Below are positions 1 through 64,000 of a stretch of 64,000 nucleotides of DNA, piece by piece. This stretch comes from an uncultured Bacilli bacterium. GTDB taxonomy: Bacteria > Bacillota_I > Bacilli_A > RF39 > UBA660. The notes beneath the pieces are model-generated. The model ran no database searches. It had not been told where the DNA came from and worked only from the letters and a program-made list of their open reading frames with translations. Every line of letters begins with the position of its first letter. Position 1 is the stretch's first letter. A program made the translations under genes and the position numbers. The stretch is from the NCBI GenBank assembly GCA_934131695.1, contig CAKOZV010000001.1, positions 74,060 to 138,059 of the forward strand. Reading direction: 5' to 3'.

Positions 1-282
1 GCTGGAGCAGTATTTCCAACAAGTAGTAGTACTAAAATAAACAAACATGTTGGTACAAGACATAGAGCTGCTTTAGGACTAGCCGAAGAAACAGATGCTA
101 TTTGTCTAGTTGTTTCTGAAGAGACTGGACGTTTATCAGTAGCTATTAAGGGAGAACTTTATTATAACTTATCACTAGATGATGTTAGAATGATGTTAAT
201 AGATGAATTAAAGCCAAAGACAAATAGTACTTATGATCAAGAAGAAATAGAAGAGGAAGAGTTATATGAAGAAGATATGTAG
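1..282 (+). CDS. cdaA: Diadenylate cyclase CdaA, C-terminal part (5' end outside window)
   Basis: Frame 1 is open from base 1 and reads ...GTRHRAALGLAEETDAICLVVSEETGRLSVAIKGELY..., the conserved end of the DAC (DisA_N) domain. TAG stop at 280-282. It overlaps the next YbbR-domain gene, as in cdaA-cdaR operons. Confidence 0.85.
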   Translation, partial: AGAVFPTSSSTKINKHVGTRHRAALGLAEETDAICLVVSEETGRLSVAIKGELYYNLSLDDVRMMLIDELKPKTNSTYDQEEIEEEELYEEDM

Positions 283-1624
283 AGGAATTGGAAAATTATT
301 TTCCCATATAGGTGCTTTCTTTGATCGTATTTTAATTACTCCCATTACAAAAATGATTTTAAAGATAACAGACTTTTCTAAGAAGAATGCTAAAAGTATT
401 GAAAGATTTTTAGGTAGAAAACAAACCCTAATAGTTATTAGTTTATTAGTAGCTTTATGTATATTCTTTATAATAGATGGTGAAAGTAGTGCTACTATAG
501 ACCAATATGCTGAAGTATTATATGACCAACCAGTAACAGCTACTTATAACGAAGAAGCTTATGTAGTAGAAGGATTACCTAAGACTGTAGATATAACCTT
601 AGTAGGACAAAAAAGACATATCTTCTTAGCTAAACAATCACCTAGTGAGGGAGTAAATGTTGATTTAACTGGATTAAAACCAGGACAACATAAAGTAACA
701 TTAAAATATAGTCAAAGACTTAAATCACTAGATTATAGATTAGACCCATCAACAGTAACAATTACTATTTATGATAAAGTAAGTGCTACTAGAACATTAA
801 CTTATGATATCTTACATAAAGATAATTTAGATAGTAAGTTAAATATTGATAAAGTAGAACTAGATAGAAGTGAAGTTATTATCAAAGGAGCTGAACAAAA
901 GCTTAAGAAAGTAGCTACTGTTAAAGCTTTAGTTGATGTTGATGATTTTGCTAATCCAGAACCAGGTGAAATGACACTTAAGAATGTTCAATTAGTAGCT
1001 TATGATACAAATGGAAAAGTAGTTGATGTAGAAATAGTACCTAAGACAGTAACTGCTAAAGTAACTATTACATCACCTAGTAAAGAAGTTCCATTAAAGA
1101 TAGTACCAAAAGGAGATTTAGCTTTTGGAAAAGCAATTAAGTCACTAAGTACAAGTATTAATAATGTAACTATCTATGGTAGTGAAGAAGCTTTAGCAAG
1201 TATTACTTCTTTACCAGTTGAAATTGATGTAACTGGTCTTGAAAAGAGTAAAGATTATACAGTAACTCTTAAGAAACCAACCGGTGTAACTGATATTAGT
1301 GCTAAGACAGTAACTGTTAAAGTAGCCGTTGATGATTCAACCGTTAAAGAGTTCCAAGATATATCTATTGCTACTGAAAACTTAGATACATCCAAATATA
1401 AAGTACAGGCATCTAGTGAAGCTGATAGTAAAGTAACAGTAGTAGTTAAGGGAAGTAAATCAATAATTGATAGTATTGATCAATCAATTATCAAAGCTTA
1501 TGTAGACTTAAAAGACTTAGGTGTTGGTGAACATGAAGTAGAAGTTAAAGTAACTGGTGATGATGTAAAACTTACTTATACACCTAAGGTTAAGAAAGTA
1601 AAAGTAAAAATTACTGCAAAATAA
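266..1624 (+). CDS. cdaR: CdaA regulator CdaR (YbbR-repeat protein), N-terminal membrane anchor
   Basis: 452 aa with one TM segment followed by several repeated beta-rich YbbR-like modules (...VTVTL/KVTI... pattern). Position directly after cdaA with a 17-nt overlap. Confidence 0.8.
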   Translation: MKKICRGIGKLFSHIGAFFDRILITPITKMILKITDFSKKNAKSIERFLGRKQTLIVISLLVALCIFFIIDGESSATIDQYAEVLYDQPVTATYNEEAYVVEGLPKTVDITLVGQKRHIFLAKQSPSEGVNVDLTGLKPGQHKVTLKYSQRLKSLDYRLDPSTVTITIYDKVSATRTLTYDILHKDNLDSKLNIDKVELDRSEVIIKGAEQKLKKVATVKALVDVDDFANPEPGEMTLKNVQLVAYDTNGKVVDVEIVPKTVTAKVTITSPSKEVPLKIVPKGDLAFGKAIKSLSTSINNVTIYGSEEALASITSLPVEIDVTGLEKSKDYTVTLKKPTGVTDISAKTVTVKVAVDDSTVKEFQDISIATENLDTSKYKVQASSEADSKVTVVVKGSKSIIDSIDQSIIKAYVDLKDLGVGEHEVEVKVTGDDVKLTYTPKVKKVKVKITAK

Positions 1625-1625
1625 A

Positions 1626-1648
1626 GAAGAGCGATAAGCTCTTTTTTT
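1626..1648. terminator. Bidirectional rho-independent terminator between cdaR and the DUF378 gene
   Basis: Stem AAGAGC (1627-1632) / GCTCTT (1638-1643), loop GATAA, followed by a T7 run. Confidence 0.6.
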
Positions 1649-1841
1649 AGTCACGTTCAAATAAGTAGCTAATGTCAATTAGACCAGCAATACCAATAAC
1701 TATATATATAATCCTAGCAATAATATTATCAGTTCCTCCAAATAAAGATGCTACAAGGTCAATACCGAATAAACCGACAAAAGCCCAGTTAATAGCACCA
1801 ATAATAATTAATACTAAACAAATCTTTTTTAATATGTCCAT
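1647..1841 (-). CDS. DUF378-family small membrane protein
   Basis: 64 aa with two TM helices. The motif IIGAINWAFVGLFGIDLVASLFGG is typical of DUF378. Chosen over the antisense ORF 1672..1866. Confidence 0.75.
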   Translation of the reverse strand: MDILKKICLVLIIIGAINWAFVGLFGIDLVASLFGGTDNIIARIIYIVIGIAGLIDISYLFERD

Positions 1842-1952
1842 ACATTTCCTCCTTTTTCTTTCTTAGTATTTGTAGTAAATTTAAAATTATTCATGAATAT
1901 TTAAATAAAAAAATTAATATAATGAAATGAAACTATAAATGAGGTGAATATA

Positions 1953-2951
1953 TTGAAAAAGATTGGTCTTTTATTGCTACTTTCTGTTTTTCTTATTACT
2001 GGATGTGCTAATAATAGTGAACAAAATGTTTTAAAAAATATGTCTAAAGATATAACTAATAGTAAAGGTTATATTTTAACAGGAAAACTAGAAGTAGTTA
2101 ATAATGACGATACTTATAATTATGAAGTGACATCAGCTTATAAGAAAGGTGATTATTATCGTATCAGTTTAAAAAATACTGCTAATGATCATGAACAAAT
2201 AATTTTAAAAAATGATGATGGTGTTTATGTTTTAACGCCAAGTCTTAAAAAGAGTTTTAAATTTCAAAGTGATTGGCCATATAACAATTCTCAAGTATAT
2301 TTACTACAATCAATTATTAATGATATAGAAAATGATAGCAAAGCAACAATGGAAAAAGAAAAAGGTAATTATGTATTTACTAGTACTGTTAATTATCCTA
2401 ATAATCGAAACTTAATAAAACAAAAAGTAACAGTTGATAAGAAAATGATGGTTAAAAAAGTAGTAGTACTTAATGATAATGATGTTCCAAAGATTACTCT
2501 TAATGTCAAGAATATTGATAAAAGTCCAAAATTTGGTAAGAATTATTTTGAGATAGAAGATATAATGAGTACTGTTCAAACAGATGAGGAACAAACTAAA
2601 GAGACTAGTAGTATTGATGATATAATTTATCCATTAGTTGTTCCAGAAGGTACTAAATTAAAGAGTGAAGAAAAGCTTAATAAGACAGGCGGAGAAAGAG
2701 TAATTTTAACTTTTGAAGGGGAAAAACCATTCTTATTAGTAGAGGAGACAGCAAAACAAGAAGATGAGTTAACTATTATTCCAACAATAGGGGAACCATA
2801 TATGTTTATGGATACAATAGGAGCCTTATCTGATAATTCCCTTACTTGGAGTAGTGGTAACATGGAGTATTACCTAGTAAGTGATGTAATGAACCAAGAA
2901 GAGTTAATAGAAGTTGCTTCTTCAATAAATGTTTTACCTACCATGAAATAG
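1953..2951 (+). CDS. Lipoprotein, LolA-like/YdcC-like fold (function unknown)
   Basis: Signal peptide with lipobox LITGC. GAGG at 1941-1944 favours the TTG at 1953 over the GTG at 1944 as start. Confidence 0.6.
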   Translation: MKKIGLLLLLSVFLITGCANNSEQNVLKNMSKDITNSKGYILTGKLEVVNNDDTYNYEVTSAYKKGDYYRISLKNTANDHEQIILKNDDGVYVLTPSLKKSFKFQSDWPYNNSQVYLLQSIINDIENDSKATMEKEKGNYVFTSTVNYPNNRNLIKQKVTVDKKMMVKKVVVLNDNDVPKITLNVKNIDKSPKFGKNYFEIEDIMSTVQTDEEQTKETSSIDDIIYPLVVPEGTKLKSEEKLNKTGGERVILTFEGEKPFLLVEETAKQEDELTIIPTIGEPYMFMDTIGALSDNSLTWSSGNMEYYLVSDVMNQEELIEVASSINVLPTMK

Positions 2952-2973
2952 TCTAGAAATAGACTGTTTTTTT
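2950..2973 (+). terminator. Rho-independent terminator
   Basis: AGTCTA (2950-2955) / TAGACT (2960-2965), loop GAAA, then GTTTTTTT. Confidence 0.65.
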
Positions 2974-3010
2974 GACTTATTAAATTCTATATGAATAATA
3001 TAAAAAAGTA

Positions 3011-3039
3011 TTGACGAACATTAGTTTGTATGCTAAGAT
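3011..3039 (+). promoter_or_regulatory. Sigma-A-type promoter with overlapping LexA (Cheo/SOS) box
   Basis: -35 TTGACG (3011-3016), 17-nt spacer, -10 TAAGAT (3034-3039). CGAACATTAGTTTG (3015-3028) fits the Firmicute consensus CGAAC-N4-GTTCG with one mismatch. The 22 nt ATAAAAAAGTATTGACGAACAT are identical to 30091-30110. Confidence 0.6.
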
Positions 3040-3114
3040 GTACATAGTTTTTAGAAATATAAAATCTATACAGTATTAGTTTTACTAAATATACTTATGA
3101 AAGTTGGTGGTTAA

Positions 3115-3921
3115 ATGACTGTGATAAGTTGGAAACAAATATATGAGTTTGATTTAAACAATAATAAACAGTGGGTTTTAATTTTATATAATATATCGAA
3201 AAATCATTATGTTGGAGTACCTGTTTATAAAGAAAAGAGAGAAGACAGTATTTATTTGAAATCTATTAATAAATATATTGTGTTAGATGAAATAACTGAT
3301 TATAATCGTTCTAATATTAAAAGATGTATTTATGTTAAAGGTAAACCTATCAAAATAAATAATAAAGAATATGATGATATTTTGTTAAAATCTAAGCTTA
3401 GTTTTCTAAATTATGTTAAGAACAATACAAGTAACGATTCAAATGGTATATCATATAGTAAGTGGTGTAAAGATAAGCTACAGTTAATAAACAAAAGTAT
3501 TGATAATAAAATAAATTTAAAAGTTGGAGCAATATATTGGGTTGATTTAGGATACAATATAGGCAGTGAGCTTAGAAAATTAAGACCAGCAATATTATGG
3601 AGAAGTTCATCTGATAAAAGCATGTGGACTGCTATACCACTTACATCAAAGCATAAGAATGATAACTATTATTTTCATTACGATTTATCAAATTCAAAAT
3701 TAGGAACCGTAAGGGTGGAAAATTTAATTAATATTAGTTTAAATAGAATTAAAGAACCATATTATATAAATAATAGAATTGCAATCATTACTAAAAAGGA
3801 TAATGATTGCATTTTACAGATAATAAAAAAATATTATGCTTTTGAAGAAATAGAGGATAATCATATACTTAATAAAAATAAATCCAAATATAAGAAAAAT
3901 CGTGAAAAAGTATTGACTTAA
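3115..3921 (+). CDS. PemK/MazF-family toxin-like protein with a ~130-aa N-terminal extension
   Basis: The C-terminal half reads GAIYWVDLGYNIGSELRKLRPAILW...AIPLTSK...GTVRVENLINISLNRI, the PemK/MazF signature. No separate antitoxin ORF upstream. Confidence 0.7.
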   Translation: MTVISWKQIYEFDLNNNKQWVLILYNISKNHYVGVPVYKEKREDSIYLKSINKYIVLDEITDYNRSNIKRCIYVKGKPIKINNKEYDDILLKSKLSFLNYVKNNTSNDSNGISYSKWCKDKLQLINKSIDNKINLKVGAIYWVDLGYNIGSELRKLRPAILWRSSSDKSMWTAIPLTSKHKNDNYYFHYDLSNSKLGTVRVENLINISLNRIKEPYYINNRIAIITKKDNDCILQIIKKYYAFEEIEDNHILNKNKSKYKKNREKVLT

Positions 3922-4065
3922 ATATTTAAAATGATATAATTGAAATACTTTAGATTGTTGCGGGTGTATTTATACACTTGGTAGTTGTGTTTCAAAAGGA
4001 GGAGTTTATCTCTTCCTTTTGCTTATAATAAAAATAATTACATTAATATTTATTTAGCCATTTGA

Positions 4066-4094
4066 TTGACGTTAAGAACTTTTTTTTCTATAAT
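4066..4094 (+). promoter_or_regulatory. Predicted sigma-A promoter of asnS
   Basis: TTGACG (4066-4071), 17-nt spacer, TATAAT (4089-4094). Confidence 0.5.
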
Positions 4095-4117
4095 ATTAGA
4101 AGAAGAGGAGGACTACT

Positions 4118-5494
4118 ATGATAGACGTACGTGATATTTATAAAGATGTAAATGAGTATTTAAATAAGGAAGTAGTACTAAATGGTTGGATTAGAAACCA
4201 TCGTAAACAAAAAGAATTTGGATTCATCACTTTCTTTGATGGAACTGTGTTTGAATCTGTACAAATAGTATATGATAAATCACTAGAAAACTTTGATGAG
4301 ATTCAAAAACTAAGAGTAGGTAGTGCAATTAGTGTTAAAGGATTAGTTGTTAAAAGTCCAAAAGAAGGACAAGAGTTTGAAATTCAAGCTAGAGAAATTA
4401 AACTAGAAGGAGATTGTCCAGAAGATTATCCACTACAACCTAAAAGACATTCTATGGAATTCTTAAGAGAAATAGCTTATCTTCGTCCTAGAACTAATAC
4501 TTTCCAAGCTGTTTTTAGAGTAAGAAGTGTAGCAGCAATGGCCATTCATAAATATTTCCAAGATAAAGGATTTGTTTATTTACATGCTCCATTAATTACG
4601 GCAAGTGACTGTGAAGGAGCAGGAGAAATGTTTCAAGTATCAACACTTGACTTTGAGAATCTAAAAGGTAAAGAAATAGATTATAGTAAAGATTTCTTTG
4701 GGAAGAGAACAGCCCTTACAGTATCAGGTCAATTACAAGGGGAAATATTTGCTCTAGCTTTTAAAAACATCTATACATTTGGACCAACATTTAGAGCAGA
4801 AAATTCTAATACTAAAACTCATGCTTCTGAATTTTGGATGATTGAACCAGAAATGGCCTTTTGTGAGTTAGATAGATTAATGGATGTAGAAGAAGATATT
4901 CTTCGTTATATTATAAAATATGTAATGGAAAACGCATATTCTGAACTTAAGTTCTTTGATAACTTTGTTCATAAAGGATTGATAGATAGACTAAATACAG
5001 TCTTAAATGCAGAACCAAAAAGAATTACTCATAAAGAAGCGATTAATATTCTTAAAGAAAGTGGAAAAGATTTTGAAAACAAACCAGAATATGGAGAAGA
5101 CCTTGCTAAAGAACATGAAAAATATTTAACAGAAGAATATTTTAAAGCTCCAGTATTTGTTACTGATTGGCCAAAAGATATTAAAGCTTTCTATATGCGA
5201 TTAAATGATGATAATGAAACAGTAGCAGCTGTAGACTTTTTGGTACCACAAGCAGGAGAATTAATGGGTGGTAGTCAAAGAGAAGAAAGATATAGCGTTC
5301 TAAAAAATAGAATGGATGAACTAAAAATGGATGAAGAAGAACTTGACTGGTACTTAAAACTTAGACAGTACGGTGGAGTAAAACATTCAGGATTTGGACT
5401 TGGTTTTGAAAGATTACTAATTTACCTAACTGGTATGGAAAATATAAGAGATGTAATACCATTCCCAAGAACACCAGGAAATTGCGAATTTTAG
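4118..5494 (+). CDS. asnS: Asparagine--tRNA ligase
   Basis: 458 aa class IIb synthetase. [28 protein letters not shown] and the C-terminal GFGLGFERL motif. AGGAGG RBS. Confidence 0.92.
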
Positions 5495-5503
5495 GAGGAT
5501 GAA

Positions 5504-5995
5504 ATGAATAAAGGATATTATAGTGACAGTAGTGAATTTAAAGGAACAGGTAAAAGAGTAGTAATTATTTTAATTTGTGTAGTATTACTATTTGGATTAA
5601 TGTACTTTCTAACTACAAGAATTTTATCAAAAGAAGTTACTAAGAAAAGAAAACAAAGTGAGGTAACTGAATCAAGTATTCAATATGAAAAAATATTAGC
5701 AGGAGAATCATTTACAATGGACCAAGAAGAGTATTATGTAGTATATTATGATAGTACTGATACTGAACTTTCTTCGACAATTTCTACTTATCAATCAGAT
5801 AAAAAAGATATAAAACTATATAGTGTAGATTTAAGTGATGGTATGAATAAGAAATATAAAACAGCTGGTGATGTTGATACTAGTAGTATTGAAAACTTGA
5901 AAGTAAAAAATCCTACACTTGTTCATTTTAAAAATAAAGAAGTAGTTGATACTATAACTGATGAAAATGAAATAAAAGATTATCTTAATAAATAA
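5504..5995 (+). CDS. Membrane-anchored hypothetical protein
   Basis: 163 aa with a single N-terminal TM. Translationally coupled to asnS (GGAGG 5' of the ATG). No recognisable motif. Confidence 0.5.
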   Translation: MNKGYYSDSSEFKGTGKRVVIILICVVLLFGLMYFLTTRILSKEVTKKRKQSEVTESSIQYEKILAGESFTMDQEEYYVVYYDSTDTELSSTISTYQSDKKDIKLYSVDLSDGMNKKYKTAGDVDTSSIENLKVKNPTLVHFKNKEVVDTITDENEIKDYLNK

Positions 5996-6081
5996 ATATG
6001 TAAAGTCTTTATCTAAAAGGCTTTTTTCTTTAGTAAATTATTAAAATTATGATACAATTATATAGACGGTAGGTGAAATAG

Positions 6082-7326
6082 ATGAAGAAAAAAGAAGAAA
6101 TAATAGAAGATGAAAATATAGATACAACAAAAGAAATAGTTACTATTAAGAAAGAAGGATTTAGTTATCCAGAAATGGTTATCATTATGATAATAGCAAT
6201 TCTTTTTGGTTTCTTAATAGGAAATGTTGTTAGTTTTACGAAGAAAGAAACTGTTAGTAGTTCTGTTCCTAGTGAATTAAAAGAATTTGTTGATACTTAT
6301 AATGATATAGTAAATAATTACTATGATAAGGTTAATAAAGAGGAATTAATAGATGCTGGAATAAAAGGAATGATTAATTATTTAGATGATCCTTATGCTA
6401 CATACTTTGATGGAACTAGTAGTACAAACTTCAATCAAACACTAGAAGGAAATTATGAAGGTATTGGTATTGAAGTTACTCTTGATAATAATAAAGTAAA
6501 AATTACTAAGGTATTTGCTGATACTCCTGCTAAAAAAGCTGGCTTAAAAGTAGGAGACTATATAACTAAAGTAAATGGTGAAAGTGTAGATGGTAAAAGC
6601 TTATCAGATGTAGTAAGTCTTATCAAAAATGCTAAGAATAAAGAAGTAGAAATAACTATTACTAGAGATGAGCAAGAAAAGACTATGAAAGTTACTAGAA
6701 CAACTGTTGATATGCCTTATACTAGTAGTAAAGTTTATGAAGAAAATGGTAAGAAGATAGGATATTTAAAAATAGAAATGTTTTCTAATAATATTACTAA
6801 ACAGGTAAAGAATGAACTAACATCTTTAAAGAAAAAGAATATTGATAAGTTAGTTATAGATGTTAGAGATAATCCAGGTGGTTATTTAACTCAAGTTACT
6901 GAAATACTATCATTATTCATGACTAAGAAAGATGTTATCTATCAGTTACAAACTAAGAATAATAAAGAAAAAGTTTATGGTACTAGTAGTAAAGCTACTT
7001 ATAATTATCCAGTAGTAGTTTTAATAAATGAAAATAGTGCATCTGCTAGTGAAATATTAGCTAGTGCCTTTAAAGAAACATATAATGCCGAAATAGTTGG
7101 TGTTAATTCTTATGGAAAAGGTACAGTTCAAAAAACAGGAGATTTAAATAATGGTGATACAATTAAGTATACAGTTCAAAAGTGGTTAACTCCTAAAGGT
7201 AATTGGATTAACGAAAAAGGTGTAACTCCTACTAAAGAGGTTAAACTAGAGTTAAAAGAAAATGAAACATTAACAGAAGATAATGACAACCAGTTAAAAG
7301 CTGCTATAGAATTAGCCAGTAAGTAA
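6082..7326 (+). CDS. ctpA: Carboxy-terminal processing protease (peptidase S41) with PDZ domain
   Basis: TM anchor, PDZ (GLKVGDYITKVNGESV) and S41 catalytic region (NENSASASEILASA ... GKGTVQ). Confidence 0.85.
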   Translation: MKKKEEIIEDENIDTTKEIVTIKKEGFSYPEMVIIMIIAILFGFLIGNVVSFTKKETVSSSVPSELKEFVDTYNDIVNNYYDKVNKEELIDAGIKGMINYLDDPYATYFDGTSSTNFNQTLEGNYEGIGIEVTLDNNKVKITKVFADTPAKKAGLKVGDYITKVNGESVDGKSLSDVVSLIKNAKNKEVEITITRDEQEKTMKVTRTTVDMPYTSSKVYEENGKKIGYLKIEMFSNNITKQVKNELTSLKKKNIDKLVIDVRDNPGGYLTQVTEILSLFMTKKDVIYQLQTKNNKEKVYGTSSKATYNYPVVVLINENSASASEILASAFKETYNAEIVGVNSYGKGTVQKTGDLNNGDTIKYTVQKWLTPKGNWINEKGVTPTKEVKLELKENETLTEDNDNQLKAAIELASK

Positions 7327-7334
7327 AAATATAA

Positions 7335-7376
7335 TTAGCACTCGTTATTGACAAGTGCTAGTTTTTGCTATATAAT
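7335..7376 (+). promoter_or_regulatory. CIRCE (HrcA operator) overlapping the clpB promoter
   Basis: TTAGCACTC-N9-AAGTGCTAG (7335-7361) against consensus TTAGCACTC-N9-GAGTGCTAA. -35 TTGACA (7348-7353) lies inside the element, 17-nt spacer, -10 TATAAT (7371-7376). Confidence 0.75.
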
Positions 7377-7401
7377 ATGTCTTGAAAGTGAGGGGATATA
7401 T

Positions 7402-9513
7402 ATGTATCAAGAACAAAATCAAGAAAAAGAAAAAGTATTAGAAAAATATGGCCGTAATATAAATGAAGCAGTCCTTGCTGGGAAAATAGATCCAGTTATT
7501 GGTCGTGATGAAGAAATCAGAAGTATTACAAGGGTTTTGTCACGTAAAACAAAAAATAACCCCGTATTAATAGGTGAACCTGGTGTAGGTAAAACTGCTA
7601 TTGTAGAAGGTCTTGCCCTAAGAATAGTAAAAGGAGATGTTCCTGCTAGCTTAAAAAATAAAACTGTTTGGGAACTAGATATGGCTTCTCTAGTAGCTGG
7701 TGCTAAGTATCGTGGAGAATTTGAAGAGAGATTAAAAAATGTCTTAAACGAAATAAAGAAAAGTGAAGGCTCTATCATAATGTTTATTGATGAGATTCAT
7801 ACTATAGTTGGTACTGGTAATATGGAAGGGGCTATGGATACATCTAACATCTTAAAACCAATGCTAGCTCGTGGTGAAATTCATGTGATTGGTGCTACTA
7901 CTTTGAATGAATATCGTAAATATATTGAAAAAGATGGTGCCTTAGAAAGACGTTTCCAAAAGATTAAAGTAAGTGAACCAACAGTAATGGATACTATTAC
8001 TATCTTAAGAGGACTTAAAGAAAGATTTGAAATCCATCATGGAGTTACTATTCAAGATAAGGCTCTTGTTGCTGCTGCTACTTTATCAGATAGATATATT
8101 ACTGATAGATTTTTACCTGATAAGGCTATTGACTTAATAGATGAAGCTTGTGCAACAATTAGAGTTCAGATGGATTCAGTTCCTAATGCACTTGACTCTT
8201 TAACTAGAAAAATAATGAGTCTAGAAATAGAACGTCAAGCGATAAAGAAAGAAAAAGACCAGTTATCAATGAATCGTAAAGATGAAATAGATAAAGAATT
8301 AGTAGATTTAAAGAAACAAGAGAAAGACTTTAAATCAGCTTGGGAAGAAGAGAAAGGTCTTTATACTAAGATACAAAATAAAAAGAAAGAGATAGAAAAA
8401 GCAAGATTTGATTTAGAACAAGCAGAAAATAAATATGATTTAGAAACTGCTGCTAGATTAAGACATGGTACCTTACCTAGACTTGAAAAAGAACTAGAAG
8501 AGTTAAAAAGTAAAGATACTAAAAAATTACTAAGTGACCATGTAGATGAAGAAGATATTGCATCTATCATTTCTAAATGGACTAATATACCACTAAGTAA
8601 ATTAGTAAGTAGTGAGAAAGAAAAACTATTAAATCTAGAACAAGCAATGAAACATAGAGTAATGGGTCAAGATGAAGCCTTGCATTTAGTAAGTGAAGCT
8701 ATTATTAAATCAAGAAGTGGTATTAAAGATCCTAATAGACCAATTGGTTCATTCATTTTCTTAGGACCTACTGGAGTTGGTAAAACAGAAGTAGCTAGAA
8801 CTCTTGCTAATGAGTTATTTGATGATGAAAAACATATGGTTCGTATTGATATGAGTGAATATATGGAGAAATTCAGTGTCTCAAGACTTATTGGTTCTCC
8901 TCCAGGATATGTTGGTTATGAAGAAGGAGGTCAACTTACTGAAGCAGTAAGACGAAACCCTTATAGTATCGTATTATTCGATGAAATAGAAAAAGCTCAT
9001 CCTGAAGTACTTAATTTACTACTACAAATCCTAGATGATGGTAGAATAACTGATTCTAATGGACGTACAGTAGACTTTAAAAATACTATTATTATAATGA
9101 CATCTAACCTTGGTAGTGAATACATCCTAGACGGTGATACTAGTAAAGTAGAAGGTGAATTAAGAAGTCATTTTAGACCAGAATTTATTAACCGAATTGA
9201 TGAAGTAATTATCTTTAAACCATTAACTAAAGAAGTAATATATCAAATTCTTGATAAAATTATTCATGATATAGAAAAACGATTAAGTAATGACCAGATT
9301 AAATTATCTTTAACAGAAAAAGCTAAAGACTATTTAGTGGATGCAGGATATGATATTAACTATGGTGCAAGACCTTTAAAACGAGAAGTTAGTAAAACAA
9401 TTGAAAGTTTATTAGCCCATGAATTAATTAAAGGTACTATACCATTTAATGCCACCGTTACATTTGATGTAGAGGATAACAACTTGGTTATTTCTAATAC
9501 AGAAGTGAAATAA
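7402..9513 (+). CDS. clpB: ATP-dependent chaperone ClpB, short form lacking the N-terminal domain
   Basis: Two AAA+ modules (GEPGVGKT and GPTGVGKT Walker A) with a long coiled-coil M-domain between them. GAGGGG RBS favours the ATG at 7402; the ORF-track start at 7348 lies within the promoter. Confidence 0.9.
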
Positions 9514-9517
9514 TATA

Positions 9518-9561
9518 ATAGCTGGGAAAAAAAGTGAACTGCTTGTCTCAGCTATTTTTTT
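9518..9561 (+). terminator. Rho-independent terminator after clpB
   Basis: ATAGCTGGGA / TCTCAGCTAT arms (one G-U pair) followed by a T7 run. Confidence 0.5.
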
Positions 9562-9591
9562 ATGTTATTATATTTCTATAAGGAGGAAATA

Positions 9592-10287
9592 ATGGATATA
9601 TTAGAAATTAAAAATAAGTTAGCTAAAAAGTCTACATTATTGTATGTAGATGATTCTAATGTGTTAAATACAACGGAAAAAAGTTGTATTGGAAAGGTAA
9701 ATTGTCAAATAGAAGGTGAAAATTTACCAATTGATATCGATGGAAACGAAATGTTACCACTTGCTACTTTTTTTCTAGATGGCTTATCTGGTGTCCCTGA
9801 GTCAGTGAAAGATTATTACTGTTGTTCTATTTTTATATCAGAAAATATTTTAGAACATTACAAAACAAAATACGAGGGTTATTATAAAGTTAGAATGTAT
9901 AAAAAGACAGATAATCTAGTTAGTTGCGATTGGCAAAGTGAAGTGTTTAAGGGATTCCCTTTGAAAACAAAGGAAGTTAATAATGACTATCCAGTTTGGG
10001 ATGGTGGAGGAATACCGCTAGATATAGAAGATGAAATAATGAAATTAAGTGATGAAGAAGGTATAAATTATTTTGATGATATTTATGAATCTGATGGAGA
10101 GACTCATAAAATTGGTGGCTATCCTCATTATATTCAATCAGGAAAATGGGATAAGGAAAACTATGAATTTATATTTCAAATAAATTCTGATAAAAAAGTA
10201 AATCTTAATATTGGTGATGGAGGTTCTTTCTATCTATTCTATTCTAAGAAACTACAAAAATGGGAACTTCAATGTGATTTTTATTAA
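9592..10287 (+). CDS. DUF1963 (YwqG-like) family protein
   Basis: HKIGGYPHYIQSG ... GDGGSFYLF resemble the YwqG/DUF1963 signatures. AAGGAGG RBS precedes the ATG at 9592. Confidence 0.6.
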   Translation: MDILEIKNKLAKKSTLLYVDDSNVLNTTEKSCIGKVNCQIEGENLPIDIDGNEMLPLATFFLDGLSGVPESVKDYYCCSIFISENILEHYKTKYEGYYKVRMYKKTDNLVSCDWQSEVFKGFPLKTKEVNNDYPVWDGGGIPLDIEDEIMKLSDEEGINYFDDIYESDGETHKIGGYPHYIQSGKWDKENYEFIFQINSDKKVNLNIGDGGSFYLFYSKKLQKWELQCDFY

Positions 10288-10402
10288 TATCTTTAAAAAG
10301 TAAAATAAAGCACTCTTTATAATAAGGGTGCTTTTATGATACAAAATTTTTTTCAACAATTTTTGTGGATAAAATATTTTATATTAATATTGGTGATATT
10401 AT

Positions 10403-10585
10403 ATGAAAGTAAAAATATTTGATTTTGAAGATGAAAGTGATTTAGAAGATGCAATAAACAACTTTTTGAGAGAATTAGAAGGGGATGTAATAGAAATTAA
10501 ATATCAAGTTAGTTCTTTTCCTAGTGGTGAAGAACAAATCTATTGTTTTTCTGCTATGATTATTTATTTTTATAAACAGACTTAA
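10403..10585 (+). CDS. Cse60-like small protein
   Basis: MKVKIFDFEDESDLEDAINNFL...IEIKYQVS...YCFSAMIIY matches my recollection of the B. subtilis Cse60/YteV family. Confidence 0.55.
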   Translation: MKVKIFDFEDESDLEDAINNFLRELEGDVIEIKYQVSSFPSGEEQIYCFSAMIIYFYKQT

Positions 10586-11819
10586 CACCATAATAAAGAG
10601 GAAAGTATTTCTTATATTTTTTATAACTGTTTAAATCTATTGGATAATCAAACTCACCAATATGTTCAAATAATTTAGCTCCAAAGTTTTGTTTAAAGAA
10701 GAACCCACCATCATTTATATCTTTTACTTCATAAAAATTATAAGACCTATAGCCATATTCAATAGCTTTTTTAAGCATCTTAAAGTGAATAGAATAAGAT
10801 ACATCTAAATCAATATATTCATCATCCATTCCTCCAATTAGAGCGGTAATTTCTTTTCCATACATCAAGAATAAGTATCCCCCTAAGAAAATCTTATCAT
10901 TATCTGTTTTTTCCTTTAGGGATAAATAATACTTTCTTCGCTTATTTATAATATTAATCTGTTCTTTATAGCCAAGTTCCTTCTCAATAAAAGTTTCCTC
11001 TGTTAATTGATTATTTTTATATAGACCTATTCTTTTTTCTTTTTCTATTTGTAATACTTTTTCTTCTTTCTTAAGATTATTAAGAGTAGTATTTAAATCA
11101 AGTTCAGCAATCATTATTTTTAAATGTTCACTAGTAAAAGAATTAGCTAAATCTTCATAAAAAGGAAGTTCATATTCAATAGTATTAAACTTACTACTAA
11201 TCTTATCCATTGTTTTAATAAAGATAGGTAATTCATCTTGCTTTAGTTCTCTTACAATGTAACCAAGTCTTTCATTTCTTTTAAGAATTTGTCTAGCTTT
11301 TTTTGACATATTATTTAATATATCATTAAGGCTTTTGTTAGTTAAATCAAGTTTCATCGTATATTTAGGATTAATAGTGTTATTATCAGTTTCAATAAAA
11401 CCTAGTTTTAATAAATAATCTTTTATAAATAAATTATTTATACCACCTTGCAATTCTTTACCATCCTCATCTTTCTCAGTGGTTAATATTTCAGGATCTA
11501 TTTTTAGATAGATACCATTTTTTTCCTTAACAAAGTTAATTACTTCTTTAGTAAATATTTCTAATAAATCATAATTTTTATAGTCGATTAAAAAACCTTG
11601 AGGAGCATAGAAAAATCTTTTCTTAATACTTTTATTTTCATTAGCTAAAAGTAAAGTGGCTCCTAACAATTTATTTTTATCTTCAAGACCTAAAAAATAA
11701 GAATGCCAATTCTCACCAATTTTAAAGTTAGCCCAATAAATACTTTGCTCAAAAGGGCATATTTCTAGGTAATTAATAAATTCATTAAATTCTGTTTTAG
11801 AAAGTTCTACAAGTTTCAT
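10560..11819 (-). CDS. FemAB-family peptidoglycan interpeptide-bridge aminoacyltransferase
   Basis: 419 aa with two GNAT-like lobes split by a coiled-coil insert, the typical FemX/FemA layout. Paralogous to 13559..14767. Confidence 0.8.
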   Translation of the reverse strand: MKLVELSKTEFNEFINYLEICPFEQSIYWANFKIGENWHSYFLGLEDKNKLLGATLLLANENKSIKKRFFYAPQGFLIDYKNYDLLEIFTKEVINFVKEKNGIYLKIDPEILTTEKDEDGKELQGGINNLFIKDYLLKLGFIETDNNTINPKYTMKLDLTNKSLNDILNNMSKKARQILKRNERLGYIVRELKQDELPIFIKTMDKISSKFNTIEYELPFYEDLANSFTSEHLKIMIAELDLNTTLNNLKKEEKVLQIEKEKRIGLYKNNQLTEETFIEKELGYKEQINIINKRRKYYLSLKEKTDNDKIFLGGYLFLMYGKEITALIGGMDDEYIDLDVSYSIHFKMLKKAIEYGYRSYNFYEVKDINDGGFFFKQNFGAKLFEHIGEFDYPIDLNSYKKYKKYFPLYYGVKSVYKNK

Positions 11820-11906
11820 TTTATCACCCCACCTTAAACTAATTATACTTGATTCTTTAACTTAGTGCAAGATTATGATATGATTATATAGGAAAGTGGT
11901 GAATAT

Positions 11907-13559
11907 ATGCGAAAGAAAGAATTAAAACAAAACTCCTTTCTAAATGGAGCTTTTGTAGCAACCATGGGAATAGTTATTACTAAAGTGTTAGGTATGCTTT
12001 ACGTAATCCCGTTTTATGCAATTATTGGTGAACAAGGTGGAGCACTATATGGATATGCCTATACTATCTACTTGCTATTTCAGTCCTTATCTTGTGCTGG
12101 TATTCCTAATGCTATTTCTAAAATAATTAGTGAGTATCAAACTTTAGGTTATAGTAAAGCGAAAGAAAAAGCCTTTAAGATAGGTAGAAGACTAGCTATC
12201 TTCATGGGAATATTTGTTTTTATTATCTTATTCTTATTTGCTCCAATTATAGCAAAGGCAATTATTGGCGATTTAACAGGAGGTAACACATTAAGTGATG
12301 TAACTTATGTTATTAGAGTAATTGCCACAGCTATATTAGTAGTACCAATCTTAAGTATTTATAGAGGTTATTTAGAAGGTCATAAGTTTATAACTCCAAC
12401 AGCTATTTCCCAAGTGGTAGAACAAGTAGCTCGTATTGTGGTTATTATAGCTGGCTCATATGCTGCTTTAAATGTATTTCATTTATCTTTGACAACAGCA
12501 GTAGGAGTAGCAACTTTTGGAGCAACAGCTGGTGCATTAGTTGGTTATTTATATCTACTTGATAAGGTATTTAAACATAAGAAGGAAATAAATAATATAA
12601 CTGAAGTAAAAGAAGAACCAGTTATTTCTACTAAAGAAATATTAGGAAAGATATTCTTCTATGCCTTACCATTCATTATGATAGATGTCTTCAAATCAGC
12701 CTATAACTTTGTTGATATGACCACCCTTGTTAAGACTTTGGTTCATTCAGCAGGTTATACTACAGTAGCGGCAGAAAACTCTATGAGTGTAATTTCTACT
12801 TGGGGAAATAAACTTAATATGATAATTGTCTCTATTTCTACAGGTATAATTATAAGTCTAATACCTAACCTTACTTCATCATCTGTTAAAGGTGATAAAA
12901 AAGATGTTCATCATAAGATTAATCAAACCTTACAAATATTGCTATTCCTATCAGTACCAATGACTATAGGTCTATCATTCTTATCAAAACCAGTTTGGGA
13001 TGTATTCTATGGAAATAGATCAGCAGTAGGGGCAGAAATTATGGCATACTATATCTTTGTTGCTTTAATAATTTCTACTTATACAGCTTTAGTATCTATC
13101 GTACAAGTCTTAAAATATTATAAAGAAGTGTTTATTTCTCTATTTGCTGGTGTGCTAATCAAAGCTTTAACTAATGTTTATTTAATTAAAACATTCTATG
13201 GACTAGGACTTCAACCAGTATATGGTTCCATAACTGCTACTATTTTAGGTTATTTAGTAGGGATAGTCTTATGCCTTTACTACTTAAAAAAGAAATGTGG
13301 AGTTAGTTATAAACCGACTATTAGAATTATTGGAAAGATTGTTATCGCTGATATCTTTATGATACTTTCCTTATTCCTAGTTAAATTCGTAGTACCAATT
13401 TCCTCATCTATAAGACTTTTAAATATTCCAATTATTTTAGTTTATACTATTATAGGAGCAGGGGTTTATTTATTAGCATCTTATAAATCAGGTGTTGTTG
13501 AAGAAGTATTAGGTAGTAAAATGTTAGCTAAAATTAAAAGAAAGGTGGCTAAAAAATAA
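11907..13559 (+). CDS. MOP-superfamily flippase (MurJ/YtgP/SpoVB-like)
   Basis: 550 aa with about 14 TM segments. The N-terminal FLNGAFVATMGIVITKVLGMLYVIPF is typical of polysaccharide-biosynthesis/lipid II flippases. Confidence 0.8.
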   Translation: MRKKELKQNSFLNGAFVATMGIVITKVLGMLYVIPFYAIIGEQGGALYGYAYTIYLLFQSLSCAGIPNAISKIISEYQTLGYSKAKEKAFKIGRRLAIFMGIFVFIILFLFAPIIAKAIIGDLTGGNTLSDVTYVIRVIATAILVVPILSIYRGYLEGHKFITPTAISQVVEQVARIVVIIAGSYAALNVFHLSLTTAVGVATFGATAGALVGYLYLLDKVFKHKKEINNITEVKEEPVISTKEILGKIFFYALPFIMIDVFKSAYNFVDMTTLVKTLVHSAGYTTVAAENSMSVISTWGNKLNMIIVSISTGIIISLIPNLTSSSVKGDKKDVHHKINQTLQILLFLSVPMTIGLSFLSKPVWDVFYGNRSAVGAEIMAYYIFVALIISTYTALVSIVQVLKYYKEVFISLFAGVLIKALTNVYLIKTFYGLGLQPVYGSITATILGYLVGIVLCLYYLKKKCGVSYKPTIRIIGKIVIADIFMILSLFLVKFVVPISSSIRLLNIPIILVYTIIGAGVYLLASYKSGVVEEVLGSKMLAKIKRKVAKK

Positions 13560-14767
13560 TGCTAGAAGAATTAACTGAAAAAGAGTTTCAAGACTTTTCA
13601 AAAAAACACCCATTAAGAAATTTTATGGAAACAGTAGAAATAGGTAATCTTAGGAGGAAAAATGGTTGGACTGTTAAATATATTGGCCTTAAAGAAAAGA
13701 AAAAAATAGTAGGAGCAACAATGCTTCTTTCTAGGAAAAGACATTTTAATATGAATGAATTTTATGCTTTAAGAGGGCCACTACTTGATTATAGTAATGA
13801 TAATCAGGTAGAAACATTTTTGAAAGAGTTGAAAGACTATGTTAAAAAGAATAATGGTTACTGTCTAAGGATTGATCCGTACCTTCCTATTAGAAGATAT
13901 GATAATGATAAAGAACTAGAAGTTCCAAAGACAAACATACTTAAAATACTTGAAACATTAAAGTTTAAGAAAAGTGAAAAACAAGAACAAGTTTCTTCTA
14001 TGTATGTCCTTGATTTGGAAGGGAAAAGTGAAGATGATGTTTTAAAGGAAATGAAACCTAATACTAGAAATATTATTCGTAAGAATATTAAAACAGGTAT
14101 TGAGGTGTCAGAATTAAAAAAAGATGAGTTAGAAAACTTCTATGAGATAATGCTTGAAACGGGTAAACGTAAAGGATTTAGAGTAAGAAACATTGCTTAT
14201 TATGAAAATATGTATGATTTATTTTCTAAGAAAAAAGAAATTAAGTATTTAGTTACTAGACTAGATCTTAACAGGTATATCAGTTTATTAAATGAAGAAA
14301 TAGAAGAAAATACTAAAAAGAAAGAAGCTTTATCTGATTCTAGATGTAATGATGGTAAGAGAAAGAGTTTTGATGAGACTATTAATTCATTAAAGAAAAA
14401 GGTAGATATAGCCAAACAGCAAAAAAAAGAAAAAGGATTATCAATTATTACACTTGCTGGATCTATGTTTATTATGACTGATCCAGAAATAGTTTATCTA
14501 TCTAGTGGTAATTATGAAAAATATTTAATGTATAATTCCCAGTATTTGATTCAGTGGGAAATGATTAAGTATGCAATAGAACATGGCTATAAAAGATACA
14601 ATTTCTATGGTACACCTACAACTAATAAAGATGATAAAACTTATGGTATTTATCAGTTTAAAGCCAGCTTTAATGGATATATGGAAGAATTATTAGGCGA
14701 ATATGAAGTTGGTACATCTTTAGTTTATTATCTTGTAAAACTAATTCATAAAATAAAAAAGTCATAG
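13559..14767 (+). CDS. FemAB-family aminoacyltransferase
   Basis: 402 aa with the same architecture as 10560..11819. The start overlaps the flippase stop (TAATG). Confidence 0.8.
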   Translation: MLEELTEKEFQDFSKKHPLRNFMETVEIGNLRRKNGWTVKYIGLKEKKKIVGATMLLSRKRHFNMNEFYALRGPLLDYSNDNQVETFLKELKDYVKKNNGYCLRIDPYLPIRRYDNDKELEVPKTNILKILETLKFKKSEKQEQVSSMYVLDLEGKSEDDVLKEMKPNTRNIIRKNIKTGIEVSELKKDELENFYEIMLETGKRKGFRVRNIAYYENMYDLFSKKKEIKYLVTRLDLNRYISLLNEEIEENTKKKEALSDSRCNDGKRKSFDETINSLKKKVDIAKQQKKEKGLSIITLAGSMFIMTDPEIVYLSSGNYEKYLMYNSQYLIQWEMIKYAIEHGYKRYNFYGTPTTNKDDKTYGIYQFKASFNGYMEELLGEYEVGTSLVYYLVKLIHKIKKS

Positions 14768-14773
14768 ATTATT

Positions 14774-15523
14774 CTATGGCTTTTGTGTTGTATCAGTTTG
14801 CGTTGTTGTGCTTTGACTAGGCACAGTAGTTACTGTTCCATCAGTAGTAGACTTATCTTTATTATCAGTAGTAGTATTATCACCAGTTGATAAGATATTA
14901 TTTTCTTGATCTTCTGTTACTGTAATATTAGCTGTATAAATACTATTATTATAAGTTACTGTATATTGATAAGTTCCAGGTTTATTAATATCAACTTCAG
15001 AAAAATTGAATTTTAACAAAGCTTTGATTTCATCAGTTAAAGGATTAGGCTCAGTAATATAATCAGCTGGATTAGTTGATAGAGCAGTTCCTTTCTTAAT
15101 AGTAAATGATTTTATTGATATAGTATCAACTTGATTAGTAGGAGCTATTTTTTCAATTACTTTTATAGTACCTTCAAACTCTTTCTTTTTATAATAAACC
15201 TTGTATTTATAAGTACCTACTTCTTTAACATTAACACTACTAGTGTCAAGTTTTAAATTAGCTAATACCTCATCACTAACCGTTTCATCTAAATAATCGG
15301 CTATTTTTATACTAAGTGGTGTATTAGTTTCAATCTCAAAGTTTTTAAGCTTTATATTAAAATCAGCTTTCTCATTATCTTGCATTTTCTGTGATACCAC
15401 TAGTGCAATAGTCTGATTATTACTCTCTTGATCTAATTTGGAATAAAGGCATCCACATGAGATACAAAGTATTCCTAATAGGGTAAAAGAAGAAACGACT
15501 ATTAAACGGATTTTCTTATCCAT
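14774..15523 (-). CDS. Membrane-anchored protein with two ~70-aa internal repeats and a T/Q-rich tail
   Basis: N-terminal TM. Two related modules (..VGTYKYKVYYKKKEFEGTIKV.. / ..PGTYQYTVTYNNSIYTANITV..) look like Ig-like domains. Confidence 0.5.
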   Translation of the reverse strand: MDKKIRLIVVSSFTLLGILCISCGCLYSKLDQESNNQTIALVVSQKMQDNEKADFNIKLKNFEIETNTPLSIKIADYLDETVSDEVLANLKLDTSSVNVKEVGTYKYKVYYKKKEFEGTIKVIEKIAPTNQVDTISIKSFTIKKGTALSTNPADYITEPNPLTDEIKALLKFNFSEVDINKPGTYQYTVTYNNSIYTANITVTEDQENNILSTGDNTTTDNKDKSTTDGTVTTVPSQSTTTQTDTTQKP

Positions 15524-15607
15524 TTATAATCCCACCTTTTCTATCTTATTTACATTATATGATAGATTTTTTTCTGTGGCAAGTAAAAAATCTAATTCTT
15601 TTTGGAA

Positions 15608-16543
15608 TTAGACATTGTCGCCTTGATAGATATTATCTTTTACCATCTTTTTATCTATCTCATTTAAAACTTCAAATTTCTTTAAAAGCCAAGTAGGTTC
15701 TATTAAATCTTCCTTTTTAGGATCCCCGGTTATTCTATGAATTACTATCTCTTTTCTTAAATAAGTTAATTGTTTTACGGTGATATTTACATATTCATCT
15801 CTTGTTAATACTTTGAAAGGATGATTTTTATACATTATTTCTAGCGGAGTATCCTTTAGAATATGAAGCATATGTATTTTTATCCCTTGTATATCTAATT
15901 TGTTTAAATATTTAACGGTATTTAGCATATCTCTTTCAGTCTCATAAGGTAATCCATTTATGATGTGGATAACGACATTAATATTTCTAGCTCTTAATTT
16001 TTTTACCATGGATTCAAACTCTTCAACAGTTTCGCCTCTATTAATTAACTTTAAAGTTTCTTTCTTACTAGATTGTAATCCAAGCTCTACTTGTAAATAA
16101 CATCTTTTACTAATTGACTCTAAATAGTCAAGACACGGATCACTTATAGAATCACTTCTAGTAGCAATGGCAAGTCCTACACAGTCTTTATGATTTATAA
16201 ATGGCTCAAAGTAACTCTTTAAAATATCAACACTAGCATAAGTATTAGTCCTTGCTTGAAAGTAAGCAATAAATTTAGCATTAGGCCACTTGCTTTGCAT
16301 CATCTTTTTACCTTTGATAAATTGTAACATTAAACTGTCGTTTATGTCACCAGCAAAGTCACCACTACCAGACTTAGAACAAAAAATACAACCACCATAA
16401 CTTTTTTTACCATCAATATTAGGACAAGAAAAGTTAGCATTTAAACTAACTTTAGCAATTTTACAACCAAACTTATGTTGATAAAAGTAAGTTAAAGTAT
16501 GATATCTTTTATTATCAATGGTGTAAGGAAACTTATTCTCCAT
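15608..16543 (-). CDS. TIGR01212-family radical SAM protein (YhcC-like)
   Basis: CPNIDGKKSYGGCIFCS cluster motif and overall YhcC-like length. The ATG at 16543 is preferred to the GTG at 16552; either overlaps the end of the patatin gene. Confidence 0.8.
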   Translation of the reverse strand: MENKFPYTIDNKRYHTLTYFYQHKFGCKIAKVSLNANFSCPNIDGKKSYGGCIFCSKSGSGDFAGDINDSLMLQFIKGKKMMQSKWPNAKFIAYFQARTNTYASVDILKSYFEPFINHKDCVGLAIATRSDSISDPCLDYLESISKRCYLQVELGLQSSKKETLKLINRGETVEEFESMVKKLRARNINVVIHIINGLPYETERDMLNTVKYLNKLDIQGIKIHMLHILKDTPLEIMYKNHPFKVLTRDEYVNITVKQLTYLRKEIVIHRITGDPKKEDLIEPTWLLKKFEVLNEIDKKMVKDNIYQGDNV

Positions 16544-17687
16544 AACTAACACCCATATAAGATAATAATAAAGCTTGTTTATAATTTTTAGAAAAGAAAA
16601 TACTAAGAGCTTTATTTTCCTTCTTATTATTAGTTATATTTCTTAAGAAAAATAGTGTTATTAATTTAGAGTTAACAGCTTTAGATATTTTTTTACTCTT
16701 AATTTGTTTTTCAATTTCTTTAGTTATTTTTTCACAGGAATTAGTTTTATCTTTTATTATTCTAAAATAATTATTTAAATAGTAAATTGAGTCTTCTCTT
16801 AAATTAAACTCCTTACCAATATCTTCGATTAATTTCAACAATTGCTTTTTTGTTAGATTAGTATCTAATAATTCAGAAAGGATATTATTATTTCTTTCGT
16901 AAAATTTAATTATTTCATTTTTTTTAAATGTAAAGTAATCGCCATCTAATCTATCAAATGCTTTCATTGTGTCATTATAACCAAAATTCATATTTATTCT
17001 AGCTTGCTTACTATTAAAGTCTAAAAAGAAAGATATTTTATTCTTTGGCTTTATATAAGTTGCCTTTATATTTCCTTTTGGTAGTTTCTTTAGTCCTGGT
17101 GCTCTAAGATCAACGATTATAGCCTCTGTAGCACCTAATTCTATAGCAAGATTAACTGGCAAATTATCATAAAAACCGCCATCAATATATCTTTCACCAT
17201 CAATATTTTTCATTTGAAAAGCAGGATAACAAGTAGCAGAAGCCATTAAGTAATCAATAAGTTTATCCTCAGCAATATCTTTTTTGGAAATAACTAGAGG
17301 TTTCTTAGTAGAAAAGTTATAAGTAACTAAACCATAATTAATTCTTGAATTATAAAACTTTTTCTTATTAACACATTTATTGATGATATTTTCAATTTTC
17401 TTAATATCCATACCACCGTTTTTAATAAAGTTATCACCATAAAGTTTCAAAATATCAATTTTAGTATCATTTTTAGGTCCTTGTTCGAATAAATATTGAA
17501 GACTTAATTTATTCCAAATATATAAAGCCCTGAAATAGGTGTTTTGAGTCATAAGAGCTCCATTTAATGCCCCAATAGAGGTTCCTGTAACAATATCATA
17601 TTTAATATGCATTTTTCTAAGGGCTTTCCAAACTCCTATTTCATAACTACCTTTGCTTCCTCCACCTGATAGTACCACAGCACGCAT
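16533..17687 (-). CDS. Patatin-like phospholipase
   Basis: VVLSGGGSKGSYEIG oxyanion motif, GTSIG nucleophile elbow, and a DGG catalytic Asp motif. Confidence 0.85.
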   Translation of the reverse strand: MRAVVLSGGGSKGSYEIGVWKALRKMHIKYDIVTGTSIGALNGALMTQNTYFRALYIWNKLSLQYLFEQGPKNDTKIDILKLYGDNFIKNGGMDIKKIENIINKCVNKKKFYNSRINYGLVTYNFSTKKPLVISKKDIAEDKLIDYLMASATCYPAFQMKNIDGERYIDGGFYDNLPVNLAIELGATEAIIVDLRAPGLKKLPKGNIKATYIKPKNKISFFLDFNSKQARINMNFGYNDTMKAFDRLDGDYFTFKKNEIIKFYERNNNILSELLDTNLTKKQLLKLIEDIGKEFNLREDSIYYLNNYFRIIKDKTNSCEKITKEIEKQIKSKKISKAVNSKLITLFFLRNITNNKKENKALSIFFSKNYKQALLLSYMGVSYGE

Positions 17688-17909
17688 AAAACCACTCCTT
17701 TAAAATTTGCACTTATTATAACAGAAAGTAGGGCAAAAGTCCATTATTTAGAAGCATGTTAATTTAAATTTGACAAGGAAATTAAATAATGGTAGTCTAT
17801 TTTAGCGGAATTATTTCTATATACGATTACAATATGGATATAAAACCAATGATGAAAATATAAAAGAACTAAATAGTTTCTTTTTTTGTGTAAGAAAAGG
17901 AGTGATTGG

Positions 17910-18563
17910 ATGCAGTTTGGTTATGGAGATGCAGATTTAGGAAGATTAATTAAAGAATATGAAGTTATAAGTAATGATGAAATAGTTATTACTTTTTTAG
18001 ACGGTAGTAGGTATATTACTCCTAATACTAAAGAAAATGAAAAGAAGATACTAGAAACAATGTTACAACAAGCGAAAGAAAGAAATGAAAGTATAGATTT
18101 AGTTAGTAAAAAAAGTGATAGAGCAACTAATTTTGCTTTAATAAGCCTATTATTTTGTCTTGATATTACTAAGCCATATGATTCTATCACTGTGAAAACG
18201 CTTGGTTTAATGACTAAAATAACAGCTTTATGCTATTTTCTTTTTAAAGAAACAGATCGTTCAATTAGATTTGAAGAATACGAAAAGTATAATATTTATC
18301 TACAAAATAAAGATAAAATAGAAAGTTTAGATGAAATAGTAGTTTTTGCTGGAATAGATAATGATGATTTAGAACTTAATATAAATACGTTAGACTTGTA
18401 TAGTTTAAAAGAATTAAAGAGAATAAGAGCTAATATTAAAAAAGAGGAGACTTTTTCTTCTTTACCAAAAGATACTATAAAAATACTTAACAAGAGATTC
18501 CCTAATCATGTTTTTCAAAAGAGAAAAATGGATGAGACTCATCTAGAAGATAAAGTAAAGTAA
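17910..18563 (+). CDS. Hypothetical protein
   Basis: An AAGGAG RBS precedes the ATG at 17910. No recognisable motif. Confidence 0.45.
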   Translation: MQFGYGDADLGRLIKEYEVISNDEIVITFLDGSRYITPNTKENEKKILETMLQQAKERNESIDLVSKKSDRATNFALISLLFCLDITKPYDSITVKTLGLMTKITALCYFLFKETDRSIRFEEYEKYNIYLQNKDKIESLDEIVVFAGIDNDDLELNINTLDLYSLKELKRIRANIKKEETFSSLPKDTIKILNKRFPNHVFQKRKMDETHLEDKVK

Positions 18564-18660
18564 TAGAAAAATAAAAAACATTAATCAAGAAAATTGTCAA
18601 ATAGTATTGATGAGTTTTTTTGATTTTTGGTATAATTAATCTAAGAGTAGGTGGTAGTAA

Positions 18661-19791
18661 TTGAAAACTAAAAAATTAAAATTAAAAAAAGAAGTAACAG
18701 ACGTTGGTAAATATATATTGATTGGGTTAGTAATTTTAATCGCTATTTTCCTCTTTCTTTTTACGAAAAAAGTAAACCTACAAAAATTAGGATATAGTAA
18801 AAAAGCATCAAGTGTAATAGTTAGAAAACTAAAATGGAATAAGGTTAAAGAAGTTGGAAAAAATAAGACTTTAAATGCCGCTTTTGAAAGTAATGATTAT
18901 AAAGAAGAAAATTTTGACCATTATAAGAATATAGAGTATCAACCATTAAAGGATATAATTCCAAGTATTAATAACTTGATAAAGAAAGGTTATACCGATG
19001 GTCAGATATCTTTGATACTAGCAAGAGGCAATAATAGTGAAGTAAAAGAATTTGCTAAAAGAGGTAAAGTTAAATATTTAGATGAATTCTTTTCTGTAGA
19101 TTATTCGCATCTATCTAAATATGATAGATATGTAGCTTATCAAAATAGGGAAAATGATACTGCTGATATTACTGTTTTAAATGTTGAACTTGACTTTGAT
19201 AAGGATGAATATCAAGATGTAGAAGTGATTGATAAGTTTTCTCCTAATGTTTTAGTTAATAAACATCATCAGTTAAGTAGTAAGTATGTACCAAAAGATT
19301 TAATAAACTTTCAAAGTGATGATGTAAAAGGTACTAGTAAGATAAGAGCTAATAAAGAAGTAGTAAATGCTTTTCATAAGATGCGGGAAGCGGCTAAAGA
19401 AGATGGTAAAGATATAGTAGTAAACTCAGGCTATAGAAGTTATGCAGACCAAGAAGAGACTGTCTCTTACTATCAAAATGCTTATGGTGATAGTTATGTG
19501 GAAAAAAATATTGCTAAAGCAGGGTACTCTGAACATCAAACAGGAATGTCTATAGATGTAGCTAGTAAAAATACTACTGTCTTTACTGATAGTGAAGAAT
19601 ATACTTGGATGATGGAAAATGCTTATAAGTATGGATTTATCTTACGTTATCCAAAATCTAAAGAAGATGTAACACTATATAAATGTGAACCATGGCATTA
19701 TCGCTATGTTGGTACTAAAATAGCTAGTTATATAAAGAAAAATAATATAACTTATGATGAATACTATGTTATGTTTTTACAACAAGACTGA
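18661..19791 (+). CDS. D-alanyl-D-alanine carboxypeptidase, VanY/M15B family, membrane anchored
   Basis: SGYRSYADQ, SEHQTGMSIDV and EPWHYRYVG metal/catalytic motifs. TTG start after an AGGTGG RBS. Confidence 0.85.
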   Translation: MKTKKLKLKKEVTDVGKYILIGLVILIAIFLFLFTKKVNLQKLGYSKKASSVIVRKLKWNKVKEVGKNKTLNAAFESNDYKEENFDHYKNIEYQPLKDIIPSINNLIKKGYTDGQISLILARGNNSEVKEFAKRGKVKYLDEFFSVDYSHLSKYDRYVAYQNRENDTADITVLNVELDFDKDEYQDVEVIDKFSPNVLVNKHHQLSSKYVPKDLINFQSDDVKGTSKIRANKEVVNAFHKMREAAKEDGKDIVVNSGYRSYADQEETVSYYQNAYGDSYVEKNIAKAGYSEHQTGMSIDVASKNTTVFTDSEEYTWMMENAYKYGFILRYPKSKEDVTLYKCEPWHYRYVGTKIASYIKKNNITYDEYYVMFLQQD

Positions 19792-19832
19792 TTTGTGTTA
19801 TTATAAAATAAAGAATAGAAAGGATGATATAA

Positions 19833-22259
19833 ATGTATCCACTAGGTAAACAGTTTAGAATGGATTTAACTAAATCTAAAAGTGATGAAAAATGTATTGT
19901 TAAAGGTGATAAGTATCGTTTTACTATCCTTAGTGAAAGACTTATTAGACTTGAATATAATGTAAATGGCCATTTTGTAGATAAGCCTAGTCAGTTTGCT
20001 TTATATCGTTCTTTTAATTATCCTAATTATCAGGTAAAACAAGATAGTAAATTCTTAGAAATTACTACTAATTACTTTAGACTTACTTATGTTAAGGAAA
20101 TGCCTTTTACTGGTAGTAAAGTAGACCCTATGAAAAACTTAAAGATAACACTTCTTAGTAGTAAAAATGAAAATGAAAATAGAGATTGGTATTATGGTCA
20201 TCCTGAAGTTAGAAATATGAATGGTAATATGATAAGTGAAGATATTACTATTCCAAGTAATTTAAAAAGAGGACTTTATTCCTTAGAAGGATTTTCTTCT
20301 ATTGATGACTCTAATAGTTTATTATTTTTAGAAGATGGAACCTTTGAACAAAGAGAAAATGGTAGTATTGATATATATGTATTTATGTATAATAAGGACT
20401 TTTCTTTAGCTCTTAGTGATTATTTTAAATTAACAGGTAATCCTTCACTTATCCCCAGATATGCTTTAGGCAACTGGTGGAGTAGAAATACTACATATGA
20501 CCCTGATAAGATTATGGATACTATTAGTCATTTTGAAAGAAGGAAAGTACCACTTGCTATCTTTCTTTTAGATAAAGACTGGCATTATCGTAATATTGGC
20601 AATAATAAAAATCTTCATACTGGCTTTACCTTCAATGCTAAGTTATTTCCTAAACCAAAAGAATTTATTGACACCTTACATGAGCACAATGTTAGAGTTG
20701 GTTTAGAAATAGATCCTACAGAAGGAATCTACCCTCATGAAGCTTATTATCAGCAAGCCTGTCAATATCTTGATATAAAAGATAATACCATAATAAAATT
20801 TGATCCATTAAATCCTAAACTATTAGATATTTACTTTAAATTATTTCTTCATCCATTAGAAAGTATGGGAGTGGATTTCTTCTTTCATGACTATAAAGGC
20901 GATAACCAAGCTTTAAAATTATTAGCATATAATCATTATAACTATTTAGATTCAGGAAGAAATCCCGCTAAGCGTAGTTTAATTTTAGCAAGAAATGGTA
21001 TATATGCCCCTCATAGATATCCGGTTTTGTATGCTGGTAGTAGTGAAGTATCTTGGGATGGTTTAAGAGAAATATCAGCTAGTACTTTAAGTGCTAGTAA
21101 CATAGGTGTATCATTTTGGAGTCATGATGTTGGTGGTAACCATGGTGGTATAGAGGAAAGTGAATTATACCTTCGTTATGTGGAACTAGGATGTTTTAGT
21201 CCGATATTAAGATTTCATGCAGCAAGAGGAGTTTACTATAAAAGGGAGCCATGGCGTTGGGATATAAAGACAGAAACTATTGCTAATGATTATTTAAGAT
21301 TAAGACATCGTTTAATACCATATCTATATACAGAATGTTATCACTATTATAAAGATGGTAAATGTCTTGTAGAACCGTTCTATTACCAGTATCCTTGGGT
21401 AATAGATGATAATAAATATAAGTATCAATATTTCTTTGGAAAGGAACTGCTAGTATGTCCTATTCTTAAAAAGAAAGAAGTTACTATGAACCGTACTATT
21501 CATGAGTTTTATATCCCTGAAGGTATTTGGTATGACTTTAAGACAGGAAAAAAATTTCCAGGTGCTAAAAAGTATGTATCTTTCTTCCGTGAAGAAGATT
21601 ATCCGGTATTCGCTAAGAGTGGAGCAATTATACCACTATCTAATAGGAGTGATAGAAATAATATTGGTTTGCCGCTTGATCTTGAAATTCATATCTTCCC
21701 AGGAACTTCTAACGTCTATACTTTATATGAAGATGATGGACTAACCTCATTATATAAAGAAGGACTATTCTTGAAAACAGATATAGATTACAACTACTTA
21801 AAAAATAACTATACTGTTATTGTTAGATCAGTAGAAGGTAAAAGTGGAGTAGTACCACAAAAGAGAAATTATCGTTTTAGATTTAGAAATACTAAGCAAG
21901 CAGAAGAGGTTAAAGCTTACTACAATGATAGAGAAATACCAATCGCTTCTCAGTATATTGAAGATAATGACTTTGTAGTAGAAGTAAGAAAAGTTAATAC
22001 TATTGGACAATTAACTCTAATGTGTCGTGGTAAAGATATTGAAATAGATGCTGTTCGTTTAATAAATGAGGATATCAATAGTATCTTAATGGACTTACAA
22101 ATAGAAACTTACTTAAAAGAAAAAATAGCAGATATAATCTTTTCTGACTTACCAATAAAGAAGAAAAGAATTGCTATTAGAAAATTAAAACGTGATTCTT
22201 TATCAAAAGAATATATAAATCTATTCTTAAAATTATTAGAATATATTGAACAAGTCTAG
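19833..22259 (+). CDS. Glycoside hydrolase family 31 (alpha-glucosidase/xylosidase-like)
   Basis: 808 aa. The region DKDWHY...FFFHDYKGD...WSHDVGG resembles the GH31 catalytic barrel. Confidence 0.75.
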   Translation: MYPLGKQFRMDLTKSKSDEKCIVKGDKYRFTILSERLIRLEYNVNGHFVDKPSQFALYRSFNYPNYQVKQDSKFLEITTNYFRLTYVKEMPFTGSKVDPMKNLKITLLSSKNENENRDWYYGHPEVRNMNGNMISEDITIPSNLKRGLYSLEGFSSIDDSNSLLFLEDGTFEQRENGSIDIYVFMYNKDFSLALSDYFKLTGNPSLIPRYALGNWWSRNTTYDPDKIMDTISHFERRKVPLAIFLLDKDWHYRNIGNNKNLHTGFTFNAKLFPKPKEFIDTLHEHNVRVGLEIDPTEGIYPHEAYYQQACQYLDIKDNTIIKFDPLNPKLLDIYFKLFLHPLESMGVDFFFHDYKGDNQALKLLAYNHYNYLDSGRNPAKRSLILARNGIYAPHRYPVLYAGSSEVSWDGLREISASTLSASNIGVSFWSHDVGGNHGGIEESELYLRYVELGCFSPILRFHAARGVYYKREPWRWDIKTETIANDYLRLRHRLIPYLYTECYHYYKDGKCLVEPFYYQYPWVIDDNKYKYQYFFGKELLVCPILKKKEVTMNRTIHEFYIPEGIWYDFKTGKKFPGAKKYVSFFREEDYPVFAKSGAIIPLSNRSDRNNIGLPLDLEIHIFPGTSNVYTLYEDDGLTSLYKEGLFLKTDIDYNYLKNNYTVIVRSVEGKSGVVPQKRNYRFRFRNTKQAEEVKAYYNDREIPIASQYIEDNDFVVEVRKVNTIGQLTLMCRGKDIEIDAVRLINEDINSILMDLQIETYLKEKIADIIFSDLPIKKKRIAIRKLKRDSLSKEYINLFLKLLEYIEQV

Positions 22260-22284
22260 GATAGGAATATCCTTTTCTTTTTTC
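22257..22284. repeat. Direct repeat copy 1 (GH31 stop plus terminator hairpin), partner at 23175..23200
   Basis: TAGGATAGGAATATCCTTTTCTTTTT against TAGGATAGAAATATCCTTTTCTTTTT. The hairpin AGGATA/TATCCT is retained in both copies. Confidence 0.8.
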
Positions 22285-22351
22285 TTTAATCCTACTAGAG
22301 ACGAAAGTATGATATAATAATTTATGAGGAACCCATTAAGGAGTTGATATT

Positions 22352-23182
22352 ATGGCATTACCAAAGTATAAATATTCTAAAGTCATAGAGTACTGGAAAA
22401 GTAAAGAAATAAATACGGTAGAAAAGGCTAATAATATTTTGGATAACTTTAGTATTTTGTTTGCTTACAATTCTGGAACTATTGAAAATAAAGAAATTAC
22501 TTATCATGATACTAGAGAAATATTTGTAAATGGAAAGGTAATAAACTTTACTGGAAATTTAAGAACATTATATGAAATTGAAAATCAAAAAAAAAGTTAT
22601 TATTATGTCATACCTAAAATAATTGATAAAGTACCTTTAAATGAAGAACTTATAAAAAAAATCCATAAGACACTAACAAAAGGTACTTATGATGAGAGAA
22701 GATATGAAATTAATAAAGAACGAGCAGGAGAATACAAAAAACACGATTATGTAACAGGTAAAAATGAAGTTGGGACTAATCCAGAAAATGTTCAAAAAGA
22801 AGTTTTAGAATTATTAGAAGAAATAAACCATGTTTCTAATCCAACTGATGAAGAAGTTATCAAAATAGCTGCTTATACACATAATGTTATTGAACAAATT
22901 CATCCGTTTGCAGATGGGAACGGTAGACTTGGAAGAACTCTAGCTAATTATATTTTAATGTTTTATAACTTGCCACCTATCATAATATATGATGAAGATA
23001 AAAACTATTATTATGCCGCTTTAGAAAAGTTTGATGAAAAAGATGACTTATCATCAATGGTAGAATTCTTTAAATATGAAATGGAAAAGACTTGGGAAAA
23101 GGCACTTGATAGAGAATATAGTGTTTCAAAGTTACCAAACAAACTCTCTGAATATATTAATAATGATAATAATATAGGATAG
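22352..23182 (+). CDS. Fic-family protein (canonical AMPylation-type motif)
   Basis: HPFADGNGRLGRTLANY matches HxFx(D/E)GNGRxxR. Confidence 0.85.
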   Translation: MALPKYKYSKVIEYWKSKEINTVEKANNILDNFSILFAYNSGTIENKEITYHDTREIFVNGKVINFTGNLRTLYEIENQKKSYYYVIPKIIDKVPLNEELIKKIHKTLTKGTYDERRYEINKERAGEYKKHDYVTGKNEVGTNPENVQKEVLELLEEINHVSNPTDEEVIKIAAYTHNVIEQIHPFADGNGRLGRTLANYILMFYNLPPIIIYDEDKNYYYAALEKFDEKDDLSSMVEFFKYEMEKTWEKALDREYSVSKLPNKLSEYINNDNNIG

Positions 23183-23200
23183 AAATATCCTTTTCTTTTT
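23175..23200. repeat. Direct repeat copy 2 (see 22257..22284)
   Basis: 25/26 identical to copy 1. It overlaps the last codons and stop of the Fic gene. Confidence 0.8.
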
Positions 23201-23367
23201 GCAAATAATTCATTGATTTTCACCAGAAATTACTACATAATGGTAAAAAGTGGTGAAAATAGTTGAAATCTAAGTTAGCTAAAAAAATAAATTTAATAAA
23301 TTTTAGTCTAATTTAAGACATTTTATTAGAAATTTGATAAAATGATAATATGAGGGGAGACCATGAT

Positions 23368-24120
23368 ATGAAAGCGATGATTACAGGGGCATCGAGTGGA
23401 ATTGGAAGAGATATGGCTAAAATACTTAGTGATAAATCTTACGATTTAATATTGGTTGCCAGAAATAAAGAAGCTTTAGAGACTCTAAAGAAAGAGTTAA
23501 AGACTAAAGTAGAAATATTTGTTGTAGATCTTAGTGATACTTCTAAAGTAAAAGAACTTTATGAAAAAACTAAGAATGAAAAAATTGATTTACTAATAAA
23601 TAATGCAGGATATGGAATATTTGGTTCTTTTGATGAAACTAATCTAGATGATGAGTTAAATATGATAGATGTAAATGTTAAAGCTGTACACATACTAACT
23701 AAACTTTATCTAAAAAATATGAAAAAAAGAAATAGTGGTACTATCTTAAATGTTGCTAGTAGTGCCGCCTTTTTCCCAGGACCATTACTATCTAGTTATT
23801 ATGCTAGTAAAAGTTATGTCTACAAGCTAAGTCTTGCCATTAATGAAGAATTAAAGAGATGTAAGAGTAATGTTAAAATATTAGTCTTATGTCCAGGACC
23901 AGTAGCTACTAATTTTAATAATCGAGCAGGAGTTACTTTTTCTGTTAAACCACTAACTAGTTATTATGTAGCAGACTATGCCTTAAAGAAATGTTTAAAA
24001 GGAAAGACCATTATTATTCCTTCGCTAACTATGAAATTAGGAAAGTTTTTCTCTCACTTTGTAAGTGATAAATTTATTGCTAAAATAACTTATAATATTC
24101 AAAAGAAGAAGGAAAAGTAA
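23368..24120 (+). CDS. Short-chain dehydrogenase/reductase (SDR)
   Basis: TGASSGIG cofactor motif, NNAG, and the catalytic YASKSYV (YxxxK). Confidence 0.85.
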   Translation: MKAMITGASSGIGRDMAKILSDKSYDLILVARNKEALETLKKELKTKVEIFVVDLSDTSKVKELYEKTKNEKIDLLINNAGYGIFGSFDETNLDDELNMIDVNVKAVHILTKLYLKNMKKRNSGTILNVASSAAFFPGPLLSSYYASKSYVYKLSLAINEELKRCKSNVKILVLCPGPVATNFNNRAGVTFSVKPLTSYYVADYALKKCLKGKTIIIPSLTMKLGKFFSHFVSDKFIAKITYNIQKKKEK

Positions 24121-24905
24121 TGGCCCTATTAGCCGTAGAAAATCTTGATATTATTCCATTTAAAGGAATGAATAAAACCTTTAGAAATGGTACTATTTCC
24201 TTTGTAGCAGGTGCTAATAATTCTTATAAGACACTTTTAATTAAAGTGTTATCAGGTATAGTTAAGACAGAAGAAAAAATAAGAGTCAATAGAACATTTG
24301 TAGAACAAATTACTACTAAGCAGTATCCTTACCAAATTCAAGTAATCTTTGAAGATGAGAACTTTAAAACAACAACAGTAAAAGAAGAAATTATTTTAAC
24401 ACTTATCAAAACTAATATCCCCGATGAAGAGTTTACTAAAACTAAAAGAAAAATATTATCATTATTTCAACTTACTAAAGAAGAAAATAAGAATATAGAA
24501 GATTTAGATAAGTTTAGTAAAATAAAATTGAATTTAGCTTGTGCTTTTATTTATAGTCCAGAAGTAATGTTAATTGATGATATCTTTAAATACTTAAATG
24601 AAGAACAATTGAAATTTATTACAAAGGTATTTAAACAATATAAAGATAAAATAAAATTTATCTGTATGACCAATAATCTTGATGTTCCTCTTTACTTTGA
24701 AGAAGTTGACCTATCTATTTTAGATAAAGGTAGAATTGTTAAAGAAGGAGATATCTTATCAGTGCTTGATGATGACAGTATGCTAAATAAATTAGGATTT
24801 AGACTACCATTTATGATTGATTTATCTTTAAAACTAAAGTATTATAATTTAGTCGATAAAATTATTTTAGATCAAAAAGAAATGGTGGAGATGTTATGGA
24901 AATAA
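24120..24905 (+). CDS. EcfA1-like ABC ATPase homologue with degenerate catalytic motifs
   Basis: Sits where ecfA1 normally lies upstream of truA-rplM-rpsI and has an EcfA-like C-terminus (LGFRLPFMIDLSLKL). Walker A is GANNSYKT, the signature is FSKIK, and Walker B is MLIDDI. Confidence 0.6.
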   Translation: MALLAVENLDIIPFKGMNKTFRNGTISFVAGANNSYKTLLIKVLSGIVKTEEKIRVNRTFVEQITTKQYPYQIQVIFEDENFKTTTVKEEIILTLIKTNIPDEEFTKTKRKILSLFQLTKEENKNIEDLDKFSKIKLNLACAFIYSPEVMLIDDIFKYLNEEQLKFITKVFKQYKDKIKFICMTNNLDVPLYFEEVDLSILDKGRIVKEGDILSVLDDDSMLNKLGFRLPFMIDLSLKLKYYNLVDKIILDQKEMVEMLWK

Positions 24906-25693
24906 AACTTACTCATGTAAAGACAACTAACTTAACTGATATATCTATTACCATACCATCATCTGTTATTACAGGTATAACTGGTGAAAATAGTAAAGAA
25001 ATACTAGAAGTTATTTCTTTTTCTAACTCCTTTAAAGGTAGTATCTATTTTGATAAAGAAAGAGTAACTAAAAAGAAACAGAATGAGTATAAGGGTAAGA
25101 CTTATTATGTTCCTTTAGAATTTGAACTAGACTATCCTTTATATACAGTAGAAGAATATCTAAGATATTTTATTTTAACTAATTTTTTAAAAACAAAAGA
25201 TATAGATGAAAAGATAGATGGAGCTTTAAAGATAGTAGGCTTTGATAAAAAAATACTTAAAAGGACAATAACTACACTATCATCAAGTGAAAAGAAATGG
25301 TTTCAATTATCTCTTGCTTTCTTAATTAATCCAAGCATCTTGCTACTAGATAATCCTTTTACTTATTTTGATGAGAAAGAGAAGATAAAACTAATAAGAA
25401 TCTTAGAAAGACTTAAAGATAAGTTTCATAAAACAATAATTATTACTAGTGATGATCAGGATCTTTTATATGAAATAACTAGATATTTAATAGTACTAAA
25501 AGATGGGTATTTATATCAAGAAGGACTTACGGAAAGCGTTTATTATTATCTGTTTGATGAGAAAGAGTTGGGTATTTCCCTTCCTAAAATAGTTTCTTTT
25601 ATCAAACTAGTAGAAAGTAGTAAGAAAGTTAAACTAGATCATAGAAAAGATATAAAAGATCTAATGAAAGATATTTATAGAGAGGTAAGATAA
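24896..25693 (+). CDS. EcfA2-like ABC ATPase homologue with degenerate catalytic motifs
   Basis: Walker A region GITGENSKE, signature LSSSEKK, Walker B ILLLDNP (no catalytic Glu). 10-nt overlap with the preceding gene. Confidence 0.6.
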   Translation: MEIKLTHVKTTNLTDISITIPSSVITGITGENSKEILEVISFSNSFKGSIYFDKERVTKKKQNEYKGKTYYVPLEFELDYPLYTVEEYLRYFILTNFLKTKDIDEKIDGALKIVGFDKKILKRTITTLSSSEKKWFQLSLAFLINPSILLLDNPFTYFDEKEKIKLIRILERLKDKFHKTIIITSDDQDLLYEITRYLIVLKDGYLYQEGLTESVYYYLFDEKELGISLPKIVSFIKLVESSKKVKLDHRKDIKDLMKDIYREVR

Positions 25694-25694
25694 T

Positions 25695-26441
25695 ATGAGA
25701 TTTTTAATACATTTTTCTTATGATGGTAGTTCTTTTCATGGCTATCAAACTCAACCTGGATATAGGACTATTCAAGAAGAGTTAGAAAACGCTGCTACTA
25801 AAATAAATAATGGTGAAAAGGTAAAAGTAGTAGCAAGTGGAAGAACTGATAAGAAAGTTCATGCTTATCATCAAGTAGCACACCTAGATATGAATGTTTC
25901 TATTAGTCCTAAACAAGTTAAAAGAGCAATGAATAGATATTTACCTAGTGATATTCATGTTTTTGAAACAGAGGAAGTAAGTAGTGATTTTCATGCTAGG
26001 TATTATGTTATCTCTAAGACTTATGAGTATCACTTAAATATGGGAGAGTATAATCCTATTAGAAGAAATTACTGTTATCAACATAATTATAAATTAGATA
26101 TAGAAGCGATGAAGAAGGCTATTACTTATTTTATTGGTACCCATGACTTTAGAGCTTTTGTTACAGAAAATAGTATTAAAGATAATTGTGTTAGAACGAT
26201 AACTAATGCTTCTATAACTTTAGATGATTATTATAAAGATGAAATAGTATTTACTTTTGAAGGTAATGGATTTTTAAGATATCAAGTTAGAAATATGGTT
26301 GGTTTACTAATAAAAGTTGGTACTGGTAAGATAGATTATAAACTAGTAAAAGAAGTACTTGATAGTAAAGTAAGGGGAAAATATGGAACAACAGCAAAAG
26401 CAGAAGGATTATATCTAAAAAATATTGTGCTAAGAAGTTGA
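25695..26441 (+). CDS. truA: tRNA pseudouridine(38-40) synthase
   Basis: YDGSSFHGYQTQP and GRTDKKVHA (catalytic Asp). Conserved position before rplM. Confidence 0.92.
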   Translation: MRFLIHFSYDGSSFHGYQTQPGYRTIQEELENAATKINNGEKVKVVASGRTDKKVHAYHQVAHLDMNVSISPKQVKRAMNRYLPSDIHVFETEEVSSDFHARYYVISKTYEYHLNMGEYNPIRRNYCYQHNYKLDIEAMKKAITYFIGTHDFRAFVTENSIKDNCVRTITNASITLDDYYKDEIVFTFEGNGFLRYQVRNMVGLLIKVGTGKIDYKLVKEVLDSKVRGKYGTTAKAEGLYLKNIVLRS

Positions 26442-26465
26442 CAAATCAAAAGATTATGGTATAAT
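26438..26465 (+). promoter_or_regulatory. Predicted extended -10 promoter of rplM-rpsI
   Basis: TTGACA (26438-26443), 16-nt spacer, TGgTATAAT (26457-26465). A ~70-nt leader follows with a small CCCAC/GTGGG hairpin. Confidence 0.5.
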
Positions 26466-26537
26466 TTTAATCGGTACATTTAAATCCCCACATAAATTAA
26501 ACGGTGGGAACGTTTGATTTAAGTAAAGGAGAAAAAT

Positions 26538-26966
26538 ATGAATAGTTTTATGCAAAAAAAAGAAACAGTTACAAGAAATTGGTATGTAATCGATGCTGAG
26601 GGAAAACCTCTAGGACGTGTTGCTAGTAAAGCTGCAGTTTTACTACGTGGTAAACATAAACCTACTTATACACCTCATATTGATTGTGGAGACTATGTAA
26701 TTATTGTTAATGCTTCTAAAGTATTATTAACTGGTAATAAATTAGAAGATAAGAAATATTACAATCACTCTCAATATCCAGGTGGATTAAGAGTTCGTAC
26801 TGCAAAAGAAATGGTAGAACGTTATCCAGAAGAAATGGTAGAAAAAGCTGTTAAAGGTATGTTACCTCATAACCGTTTAGGTCGTGCTATGTACAAGAAA
26901 TTATTTGTATATGCAGGTGAAAATCATCCTCATATGGCTCAAAAACCAGAAGAAATGGATATTTAA
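26538..26966 (+). CDS. rplM: 50S ribosomal protein L13
   Basis: 142 aa, [16 protein letters not shown]...[12 protein letters not shown]. Confidence 0.95.
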
Positions 26967-26979
26967 GGAGGTTTAAGTT

Positions 26980-27399
26980 ATGGCAAAAGATAAAGTTTAT
27001 ACTGGAACAGGTAGAAGAAAAACATCAGTTGCTCGTGTAACTCTTACAAGAGGAACTGGTAAGATTACTATTAATGGTCGTGATGTAAATGAATATTTTC
27101 CACATCAAACAATGGTAATGGATTTAACTCAACCATTAGATATTACTGGTACAAGAGATATATTTGATGTAACAGCTAATGTATCAGGTGGAGGATGTTC
27201 AGGACAAGCTGGAGCAGTAAGACATGGTATTACTAAAGCATTATTAATCTATGATGCAGCAACTCCAGTTGAATCAGAAAATAGTTTCCGTAGAATTCTT
27301 AAGAAGGAAGGATTTATTACAAGAGATCCACGTAAGAAGGAACGTAAGAAACCAGGACTTAAAAAAGCACGTCGTGCACCACAATTCTCAAAACGTTAA
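26980..27399 (+). CDS. rpsI: 30S ribosomal protein S9
   Basis: 139 aa, [12 protein letters not shown] ... [14 protein letters not shown]. Confidence 0.95.
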
Positions 27400-27455
27400 T
27401 TGTTTCTATTCCTCGAAAATTTATATTTTCGGGGTTTTGTGTTTTTGGAGGTAAA

Positions 27456-28127
27456 ATGAAAAAATTTCTTTCTAATTTTGATTTAAAAATAATTGCTATT
27501 ATTACTATGACAATTGACCATATTGGGGCTATTATGTATCCGAATATAGATATTTTTAGAATAATAGGAAGAATAAGTTTTCCAATCTTTGCCTTCTTGT
27601 TAGTAGAAGGATTTAAACATACTAGTAATAAACTTAAATATTTTTTAAGACTATTCTTATTTGCCATTATTACCCAACCTATTTATGACTATGCATTTAA
27701 TAATCGTGAATTAAATATTTTATTTACTTTTTCTTTATCATTTCTATTATTAAGTAGTATAGAATTTATAAAGAAAATTATAAATAAATATAATAAAGGT
27801 ATAGAAAATTATCTTTATAAAACAGTATTTTATTCATTAACTTATATTTTATTTGTTCTTTTTTCTATAATACTAAATGTTGACTATCAGGCTTTAGGAA
27901 TAAGTTTAGTCTTTATATTTTATTTAGTACCTAATCTTTATTTATCATTTTTACTATATTTGCTAGCAGTTATATTTCTTGCTACTAATGCTATTCAGTT
28001 TTATAGTTTACTGTCATTTCTATTTATCTATATGTATAATGGAGAAAAAGGGAAAAATATTAAATATTTCTTTTATCTATATTATCCACTACATCTTTTG
28101 ATTTTAAAAATGTTGCAAATTTTGTAG
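27456..28127 (+). CDS. TraX-family membrane protein
   Basis: LKIIAIITMTIDHIGAI N-terminus and multi-pass membrane topology. GGAGG RBS. Confidence 0.75.
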   Translation: MKKFLSNFDLKIIAIITMTIDHIGAIMYPNIDIFRIIGRISFPIFAFLLVEGFKHTSNKLKYFLRLFLFAIITQPIYDYAFNNRELNILFTFSLSFLLLSSIEFIKKIINKYNKGIENYLYKTVFYSLTYILFVLFSIILNVDYQALGISLVFIFYLVPNLYLSFLLYLLAVIFLATNAIQFYSLLSFLFIYMYNGEKGKNIKYFFYLYYPLHLLILKMLQIL

Positions 28128-28173
28128 CATTTTTTTTAGTTTTGCATAAATTACTTTAGAGGGAGGAATGTGT

Positions 28174-28512
28174 ATGTTAAAACTAACTATTTTACAACAG
28201 ATGCTAGTAGTTTCCATTGCCTTAAGTACTATTACTTGTGCTCTAGTTCAAAAAACAAAAAGATGTTTAAAGTGTTCTTCATGTTTATGTCTTTATAGCT
28301 TTGCTGTCAACTTAGTATTAGGTGTTCTTTTCTGTATTACTTTTACCTCTATTACCTTTCCTGAAAGTTTATGGGTAGGCTTTTTTAGTTTTATTGGAGC
28401 TGATACAATCTATAAATCTTTAGAAGGTAAGCTTAAATCATATAGAGATTTAACTAATAGTGAAAGTATTGTGATTAATAAGAAAAATGTTATAGAGAGG
28501 AGTAAAAAATAA
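28174..28512 (+). CDS. Holin-like small membrane protein
   Basis: About 112 aa with 2-3 TM helices and a charged C-terminal tail (KKNVIERSKK). GGGAGG RBS 7 nt before the ATG at 28174. The stop overlaps the start of the M23 gene. Confidence 0.55.
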   Translation: MLKLTILQQMLVVSIALSTITCALVQKTKRCLKCSSCLCLYSFAVNLVLGVLFCITFTSITFPESLWVGFFSFIGADTIYKSLEGKLKSYRDLTNSESIVINKKNVIERSKK

Positions 28513-29168
28513 TGGAAAAACCTCTTTATCCTAGTCCTTATATGCGAATAACTCAAGGTTATGGAGTAGGAACTCATAAGAATAGTTTTGCTATAGATGA
28601 TGGGGGAAGTGATTCGGGAATAGATTTTATTCTAGCCCCATTTACGGGAGTTATTAAAAAGATTTATCCCAATGATGCTAACGAAGTATGGTTAGAGAGT
28701 ATTGATAAAGTAGAGTATCCTGATGGCACAATTGATTATATGACTATGTTATTCGCTCATGATAATGATGTTTCTAATTTGAAAGTTGGGCAAGTAATTC
28801 CTAGAGGAACAAGGTTTTATGAAGAAGGAACTAAGGGAAATGTAACTGGTAATCATGTGCATATGGAATGTGGAAAAGGAAAGTTTACTGGTAGTGGTTG
28901 GCATAAGAATGAAAGTGGTTATTGGTCTATTAATAATCCTAAGAATCCAGTTGATTGTCTTTGGATAGATGATAGTATAAAAGTATTAAATAGTAATGGT
29001 TATAGTTTTAAAAAGATAGAATCTATAAAAGAAGAAACAAAAAAAGAAGAAGTAACTGATAATCAGAATAATACTTCAACTAGAAAAATAGAATTAGTAT
29101 TTACTTGTAAGGAAAATGGTTTATATGCGATTGAATTAAAAGAAAATGAAAAATTATATATTGAATAA
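28512..29168 (+). CDS. M23-family metallopeptidase without signal peptide
   Basis: GNHVHMECG (HxH motif) preceded by GTHKNSFAIDDGG. No N-terminal hydrophobic segment. Confidence 0.7.
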   Translation: MEKPLYPSPYMRITQGYGVGTHKNSFAIDDGGSDSGIDFILAPFTGVIKKIYPNDANEVWLESIDKVEYPDGTIDYMTMLFAHDNDVSNLKVGQVIPRGTRFYEEGTKGNVTGNHVHMECGKGKFTGSGWHKNESGYWSINNPKNPVDCLWIDDSIKVLNSNGYSFKKIESIKEETKKEEVTDNQNNTSTRKIELVFTCKENGLYAIELKENEKLYIE

Positions 29169-29172
29169 TCTT

Positions 29173-29970
29173 TCATCCTAGAGTTATATCTAATATCATC
29201 ATAAGGACAAAACCAAATAATGTAAAGAAGGCCATCAGGTCTTTTTTTTGATTGGTTTGACTTTCTGGTATCAATTCTTCTACTACAACATAAATCATAG
29301 ATCCAGCTGCAAAAGCTAATAAGAATGGTAGAATAGTCTTTATCTTTAAAACAAGTATAGTACCAATAACTGCTGATATTGGTTCTACTATTCCAGATAG
29401 TTGTCCATAAAAGAAAGCTTTTTTTCTACTGTATCCTTCTCTTCTTAATGGGAGACTAACAGCACTTCCTTCAGGAAAGTTTTGTAAACCTATACCAAGA
29501 GCGATAGTAAGAGCAGATAATAGAGTAGTACCTGTTATGTTATAGGCTAGACTACCAAAAGCTACTCCGACAGCAAGTCCTTCAGGAATATTATGAATAG
29601 TTATAGATGATATTAACATAAAGCATCTTTTTCTACTGCCTTTGTCACCATCCTTCCTTTTATCAACAAGGTTATAGATTTTATCACCAATAAATAGTAA
29701 AGTACCACCTAGTAGGAAACCTATTGATATTATTACTGGTCCATTCATTTTTAAACTTTTTGTCATTTCTAAGGCAGGCTCAATTAGACTAAAGAAACTG
29801 GCTGCTATCATTACTCCTGCAGAAAAGCCAAGCATCGCATCCATTACTGTTTTATTAACCTTTTTAAAGAAAAAGACAATACTAGCTCCTAGAGCAGTTA
29901 CACCCCAAGTGAATAAAGTGGCAATTAATGTTTGCCAAACAGGAGATAAGTTTTTAAATGCTTCAAACAA
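29173..29970 (-). CDS. ZIP-family divalent metal (zinc) transporter
   Basis: HNIPEGLAVG and QNFPEGSAVS motifs with multi-pass topology. TTG at 29970 preceded by AGAGGTG; the ORF-track start at 30036 has no RBS. Confidence 0.8.
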   Translation of the reverse strand: MFEAFKNLSPVWQTLIATLFTWGVTALGASIVFFFKKVNKTVMDAMLGFSAGVMIAASFFSLIEPALEMTKSLKMNGPVIISIGFLLGGTLLFIGDKIYNLVDKRKDGDKGSRKRCFMLISSITIHNIPEGLAVGVAFGSLAYNITGTTLLSALTIALGIGLQNFPEGSAVSLPLRREGYSRKKAFFYGQLSGIVEPISAVIGTILVLKIKTILPFLLAFAAGSMIYVVVEELIPESQTNQKKDLMAFFTLFGFVLMMILDITLG

Positions 29971-30099
29971 TTTTTTCACCTCTATTAGTATGTTATGTAA
30001 TAAATGGTATTTGGAATGGGCATATATATGATGCAAATGTTAGAAGAGATTATATAAGGTTTGCTTTTTGTCTAAATAGAAAAATAAAATAAAAAAGTA

Positions 30100-30128
30100 T
30101 TGACGAACATATGTTTATGAGATATTAT
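30100..30128 (+). promoter_or_regulatory. Sigma-A-type promoter with overlapping LexA (Cheo/SOS) box
   Basis: -35 TTGACG (30100-30105), 17-nt spacer, -10 TATTAT (30123-30128). CGAACATATGTTTA lies at 30104-30117. Confidence 0.6.
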
Positions 30129-30138
30129 ATATACAACT

Positions 30139-31677
30139 TTGGAGGTGATGATTCTGGACTTTACAGTAATGAATTATAAACTTGATAATGACCAACTAGA
30201 AATTGTTAAAGATGATAATAAATACCTCTTTGTTTTAGCAGGAGCAGGTAGTGGAAAAACTTTGACTATACTTGGTAAGATAAAATACTTAATAGAAGAA
30301 AAACATATTCCAAAAGAAGAGATAGTTTGTATTACCTTTACAAATATGGCAGTTGAAAACTTGAAAAAGAAAATAAGAGAAGAAATTAATGACAATATAG
30401 AATGCTATACCTTTCATAAGTTGGCTATGAAAATACTAGATGAGACTAACTATACTTATGAAATAGCTAGTGACGAATTATTAACAATGATTGTGGAAAA
30501 CTTTTTTAATATAGATATTTTATCTTCCCCATATCTTTTAAAAGTAGTATTAAGATATTTTAATATATATTTTAGTAAAGCTTATTATAAGAGCTATCAA
30601 AAAATATTGGTAACTAAAAGTAAGGAAATACTATTACTAAAAAGACAAATAATAACTTTTATTCACTTGTTTAAATGTGGTAACTACAAAATGGAAGATT
30701 ATCAAAAATTCTTTAAAAAGATAAAAAGTTATCTTTTACCATTTACTTATTTAAAAGAAAAGTATTTTCTTTTACTGACTTTAAATATATATCTACTATA
30801 TGAAAAAGAAAAGAAGGAAAATAAAGAACTTGATTTTGATGATTTACTATTTATTGCTAAAGATAGAGTTAAATACTATAAAAGAAAAATATCTTATATC
30901 ATTATTGATGAGTACCAAGATACATCTTATGTTAGATTCTTATTTATTAAAGAATTGGTAGATAAGATGAATAGTTCTTTAATGGTAGTAGGAGATGATT
31001 TTCAATCTATTTATAGATTTAGTGGTTGTGATATAAGTCTTTTTTATAATTTTAAAGATTATTATAAAGAAGCAGTTACTCATAAAATAAGAAATACCTA
31101 TAGAAATAGTGAAGAACTTATAAAAATAGCTAGTGAATTTATATTGAAAAATAAATATCAGTTAAGAAAAGAATTAACATCATTTAAGCATATTGATTAT
31201 CCACTACAAGTTATTTATTCTAATGATTTAAAAAGTACTATTTTAAAGGTACTTGATGTGTTAGATAAAGGGAGTATATTCATTTTAGGTAGAAATAACA
31301 ATGATATAAATCTTATCTTAAGTGATTTGTTAGTAGTTGATAATGATAAGATAATATATAAAAAAAGAAAAGATTTAGTTATTAATTATTTAACCATCCA
31401 TAAGTCTAAAGGACTAGAAGCTGATAATGTTATAGTGATTAACTTTTTTAATAGTGTGCTAGGCTTTCCTAATCAAATAAAAGAAGAAAGGATAATGAGA
31501 TTAGTAACTAAAAAAGCAGAAGATTATCCTTATAATGAAGAAAGAAGGCTATTTTATGTGGCAATAACTAGAACTAGAAATAGGTGTTATTTGTTAGTAC
31601 CTAGTAATAATTACTCAATTTTTATTAAGGAATTAGAAAGAAAAAAGGCACTTGTTAAATTTTTAAGAATGAGATAG
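30139..31677 (+). CDS. UvrD/Rep-family (SF1) helicase, short form
   Basis: GAGSGKT (motif I), IIIDEYQDTS (II), VVGDDFQSIYRFSG (III), TIHKSKGLEAD (V), RRLFYVAITRTR (VI). Start uncertain: TTG 30139, ATG 30148 or ATG 30169. Confidence 0.8.
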   Translation: MEVMILDFTVMNYKLDNDQLEIVKDDNKYLFVLAGAGSGKTLTILGKIKYLIEEKHIPKEEIVCITFTNMAVENLKKKIREEINDNIECYTFHKLAMKILDETNYTYEIASDELLTMIVENFFNIDILSSPYLLKVVLRYFNIYFSKAYYKSYQKILVTKSKEILLLKRQIITFIHLFKCGNYKMEDYQKFFKKIKSYLLPFTYLKEKYFLLLTLNIYLLYEKEKKENKELDFDDLLFIAKDRVKYYKRKISYIIIDEYQDTSYVRFLFIKELVDKMNSSLMVVGDDFQSIYRFSGCDISLFYNFKDYYKEAVTHKIRNTYRNSEELIKIASEFILKNKYQLRKELTSFKHIDYPLQVIYSNDLKSTILKVLDVLDKGSIFILGRNNNDINLILSDLLVVDNDKIIYKKRKDLVINYLTIHKSKGLEADNVIVINFFNSVLGFPNQIKEERIMRLVTKKAEDYPYNEERRLFYVAITRTRNRCYLLVPSNNYSIFIKELERKKALVKFLRMR

Positions 31678-31697
31678 AATTTATGTGGTGAATCAAG

Positions 31698-32069
31698 ATG
31701 AAGATGAGTGAAAAATATATAATAGATAAAAAATTAGAAAGGTTTAAAACTTCTAAATTCCGTAGTAGGTTTCATCTTTCTAATAAAGATAGAAAATATG
31801 TTTCAGATAAGGGTTATAAAGTAATAAAGTCGCATGCTTATGATTTTATAAGTAAACGGTTAGCACCATATCCTACTTTAAATGATGGTAAACAAACACC
31901 AATGAGAGGGCATCCTGTTTTTATTGCTATGCATGCTACAGCTATTTGTTGCAGAACTTGTCTTTCTAAATGGTATCATATAGATAAAAATAGATGCTTA
32001 ACAAAACAAGAAATAGATGAGATAGTAGATACTATAATGGTTTGGATTTACAATGAAATGAGTCAATAA
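31698..32069 (+). CDS. DUF4186-family protein
   Basis: 123 aa. The pattern FRSRFHLSNKDRKYV...HPVFIAMHATAICCRTCLSKWH matches my recollection of DUF4186. 20 nt downstream of the helicase. Confidence 0.6.
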   Translation: MKMSEKYIIDKKLERFKTSKFRSRFHLSNKDRKYVSDKGYKVIKSHAYDFISKRLAPYPTLNDGKQTPMRGHPVFIAMHATAICCRTCLSKWYHIDKNRCLTKQEIDEIVDTIMVWIYNEMSQ

Positions 32070-32085
32070 TAAAAGAATATTATCA

Positions 32086-33630
32086 CTAATATCCTTTATG
32101 TAATAAGTCTCTTATCATTTTAAATGTTAATAAAGCTGATACAATAATTATAAAAGTAAGCATAATAAATTTAGCTAATTCTGTTTTTGTAAAACTATAA
32201 GCTAGGACTAAACAACCATCAATAAAACCAAGTATTAACTCATGAAGAAGATTTTCTAGTTTATCAATATGTTTAGTTGAATTGCTTAGTTCTAATTTAA
32301 GTTTAAAGTTTCCTTGCTTTATATATTTTAGTAAACTTTCTGTCTCTTCCGGAATATTTATTAAGCTTTTACTACTCTTTAAAACTTTTTTCTCTATGCT
32401 TTTTAATGTTTCCCCTGATAGTAAGGCTTTCTTCTCATTTTCTAGTACTTTATCCTTTAAAACACTAGTTAGACTGATAGTGGAATCAAGTGACTGTAAG
32501 ACTCCTTCAATTACACCAATACCACGTATTAGCATAGTAACATTATGGTCTAATATTAAATTATTTTCTTGGAGCATTTTAAACATATCAGTAATAAATT
32601 TCCTAGTATCTATTTCATCAAGACCAAGGGTAGAAAATTCTTCTAAAATTTCTTTAATATTATCAACTAGTTTTTGGTAATCAGTTTCATCTTTCTTTAT
32701 AGACATTGATAATAGACAATTAGCAACTTCTTGATAGTCTTCTGTAATAATAGCTTTCATACATTTATTTAATAAAGCTCTATTAAGTTTTGATAGAGTT
32801 CCTACCATACCCCAGTCTAGAAAATATATTTTATCATTATAAATTGTTATATTGTCAGGATGAGGATCAGCATGAAACATACCATCTTCTAAAGCTTGCT
32901 TGATATAGTTTTTACTCAACTCTTTAGCAATAAGACTCTTATCATAATTTTCATTATCTAATTTTTCTATATTAGATATCATTATGCCATCAATATATTC
33001 CATGACTAAAATATTTTTAGTTGATAATTCTTCTATCACTTTAGGGGAAGATATATAAGAAATAGATTTGTTATGATTTTCAAAGAACAACATATTTTCT
33101 TTTTCCTTAGAAAAATCCAGTTCCATCATGGTAGTTGTGTATAACTCATCTAATACCTTATCTAAATCCATTATTTTGATAAAGTGATTAAGATGTAATA
33201 TTTTAGTAGCTTGCTTTAATAACTCTATATCTTGTTTTATTTCTTCTTCAATATTTGGTCTTCTGATTTTTAAAACAACAGTTCTTTTATCTTTTAACCT
33301 TGCCTTATGAACTTGTGCAATAGAAGCTGATCCAATTGGCTTTTCGTAGATATGGGCAAATATACTATCTAAATTTTTGTACTCTTTCTTAAGAATCTTT
33401 TCTATTTGTGAATAAGGTAGTGGCGTAACGTTGCCTCTTAATTTCGATAATTCTTTAGCATATTCATTAGGAATTAAATCAACTCTTGTAGAAAGAATTT
33501 GCCCTATTTTTATAAAAGTTGGTCCTAAGTCTTCAATGGTCTTTCTAAGATTTTTAGGACTTCTGTCATCTACTAAATTATTAATTTTTATAATACTTAT
33601 TATTTCTATTAATCTGTTTTTATTATTCAT
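32086..33630 (-). CDS. ABC1/UbiB-family atypical kinase with C-terminal TM segments
   Basis: GSASIAQVHKA, HADPHPDN and FLDWG kinase-like motifs. ATG at 33630 preferred (GGTGA RBS). Confidence 0.8.
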   Translation of the reverse strand: MNNKNRLIEIISIIKINNLVDDRSPKNLRKTIEDLGPTFIKIGQILSTRVDLIPNEYAKELSKLRGNVTPLPYSQIEKILKKEYKNLDSIFAHIYEKPIGSASIAQVHKARLKDKRTVVLKIRRPNIEEEIKQDIELLKQATKILHLNHFIKIMDLDKVLDELYTTTMMELDFSKEKENMLFFENHNKSISYISSPKVIEELSTKNILVMEYIDGIMISNIEKLDNENYDKSLIAKELSKNYIKQALEDGMFHADPHPDNITIYNDKIYFLDWGMVGTLSKLNRALLNKCMKAIITEDYQEVANCLLSMSIKKDETDYQKLVDNIKEILEEFSTLGLDEIDTRKFITDMFKMLQENNLILDHNVTMLIRGIGVIEGVLQSLDSTISLTSVLKDKVLENEKKALLSGETLKSIEKKVLKSSKSLINIPEETESLLKYIKQGNFKLKLELSNSTKHIDKLENLLHELILGFIDGCLVLAYSFTKTELAKFIMLTFIIIVSALLTFKMIRDLLHKGY

Positions 33631-33684
33631 ATCATTCACCATCCTAATTATATATAAAAAACTAGACATAAGTCTAGTAATTTA

Positions 33685-34995
33685 CTATAAAGTATCAATT
33701 TGATTATCGTTGTTTACATTAGATTGTTGATTATTAACAGTATCTGTGGATAAAGTTTGATTTGCAAGATTATTATCAACATTAGTTGTGGAAAATATGT
33801 TTGTTGTTTGAACTGGTTGTGAAGAACTCTGATTATCCACTGAACTTGTGGATAAAGTTTCATTTACAGGTATATTATTAACATTGGTTGTGGAAAGTAT
33901 GCTTGCAGTTTGAACTGGTTGTGAAGAACTCTGATTATCCACTGAGCTTGTGGATAAAGTTTCGTTTACAGGTATATTATCAACATTAGTTGTGGAAAAA
34001 ACTGGTGATTGTGAACTTGTAGAAGTTTGCTCTAGTAAGTTTTGATTTGAATACATATCCGCAATATTTGATTTTTTATCTGGCTGTTGATAAAAAGCTT
34101 CAACCTTATTAATATTTTCATTACTTTGATTGTCAATATTTTGACTTGTTACATTATTGCTCATAATTGGTGTTTCAACAGAAGAATTAAAAGTTGTAGT
34201 TTGTTTATCATTAGTTACATCTTTATTAGAAACTTTGTTTTTCTTGCCTTTATTTAAAATACTTACTATAACGATAATAATTAATAAGACTATAACTCCG
34301 CCACATATATAAATATTAGTCTTATTATATAATGCAAAAGAAAATTCTATTTTATCTTCCCCAGTAGATGATAAATCCCAACTTAAATCTTTATCATCAT
34401 TTTTCTTAGTAGTAGCATTACTACTTATAGCTTTATAAGGTAACTTAACATTGAAACTTAAATCCATATTAGTATTCATATTAGAAAAATCAAAATCAGA
34501 GTCTGTTGTAGTATTATTATCATCTATTGTAAAATCGTTATCAATTGTTGTGTCATCACTTGTACTATTATTTAAATCGCTGTCTGATGAATCAAATTTG
34601 AAACTAGCTGTATAAGTGTTTTTTAAAAACCCTTTTTTAACTTTAAATACTTTACTTTCACTCTTGTTACTATCAAGTAATCCTGATAAATCGTAAGTTG
34701 TATCGTTAGTAGAACTTACATCATCAATATTTTTAATATTTTTAGATAATTTTAATCCATTCATATTACCATCAACATAATTGGAAACTGTAAATCCTTT
34801 ATTTTCTAGTTCCTTTTTATCATCACTAGTTAATATTTCTTGATCTCCAAATAATGATTTGTCAAAGGCATATATTACTGTATAATCTATTGACTTATCT
34901 TTCTTTATTTCCATTGTAGAATTAAACTTTACACATCCTGTTAGGGAAATAACTAACAGGATTAACAATGCTGTTAATTTAATATTTTTTTTCAT
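33685..34995 (-). CDS. Lipoprotein with a TM segment and a repeat-rich S/T/N/Q tail
   Basis: Lipobox LSLTGC, a mid-protein TM (ICGGVIVLLIIIVIVSIL), and a C-terminal region holding 34-aa tandem repeats. Confidence 0.65.
   Translation of the reverse strand: MKKNIKLTALLILLVISLTGCVKFNSTMEIKKDKSIDYTVIYAFDKSLFGDQEILTSDDKKELENKGFTVSNYVDGNMNGLKLSKNIKNIDDVSSTNDTTYDLSGLLDSNKSESKVFKVKKGFLKNTYTASFKFDSSDSDLNNSTSDDTTIDNDFTIDDNNTTTDSDFDFSNMNTNMDLSFNVKLPYKAISSNATTKKNDDKDLSWDLSSTGEDKIEFSFALYNKTNIYICGGVIVLLIIIVIVSILNKGKKNKVSNKDVTNDKQTTTFNSSVETPIMSNNVTSQNIDNQSNENINKVEAFYQQPDKKSNIADMYSNQNLLEQTSTSSQSPVFSTTNVDNIPVNETLSTSSVDNQSSSQPVQTASILSTTNVNNIPVNETLSTSSVDNQSSSQPVQTTNIFSTTNVDNNLANQTLSTDTVNNQQSNVNNDNQIDTL
33806..34009. 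repeat. Two near-identical 102-bp tandem repeats inside the lipoprotein gene
   Basis: The unit starting GTTTGAACTGGTTGTGAAGAACTCTGATTATCCACTGA... begins at 33806 and again at 33908. A diverged partial copy lies on each side. Confidence 0.85.
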
Positions 34996-35171
34996 TTTTA
35001 CTCCTAACTTTCAATTTGTTTTTATTGTTAAAAATTTTCACTAATATACTATCACCACCAAACACCTTATCTCTATTATCATTATAGACCATATCTAATG
35101 AAAAATAAATTAAAAATTTACAATCATTGTCAAGTGAAATGTAATATCTAGATAGCTTAATAATTACAAAT

Positions 35172-35198
35172 AAAAAACTGTCAGAAAGATTCTGACAG
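35172..35198 (-). terminator. Rho-independent terminator downstream of tRNA-Trp
   Basis: CTGTCAGA / TCTGACAG 8-bp stem, 5-nt loop, U6 tract on the minus strand. Confidence 0.7.
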
Positions 35199-35212
35199 TT
35201 TAATAATCTAAA

Positions 35213-35285
35213 TGGCAGGGGATGAGAGAATCGAACTCCCATCTAAAGTTTTGGAGACTCCTATTTTACCATTAAACTAATCCCC
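35213..35285 (-). tRNA. trnW: tRNA-Trp (anticodon CCA), 3' CCA encoded
   Basis: The reverse complement GGGGATTAGTTTAATGGTAAAATAGGAGTCTCCAAAACTTTAGATGGGAGTTCGATTCTCTCATCCCCTGCCA folds as a cloverleaf: 7-bp acceptor stem, anticodon loop CTCCAAA, T-loop GTTCGATTC. Confidence 0.9.
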
Positions 35286-35409
35286 TAACTGCTACAACTA
35301 GATTATAGCACATAACTTAGTTATTTAACAAGACCTTTTCTGTGCTATAATAGATAAAAATTTAATATTTATTTAATAAATAAATGATTAACTAATATTG
35401 GTGATGAGT

Positions 35410-36096
35410 ATGAAAGTATTAATTATTGAAGATGAATATAATTTAGCAGATGTGATTAAAGAAAGATTAGAAAAAGAAAAATTAATTGTTGATATAGTAG
35501 AAGATGGAGAAGAAGGGTACTATTATGCTTCAACTAATACATATGACTTAATAATATTAGATGTGATGCTTCCTAATATGTCTGGCTTTCAGATACTTAA
35601 TAAATTGAGAACTGATAATATAAATAGTAAAATAATTATGTTAACAGCAAGGTCTACTATTGAAGATAAATTAAATGGTTTAGAGAATGGAGCAGATGAT
35701 TATCTAACTAAACCGTTTCATATGGATGAATTAGTAGCAAGAGTAAATATTCAATTAAAAAGAAACAATAATAATAATAACTTGTTATTTGGTGATTTAG
35801 TACTTAATACTACTACCTTGAAAGTAACTTGCGCTAAGACTAATGAAGTAGTAGAGCTGATAAAAAAAGAATTTCAATTATTAGAGTACTTTATTAATAA
35901 TCCTAATCAAGTATTATCTAAAGAACAGATATATGATAGAGTCTGGGGAATAGAGAATGAAATAGAATCTAATAATCTAGAAGCTTATCTATCATTTATT
36001 AGAAAAAAACTAAGAGCGATAGAATCTAAAGTAGTAATTAAATCAGTAAGAGGAATGGGGTATAAGATAGAATATGGAAATAAAGAAATTAAGTAA
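35410..36096 (+). CDS. OmpR-family response regulator
   Basis: Receiver domain (ILDVMLP..., TARS, KPF) plus a winged-helix C-terminus (RGMGYKI). Confidence 0.88.
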   Translation: MKVLIIEDEYNLADVIKERLEKEKLIVDIVEDGEEGYYYASTNTYDLIILDVMLPNMSGFQILNKLRTDNINSKIIMLTARSTIEDKLNGLENGADDYLTKPFHMDELVARVNIQLKRNNNNNNLLFGDLVLNTTTLKVTCAKTNEVVELIKKEFQLLEYFINNPNQVLSKEQIYDRVWGIENEIESNNLEAYLSFIRKKLRAIESKVVIKSVRGMGYKIEYGNKEIK

Positions 36097-37306
36097 AAAA
36101 ATATTTTATACCCTAGTTCTAATATTAACTATCTCTATGTTGACGGTAGTAAGTATCTTTAATGTTCAAAACTATTTGGAACAGAAAATTTCTATTAATA
36201 ATAGCTTAAATGTTTCTCTTAATAAAAGAGATAGAAAAATACCGCCAGCTAAGATAAAGGAACGTAGTGATATTGATAATGTAGAAAATAGAAATATTAA
36301 ATTTATGGATTCAGTAATATACACGATACTTTTAGATGATAATGATAATATTCTAGATGTTATTAATCATTCTAATAACGAAGTATCTAATGAAAAGATA
36401 AGTGAACTAGCTAGAAAAATACTTAAAGATAAAAAGACTAGAACTAGATATATTGGTTGCTTATATCTAAGTGATTATTCATATTCATACTTAAAAGGGG
36501 ATACATTAGTGATACTTGATAATAGTAAGATTAAAAAGTCTTTGCAATTATCTTTAGAAATGTCTATCTTAATCCTTAGTATTTTAGAACTATTAATTAT
36601 TATAGGTAGTAAATATTTAACTACTTGGTTGATTAAACCAGTAAAAGAAAGTTTTGATAAACAGAAACAATTTATTGCTGATGCCTCTCATGAACTAAAA
36701 ACTCCTTTATCAGTCATAGTAGCTAGTAGTGAAGCGATAGATATAGATGAGAAAAATAGTAAATGGTTAAAGAATATAGAATATGAAACTAATAGAATGA
36801 ATCTTCTTATTAGTAAACTACTTAGTCTTGCTAAGAGTGAGCAGATGGAGAAAGTTAAATTAGTTAATAATAATTTTTCTAAAATAGTAGAGTTATCATT
36901 ATTGACATTTGAAGGAAGAGCATATGAAAAAGATATTAAATTTAATTATGATATAGAAGATAATATTTTAATGTTAATGGATGAAGATAGTATTAAAGAA
37001 TTAGTAGAAATACTACTTGATAATGCTATTAAACACTCTAAGAAAAAAGGAACAATTAATATTTCCTTAAAAAGAGATGGACAAATAACCTTACTAGTAC
37101 AAAATGAGGGAGAAGCTATTCCTAAAGGAGAAGAAGAAAAAATATTTGAAAGATTTTACCGTGTTGATAAAGCTAGAAATAGAAAAGATAACAGATATGG
37201 TTTAGGACTAGCTATTGCTAAAAATATTGTTTTATTACATAAAGGTAAGATAAAAGCTTCATCAATGGATGGTATAACAACATTTCAAGTGACATTTAAG
37301 AAATAG
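36074..37306 (+). CDS. Sensor histidine kinase
   Basis: Two TM segments, H-box FIADASHELKTPLS, N box DNAIKHS, G boxes GLGLAIAK. Overlaps the regulator gene by 23 nt. Confidence 0.88.
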   Translation: MEIKKLSKKIFYTLVLILTISMLTVVSIFNVQNYLEQKISINNSLNVSLNKRDRKIPPAKIKERSDIDNVENRNIKFMDSVIYTILLDDNDNILDVINHSNNEVSNEKISELARKILKDKKTRTRYIGCLYLSDYSYSYLKGDTLVILDNSKIKKSLQLSLEMSILILSILELLIIIGSKYLTTWLIKPVKESFDKQKQFIADASHELKTPLSVIVASSEAIDIDEKNSKWLKNIEYETNRMNLLISKLLSLAKSEQMEKVKLVNNNFSKIVELSLLTFEGRAYEKDIKFNYDIEDNILMLMDEDSIKELVEILLDNAIKHSKKKGTINISLKRDGQITLLVQNEGEAIPKGEEEKIFERFYRVDKARNRKDNRYGLGLAIAKNIVLLHKGKIKASSMDGITTFQVTFKK

Positions 37307-37363
37307 ATGGTTTTAGAGGATTATATAATGCAAGAATAAAAGAGTAGTATTTACTGGAAACAA

Positions 37364-39622
37364 CTACTCTTTGTTTTTTTCGTCTCTAATTAAATTATAT
37401 AGTTCTGTAAGAAAAGGACTTCTTTCTTTAATATCCTTATTAGTAAGTAGGTAAACATGATTTTTTGTTCTAGTAAGTGCTACATAAAATACTCTTCTTT
37501 CTTCAGCATAAGTGTAGTTTTCTTTATTAGTTCTAGATATAAATAAATTAGTTAACCAGAAATTATGCCTAGATGTTATTGGGAAATCTCTATCAAGACC
37601 GATTATGATAACTTCATCAAAAGTTAATCCTTTAGATTTATGAATACTCATAGCATCTATATTAATATCTTCATACCCTAGATAAGTAACTTTAGTACCA
37701 ATACTATCTATAAGAGATTTATCATTAAATAAGTTGTCTATTTGTCTATTCTTTCTAGCAAGTATTAAAATACGATAATCGGGATTTGTTCTATAAATAT
37801 CAAGAATTAACTTTTTTAATGTTTCTATTTCATCATCAAATAGCTTAAAAATAATTGGCTTTTTTATACTTTTATCAGATATTAATTCCTTTCTTATTTG
37901 TGTAGGATTTTTCATAATAAATTTTCCACTATAGTCTATTAGCTCTTTACTGTTACGATAAGTCTTAGAAATATAGAGTATCTTAGCATCGGTAAAGTAT
38001 TTTTGAAAATTATATATGTAGGAAATATTAGAACCACTAAAGGCATAAATAGATTGCCAGTCATCACCAACAGCTACAATTTTAGAATGATTTTTTCTAA
38101 TTATATTATTAACTAAAGTGTATCTATCTTGAGATATATCTTGATACTCATCAATAACTAAATATTTAAAGTCTAAATTGTCATCGTTTGCATTATCAAT
38201 ATACTTATTAGCATAATAAATCATATCAGGAAAATCAAATTTATATTCATTAGGGTTACCAAACAATTCATTTTGATAATATCTATAAAAATCAGTTATA
38301 TATTTGTACTGCTTAATAGCTATATTCTTTTCTGTAAAACTTAAAGAATTTAAATAATCATTTACCATTTCGTTTATACTGTTTCGATTAACAGAAGATT
38401 TGATTTTATCAATACAGTTATAATAAAGATTTCTTAAAGAATATATTTGACTTAGAGTATATCTATCTAACATCTTGTTAATAACTTCCTCATTAGTTAA
38501 TCTATTAAGTTCAAAACCATAACTAAGTAATTGGCTTTTTAAACTTTTAATAATATCTTCTTTTTTAGTAGCAGTTATAGCAATAAGCTTATTCTTATGT
38601 TTTTCATGATAAGATAATTTTTCTTTCATATTCTTTCTATAACGATTAAGTTCATTGTCACTAGAACCAGCCAAACCAAAATACTCAATATAAATATTTT
38701 CACCGTTTAGATTTAACGTAAAATCAGGATGATATGGTGTATGATTGTTTAATAATTCCTCATAAATTTTTTCATAGTAATAAGGTATTTGGTGCATGAA
38801 GAGAAAGTTAGCAATAATTGCTTCTCCTTTAGATTTAACAAGTTCTCCTTTTATAGTGTAAATAATTTCTTGATTATAATCATGTTCTAATCTAGTAGTT
38901 ATATAATTGCCTTGATCAGTTATTTCTTTAATTTTACTAATTTTTAACTCTTTAAAGTATTGATCATAAGTAGGGTATTTATCATAATTTTCTTTGAAAA
39001 ACTTACCTAATATAATATCTTCCTCTTGGTCAAATACCTCTATTAATTCTTTTAAAAGTTGTTTGTTAGGGAAAATATTATCTTTAAAATACTTAAGAAA
39101 AATCTGATTCTTTTCATTATCTCCTACTACACTACATTTATGATTTTTGAAAATAGATTTAATATGCATATAACCAAGGGCATGAAAAGTAGAGACTACT
39201 ACCGGAATATTGAAATCAAGTCTTATTCTTTTATCAAGTTCTTCAGTTGCTTTTCTAGTAAAGCTCATAACTAGTATTTTTTCAGGATCAACCTTCTTAA
39301 TATCAACAAGATATTTTACCTTAGCAGCCATAGTAGTAGTTTTACCAGTCCCAGCTCCGGCAATTATTAGGGAAAAATCTTCATCTGTAAGTATAGCTTT
39401 TATTTGTTCTTCATCAAGTCTTATATTATCATCTATCCCTCTATACATAGTATCAAAATAAGACTTATACTTTATATATAAATCGTCTAAAACTTTGTTA
39501 TTATAAGAATCTAAATCAAATCCTATAGGTTTGTTAACAGTCATTCTTGCTAGATACTTAGATATATATTCTTTATTAGTATATTTATTTTTAAATAATT
39601 CATTATAATCAATACTTTCCAT
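37364..39622 (-). CDS. UvrD/helicase IV-like SF1 helicase with a ~190-aa insert between motifs I and II
   Basis: AGAGTGKT, VIDEYQDIS, VGDDWQSIYAFSG, SIHKSKGLTFD, RRVFYVALTRTK. The insert contains GEAIIANFL...YHPDFTL...IYIEYFGL. Confidence 0.8.
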   Translation of the reverse strand: MESIDYNELFKNKYTNKEYISKYLARMTVNKPIGFDLDSYNNKVLDDLYIKYKSYFDTMYRGIDDNIRLDEEQIKAILTDEDFSLIIAGAGTGKTTTMAAKVKYLVDIKKVDPEKILVMSFTRKATEELDKRIRLDFNIPVVVSTFHALGYMHIKSIFKNHKCSVVGDNEKNQIFLKYFKDNIFPNKQLLKELIEVFDQEEDIILGKFFKENYDKYPTYDQYFKELKISKIKEITDQGNYITTRLEHDYNQEIIYTIKGELVKSKGEAIIANFLFMHQIPYYYEKIYEELLNNHTPYHPDFTLNLNGENIYIEYFGLAGSSDNELNRYRKNMKEKLSYHEKHKNKLIAITATKKEDIIKSLKSQLLSYGFELNRLTNEEVINKMLDRYTLSQIYSLRNLYYNCIDKIKSSVNRNSINEMVNDYLNSLSFTEKNIAIKQYKYITDFYRYYQNELFGNPNEYKFDFPDMIYYANKYIDNANDDNLDFKYLVIDEYQDISQDRYTLVNNIIRKNHSKIVAVGDDWQSIYAFSGSNISYIYNFQKYFTDAKILYISKTYRNSKELIDYSGKFIMKNPTQIRKELISDKSIKKPIIFKLFDDEIETLKKLILDIYRTNPDYRILILARKNRQIDNLFNDKSLIDSIGTKVTYLGYEDINIDAMSIHKSKGLTFDEVIIIGLDRDFPITSRHNFWLTNLFISRTNKENYTYAEERRVFYVALTRTKNHVYLLTNKDIKERSPFLTELYNLIRDEKNKE

Positions 39623-39662
39623 ACTTCAACACCTTTTCATCTATCTTAATAATAACATAGAT

Positions 39663-39715
39663 TTAAGAATAATTAAGAAAAAATTAAGAATTAACTTATT
39701 ATGTCATGCTATAAT
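39663..39715 (+). promoter_or_regulatory. Three TTAAGAA direct repeats upstream of a -10 box (candidate response-regulator binding sites)
   Basis: TTAAGAA at 39663, 39673 and 39684 (10/11-bp phasing). TATAAT at 39710-39715. Confidence 0.5.
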
Positions 39716-39734
39716 CGGAGAAAGGAGAGAGTGA

Positions 39735-40424
39735 ATGGAAAACATATTAATAGTAGATGACGAAAAAGAAATAGCAGATTTATTAGAAATATACTTAAAG
39801 AATGAAAATTATAACGTTTATAAATATTATTCTAGTATAGAAGTATTAAAAGATATAGATAATCTTAAGATAGACTTAGCTATTTTAGATATAATGATGC
39901 CAGAGATAGATGGGTTAACCTTATGCAATAAAATAAGAGAAAAATATAACTTTCCAATTATTTTTGCTACTGCTAAAGTGGAAGATATAGATAAGATTAA
40001 TGGGCTAAGTATGGGAGCAGATGACTACGTTACTAAACCATTTCAACCATTAGAATTACTTGCTAGAGTAAAAGCGCAATTAAGAAGATATAAAAATTAT
40101 AATCATCAAGAAAATAGTGAGGACCAAATAGATTTTCGAGGGATAGTAATTAATAATAAAACTCATGAATTTTATTTTAATGATAAAAAAATAGAACTTA
40201 CTAAAACAGAGTTTTCTATTATGTGGTTGTTATGTATAAATAAAGGTAAAGTAGTTAAAAGTGATGATTTATTTTCTAAAGTATGGAAAGAAAAATATTT
40301 TACTAAAGATAATAATACTATAATGGTTCATATTAGACATCTAAGAGAAAAGATGCATGATATAGGTAGAAAACCCAAATATATAAAAACTATTTATGGA
40401 GTAGGTTATAAGATAGAGGTGTAA
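39735..40424 (+). CDS. OmpR-family response regulator (VanR-like)
   Basis: Receiver domain (ILDIMMPEIDG, KPF) plus winged helix (YGVGYKI). Confidence 0.88.
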   Translation: MENILIVDDEKEIADLLEIYLKNENYNVYKYYSSIEVLKDIDNLKIDLAILDIMMPEIDGLTLCNKIREKYNFPIIFATAKVEDIDKINGLSMGADDYVTKPFQPLELLARVKAQLRRYKNYNHQENSEDQIDFRGIVINNKTHEFYFNDKKIELTKTEFSIMWLLCINKGKVVKSDDLFSKVWKEKYFTKDNNTIMVHIRHLREKMHDIGRKPKYIKTIYGVGYKIEV

Positions 40425-40425
40425 G

Positions 40426-41517
40426 ATGAAAGATAGAGAGTTTAAAGAAATATATTCTGATATGTTAAAAAAAGTAGTTATCTATATTGCTATTATTTTG
40501 ATAGTATCATTAACTATTGGACTAGTAGTTAGTGTCTTTGACTTTCAATGGTTATACGATGATAATCCTAATTTGTATAATAATTTATCAGGAGTATATC
40601 AGTTAGTAACGTCCCCTTATATCTTAGGATTAGTAGCTATTATAATAATCTTAGTATCATCTTACAAAAGTATAAAAGAAGTATCAGCATATATTGATAC
40701 TATATCAGAATCAGTAGATAAAATATTTGATAAGAATAGTGAAGAGATAATACTACCTAATCAGTTAGCACCACTTGAGAGAAAGCTTAATCATCTTAAG
40801 AATAAATATCTTGAAAGTGAAAAGCTAGCAAGAGAGAACGAACAGAAAAAAGATGAGTTGATAGTATATCTTGCTCATGATATAAAAACACCACTTACAT
40901 CTATGATTGGTTATTTATCATTATTAGATGAGATAGATGATATGGACAAGATGCGAAGAAAAAAATATATTTCTATCGCTTTAGATAAATCATATCGCTT
41001 AGAAGAGTTGATTAATGAATTATTTGATGTAGCAAGATTTAATTCAGAAAAGATAGTTCTAGAGAAAGAAAAATTAAACCTCAACTTAATGCTTGAACAG
41101 ATAATAGATGACTTTTATCCTATTTTAAAGAAACTTGATAAGAAGATAGAGTATAATCAAGTAGATGATTTAATTATAGAGGGAGATTCTGATAAGTTAA
41201 GTCGAGTCTTTAATAATGTTATTAAGAATGCTATTAACTATAGTAGTGATGGTACTGATATAATAATAAAAGCTTCCAAGAATAATAATAGTGTAAAAAT
41301 TGAGGTGATTAATCAAGGAAAAGTAATACCTAAAGAGAAATTAGCTAGAATATTTGAAAAGTTTTATCGCCTTGATTCGGCAAGAAGTAGTAAAACAGGT
41401 GGTAGTGGATTAGGTCTTGCTATTGCTAAAGAGATAGTAGAATTACATAATGGACAAATAAAAGCTTCAAGTAATAAGAAAGAAACCAAGTTTACAGTTA
41501 TATTACCAATTGAATAA
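40426..41517 (+). CDS. Sensor histidine kinase (VanS-like, short extracellular loop)
   Basis: Two TM segments, H-box YLAHDIKTPLTS, N box NAINYS, G box GGSGLGLAIAKE. Confidence 0.88.
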   Translation: MKDREFKEIYSDMLKKVVIYIAIILIVSLTIGLVVSVFDFQWLYDDNPNLYNNLSGVYQLVTSPYILGLVAIIIILVSSYKSIKEVSAYIDTISESVDKIFDKNSEEIILPNQLAPLERKLNHLKNKYLESEKLARENEQKKDELIVYLAHDIKTPLTSMIGYLSLLDEIDDMDKMRRKKYISIALDKSYRLEELINELFDVARFNSEKIVLEKEKLNLNLMLEQIIDDFYPILKKLDKKIEYNQVDDLIIEGDSDKLSRVFNNVIKNAINYSSDGTDIIIKASKNNNSVKIEVINQGKVIPKEKLARIFEKFYRLDSARSSKTGGSGLGLAIAKEIVELHNGQIKASSNKKETKFTVILPIE

Positions 41518-41557
41518 TTAAGGAAAAATTAAGAATTTTCTAAGAAAAAGTTAAAAA
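41518..41557 (+). promoter_or_regulatory. Four 11-bp-phased TTAAGAA-like direct repeats upstream of the C39-like peptidase gene
   Basis: TTAAGGA 41518, TTAAGAA 41529, CTAAGAA 41540, TTAAAAA 41551. Same heptamer as at 39663-39690. Confidence 0.5.
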
Positions 41558-41604
41558 GTAATCTTTCTATAACTGCTATAGTTGTATTTGGAAAGAGGTA
41601 TTTT

Positions 41605-42375
41605 ATGAAAAAAATTATTAGAAGAATCTTAATCATCTTAATAGTCGCTTTATTCATATTTGGTAATAATTATAGAAAAGTTAATGAGCCTAAGGTTAGT
41701 GAACCAGTAATTAAAGAAGAGAATAATCTAACTAAGGATGAAAGACTAAAACAAATATATGAAAATAAAAGTATTTATCCGAAAGAGTTATTAGAAATGT
41801 TAGATAGGAATACTGATATGACTGATTTTGTTTATAATTATCAGGTTAATAAAGGAAAAGTCTTTGCAAATGATATAGGTAAAGTAGAGAAAAATACTGT
41901 CCCTTTGTTGTTACAATATGATGAGAGATGGGGTTATGGTATGTATGGTGATGAAGTACTAGCTATTAATGGTTGTGGACCAACATCAGTAGCCATGGTA
42001 ATAGCAGGACTTACTGGAAGAAATATTATCACTCCTTATGATGTAGCAAGTTATGCTTATGAAAATGGTTATTACAAGAAAGGTACTAGGTGGAATTTTT
42101 TTACAGAAGGAGTTAAAAACTATGGAATAGTTGGTAAAGAAATACCATTAGTAAAAAGTAAAATATTTAAAGAATTAGAACTTGGTCATCCAATAATTTG
42201 TAGTATGCGAAAAGGTGACTTTACTACAACTGGTCATTTAATAGTACTAGTAGGTGTAAAGAATGGTAAGCTTACGGTAAATGATCCTAATAGTAGAGAA
42301 AGAAGTGAAAGACTTTGGAGTTATGAAAGACTAGAACCACAGATTAAAAATCTTTGGTCATTTAGAACCTATTAA
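41605..42375 (+). CDS. Membrane-anchored C39-like (papain-fold) cysteine peptidase domain protein
   Basis: N-terminal TM. NGCGPTSVAMV (catalytic Cys context) and a later GHLIVLVG (His). Confidence 0.7.
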   Translation: MKKIIRRILIILIVALFIFGNNYRKVNEPKVSEPVIKEENNLTKDERLKQIYENKSIYPKELLEMLDRNTDMTDFVYNYQVNKGKVFANDIGKVEKNTVPLLLQYDERWGYGMYGDEVLAINGCGPTSVAMVIAGLTGRNIITPYDVASYAYENGYYKKGTRWNFFTEGVKNYGIVGKEIPLVKSKIFKELELGHPIICSMRKGDFTTTGHLIVLVGVKNGKLTVNDPNSRERSERLWSYERLEPQIKNLWSFRTY

Positions 42376-42421
42376 TTATATTTTTCTTTCAATATCATAA
42401 AATAAAAGTGGAGGAACATAT

Positions 42422-42811
42422 ATGGAAACACAATTAACTAATGCAGTTAGTGTAGAAGGAAACTATAATGCTGTTCCACTTTCTATTACATCTGATGTAT
42501 TAGTAGTTACAATGCTTAATGGGTTAACTGTAACCAAAAAAGCAGATAAAATGATGTGGGCTGATGGTAATTTAACTTATACTATTGTAGTAACAAATGA
42601 TGCAGAAGAGACATTTACTACTCCTATTATTACTGATAATCTTGATAAGAATCTTATAACATTTGTAAATGGAAGTGTAACAATCGATGGAAATAGTGCA
42701 AGTAGTGATAAATATAACTATGATGAGAGTACTGGTAAATTAACCATTAACTTAGAAGATATAACAGCATCAAGTAGTAGGACAATTACCTTTCAAGTGA
42801 AGAAAACTTAA
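42422..42811 (+). CDS. DUF11-like (conserved repeat domain) small protein, no signal peptide
   Basis: 129 aa, beta-rich. GLTVTKKADK...NLTYTIVVTN...TITFQVK resembles the DUF11 repeat. Confidence 0.5.
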   Translation: METQLTNAVSVEGNYNAVPLSITSDVLVVTMLNGLTVTKKADKMMWADGNLTYTIVVTNDAEETFTTPIITDNLDKNLITFVNGSVTIDGNSASSDKYNYDESTGKLTINLEDITASSSRTITFQVKKT

Positions 42812-42846
42812 ACTTTTAAATAAAAAACACCAGATAGATAAAATAT

Positions 42847-44721
42847 CTAGGTGTTTTCTTCAAGTGACCAAATGATTTTAGTTTTATATTCAGTATTAGC
42901 AATTAAAGTCTCAAGAACTTGAAATAGTATTCCTTCATCTTTATCAAAGATAATTTCTGTTGTTTTAGTACTACCATCATTTCCTTCCCCTTGATAAATT
43001 AAAGTCTTAGTAGTAGAAATTACATTTATATTGTCATTACTATCAAGAAAAACTAAAGAATCTTTTAAGATACTATTATCCTCATTTTCTAACTCATTAT
43101 TAATACTAGCAAATAGATTCCAAGGGGTACTATCAATTCTAGAATCAGTAACTGTAATCACTAACTTTTCGTTTTTAGGACAAAGAATAGGACTTAATCT
43201 TATCGGATTTAAATCAAAAGAAATGATATTTGGTACACTGTCGATTGTTAACTCACCACTATAAACTATTTCAATGGTTTTCGTTCTATAAATTAAATTA
43301 TTAGCTTCTTTAACATTAAAAGTTATTTTAGTACCAATAGGTAAAGGTGAATCATAAGAATAGGAAAAATTACCAAGTGAATCTGCAACTATTACATTTG
43401 AGATATTGTCATATTCTATTAAAAGACTGGCATTAGGAGAAGTTTTTCCACTCATTACTGTATCAGTATCAGATAGGGCATGAATCTTTAAAGGAATAGT
43501 ACCAATAGAGAAAACTTTTTTATTAGGAAAAATTAATTCTTTAAGATCAGGAAGATTTTCTAATTCTTCAGTTGTATAGTTGTGACTAGTAATACTAGTT
43601 GTTGTCTTATTAAAAGTACCAATTACTGTAGAAATAGCATCATCTTTGTACCAAGAATAAGTAGGTAGTGTACTTTTGCTTATATTATTATCTATTGGAA
43701 TGGAATTATTAAAAAGATTTAATCTAGAATAGTTAAAGGTAAAAGGAATAGTGGTAGTAGTAGATATTATATTAGCAGTAGTGTTATAAAGAAGTAACAT
43801 ATTAGGATTGTTTAGGACTAGACCACTGTTAGCTGTTTGAAAAGATATATTATAATTATTACTAGAAATATTAGTAAAATTATTAATGATAGTAAGAGAT
43901 GAATTATTATTAAGAGTTATTACACCATAGCTGTACCAAGTTGCATAACTACCATTTCTATTAGTTTGTTTCAAAGTGAAAGATGCATTTTCATCTATTA
44001 AAGTGGTACCAGTTCCAAAAGTGCCATAAGCCATTCCATTATAAGTAGTTACATCAAATGTTGAATTACTAGCAACGGTAAAAGCCAAGTCATTTGGCCC
44101 ATAGAATAATTCTCTGGCTTCACTAGTAAATGTTACTTTAGAGTTTTTTAATACTGTTAGACTAGGACTTGCATTACGAAACCAGAAAGAAGAATTACTC
44201 TTAGAACTATGATTTATAACAGTAGTACCACCTAACTCTATCTTATTACATTCAGCTACTTCATTACCAGTTGTTAAAGAAGTATCACCTATAGTAATAG
44301 ATGAATCTATAAATCGTGTCAATCCTGTTGGATGAAAGCTAATCTGAGGACCAGTGTAGGTGATATTGTTATATTCTACGATTATATTTTTTAAACTAGC
44401 TGTATCTGGAACATAGATAACTCCATAATAATTATTTCCAGTGATATTTAAGTTTTTAACTACTACTTTAGAAATAGTTTGGTATGTAGCAGAAATAGTA
44501 TCACCTGTATTTAGTGTTTTCATATCAGTGAAAGTATAAGTAGTACCATCATACGTTCCATCTATTATAATATTTGCTTTAGTACTAGCTATTTTAATAC
44601 CACTAGTAAGAGAAATATTACTGCCAAAATAGATATAATTATAGGAATTATCTTTTTCAAGAACAGTTTTCAACTCATCACTTGAAAAGACAACTACAGT
44701 ATTGTCATTAATTATTGTCAT
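42847..44721 (-). CDS. Large beta-rich protein with C-terminal WxL-like domain, no signal peptide
   Basis: 624 aa, N/T/S-rich with repetitive beta-strand character. C-terminus has VTDSRIDSTPWNLFASI and YKTKIIWSLEENT (two WxL motifs). AAGGAG RBS at the annotated start. Confidence 0.6.
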   Translation of the reverse strand: MTIINDNTVVVFSSDELKTVLEKDNSYNYIYFGSNISLTSGIKIASTKANIIIDGTYDGTTYTFTDMKTLNTGDTISATYQTISKVVVKNLNITGNNYYGVIYVPDTASLKNIIVEYNNITYTGPQISFHPTGLTRFIDSSITIGDTSLTTGNEVAECNKIELGGTTVINHSSKSNSSFWFRNASPSLTVLKNSKVTFTSEARELFYGPNDLAFTVASNSTFDVTTYNGMAYGTFGTGTTLIDENASFTLKQTNRNGSYATWYSYGVITLNNNSSLTIINNFTNISSNNYNISFQTANSGLVLNNPNMLLLYNTTANIISTTTTIPFTFNYSRLNLFNNSIPIDNNISKSTLPTYSWYKDDAISTVIGTFNKTTTSITSHNYTTEELENLPDLKELIFPNKKVFSIGTIPLKIHALSDTDTVMSGKTSPNASLLIEYDNISNVIVADSLGNFSYSYDSPLPIGTKITFNVKEANNLIYRTKTIEIVYSGELTIDSVPNIISFDLNPIRLSPILCPKNEKLVITVTDSRIDSTPWNLFASINNELENEDNSILKDSLVFLDSNDNINVISTTKTLIYQGEGNDGSTKTTEIIFDKDEGILFQVLETLIANTEYKTKIIWSLEENT

Positions 44722-44916
44722 ATTAATAAACTCCTTGTTATATCTTATGCTTACTGATAGATATTATTAGTTTATATACACTGAAGACATAACCAGTAGT
44801 AAAATAGCTAATAAAAAGAGTGATACAAGTTACATATAGTTTTGATGATTATTTTAGCCTTAATTGTTTTTGTGTCAAATTACTAGTTTATTCATATTTT
44901 ATAGTGAGGTGAGAAT

Positions 44917-45222
44917 ATGGATGAGCGTGTAAATGGTGGAGTGGTTGTAGATGCTGGACATGGAGGTAGCGATCCTGGAGCTATTAGTGGTAATTTAAGA
45001 GAAAAGGACTTTACCTTGGAAGCGGCTCTATATATGTATGATAGATTTAAACAGTTAGGTGTTCCTGTTGTTATTACAAGAGATTTTGATGAGGATTTAA
45101 GTAGGGCAGATAGACTTAAAAGAGCTAATGAAGCATTTAATGGTGATCCTAACACTATATTAATATCTAATCACATAAATGCAGGGGGAGGAGATAGCCG
45201 TTATGTAACAAAGTATGTATAA
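44917..45222 (+). pseudogene. N-acetylmuramoyl-L-alanine amidase (Amidase_3), 5' fragment truncated by island insertion
   Basis: VVVDAGHGGSDPGA...EKDFTLEAALY...ISNHINAGGG is the first half of the Amidase_3 domain. After about 45194 the frame runs into island DNA (DSRYVTKYV*). Confidence 0.8.
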
Positions 45223-45397
45223 CGATTAAAGCCAAATATAGAAATAAATGAATTATAAATCATAAAAAATAATTAATTAATAAATTATTGTAATAGTATT
45301 TAAGTTTCAAATATAATTTTTAAAATTATTACGAATAAAAAGTCATATTTATTACCCAAAAACTTCGTGTTATAATGCTTTTAGAGGTGATTTATGT

Positions 45398-46432
45398 ATG
45401 TTAACATTAGAAGAAAACAAAATTATTGATCAGTATGTTAATGAAAAATATTATGATAAAAGTAAGTTGATAAAATATTTGAATATGCATGAGATTGTTG
45501 GCAATGAAATATTTTCATATTGTGATAAAAAGATATATGGTTCTCCAACTTATTCCAATTGGCTTGATAGTGAAGCAGGATATAAGCCAGTTAGTAAAGA
45601 TATTTTTATTAAGCGAATACCTTTTTATTTTTATGTTGTTGATAGGGATGATATTAATCTTCAAAATTTTGGTTGCTTAAGTTATCTTTATACAAAAGAT
45701 AATACTAATTTAGAAGAAATTTTTAATGCTCTTGAATATATGTTTTATTCATTAAATATACCATTATATACAATATTTAATTATCATATTATTCAATCTG
45801 GAGTTGTGAGTAGTGATATTTTTTTGGAATGGAATCATTATCTTCATTTATGCGAGGAACTAGGGGAGAAAGATTATTGTCCTGAACATTTTATTAGTTC
45901 TTATAATTATTTACTAGAAAAAAGTAATCTAAATCCAATAATATATGAGATTGATGAGTATTTTAATTTTGAACCATTTTTTCGAGAAGGAACAAAATTA
46001 GTATTTGAAGGAGTTTTTCCAGTTGATGAAAATAATAATCCTATCATGAAATGGATTGGACTAAAGATTACAAATGTAGAGAATATAAAATGTAATTGTG
46101 AGAAATCAAAAAGTGGAAGGCTTGAAATTGTTATCACGCCTAAAACAGTAATACATGCTTTAAATTATTATAATTATCAAGATGAAGAAGGAGATTATTG
46201 GTATCAAATTTATGCAGGACCTCAAAATATGTACTTTGATTATGAAATTTTAAAAGAAAAAAGAAAAAAATTAGGTTTTACTCAAAAACAGGTTTCTGAT
46301 GCAGTTGGTACAAGTGTTAGAACTTATCAAAAATGGGAAGTTGGCGACACAATACCAGATGGTTATTTTCTTATTAGATTATTAAATTGGTTAGACATTC
46401 CTGATATTCAAAATGTTGTAAAGTATTTATAA
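45398..46432 (+). CDS. Protein with unknown ~290-aa N-terminal region and C-terminal XRE-type HTH
   Basis: The C-terminus LKEKRKKLGFTQKQVSDAVGTSVRTYQKWEVGDTIP is a classic Cro/C1 HTH. Confidence 0.65.
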   Translation: MLTLEENKIIDQYVNEKYYDKSKLIKYLNMHEIVGNEIFSYCDKKIYGSPTYSNWLDSEAGYKPVSKDIFIKRIPFYFYVVDRDDINLQNFGCLSYLYTKDNTNLEEIFNALEYMFYSLNIPLYTIFNYHIIQSGVVSSDIFLEWNHYLHLCEELGEKDYCPEHFISSYNYLLEKSNLNPIIYEIDEYFNFEPFFREGTKLVFEGVFPVDENNNPIMKWIGLKITNVENIKCNCEKSKSGRLEIVITPKTVIHALNYYNYQDEEGDYWYQIYAGPQNMYFDYEILKEKRKKLGFTQKQVSDAVGTSVRTYQKWEVGDTIPDGYFLIRLLNWLDIPDIQNVVKYL

Positions 46433-46439
46433 AGTAAAG

Positions 46440-46477
46440 CATTATTATCCTAAATTTTATTAGATAATAATGTTTTT
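46440..46477 (+). terminator. Rho-independent terminator
   Basis: CATTATTATC (46440-46449) / GATAATAATG (46463-46472), then T5. Confidence 0.65.
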
Positions 46478-46586
46478 ATTTTGTCCTAGTTAGCATTGAA
46501 AACTTACTCCCGTCAAGTTTTCTATTGTGAAAAAATTCCCAAACCCTTTAAAAAAATATTTTTTTTACTAAATTAATAAATTTACA

Positions 46587-46632
46587 TTTACTCTTGTTCC
46601 ACAAAATGCTATAATGTAGGTACGAGAGTAAA
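46587..46632 (+). promoter_or_regulatory. Inverted repeat bracketing the -10 box upstream of abiEi (candidate autoregulatory operator)
   Basis: TTTACTCTTG (46587-46596) and CGAGAGTAAA (46623-46632) are 9/10 complementary. TGcTATAAT at 46607-46615 lies between them. Confidence 0.45.
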
Positions 46633-46643
46633 GTGGTGAAAAT

Positions 46644-47231
46644 ATGAGTAATAAAGAAAAATTAATTGAATTTTTAAATAGAAATCATGGATATATTACT
46701 ACTGCAGAATTTTTAACATTGGGTATGAGTAAACCTTTGATTCAAAAGTTTTTATATGAAGGATTAATTGAAAGAGTAAGCTATGGTTTATATATGGATA
46801 ATAAGATATTAAAAGATGAATACTTTATTTTACAAAAAAAATATCCATTAGCAATATTTTCTTATAATACTGCACTGCATATTCTTAATTTAACAAATAG
46901 AACTCCAATACAAATAGATATAACTGTTCCTAGAGATAAAAAAGTAAGAGGAAATTATAATATTCATAGAGTTTCAGAGAAGTTTTATGATATTGGAATA
47001 ATTGAAGCCCTAAGTCCAAATGGAAATCCAGTAAAAATATATAATGCTGAAAGATGTATTTGTGACATGTTAAGAACTGAAGGAGAATTTGATTTAGAAC
47101 TTCAAAATAGAGTTTTAGATTATTATTTTCATAGCAAAGATAAAGATATTGATAAATTATTAGAATATGCGAAGAGCTTTAATATTTATGAAAAAGTTAA
47201 TACAATTGTGGAGGTAATGATGAAATGGTAG
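46644..47231 (+). CDS. abiEi: AbiEi-family antitoxin/transcriptional regulator (type IV TA)
   Basis: 195 aa. N-terminal winged-helix-like ...GYITTAEFLTLGMSKPLIQKFLYEGLIERVSYGLY. Overlaps the downstream AbiEii-like gene by 7 nt. Confidence 0.7.
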   Translation: MSNKEKLIEFLNRNHGYITTAEFLTLGMSKPLIQKFLYEGLIERVSYGLYMDNKILKDEYFILQKKYPLAIFSYNTALHILNLTNRTPIQIDITVPRDKKVRGNYNIHRVSEKFYDIGIIEALSPNGNPVKIYNAERCICDMLRTEGEFDLELQNRVLDYYFHSKDKDIDKLLEYAKSFNIYEKVNTIVEVMMKW

Positions 47232-48076
47232 AAGAGAAGATTAAATTAAAAGCTAAAGAACTCGAAGATAAGTATAATTTAAATTACTATGAATCATTAC
47301 AAAGATTTATGTTTGAAAGAATAATAGAAAGAATATCTGTTTCAGAGTATCAAGATAATTTTATATTAAAAGGTGGATTGTTGCTTGCTGCAATGTTTGG
47401 TATAGAAAACAGAACAACAAAAGATATGGATACTACAATTACTGGTATAGATATTTCAAAAGATAAAATGGTAAATGTTTTAAATGAGATACTATCTATT
47501 AATTTAAATGATGGAGTTAAATTTGATATTGTAGGTATTACTGATATAAGAGAAGAAGATGAATATGGTGGAAATAAATATCATATTACTGGTAAAGTAA
47601 ATAGTACTAAAGTAAATTTGGAAATTGATATATCAACAGGTGATAAAGTAACTCCAAAAGAGTTGAAGTTTAAATATCCTTTGTTATTTGAAGATAGAAG
47701 TATTTTAATTAATAGTTATAATATTGAAACTATACTAGCTGAAAAAATGGAAACTGTTTTAAGACGTGGAAAGTATAATAGTAGAATGAAAGATTATTAT
47801 GATATATATTTCTTTTTAACAAAGTTAAAAAATGAAATTAATGTAAATATATTAAAAGATGCAATTAATAATACTTTTACTAAAAGAGATTCTTTTGAAT
47901 ACTTAAATGATTATCGTGAAATTATTAAATCAATTATTGATAGCGAAAGAATAAAAACTAATTGGAAATCTTATTCGAAGAAGAATAGTTATGCAAAAAA
48001 TTTAGAAGTAGATCACATAATGATTTTACTAAACAATTTTATAAAAGAATTAAATTTAGAATTAGTAACGGTATAG
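47225..48076 (+). CDS. abiEii: AbiEii/AbiGii-family nucleotidyltransferase toxin (DUF1814)
   Basis: 283 aa. FILKGGLLL...TKDMD (NTase G-x-x...D motif region) and the characteristic RMKDYYDIYFF. Confidence 0.75.
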   Translation: MVEEKIKLKAKELEDKYNLNYYESLQRFMFERIIERISVSEYQDNFILKGGLLLAAMFGIENRTTKDMDTTITGIDISKDKMVNVLNEILSINLNDGVKFDIVGITDIREEDEYGGNKYHITGKVNSTKVNLEIDISTGDKVTPKELKFKYPLLFEDRSILINSYNIETILAEKMETVLRRGKYNSRMKDYYDIYFFLTKLKNEINVNILKDAINNTFTKRDSFEYLNDYREIIKSIIDSERIKTNWKSYSKKNSYAKNLEVDHIMILLNNFIKELNLELVTV

Positions 48077-48158
48077 GGATTGGGAGTGTTCCCATAATAT
48101 GCGAAAAGTGCATGTGGGAGGAACTTTTCAATACTTGCTAAGTTAAGAAGGTGAAGTA

Positions 48159-48983
48159 ATGAATGAGCAGTATTTAGACTCTGAAGTAAACGAATACATA
48201 GAAATAAGAAGTGACAAATCTGATTTAGAATCAAAATGGAAAATGGCAATTGGACTACAGCAAGTTGATAATTTAACACCCTCTGAATATATGAAAAATT
48301 TAGTAAAATTAAATATTAAGAATGAAATATCACTAGATGAATTAGAAAACAGACTAAAGAAATACTATGATGATCTAAATGGTAGCTATAATAGAGATGA
48401 GCATGAATGTGATTTCGTATCATTAAGAATTATGCAAATATTACAAAATGATATGTTTTATTTAACGATAGATTTTTATAAATATGTTCATTACTTTTAA
48501 TTTAAAGATGTTTATAAGTTTGCAGGTAAATTTAGAGAAGCTAATATCTCAAAAAATGAAGCAATATTGAATGGTGATACAGTAGTATATTGTGACTATA
48601 GTCGAGTTAAAGATTATCTTATTTATGATTTTTCAGATGAAAGACAGGAAGATTATAAAAAGTTAAGTGTATCAGATAAAATAATAAGTATATCTAATTT
48701 TACTTCTTGTATTTGGCAAGTACATCCTTTTATGGAAGGTAATACTCGGGCAATGGCAGTATTTATAATTAAATATTTAAAAGAAATAGGATATAATATT
48801 AATTATTCTTTGTTTAAAGACAATTCAAAATATTTTAGGAATGCATTAGTTAGAAGTAATTATAGTAATGATATATTAAATATAAAAGAGGATAATAGTT
48901 ATTTAATTAAATTTTATGAGAATTTGTTATTAGGTAAAAATAATAATCTAAAATTAGAAAAATTAAGTATAGGAGGTAATTAA
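48159..48983 (+). pseudogene. Fic/DOC-family gene interrupted by one in-frame TAA (48498-48500)
   Basis: ORFs 48159..48500 and 48567..48983 are in the same frame. Read-through gives ...YVHYF*FKDVYKFAGKFREANISK..., the conserved Fic core. Fic motif variant HPFMEGNTRAMAVF. Confidence 0.75.
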
Positions 48984-48985
48984 AT

Positions 48986-51418
48986 ATGGCAAAAAAGGAA
49001 ATAAGAACAGATCTTTGGGTATATGATTTATTGAAAGAGGCAGAAATTAAAATAGATCCTCAAGGATGTAATATTAAAGAGATTGATGAGGCCTTAAAAA
49101 CAGCTTCAAAAAAAGGAACGGGTAATTCAGGATATCCAGAATATTGTGGTGTTGTAAAAGATTTTGTAATAGTAATTGAGGATAAAGCTTCAATGGATAA
49201 ACAATCAAAATATAATGATAATGGTATTTTAGATATGGAAATCTCTTCAATCAGAGATTATGCTTTAAATGGTGCATATTTTTATGCTAAGCATATATTA
49301 GAAAGGACAAATTATAAAAAAGCTATTGCGTTTGGAATAAGTGGAGATGAAAAACATCATACTATTAAACCAATTTATTTAGATGGAAGAGAATATTTTA
49401 TAGATTTGCCAGAAGTTGAAAGTTTTATTTCTTTTAATGAGATTAATATTGATGAATATTATGTTAGAGAAATTTTAAAAGAAAACACTGAAGAAGAGAA
49501 AACTACTGCTGAAATTTTAAAAGATGCAAAAGAGTTACATGAATATTTAAGAAATTATGGTAATCTTAGTGACAAAGATAAACCATTAGTTGTTAGTGGT
49601 ATTTTACTTGCATTAAAAGAAATAGAATTTAAAAATTTTTCTATTAATGATTTAGTTGGAGATAATGTTAATACAGATGGTTCTAAAATTTATTCTGCTA
49701 TTAATGATAATTTAAAAAGGTCCCAAGTTTCTCCAGAAACCAAAAAAGATAAATTGTTATCTCAATTTGCAATTATTAAGGATACTGTAATACTTAATGA
49801 AGTAAATGAAGTATTAGGGAAAACTCCATTAAAATATTACACTGAGTATTTATATAATAAATTATATAAAACAATTAGATATAATCAGACATCAGAAGAT
49901 TATTTAGGTAGATTTTACGGTGAATTTATGAGTTATTCAGGAGGTGATGGGCAATCATTAGGTATTGTATTAACTCCAAAACATATTTGTAATTTATTTT
50001 GTGATTTAATAGATTTAAAACCAACTGATGTAGTTCTAGATCCATGTTGTGGAACTGCTGGATTTTTGATATCGGCAATGCATGATATGTTAGGAAAAAC
50101 AAAAGATGAGCATAAGAGAATATGTATAAGAAAAAATCAATTACATGGGTATGAATTACAACCATATATGTTTACTATTGCTACAACAAACATGATACTT
50201 CGAGGTGATGGGAAGAGTAATTTAATATGTGATGATTTTCTTGCTCAAGATGCTAATAAATTGCAATTAAAAGGTGCAACTGTAGGAATGATGAATCCAC
50301 CTTATTCAATGGGAAAAGTAAGCCCTGAGAAGTGTGAATTAAGTTTCATTGAGCATTTGCTGGATAGTTTAATTAGTGGTGGTAGAGCGATTGTTATTGT
50401 TCCACAAAGTGCAATGACTGGAAAAAATAAGTATGAGCAAAATATTAAACATAATATTTTAAAACATCATACTTTAGAAGGTGTAATTACACTTAATTTA
50501 AATACATTTTATGGTGTTGGGACAAATCCATGTATAGCAGTTTTTACTGCTGGTATACCTCATAATAAAGATAAAAAATGTAAATTTATAGATTATATTG
50601 ATGATGGTTTTAAGGTATCTCCTCATAGAGGATTAGTTGAAACAGAAAGTGCCAAAGATAAAAAGCAACACTTGCTTGATGTATGGTTTGATAGAATAGA
50701 AACAGATACAAAATTTTGTGTTAAGTCTACTGTAGAGTATGATGATGAATGGCTACATTCTTTCTACTATTTTAACGATGAAGTACCAAATGAAAAGGAT
50801 TTTGAAGAATCCGTATCAGACTATTTATCATTTCAATTTGATATGATTATGAAAAAAAAGAACTATTTATTTGAAAATCAGAGGAATAAATTAAAAGATT
50901 TAAAATATGAAAAAATTACTGACTTATCTTTACAAGAATGGCACGAGGTTAAATTAGATTTATTAATTGACGAAGTAAATCGTGGCTGTGTTGGAAATAT
51001 AGGTAATCTTATTGAAGGTAATTGTCCTATTGTAACAGCATCTGCTTCTAATCAAGGTGTGGCATTTTTTGGTGATATTGCTTATGCATATACTGATGGT
51101 GTTACAATATCTTTAAATGGTGTTGGAACAGGTTATTCTGCTTATCATGATTACCAATTTAATTTGAACTCCGATTGCGGCAAAATTAAGTTTAAAATCA
51201 ATTTAAATAAATATGTTCTTATATTTATATCAGCAGCAATTAATAAAAATCAGAGTAAATTTACCTATGCATATAAAGCAAACGAAACTCGTATAAAACG
51301 ACAAACAATCTTGCTACCTTATAAAAATAATAAAATAGATTATGAATATATGGAAAAATATATCAAAAATGTCATGTATATACAGTATAATAGATATTTA
51401 GATTTTTTAAATAAGTAA
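48986..51418 (+). CDS. Fused nuclease-like / N6-adenine methyltransferase / specificity (TRD) protein (Type IIG-like R-M-S)
   Basis: N-terminus GYPEYCGVVKDFVIVIEDK (PD-ExK-like). Methylase motif I VLDPCCGTAGFL and motif IV NPPY. The C-terminal ~190 aa resemble one HsdS target-recognition domain. Confidence 0.75.
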   Translation: MAKKEIRTDLWVYDLLKEAEIKIDPQGCNIKEIDEALKTASKKGTGNSGYPEYCGVVKDFVIVIEDKASMDKQSKYNDNGILDMEISSIRDYALNGAYFYAKHILERTNYKKAIAFGISGDEKHHTIKPIYLDGREYFIDLPEVESFISFNEINIDEYYVREILKENTEEEKTTAEILKDAKELHEYLRNYGNLSDKDKPLVVSGILLALKEIEFKNFSINDLVGDNVNTDGSKIYSAINDNLKRSQVSPETKKDKLLSQFAIIKDTVILNEVNEVLGKTPLKYYTEYLYNKLYKTIRYNQTSEDYLGRFYGEFMSYSGGDGQSLGIVLTPKHICNLFCDLIDLKPTDVVLDPCCGTAGFLISAMHDMLGKTKDEHKRICIRKNQLHGYELQPYMFTIATTNMILRGDGKSNLICDDFLAQDANKLQLKGATVGMMNPPYSMGKVSPEKCELSFIEHLLDSLISGGRAIVIVPQSAMTGKNKYEQNIKHNILKHHTLEGVITLNLNTFYGVGTNPCIAVFTAGIPHNKDKKCKFIDYIDDGFKVSPHRGLVETESAKDKKQHLLDVWFDRIETDTKFCVKSTVEYDDEWLHSFYYFNDEVPNEKDFEESVSDYLSFQFDMIMKKKNYLFENQRNKLKDLKYEKITDLSLQEWHEVKLDLLIDEVNRGCVGNIGNLIEGNCPIVTASASNQGVAFFGDIAYAYTDGVTISLNGVGTGYSAYHDYQFNLNSDCGKIKFKINLNKYVLIFISAAINKNQSKFTYAYKANETRIKRQTILLPYKNNKIDYEYMEKYIKNVMYIQYNRYLDFLNK

Positions 51419-51437
51419 ATAGAATATGGAGTTTAAA

Positions 51438-54400
51438 ATGGATTTTGATGAAGATAAAATGTATGAATTATTTGATAACATGATTAAAAAATCAAATGAT
51501 TCGGATATGGTTAAAATAGCAATATTAAAAAATGAAATAAAAAATTATAATATTTATGACTTTTTACTTGGAATTTCAGCTCTAAATCTAATACCTGAAA
51601 ATCAATCTAAATCAATAATCTTTAATACTGTTATTAGTGCTGCACTCTCTATTCCCATAACTGATTATAATATGAATAACAAGATAAGTATGGGAAAATT
51701 TAAATCAATAATAAAAAAGTTTGAAAATCTAGATATAAAGAGGAATATAGATCCTCCAGAGTTTCCATTTATTCAGAAAGTTATATTTTATAAAAATTAT
51801 GATTTGTTTATGGGTGTTAATAATGTTTCTAATTTGGATATTCAAAGTTTCTTATATACTTTGAAAAAAAATAATAATAATTTGACTGAACCTAATTTAA
51901 AAAGAATAAATACTTATATTGAAATGCTTTTGAATATTTCAACCAATATTAGCAGCAAATTAAAAATAAAAAGCATGTTAAAATCTGATCATTCTTATGA
52001 TGATGACATTATTTTTCCAAATTCAAATGAATTTAAATTTCTAAAGGAAATTTTGATACAAAATGTAAATGATTACTTACATTTAAAATTAGATAATGAG
52101 TCGTTTGATGGTTTGTTTTTTGAACATTGTGATAGTATTTATAGTGATTATTTTGATTTTGATAATCAATATTATTATTTTCATCCACTATTAAAAATAT
52201 CCAGTGATGAATTTTTTCCTTTAGATATAACAATTTTTCCATTATTATTAATGAATAAAATATGTTCAATTATTTTAAATGATAAAAATGCTCAAATTCT
52301 GGTTAGTGATTACATAAATATTACAAAAAGAGAAATTGTAGAATATTATCATATGATGGGGTGCTATAAAATAAATGCATCTAAACATGACATTCAATTA
52401 TTGGATAATATTAATTATACTGAACAAATTTTTTCAAATGGTAATGATAATGTAATTATAAGCATTAGTCCTATAAATAATGGTGATAAGTATTCAAAAG
52501 ATAAAATAGTTTCTGATTTTAAAATGAAAATTGATGATCAATTTATTTATAATCATTTGAAAGAGGTAATATCTAAACTAAACGATATAGGCACTTCAAA
52601 TGATAAAATTATGATAATAGTAACACCTTTTTCAATGGGAAGAAATTTTATATTTAGAGTTCCTAATGTTGGAATAGAAACTGTTAGTTTACATAAATAT
52701 GAATTAAGAGCAATATCAATTAACGAAACTAATCAAAATATGTTTTTAAAAAGATATCTAATAGCTAAAAATAAAATTCAAGTAATTCCGAGTTTATTTA
52801 GTGAATTAAATTTAATTGGGATGTACACTGAAAAGGATTATTCATTCTATTTCGATGATAATATTGATATGAAAGAAACAAGTCTTCATTATTTTGGAGA
52901 ATATAGTTCTTCTTATATAGAAAAGGCTGATAGAAAAGAAAATAAACATTTAGTTTCATCTTATGATAAGAATTATAATTGTGAAGTTATAAAAAATGAT
53001 GATGATATTTATTTAGTAAGTGACCACTTTAGAGATAAATGCTTAAAAATATGTATAGAAAAAGAAAATAAACTTGTTTGGATAATTACAGATGTTATAG
53101 AGGATGTAAATTCATTAACTTTATATAAAAACCTTATGGATTATATATCGTATTGGTTTAATCTATATTTAGATGGTTTTAATGGTGATTTTAATGTTAC
53201 AATTAAACTAAAATTAAATGGCGAAATAACAAAATATTTTATTTCTCAAAATATAGATGAAATGTCTGATACATTAAAAATTTCTGAAAGTGTTGAAAAT
53301 ATAATTTTTGATTTTTACCCATCTATTATGACTGTCTTAGATTGTGAAGATAATTTAAATGAAAAAAAACTTTATATTTATATAATCAAAGAGTTAGGAC
53401 AAATTTTAAAAATTAATTTATATAATAATGAAATAATTGAAAAAATATTTGCTGATCCAAATAGAAAAAGGTCAGTAACCTTACGTTGTGAAGAATTTGC
53501 GTACTTGAAACCATTCCATGATAATAAGGAAAGATTAATTAATGCTTCAGATGAAAATATAATATTAGATGAAATTGGTCTTTTAGTTAAGAATGAAAAA
53601 AGATTATCATATGGAAAAATTAGTTTGAATGAAAGCAAAAATATTTGTAATTTTATTGTTGATAAATTATATAATGATATTTCTAATACAATTAAAAAGT
53701 TTAATAAAAAACAATTACTTAATGTATTATATTATGAAAGTGAGAGAATATTATCTAATTTAATGATTCAAAAAGAATCTTATATAAATAATATCGCTTG
53801 TTTTCCTCAACATAAAGATGATATAGACAAAAGATTCAATGAGTCAAATAAAAGTTCAATGGCAATTAGATTCTTAATAGAGCTATCTTCTTCTTTTGAA
53901 AAATGTGGAGATAATATAATTGATGAATATGAGTTAGAGTTATTAATGGCTAAAAGTTCGTTATTAATTGAATGGGCATATCGAAGTGATTTATTTAATT
54001 ATAAAATGATGGATACCCCACTAGAAATGTTAAAGTCAAACAGATTAGGATTTAATCACGATGAATATTACTCTATAAATAATTCTTTTGCAACTCTAAG
54101 AGAAGAACAAATGGGATCTGTCGGTCGAGATAAAATGAAAGAACTTTTAAACGGTTTCGTTAGAGAAAAAATGAATGATGAAAAATTCGAAGATATATTT
54201 TTAAAAGAATATGGTTTTAGCACGAATGAATTATTTGTTGTTTTTTGGAAATTAATAGATTTATGTAAAGATGAAATATCAGAAATAAGTATTATAAAAT
54301 TAGTTAATGTACTGCATGGTGATCTTAGTGAAGAAAAAATAAGAAACATAATTGATAAATTTTCATTAAAATCCCGAAAAAATTTTTTAGAAGTAGACAA

Positions 54401-55100
54401 GCCATATTCTAAAGAAGATGTTTACCCTTGGAGATTTAATAGAGAATTATCATTTAATCGTAGACCTTTGATATTAGACGGAGAAAATATAATATGGGGG
54501 AATAGAAACTTAAGCAATTCTGTATTTTTCTTGTTTGATTTAATTAGTAGTGGAAAATTAAAATCTCATAGTTTGGAAATGAAACAATATATTTCAAAGA
54601 TAAATGAAAATAGAGGGAAAAATTTTAATAATATGATATTTAATTATATTTCTAAATTTCCAAATGTTATTGTAGATAAAAATGTAAGTAAAGTTAACAA
54701 AGAAAAAATTGTAGATTTTAACAAGGATACGTTAGGAGATATAGATGTTCTTTGCATTATACCTAAAAATAAGAAAATAATATTAATTGAAACGAAAAAT
54801 TTTAATTCTGTTAAAAATTATTATGAATTATATAATGAATATAAAAACATTTTTATTGATGAAGAAGGATATAAAAGTTTTTTAACAAAACATAAAAATA
54901 GAGCAAAATGGGTAAAAGAGCATATTCACGATGTTATTGTAGAATATAATCTGCCATTAGGAAATTATAATGTTTATTACATGTTTGTTACAAGTGAATA
55001 CTGCTTAGCGAATAAAGTTTTTAATTTGAAAGAAAATATTTATTCTGCTAAAGAGTTAAATTATTCAACTTTAATCAATTTGAGGAAAAATAAATTATAA
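51438..55100 (+). CDS. Large (about 1220 aa) uncharacterised protein with C-terminal PD-(D/E)xK-like nuclease motif
   Basis: GGAG RBS 6 nt before the ATG at 51438 (ORF-track start 51426), only 7-19 nt after the methylase stop. C-terminus GDIDVLCIIPKNKKIILIETKNF. No Walker A or helicase motif seen. Confidence 0.7.
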   Translation: MDFDEDKMYELFDNMIKKSNDSDMVKIAILKNEIKNYNIYDFLLGISALNLIPENQSKSIIFNTVISAALSIPITDYNMNNKISMGKFKSIIKKFENLDIKRNIDPPEFPFIQKVIFYKNYDLFMGVNNVSNLDIQSFLYTLKKNNNNLTEPNLKRINTYIEMLLNISTNISSKLKIKSMLKSDHSYDDDIIFPNSNEFKFLKEILIQNVNDYLHLKLDNESFDGLFFEHCDSIYSDYFDFDNQYYYFHPLLKISSDEFFPLDITIFPLLLMNKICSIILNDKNAQILVSDYINITKREIVEYYHMMGCYKINASKHDIQLLDNINYTEQIFSNGNDNVIISISPINNGDKYSKDKIVSDFKMKIDDQFIYNHLKEVISKLNDIGTSNDKIMIIVTPFSMGRNFIFRVPNVGIETVSLHKYELRAISINETNQNMFLKRYLIAKNKIQVIPSLFSELNLIGMYTEKDYSFYFDDNIDMKETSLHYFGEYSSSYIEKADRKENKHLVSSYDKNYNCEVIKNDDDIYLVSDHFRDKCLKICIEKENKLVWIITDVIEDVNSLTLYKNLMDYISYWFNLYLDGFNGDFNVTIKLKLNGEITKYFISQNIDEMSDTLKISESVENIIFDFYPSIMTVLDCEDNLNEKKLYIYIIKELGQILKINLYNNEIIEKIFADPNRKRSVTLRCEEFAYLKPFHDNKERLINASDENIILDEIGLLVKNEKRLSYGKISLNESKNICNFIVDKLYNDISNTIKKFNKKQLLNVLYYESERILSNLMIQKESYINNIACFPQHKDDIDKRFNESNKSSMAIRFLIELSSSFEKCGDNIIDEYELELLMAKSSLLIEWAYRSDLFNYKMMDTPLEMLKSNRLGFNHDEYYSINNSFATLREEQMGSVGRDKMKELLNGFVREKMNDEKFEDIFLKEYGFSTNELFVVFWKLIDLCKDEISEISIIKLVNVLHGDLSEEKIRNIIDKFSLKSRKNFLEVDKPYSKEDVYPWRFNRELSFNRRPLILDGENIIWGNRNLSNSVFFLFDLISSGKLKSHSLEMKQYISKINENRGKNFNNMIFNYISKFPNVIVDKNVSKVNKEKIVDFNKDTLGDIDVLCIIPKNKKIILIETKNFNSVKNYYELYNEYKNIFIDEEGYKSFLTKHKNRAKWVKEHIHDVIVEYNLPLGNYNVYYMFVTSEYCLANKVFNLKENIYSAKELNYSTLINLRKNKL

Positions 55101-55442
55101 TGTTACTATGTCAATGATGTCAAAGTTTGTCATATAAAAATACTTTAAAAAACTAATTAATAGTATTATAATTATTATAGTTACTTGGGAATGTAACTTC
55201 TGAAACATATAAACATATAGTGTCATTTAGCGTTTAGACACAAGTAATAGGTAAATAACCTATAATTTAAAGTTCATATAGAACTGTACATATTTTTCCA
55301 ACAAACAAGATTGGATAAAATTCCCTTGCTTTTGCTGTGGATTAATATGTCCAGTTCTTTTTATGTGTTCCTAAAAAACACTGGTAAAGAAAGGAGGATA
55401 TAATGGAACTACTAAATTTGATAATCTTATATTGGAAAGATA

Positions 55443-55955
55443 ATGAGAAAAGATATAGAACCTTTTATAAGTTTAGTAATACCAGAAGCAGTATTAGGAG
55501 ATAATAGACTAACATTTTTAGAAAGATTATTGTTAATTGAAATAGTGTCACTATGTAAGAAAAATGAGTAATGTTGGCCTACTAACAGATATTTTATGAA
55601 TAAATTTGATTGCACAAAGCCTACAATATCAAAAAGTATAAGTAGTTTATCAAAATATAACTATATTGATATAGAAATCAATAATAGTGAAAAAAATAAC
55701 TCAAAGAGAATAATTAGGTTATCTGAGGTATTAAAGAAAAGAATAATAAGTATTCAAGAAAATGCTAATGCTAGTACTCAAAATAATTTTAACCATTATA
55801 ATAAATATAAAAATAATAAAAAAGATATATTAAATGATATTTATTCAGTTGATGATAAAGGCAACGAATATTGGCATGGCGTAAAAATTGAATCAGAAAA
55901 AATGACAGATGGAGAAGTAAAAGAATTAGAAGATTTATTAAAAAATTTCAAGTAA
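55443..55955 (+). pseudogene. Phage/plasmid-type HTH (replication-organiser-like) gene interrupted by in-frame TAA (55569-55571)
   Basis: The ATG at 55443 and ORF 55596..55955 share a frame. Read-through gives ...LTFLERLLLIEIVSLCKKNE*CWPTNRYFMNKFDCTKPTISKSISSLSKYNYI, the (G)YCW-ASN-YF...ISR..I..L pattern of such HTH proteins. Confidence 0.6.
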
Positions 55956-56187
55956 TAAAGGAGGATTGAATAAATAATATGTATAAACAAGTCATAAATT
56001 TAAATGAGGTGGCTTATGTTTAATATAACTGAAACTTTTAAAAATGATTCTCCTAATTTCAAAGAACTGGTATCTAAATATATAAAAAGTGTGATTAATA
56101 ATGCTTGACATCATAGATGTACTTGAATTAATGTGTTATACTTTAAGTGGCTTTAATTTGTTATACAAAATGGAAGGAGAGTAAAAA

Positions 56188-64000: not shown

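Follow-up and report, generated by a model that had tools for sequence, protein, structure and literature searches.

The two adjacent genes at positions 48986–55100 of the window (the whole 64,000-nucleotide stretch of DNA from an uncultured Bacilli bacterium that was analysed here) are very probably two separate, known defences that are neighbours on a mobile defence island, rather than a new two-part system. Gene 1 encodes a fused restriction–modification–specificity (R-M-S) enzyme, gene 2 a divergent Upx-family protein. A preliminary description had proposed an undescribed, methylation-linked two-gene system; this proposal does not hold, since Upx is a single-gene system and the two genes are separable. 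Its outline of two ORFs spaced by 7–19 nt, with a GGAG before the second ATG, was accurate. All genes and domains discussed below lie on the forward (+) strand.

The defence island

The island spans ~14.7 kb, has a serine recombinase aboard and lies inserted in an amidase gene. The amidase gene is split, with the 5′ half at 44917–45222 (Amidase_3 model positions 1–82 of 174) and the 3′ half, together with five LysM repeats, at 59931–61046 (model positions 99–173 of 174). All three neighbours that had been named, AbiE, Fic and Mrr, are confirmed, and the setting is a defence island. The AbiEi/AbiEii toxin–antitoxin (abortive infection) pair at 46644–48076 consists of AbiEi (46644–47231; PADLOC 1.1e-58) and AbiEii (47225–48076; PADLOC 4.8e-91, Pfam AbiEii 6.8e-38), and an Mrr-type (Type IV) restriction endonuclease is encoded at 58788–59747 (Pfam Mrr_cat 3.2e-36, Mrr_N 5.9e-25). 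The Fic-domain gene (48159–48983) forms the conserved left flank of a variable R-M slot and shares ~70% DNA identity with the Fic genes of L006, L023, L001 and L010; it has an in-frame TAA at 48498–48500 (HYF*FKDVY versus HKYLFQDVY in the L010 orthologue) and is probably a pseudogene. The mobile element's large serine recombinase lies at 56188–57774 (Pfam Resolvase, Recombinase and Zn_ribbon_recom), and from 51433 to 57833 the window is co-linear with L008 at 85% identity, across Upx, a DnaD-like gene and the recombinase.

Gene 2 encodes a divergent Upx

SeUpx from Salmonella enterica NCTC6026 is the protein of PDB entry 9wuf, and HpUpx and PbUpx are further members of its family. Upx was reportedly first described by Gao et al. 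in 2020 as a single-gene antiphage system. It was characterised in 2026 by Zhou et al. (PMC13099982) and Evans et al. (PMC13601566), and it works alone in E. coli (PMC13601566; PMC13099982).

Gene 2 (51438–55100) encodes a single polypeptide of 1220 aa, as Upx does, with a family size of ~1220–1270 aa. An alternative ATG at 51426 would give 1224 aa and a 7-nt gap to gene 1, compared with a 19-nt gap for the ATG at 51438; the latter, with GGAG 6 nt upstream (51428–51431), is the likelier start because near relatives are 1219–1220 aa long. The protein had seemed unassignable to any family by eye, yet PADLOC, NCBIfam, a family profile and Foldseek all identify it as Upx. Gene 2 matches the PADLOC Upx model at 6.2e-24 and NCBIfam Upx_antiphage at 6.6e-30, co-linear over residues 502–1170 against 503–1197 of 1240. 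The SeUpx cryo-EM chain 9wuf_A is the sole sequence match in the PDB, at 1.7e-7 in a single-sequence phmmer search and at 5.4e-33 with the gene 2 family profile (523–1173 of gene 2 against 546–1226 of SeUpx); the profile similarity runs co-linearly from residue ~500 to the C-terminus. The AF2 model (pLDDT 88.6, pTM 0.85) superposes on 9wuf over its full length, with the same overall three-domain fold (Foldseek E 9.8e-41, TM 0.70 in both normalisations, ~1300 columns; runner-up E 0.12). Foldseek on the predicted structure and profile searches, both proposed as checks in the preliminary description, thus place the large protein in a described system. Pfam PF28173 'Upx-like' is found on 54/54 close homologues, and among full-length relatives the scores on the Upx model climb with distance, from 124 to 248 bits. 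Gene 2 differs from SeUpx in its low identity (~16%), in its score of 103 bits, where the NCBIfam equivalog cut-off is 1900, and in belonging to a clade of low-GC Bacillota/Mycoplasmatota that RefSeq labels 'hypothetical protein'. Together, these searches show that gene 2 belongs to the Upx family and shares its fold. A regex scan of gene 2 for GK[ST], DE.[DH] and H.K....D found none of them, in agreement with the earlier remark that it lacks Walker A, DEAD/DExH and PLD HxK motifs.

SeUpx has an N-terminal domain of residues 1–515 and a middle domain of 516–714 (PMC13099982). From these limits and the superposition on 9wuf, the N-terminal domain of gene 2 would comprise approximately residues 1–492 (51426–52901; 1224-aa numbering) and, from the profile alignment, the middle domain approximately residues 493–690 (52902–53495), its limits being approximate. 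The N-terminal domain is presumed to be the phage-protein sensor; it shows a weak co-linear profile match to SeUpx (28–284 against 42–290) and an invariant D109-P110-x-E112. According to Zhou et al. 2026 (PMC13099982), D127-x-R129 ('DxR') in the SeUpx N-terminal domain is a second nuclease site; in gene 2 it is replaced by N124/D126, on a weak alignment.

The C-terminal domain contains YPWRFNR (residues 1000–1006; 54423–54443), a conserved motif that aligns with YPWRFGR of SeUpx and in which W1002, N1005 and R1006 are invariant. It ends in a PD-(D/E)xK nuclease core (54621–55097) that includes GDIDVLCIIPKNKKIILIETKNF (residues 1104–1126), with D1107 at 54744–54746, E1122 at 54789–54791 and K1124 at 54795–54797. 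None of the three varies among 35 homologues, and they align with the SeUpx catalytic triad D1161/E1176/K1178 (PMC13099982), with an identical D-to-E spacing of 15 residues; in the AF2 model the D lies on one beta strand and the ExK on the next. The catalytic residues of gene 2 are thus intact, and the aligned triad bears out the earlier reading of the protein as a sensor with a C-terminal PD-(D/E)xK effector.

Gene 1 encodes a BcgI-family enzyme

The BcgI family of Type IIB/IIG enzymes includes BcgI (A2B) and the single-chain HaeIV and AloI/TstI, with BsaXI as a solved Type IIB example. Gene 1 (48986–51418, stop codon 51416–51418) encodes an R-M-S fusion of 810 aa and is an ordinary member of this family, a stand-alone R-M system. 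Residues 3–631 match PADLOC REase_MTase_IIG (PDLC03602) at 2.6e-171, in keeping with the earlier reading as a single-chain Type IIB/IIG enzyme; the 637 positions of this model correspond to the ~637-aa RM-only size class among the >7,000 relatives of gene 1, which fall into three size classes. Foldseek matches are Type I HsdM, BpuSI and BsaXI.

Motifs, Pfam and PADLOC uphold the three-part architecture that had been described, namely a PD-ExK-like motif, a gamma-class methylase and a single HsdS-like target-recognition domain (TRD). As judged from its sequence, gene 1 carries its own intact nuclease motif, P51-E52 ... E65-D66-K67 of the PD...ExK type (49136–49186; GYPEYCGVVKDFVIVIEDK, residues 49–67), whose P51, E52, E65 and K67 are invariant in alignments of 19 and 24 sequences; E52 is the positional counterpart of BcgI E53. 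The gamma-class N6-adenine methyltransferase domain (49892–50734; Pfam PF02384 8.5e-33, residues 303–583) has VLDPCCGTAGFL at residue 350, with motif I at D352-P353..G356 and motif IV, NPPY, at 437–440, all invariant. The TRD (50804–51370) matches PADLOC Specificity_II at 1.2e-20 (residues 607–795 against model positions 140–326 of 341) and differs among relatives; by blastn, DNA homology to L010 is absent across 50851–51471, while the flanks are 78–94% identical. Gene 1 thus shares with the BcgI family the N-terminal nuclease of the PD...ExK type, the Type I-like gamma N6-adenine methyltransferase and its NPPY, the HsdS-type recognition module and the lack of a translocase. Unlike BcgI, whose B subunit is separate and has two TRDs, its specificity part is fused and has one TRD; relatives of ~1000 aa have two fused TRDs. 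The earlier argument, in which a 140-kDa partner is superfluous for a self-sufficient R-M-S enzyme, was sound, and the adjoining large protein is not a partner.

The two genes are independent cassettes

A comparison of the window with L099, L006, L008 and L023 by blastn places a cassette junction at 51424–51433: homology to a Upx-less element stops at 51424 and homology to gene 1-less elements starts at 51433, ~8 nt apart. Upx at 82–86% identity sits in the same slot after a Type III Mod-Res system and, at 51% identity, after an HpaII-type R-M system; more distant relatives have HpaII-type R-M, Cas12a, Schlafen-type helicases, AIPR or McrBC beside them, or lack any recognisable neighbour. Conversely, 20 contigs of a related element have a gene 1 of 87% identity but no Upx. 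A full-length gene 1 relative beside Upx was seen only with a 92%-identical Upx, and this pairing recurs in three contigs; in L010, where the genes overlap by 4 nt, gene 1 is 71% identical to that of the window, with its TRD swapped, and Upx 92% identical. The 125 proteins that neighbour Upx match 104 Pfam families, and gene 2 also resembles Upx in being a gene that stands alone within defence islands. These comparisons show that the two cassettes are independent of each other.

Upx beside other restriction–modification systems

In at least 18 of the 76 species-level Upx loci retrieved by the YPWRFNR pattern, Upx directly follows an R-M system on the same strand or lies within one; this also holds for 5 of the 11 homologue contexts examined in assemblies, plus the window itself. 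Seven or more kinds of R-M are involved: Type I (Upx after hsdR, or embedded between hsdS and hsdR), Type III, BcgI-like, Eco57I-like, C5 MTase with BpuSI-like, D12 MTase with HNH, and C5 MTase with HpaII. No families are commoner at positions -1 and -2 than R-M domains, the associations spread over at least four Upx clades, and the gaps are mostly 2–111 nt. Close relatives disagree on the neighbour (L065 versus L070; L056 versus L014).

PrrC resides in the EcoprrI Type Ic locus. We know of no functional dependence of Upx on a host R-M system, unlike PrrC. Like the R-M-embedded defence genes PrrC and TgvAB, Upx homologues lie between hsdS and hsdR or right after R-M, co-oriented and with short gaps, whereas the Upx of the window is appended to a single-gene Type IIB/IIG system, not embedded. 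Payne et al. 2024 (10.1101/2024.01.29.577857), under the term 'guilt by embedding', report that 96.7% of the defence genes embedded in R-M, BREX and DISARM operons are co-oriented, and TgvAB is embedded in the Type I operon of V. cholerae VPI-2 (PMC11411939). Adjacency of Upx to R-M is not reported in Zhou et al. 2026, Evans et al. 2026 or Payne et al. 2024; most likely it stems from the known embedding of defence genes in R-M operons.

Alternative explanations

The tight spacing of the genes (7–19 nt, or a 4-nt overlap in L010), their co-orientation and their recurrence in three contigs could be read as one obligate, undescribed system, in which the methylase marks self and the 140-kDa protein is a dedicated sensor/effector. 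We give this reading almost no credence: each gene is found without the other at >80% identity, so the large protein is not tied to this methylase as the earlier note had envisaged, recombination breakpoints fall exactly between the genes, gene 1 has an intact nuclease of its own, gene 2 falls in a characterised single-gene system, and the family sizes are far apart (>7,000 matches versus tens in the same word-index search). The obligate system was rejected as refuted by the co-occurrence data. Functional coupling without a fixed protein pair, with Upx as a second-line 'backstop' like PrrC with EcoprrI, is less readily dismissed and still unlikely. The operon position might keep a toxic Upx nuclease at a safe low dose, Upx might be released by phages that escape or block restriction, or cleavage products of the R-M system (3′ single-stranded ends) might feed a Upx exonuclease. 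Such coupling would fit the R-M systems upstream of or around Upx (at least 18/76 species-level loci, a count of Upx loci alone), the 19-nt gap in the window, the overlapping genes of L010, the mostly short gaps elsewhere, the spread of the associations over at least four clades and the prominence of R-M domains at -1/-2. However, in E. coli SeUpx, HpUpx and PbUpx each defend or respond to a trigger by themselves (PMC13601566), about three quarters of Upx loci have no R-M neighbour, near relatives differ in its presence, the R-M kinds have no common protein for Upx to bind, and R-M, BREX and DISARM operons harbour unrelated defence genes as a general phenomenon.

It is very unlikely that the Upx-like gene of this clade instead serves the mobile element, through exclusion of competing elements or addiction, or has kept the Upx fold but no longer responds to a Upx-type trigger. 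The ~16% identity to tested Upx proteins, the non-conserved N-terminal nuclease residues (on the weak alignment), the constant location on integrative elements or islands and the Fic neighbour, which shows the island decaying in places, would agree with this. Yet the full-length ORF, with its triad and many N-terminal positions invariant among relatives of 28% to 92% identity, points to purifying selection. Its neighbours are overwhelmingly defence genes, and tested Upx homologues only 16% identical to each other both sense terminases (PMC13601566).

Proposed working of the locus

On the preferred reading of two separate defences, genes 1 and 2 would be self-sufficient systems in head-to-tail arrangement, probably transcribed together. 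With its single TRD, the gene 1 enzyme would presumably act on a bipartite site in the form of a dimer or a larger oligomer, methylating host DNA and cutting unmethylated incoming DNA near the site. The large terminase of phages is sensed by Avs2, an antiviral STAND NTPase. Upx would resemble Avs2, should Evans et al. be right, in detecting the large-terminase ATPase domain and answering with a nuclease/cell-death effector; unlike Avs2, gene 2 lacks an NTPase (it has no Walker A) and a TPR sensor, and is unrelated in sequence and fold. The trigger of Upx is given as the large-terminase ATPase domain by Evans et al. 2026 (PMC13601566), while the ejection protein gp16 was proposed by Zhou et al. 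2026 (PMC13099982); for SeUpx, these two published triggers conflict. By extrapolation from SeUpx, to which gene 2 may be functionally equivalent in trigger and substrate, the N-terminal and middle parts would sense a phage protein, binding of which would free the C-terminal, putatively Mg-dependent nuclease (D1107/E1122/K1124); this may then degrade DNA and abort the infection. The two genes would thus provide a layered defence rather than one machine, with restriction acting at DNA entry and Upx late, after the packaging proteins have been made.

Gene 2 is a divergent member of the Upx family

Gene 1 (48986-51418, plus strand) stops with a TAA at 51416-51418, and the long ORF downstream of it, gene 2, ends at 55100. 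Two ATG codons, at 51426 and 51438, are candidate starts; since a GGAG at 51428-31 sits 6 nt 5′ of the 51438 ATG and the nearest relatives measure 1219-1220 aa, the product is probably the 1220-aa protein (residue numbers below refer to the 1224-aa version). The motifs quoted for both ORFs in the preliminary description are all present in the window sequence; in agreement with that description, a regex search of gene 2 found none of the Walker A, DEAD/DExH and PLD motifs. Profile and structure searches, in turn, assign this large protein, which had been put forward as half of an undescribed methylation-linked two-gene defence module, to a system that has already been described, Upx.

Upx is a single-gene system (PMC13099982, PMC13601566). 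The cryo-EM structure of the Salmonella enterica protein, SeUpx (PDB 9wuf), and its Mg-dependent 3′-5′ ssDNA exonuclease activity were reported by Zhou et al. 2026, who noted that it had no further structural counterparts in the PDB (PMC13099982). SeUpx residues D1161/E1176/K1178 are needed for defence (PMC13601566, PMC13099982). Phage large-terminase ATPase domains activate three Upx homologues with identities down to 16% (Evans et al. 2026, PMC13601566); the trigger is disputed between Zhou et al. 2026 (gp16) and Evans et al. 2026 (large terminase).

The PADLOC Upx model (PDLC02221) matches gene 2 at 6.2e-24 (residues 590-1170 against model positions 612-1224 of 1271), and the NCBIfam model Upx_antiphage (NF042954) matches co-linearly at 6.6e-30 (residues 502-1170 against 503-1197 of 1240). 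Among all PDB sequences the sole real match of the single sequence is 9wuf_A (1.7e-7); a 35-sequence family profile likewise retrieves 9wuf_A only, at 5.4e-33 over gene 2 residues 523-1173, with a weak co-linear stretch of the N-terminal domain matching in addition. AF2 models residues 25-1224 with confidence (pLDDT 88.6, pTM 0.85), and Foldseek aligns the model with 9wuf over 1316 columns (E 9.8e-41, probability 1.0, TMq = TMt = 0.70), the second-best match having an E-value of 0.12. Gene 2 thus resembles SeUpx in its full-length, three-domain fold and in its C-terminal PD-(D/E)xK triad: D1107, E1122 and K1124, which the model places on successive beta strands and which are invariant in the 35 sequences, align to GDIDLL...VIECK of 9wuf and hence to SeUpx D1161/E1176/K1178. 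A YPWRFNR motif is also common to gene 2 and its SeUpx alignment partner.

It is important to point out that gene 2 scores 103 bits on NF042954, which leaves it far short of the 1900 bits required of an equivalog, and that no more than 124-248 bits are obtained for its distant full-length relatives. Since this model is calibrated on proteins closely related to SeUpx, the low score excludes an equivalog of SeUpx but not membership of the family, and the progressive rise of distant representatives on the Upx model indicates that the gene 2 clade grades continuously into canonical Upx. The broad family PF28173 ('Upx-like') is found on 54/54 homologues (precomputed for those of 82-92% identity); our local Pfam search of gene 2, from whose results PF28173 is absent, gave only an uninformative sub-threshold NERD match (0.0082). 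In a single-sequence search of 1.84 billion representatives, 1,548 clusters match gene 2 at E ≤ 1e-3, nearly all of them 1150-1280 aa long and aligned end to end. Gene 2 has no conserved partner, its neighbours varying among close and distant homologues alike, as befits a single-gene system. We conclude that gene 2 is a divergent member of the Upx family, in the broad sense of PF28173.

The N-terminal domain may differ from that of SeUpx, for which a 'simplified' second nuclease site, D122/D127-x-R129/E147/D173, has been described (Zhou et al. 2026, PMC13099982). In the N-terminal part the profile alignment is weak (i-Evalue 1.3); it pairs SeUpx D122, D127 and R129 with I120, N124 and D126 of gene 2, so that D127-x-R129 is set against N124/D126; N124 is invariant within the gene 2 clade. 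Judged from this alignment, the residues of the second nuclease site may not be conserved across the family.

Gene 1 is an ordinary single-chain restriction-modification enzyme

The part-by-part annotation of gene 1 in the preliminary description proved correct: profiles, invariant motifs and Foldseek all describe an intact-looking single-chain R-M-S enzyme. The PADLOC model REase_MTase_IIG (637 positions) matches end to end (2.6e-171), Pfam N6_Mtase covers residues 303-583 (8.5e-33), and PADLOC Specificity_II matches residues 607-795 (1.2e-20), equivalent to half of the 341-position S model; gene 1 accordingly carries one target-recognition domain (TRD) only. Methylase_S (Pfam, precomputed) is present in close homologues. 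Alignments of 19 and 24 relatives show invariant nuclease residues (P51, E52, E65, K67), SAM motif residues (D352, P353, G356) and NPPY (N437-Y440), with sequence variable throughout past about residue 620. Three hallmarks of the BcgI family are present, namely an N-terminal PD...ExK in the methyltransferase (MTase) chain, a gamma-class N6-adenine MTase with SAM motif I and NPPY, and an HsdS-type TRD. In BcgI itself Glu53 belongs to the PD...EXK motif (PMC3592470), and the corresponding arrangement in gene 1 is P51-E52...E65-x-K67.

Foldseek matches of the AF2 model (pLDDT 77) are Type I HsdM, Type IIG BpuSI and Type IIB BsaXI. The family is large (>7,000 matches at E ≤ 1e-20) and comes in forms of ~637 aa (RM only), ~810 aa (one TRD) and ~1000 aa (two TRD); single-chain Type IIB enzymes are known in HaeIV and AloI/TstI (PMC4027205). 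On the strength of profiles, invariant residues, fold matches and family size, gene 1 is a single-chain Type IIB/IIG enzyme of an ordinary kind and apparently intact; this label is preferred to 'Type IIB' because the Type IIB criterion is biochemical.

Other known systems were considered for the pair. A Type I or Type ISP R-M system requires a translocase, and neither gene has a ResIII, DEAD or SNF2 match. Profile searches also rejected MADS, BREX, DISARM and a Type I accessory protein: MAD2 matches in gene 1 are limited to the MTase region (PADLOC mad2, residues 294-543, 2.7e-22; NCBIfam, 43.6 bits against a 720-bit cut-off), and Pfam/PADLOC searches of the neighbouring genes gave no match to Brx, Pgl or Drm.

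Gene 1 and Upx are two cassettes with separate histories

Upx homologues and gene 1 relatives are each found apart from the other. In public assemblies, the Upx that is 92% identical to gene 2 follows an IIG gene of the same kind, and this is the only setting in which a tblastn search detects a gene 1 relative of full length next to Upx. Upstream of Upx proteins of 82-86% identity (including that of CAG:822, 84%) the slot is filled by a Type III Mod-Res pair. More distant homologues are accompanied by a C5 MTase, HpaII endonuclease and ASCH (51% identity), by DUF6076 and a Schlafen/AlbA protein (49%), by a nearby Cas12a (44%) or, at 30-36% identity, by a kinase and Schlafen-type helicase, AIPR, PLD-helicase-DUF3427, McrBC or unknowns. 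Conversely, 20 contigs carry an 87%-identical gene 1 within a related AbiE/serine-recombinase element that lacks Upx.

The junction itself tells the same story. In blastn comparisons, homology to the Upx-less element ends at 51424 and homology to the Type III-linked elements starts at 51433, which places the two breakpoints within ~8 nt of each other, at the gene 1/gene 2 junction. Between the window and a locus in which an IIG gene also precedes Upx (L010), Upx is 92% identical and gene 1 71% identical, with a replaced TRD. Gene 1 and Upx are thus two cassettes with separate histories, and R-M systems are exchanged for one another in the slot flanked by the conserved Fic gene and Upx. The evidence does not support the reading of the pair as an undescribed two-gene module.

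At the DNA level, 50851-51471 has no detectable homology to the otherwise syntenic L010 gene between flanks that are 78-94% identical, a specificity-domain swap; gene 1 of the Upx-less locus L099 keeps ~83% DNA identity to the window across the TRD. In one relative (L008/L009, 7457-11126) Upx is called as ORFs of 179 aa and 1041 aa, probably owing to an N-terminal frameshift or truncation.

The island and its signals

Both genes reside in an island of ~14.7 kb (~45.2-59.9 kb) that splits an N-acetylmuramoyl-L-alanine amidase gene (Amidase_3 plus 5 LysM) into halves at 44917-45222 and 59931-61046. The gene order is HTH protein, AbiEi, AbiEii, Fic, gene 1, Upx, DnaD-like, large serine recombinase, a 182-aa ORF (57838-58386, minus strand, no Pfam match) and Mrr; AbiEi through Upx share one orientation and are separated by -7 to 82 nt. 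The HTH protein at the left edge (45398-46432, 344 aa) has a C-terminal HTH_3 domain only (residues 285-333), its N-terminal 280 aa giving no family match. A tRNA scan for an integration site found none. The insertion is reminiscent of the serine-recombinase 'intervening elements' of sporulation genes. A related element (L099-L104) likewise splits a penicillin-binding-protein gene. The gene 1-less element L008 lies between the same amidase halves (1-188 and 15830-16123, against window 44948-45185 and 59884-60071), which are inverted relative to the Upx-recombinase block, and its cargo is Ymh, Type III R-M and SLFN_AlbA_2, as opposed to AbiE, Fic, IIG and Mrr in the window.

The Fic-domain gene (48159-48983) is broken into ORFs of 113 aa and 138 aa by an in-frame TAA (48498-48500), whose counterpart in the L010 orthologue is a Leu codon; the HPFMEGNTR motif of the gene is intact. 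It is probably a pseudogene or the product of a sequencing error. An alternative genetic code was rejected as the cause, given that TAA stands against a Leu codon and that the large ORFs are all intact under table 11. L010 (707-2130, against window 46644-48983) lacks AbiEii and carries an AbiEi-like gene followed by an intact Fic gene, their ends overlapping, which may represent an AbiEi-Fic toxin-antitoxin-like pairing.

A promoter/terminator scan of 45-58 kb gave counts no higher than shuffled controls and no signal between gene 1 and gene 2, a result that cannot prove co-transcription. A perfect 12/12 sigma-70 consensus (TTGACA-18-TATAAT) lies on the minus strand at the Upx stop (55123-55094), pointing into the Upx 3′ end. 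In six relatives its -10 element is conserved, as it overlaps the last codons and stop of Upx, and its -35 element is not; we therefore treat it as probably due to chance.

Upx beside restriction-modification systems

A census of one genome per species, classified with Pfam-verified seeds, provided 76 Upx-like loci. In 14 of these Upx is associated with a Type I operon, either immediately 3′ of hsdR or inserted between hsdS and hsdR, and three of the 14 have a Piwi gene beside Upx; it follows a Type III system in one and a Type II or IIG system in three (Eco57I-like; C5 MTase plus BpuSI-like; D12 MTase plus HNH). Overall, about a quarter of the loci, counted for Upx only, have the gene inside an R-M operon or immediately downstream of one, and these operons are of many kinds. 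At least seven R-M kinds are involved, across Bacillota, Mycoplasmatota and Bacteroidota, and the Upx start codon is a site of clean cassette swaps. This adjacency is unmentioned in both Upx papers, in Payne et al. 2024 and in the Payne supplements.

Such recurrence could mean that Upx is wired preferentially into R-M operons through functional coupling, and R-M domains do rank first at positions -1/-2 of Upx in an unbiased Pfam count, yet 104 families are represented among the 125 proteins at these positions. R-M-linked genes are moreover scattered over the Upx tree and interleaved with unlinked close relatives, and R-M, BREX and DISARM operons are common hosts for defence genes that are unrelated to them but co-oriented with them (same orientation in 96.7% of cases; Payne et al. 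2024, 10.1101/2024.01.29.577857), of which TgvAB is a worked example for R-M operons (PMC11411939). The hosting pattern, the scattered tree and the diversity of neighbours point to cassette traffic into a favoured landing site, and preferential wiring through functional coupling is improbable. Such coupling would take the form either of an R-M promoter that doses a toxic nuclease or of Upx as a PrrC-like backstop when a phage passes or inhibits restriction. If coupling were true, the IIG-Upx pair of the window would exemplify a layered 'R-M plus terminase-sensor' module that is general and has gone unreported.

Other neighbours recur. In three Bacteroidota loci (L069, L071, L072; ~2600-16400) the cargo between hsdS and hsdR consists of a Piwi-domain (pAgo-like) protein of 763 aa, a 287-aa protein and Upx, with a YgjP-like metallopeptidase 3′ of hsdR. 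A Schlafen group-3 helicase (PF09848) is a second recurrent immediate upstream neighbour (L014, L033, L039), and a PLD-DEAD-DUF3427 helicase protein also recurs (L020, L033). A plasmid search returned five records only. On a Deinococcus sp. QL22 plasmid (L106, 2223-10169), tandem 'hypothetical' genes encode proteins of ~1280 and ~1230 aa, the second Upx-like, which fits the 'second Upx' association mentioned by Evans et al. (PMC13601566).

Conclusions

With both genes assigned to described systems, the candidate new defence system does not stand. The locus combines a known kind of R-M enzyme with a new member of the known Upx family, one that is divergent and currently lacks annotation. Members of this clade are called 'hypothetical protein' by RefSeq/GenBank in Listeria, in C. 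perfringens and on a C. butyricum megaplasmid (L105, NZ_CP033248), and the NCBI Upx equivalog model misses them. The practical value of the analysis lies in annotation: a Upx clade of low-GC gut Bacillota/Mycoplasmatota has been identified behind 'hypothetical protein' records, and a confident full-length Upx model is supplied for it. The possible lack of conservation of the N-terminal residues bears on the current dispute about the role of the Upx N-terminus (nuclease or sensor), and the census of Upx beside R-M systems offers a small lead on how defence islands are assembled.
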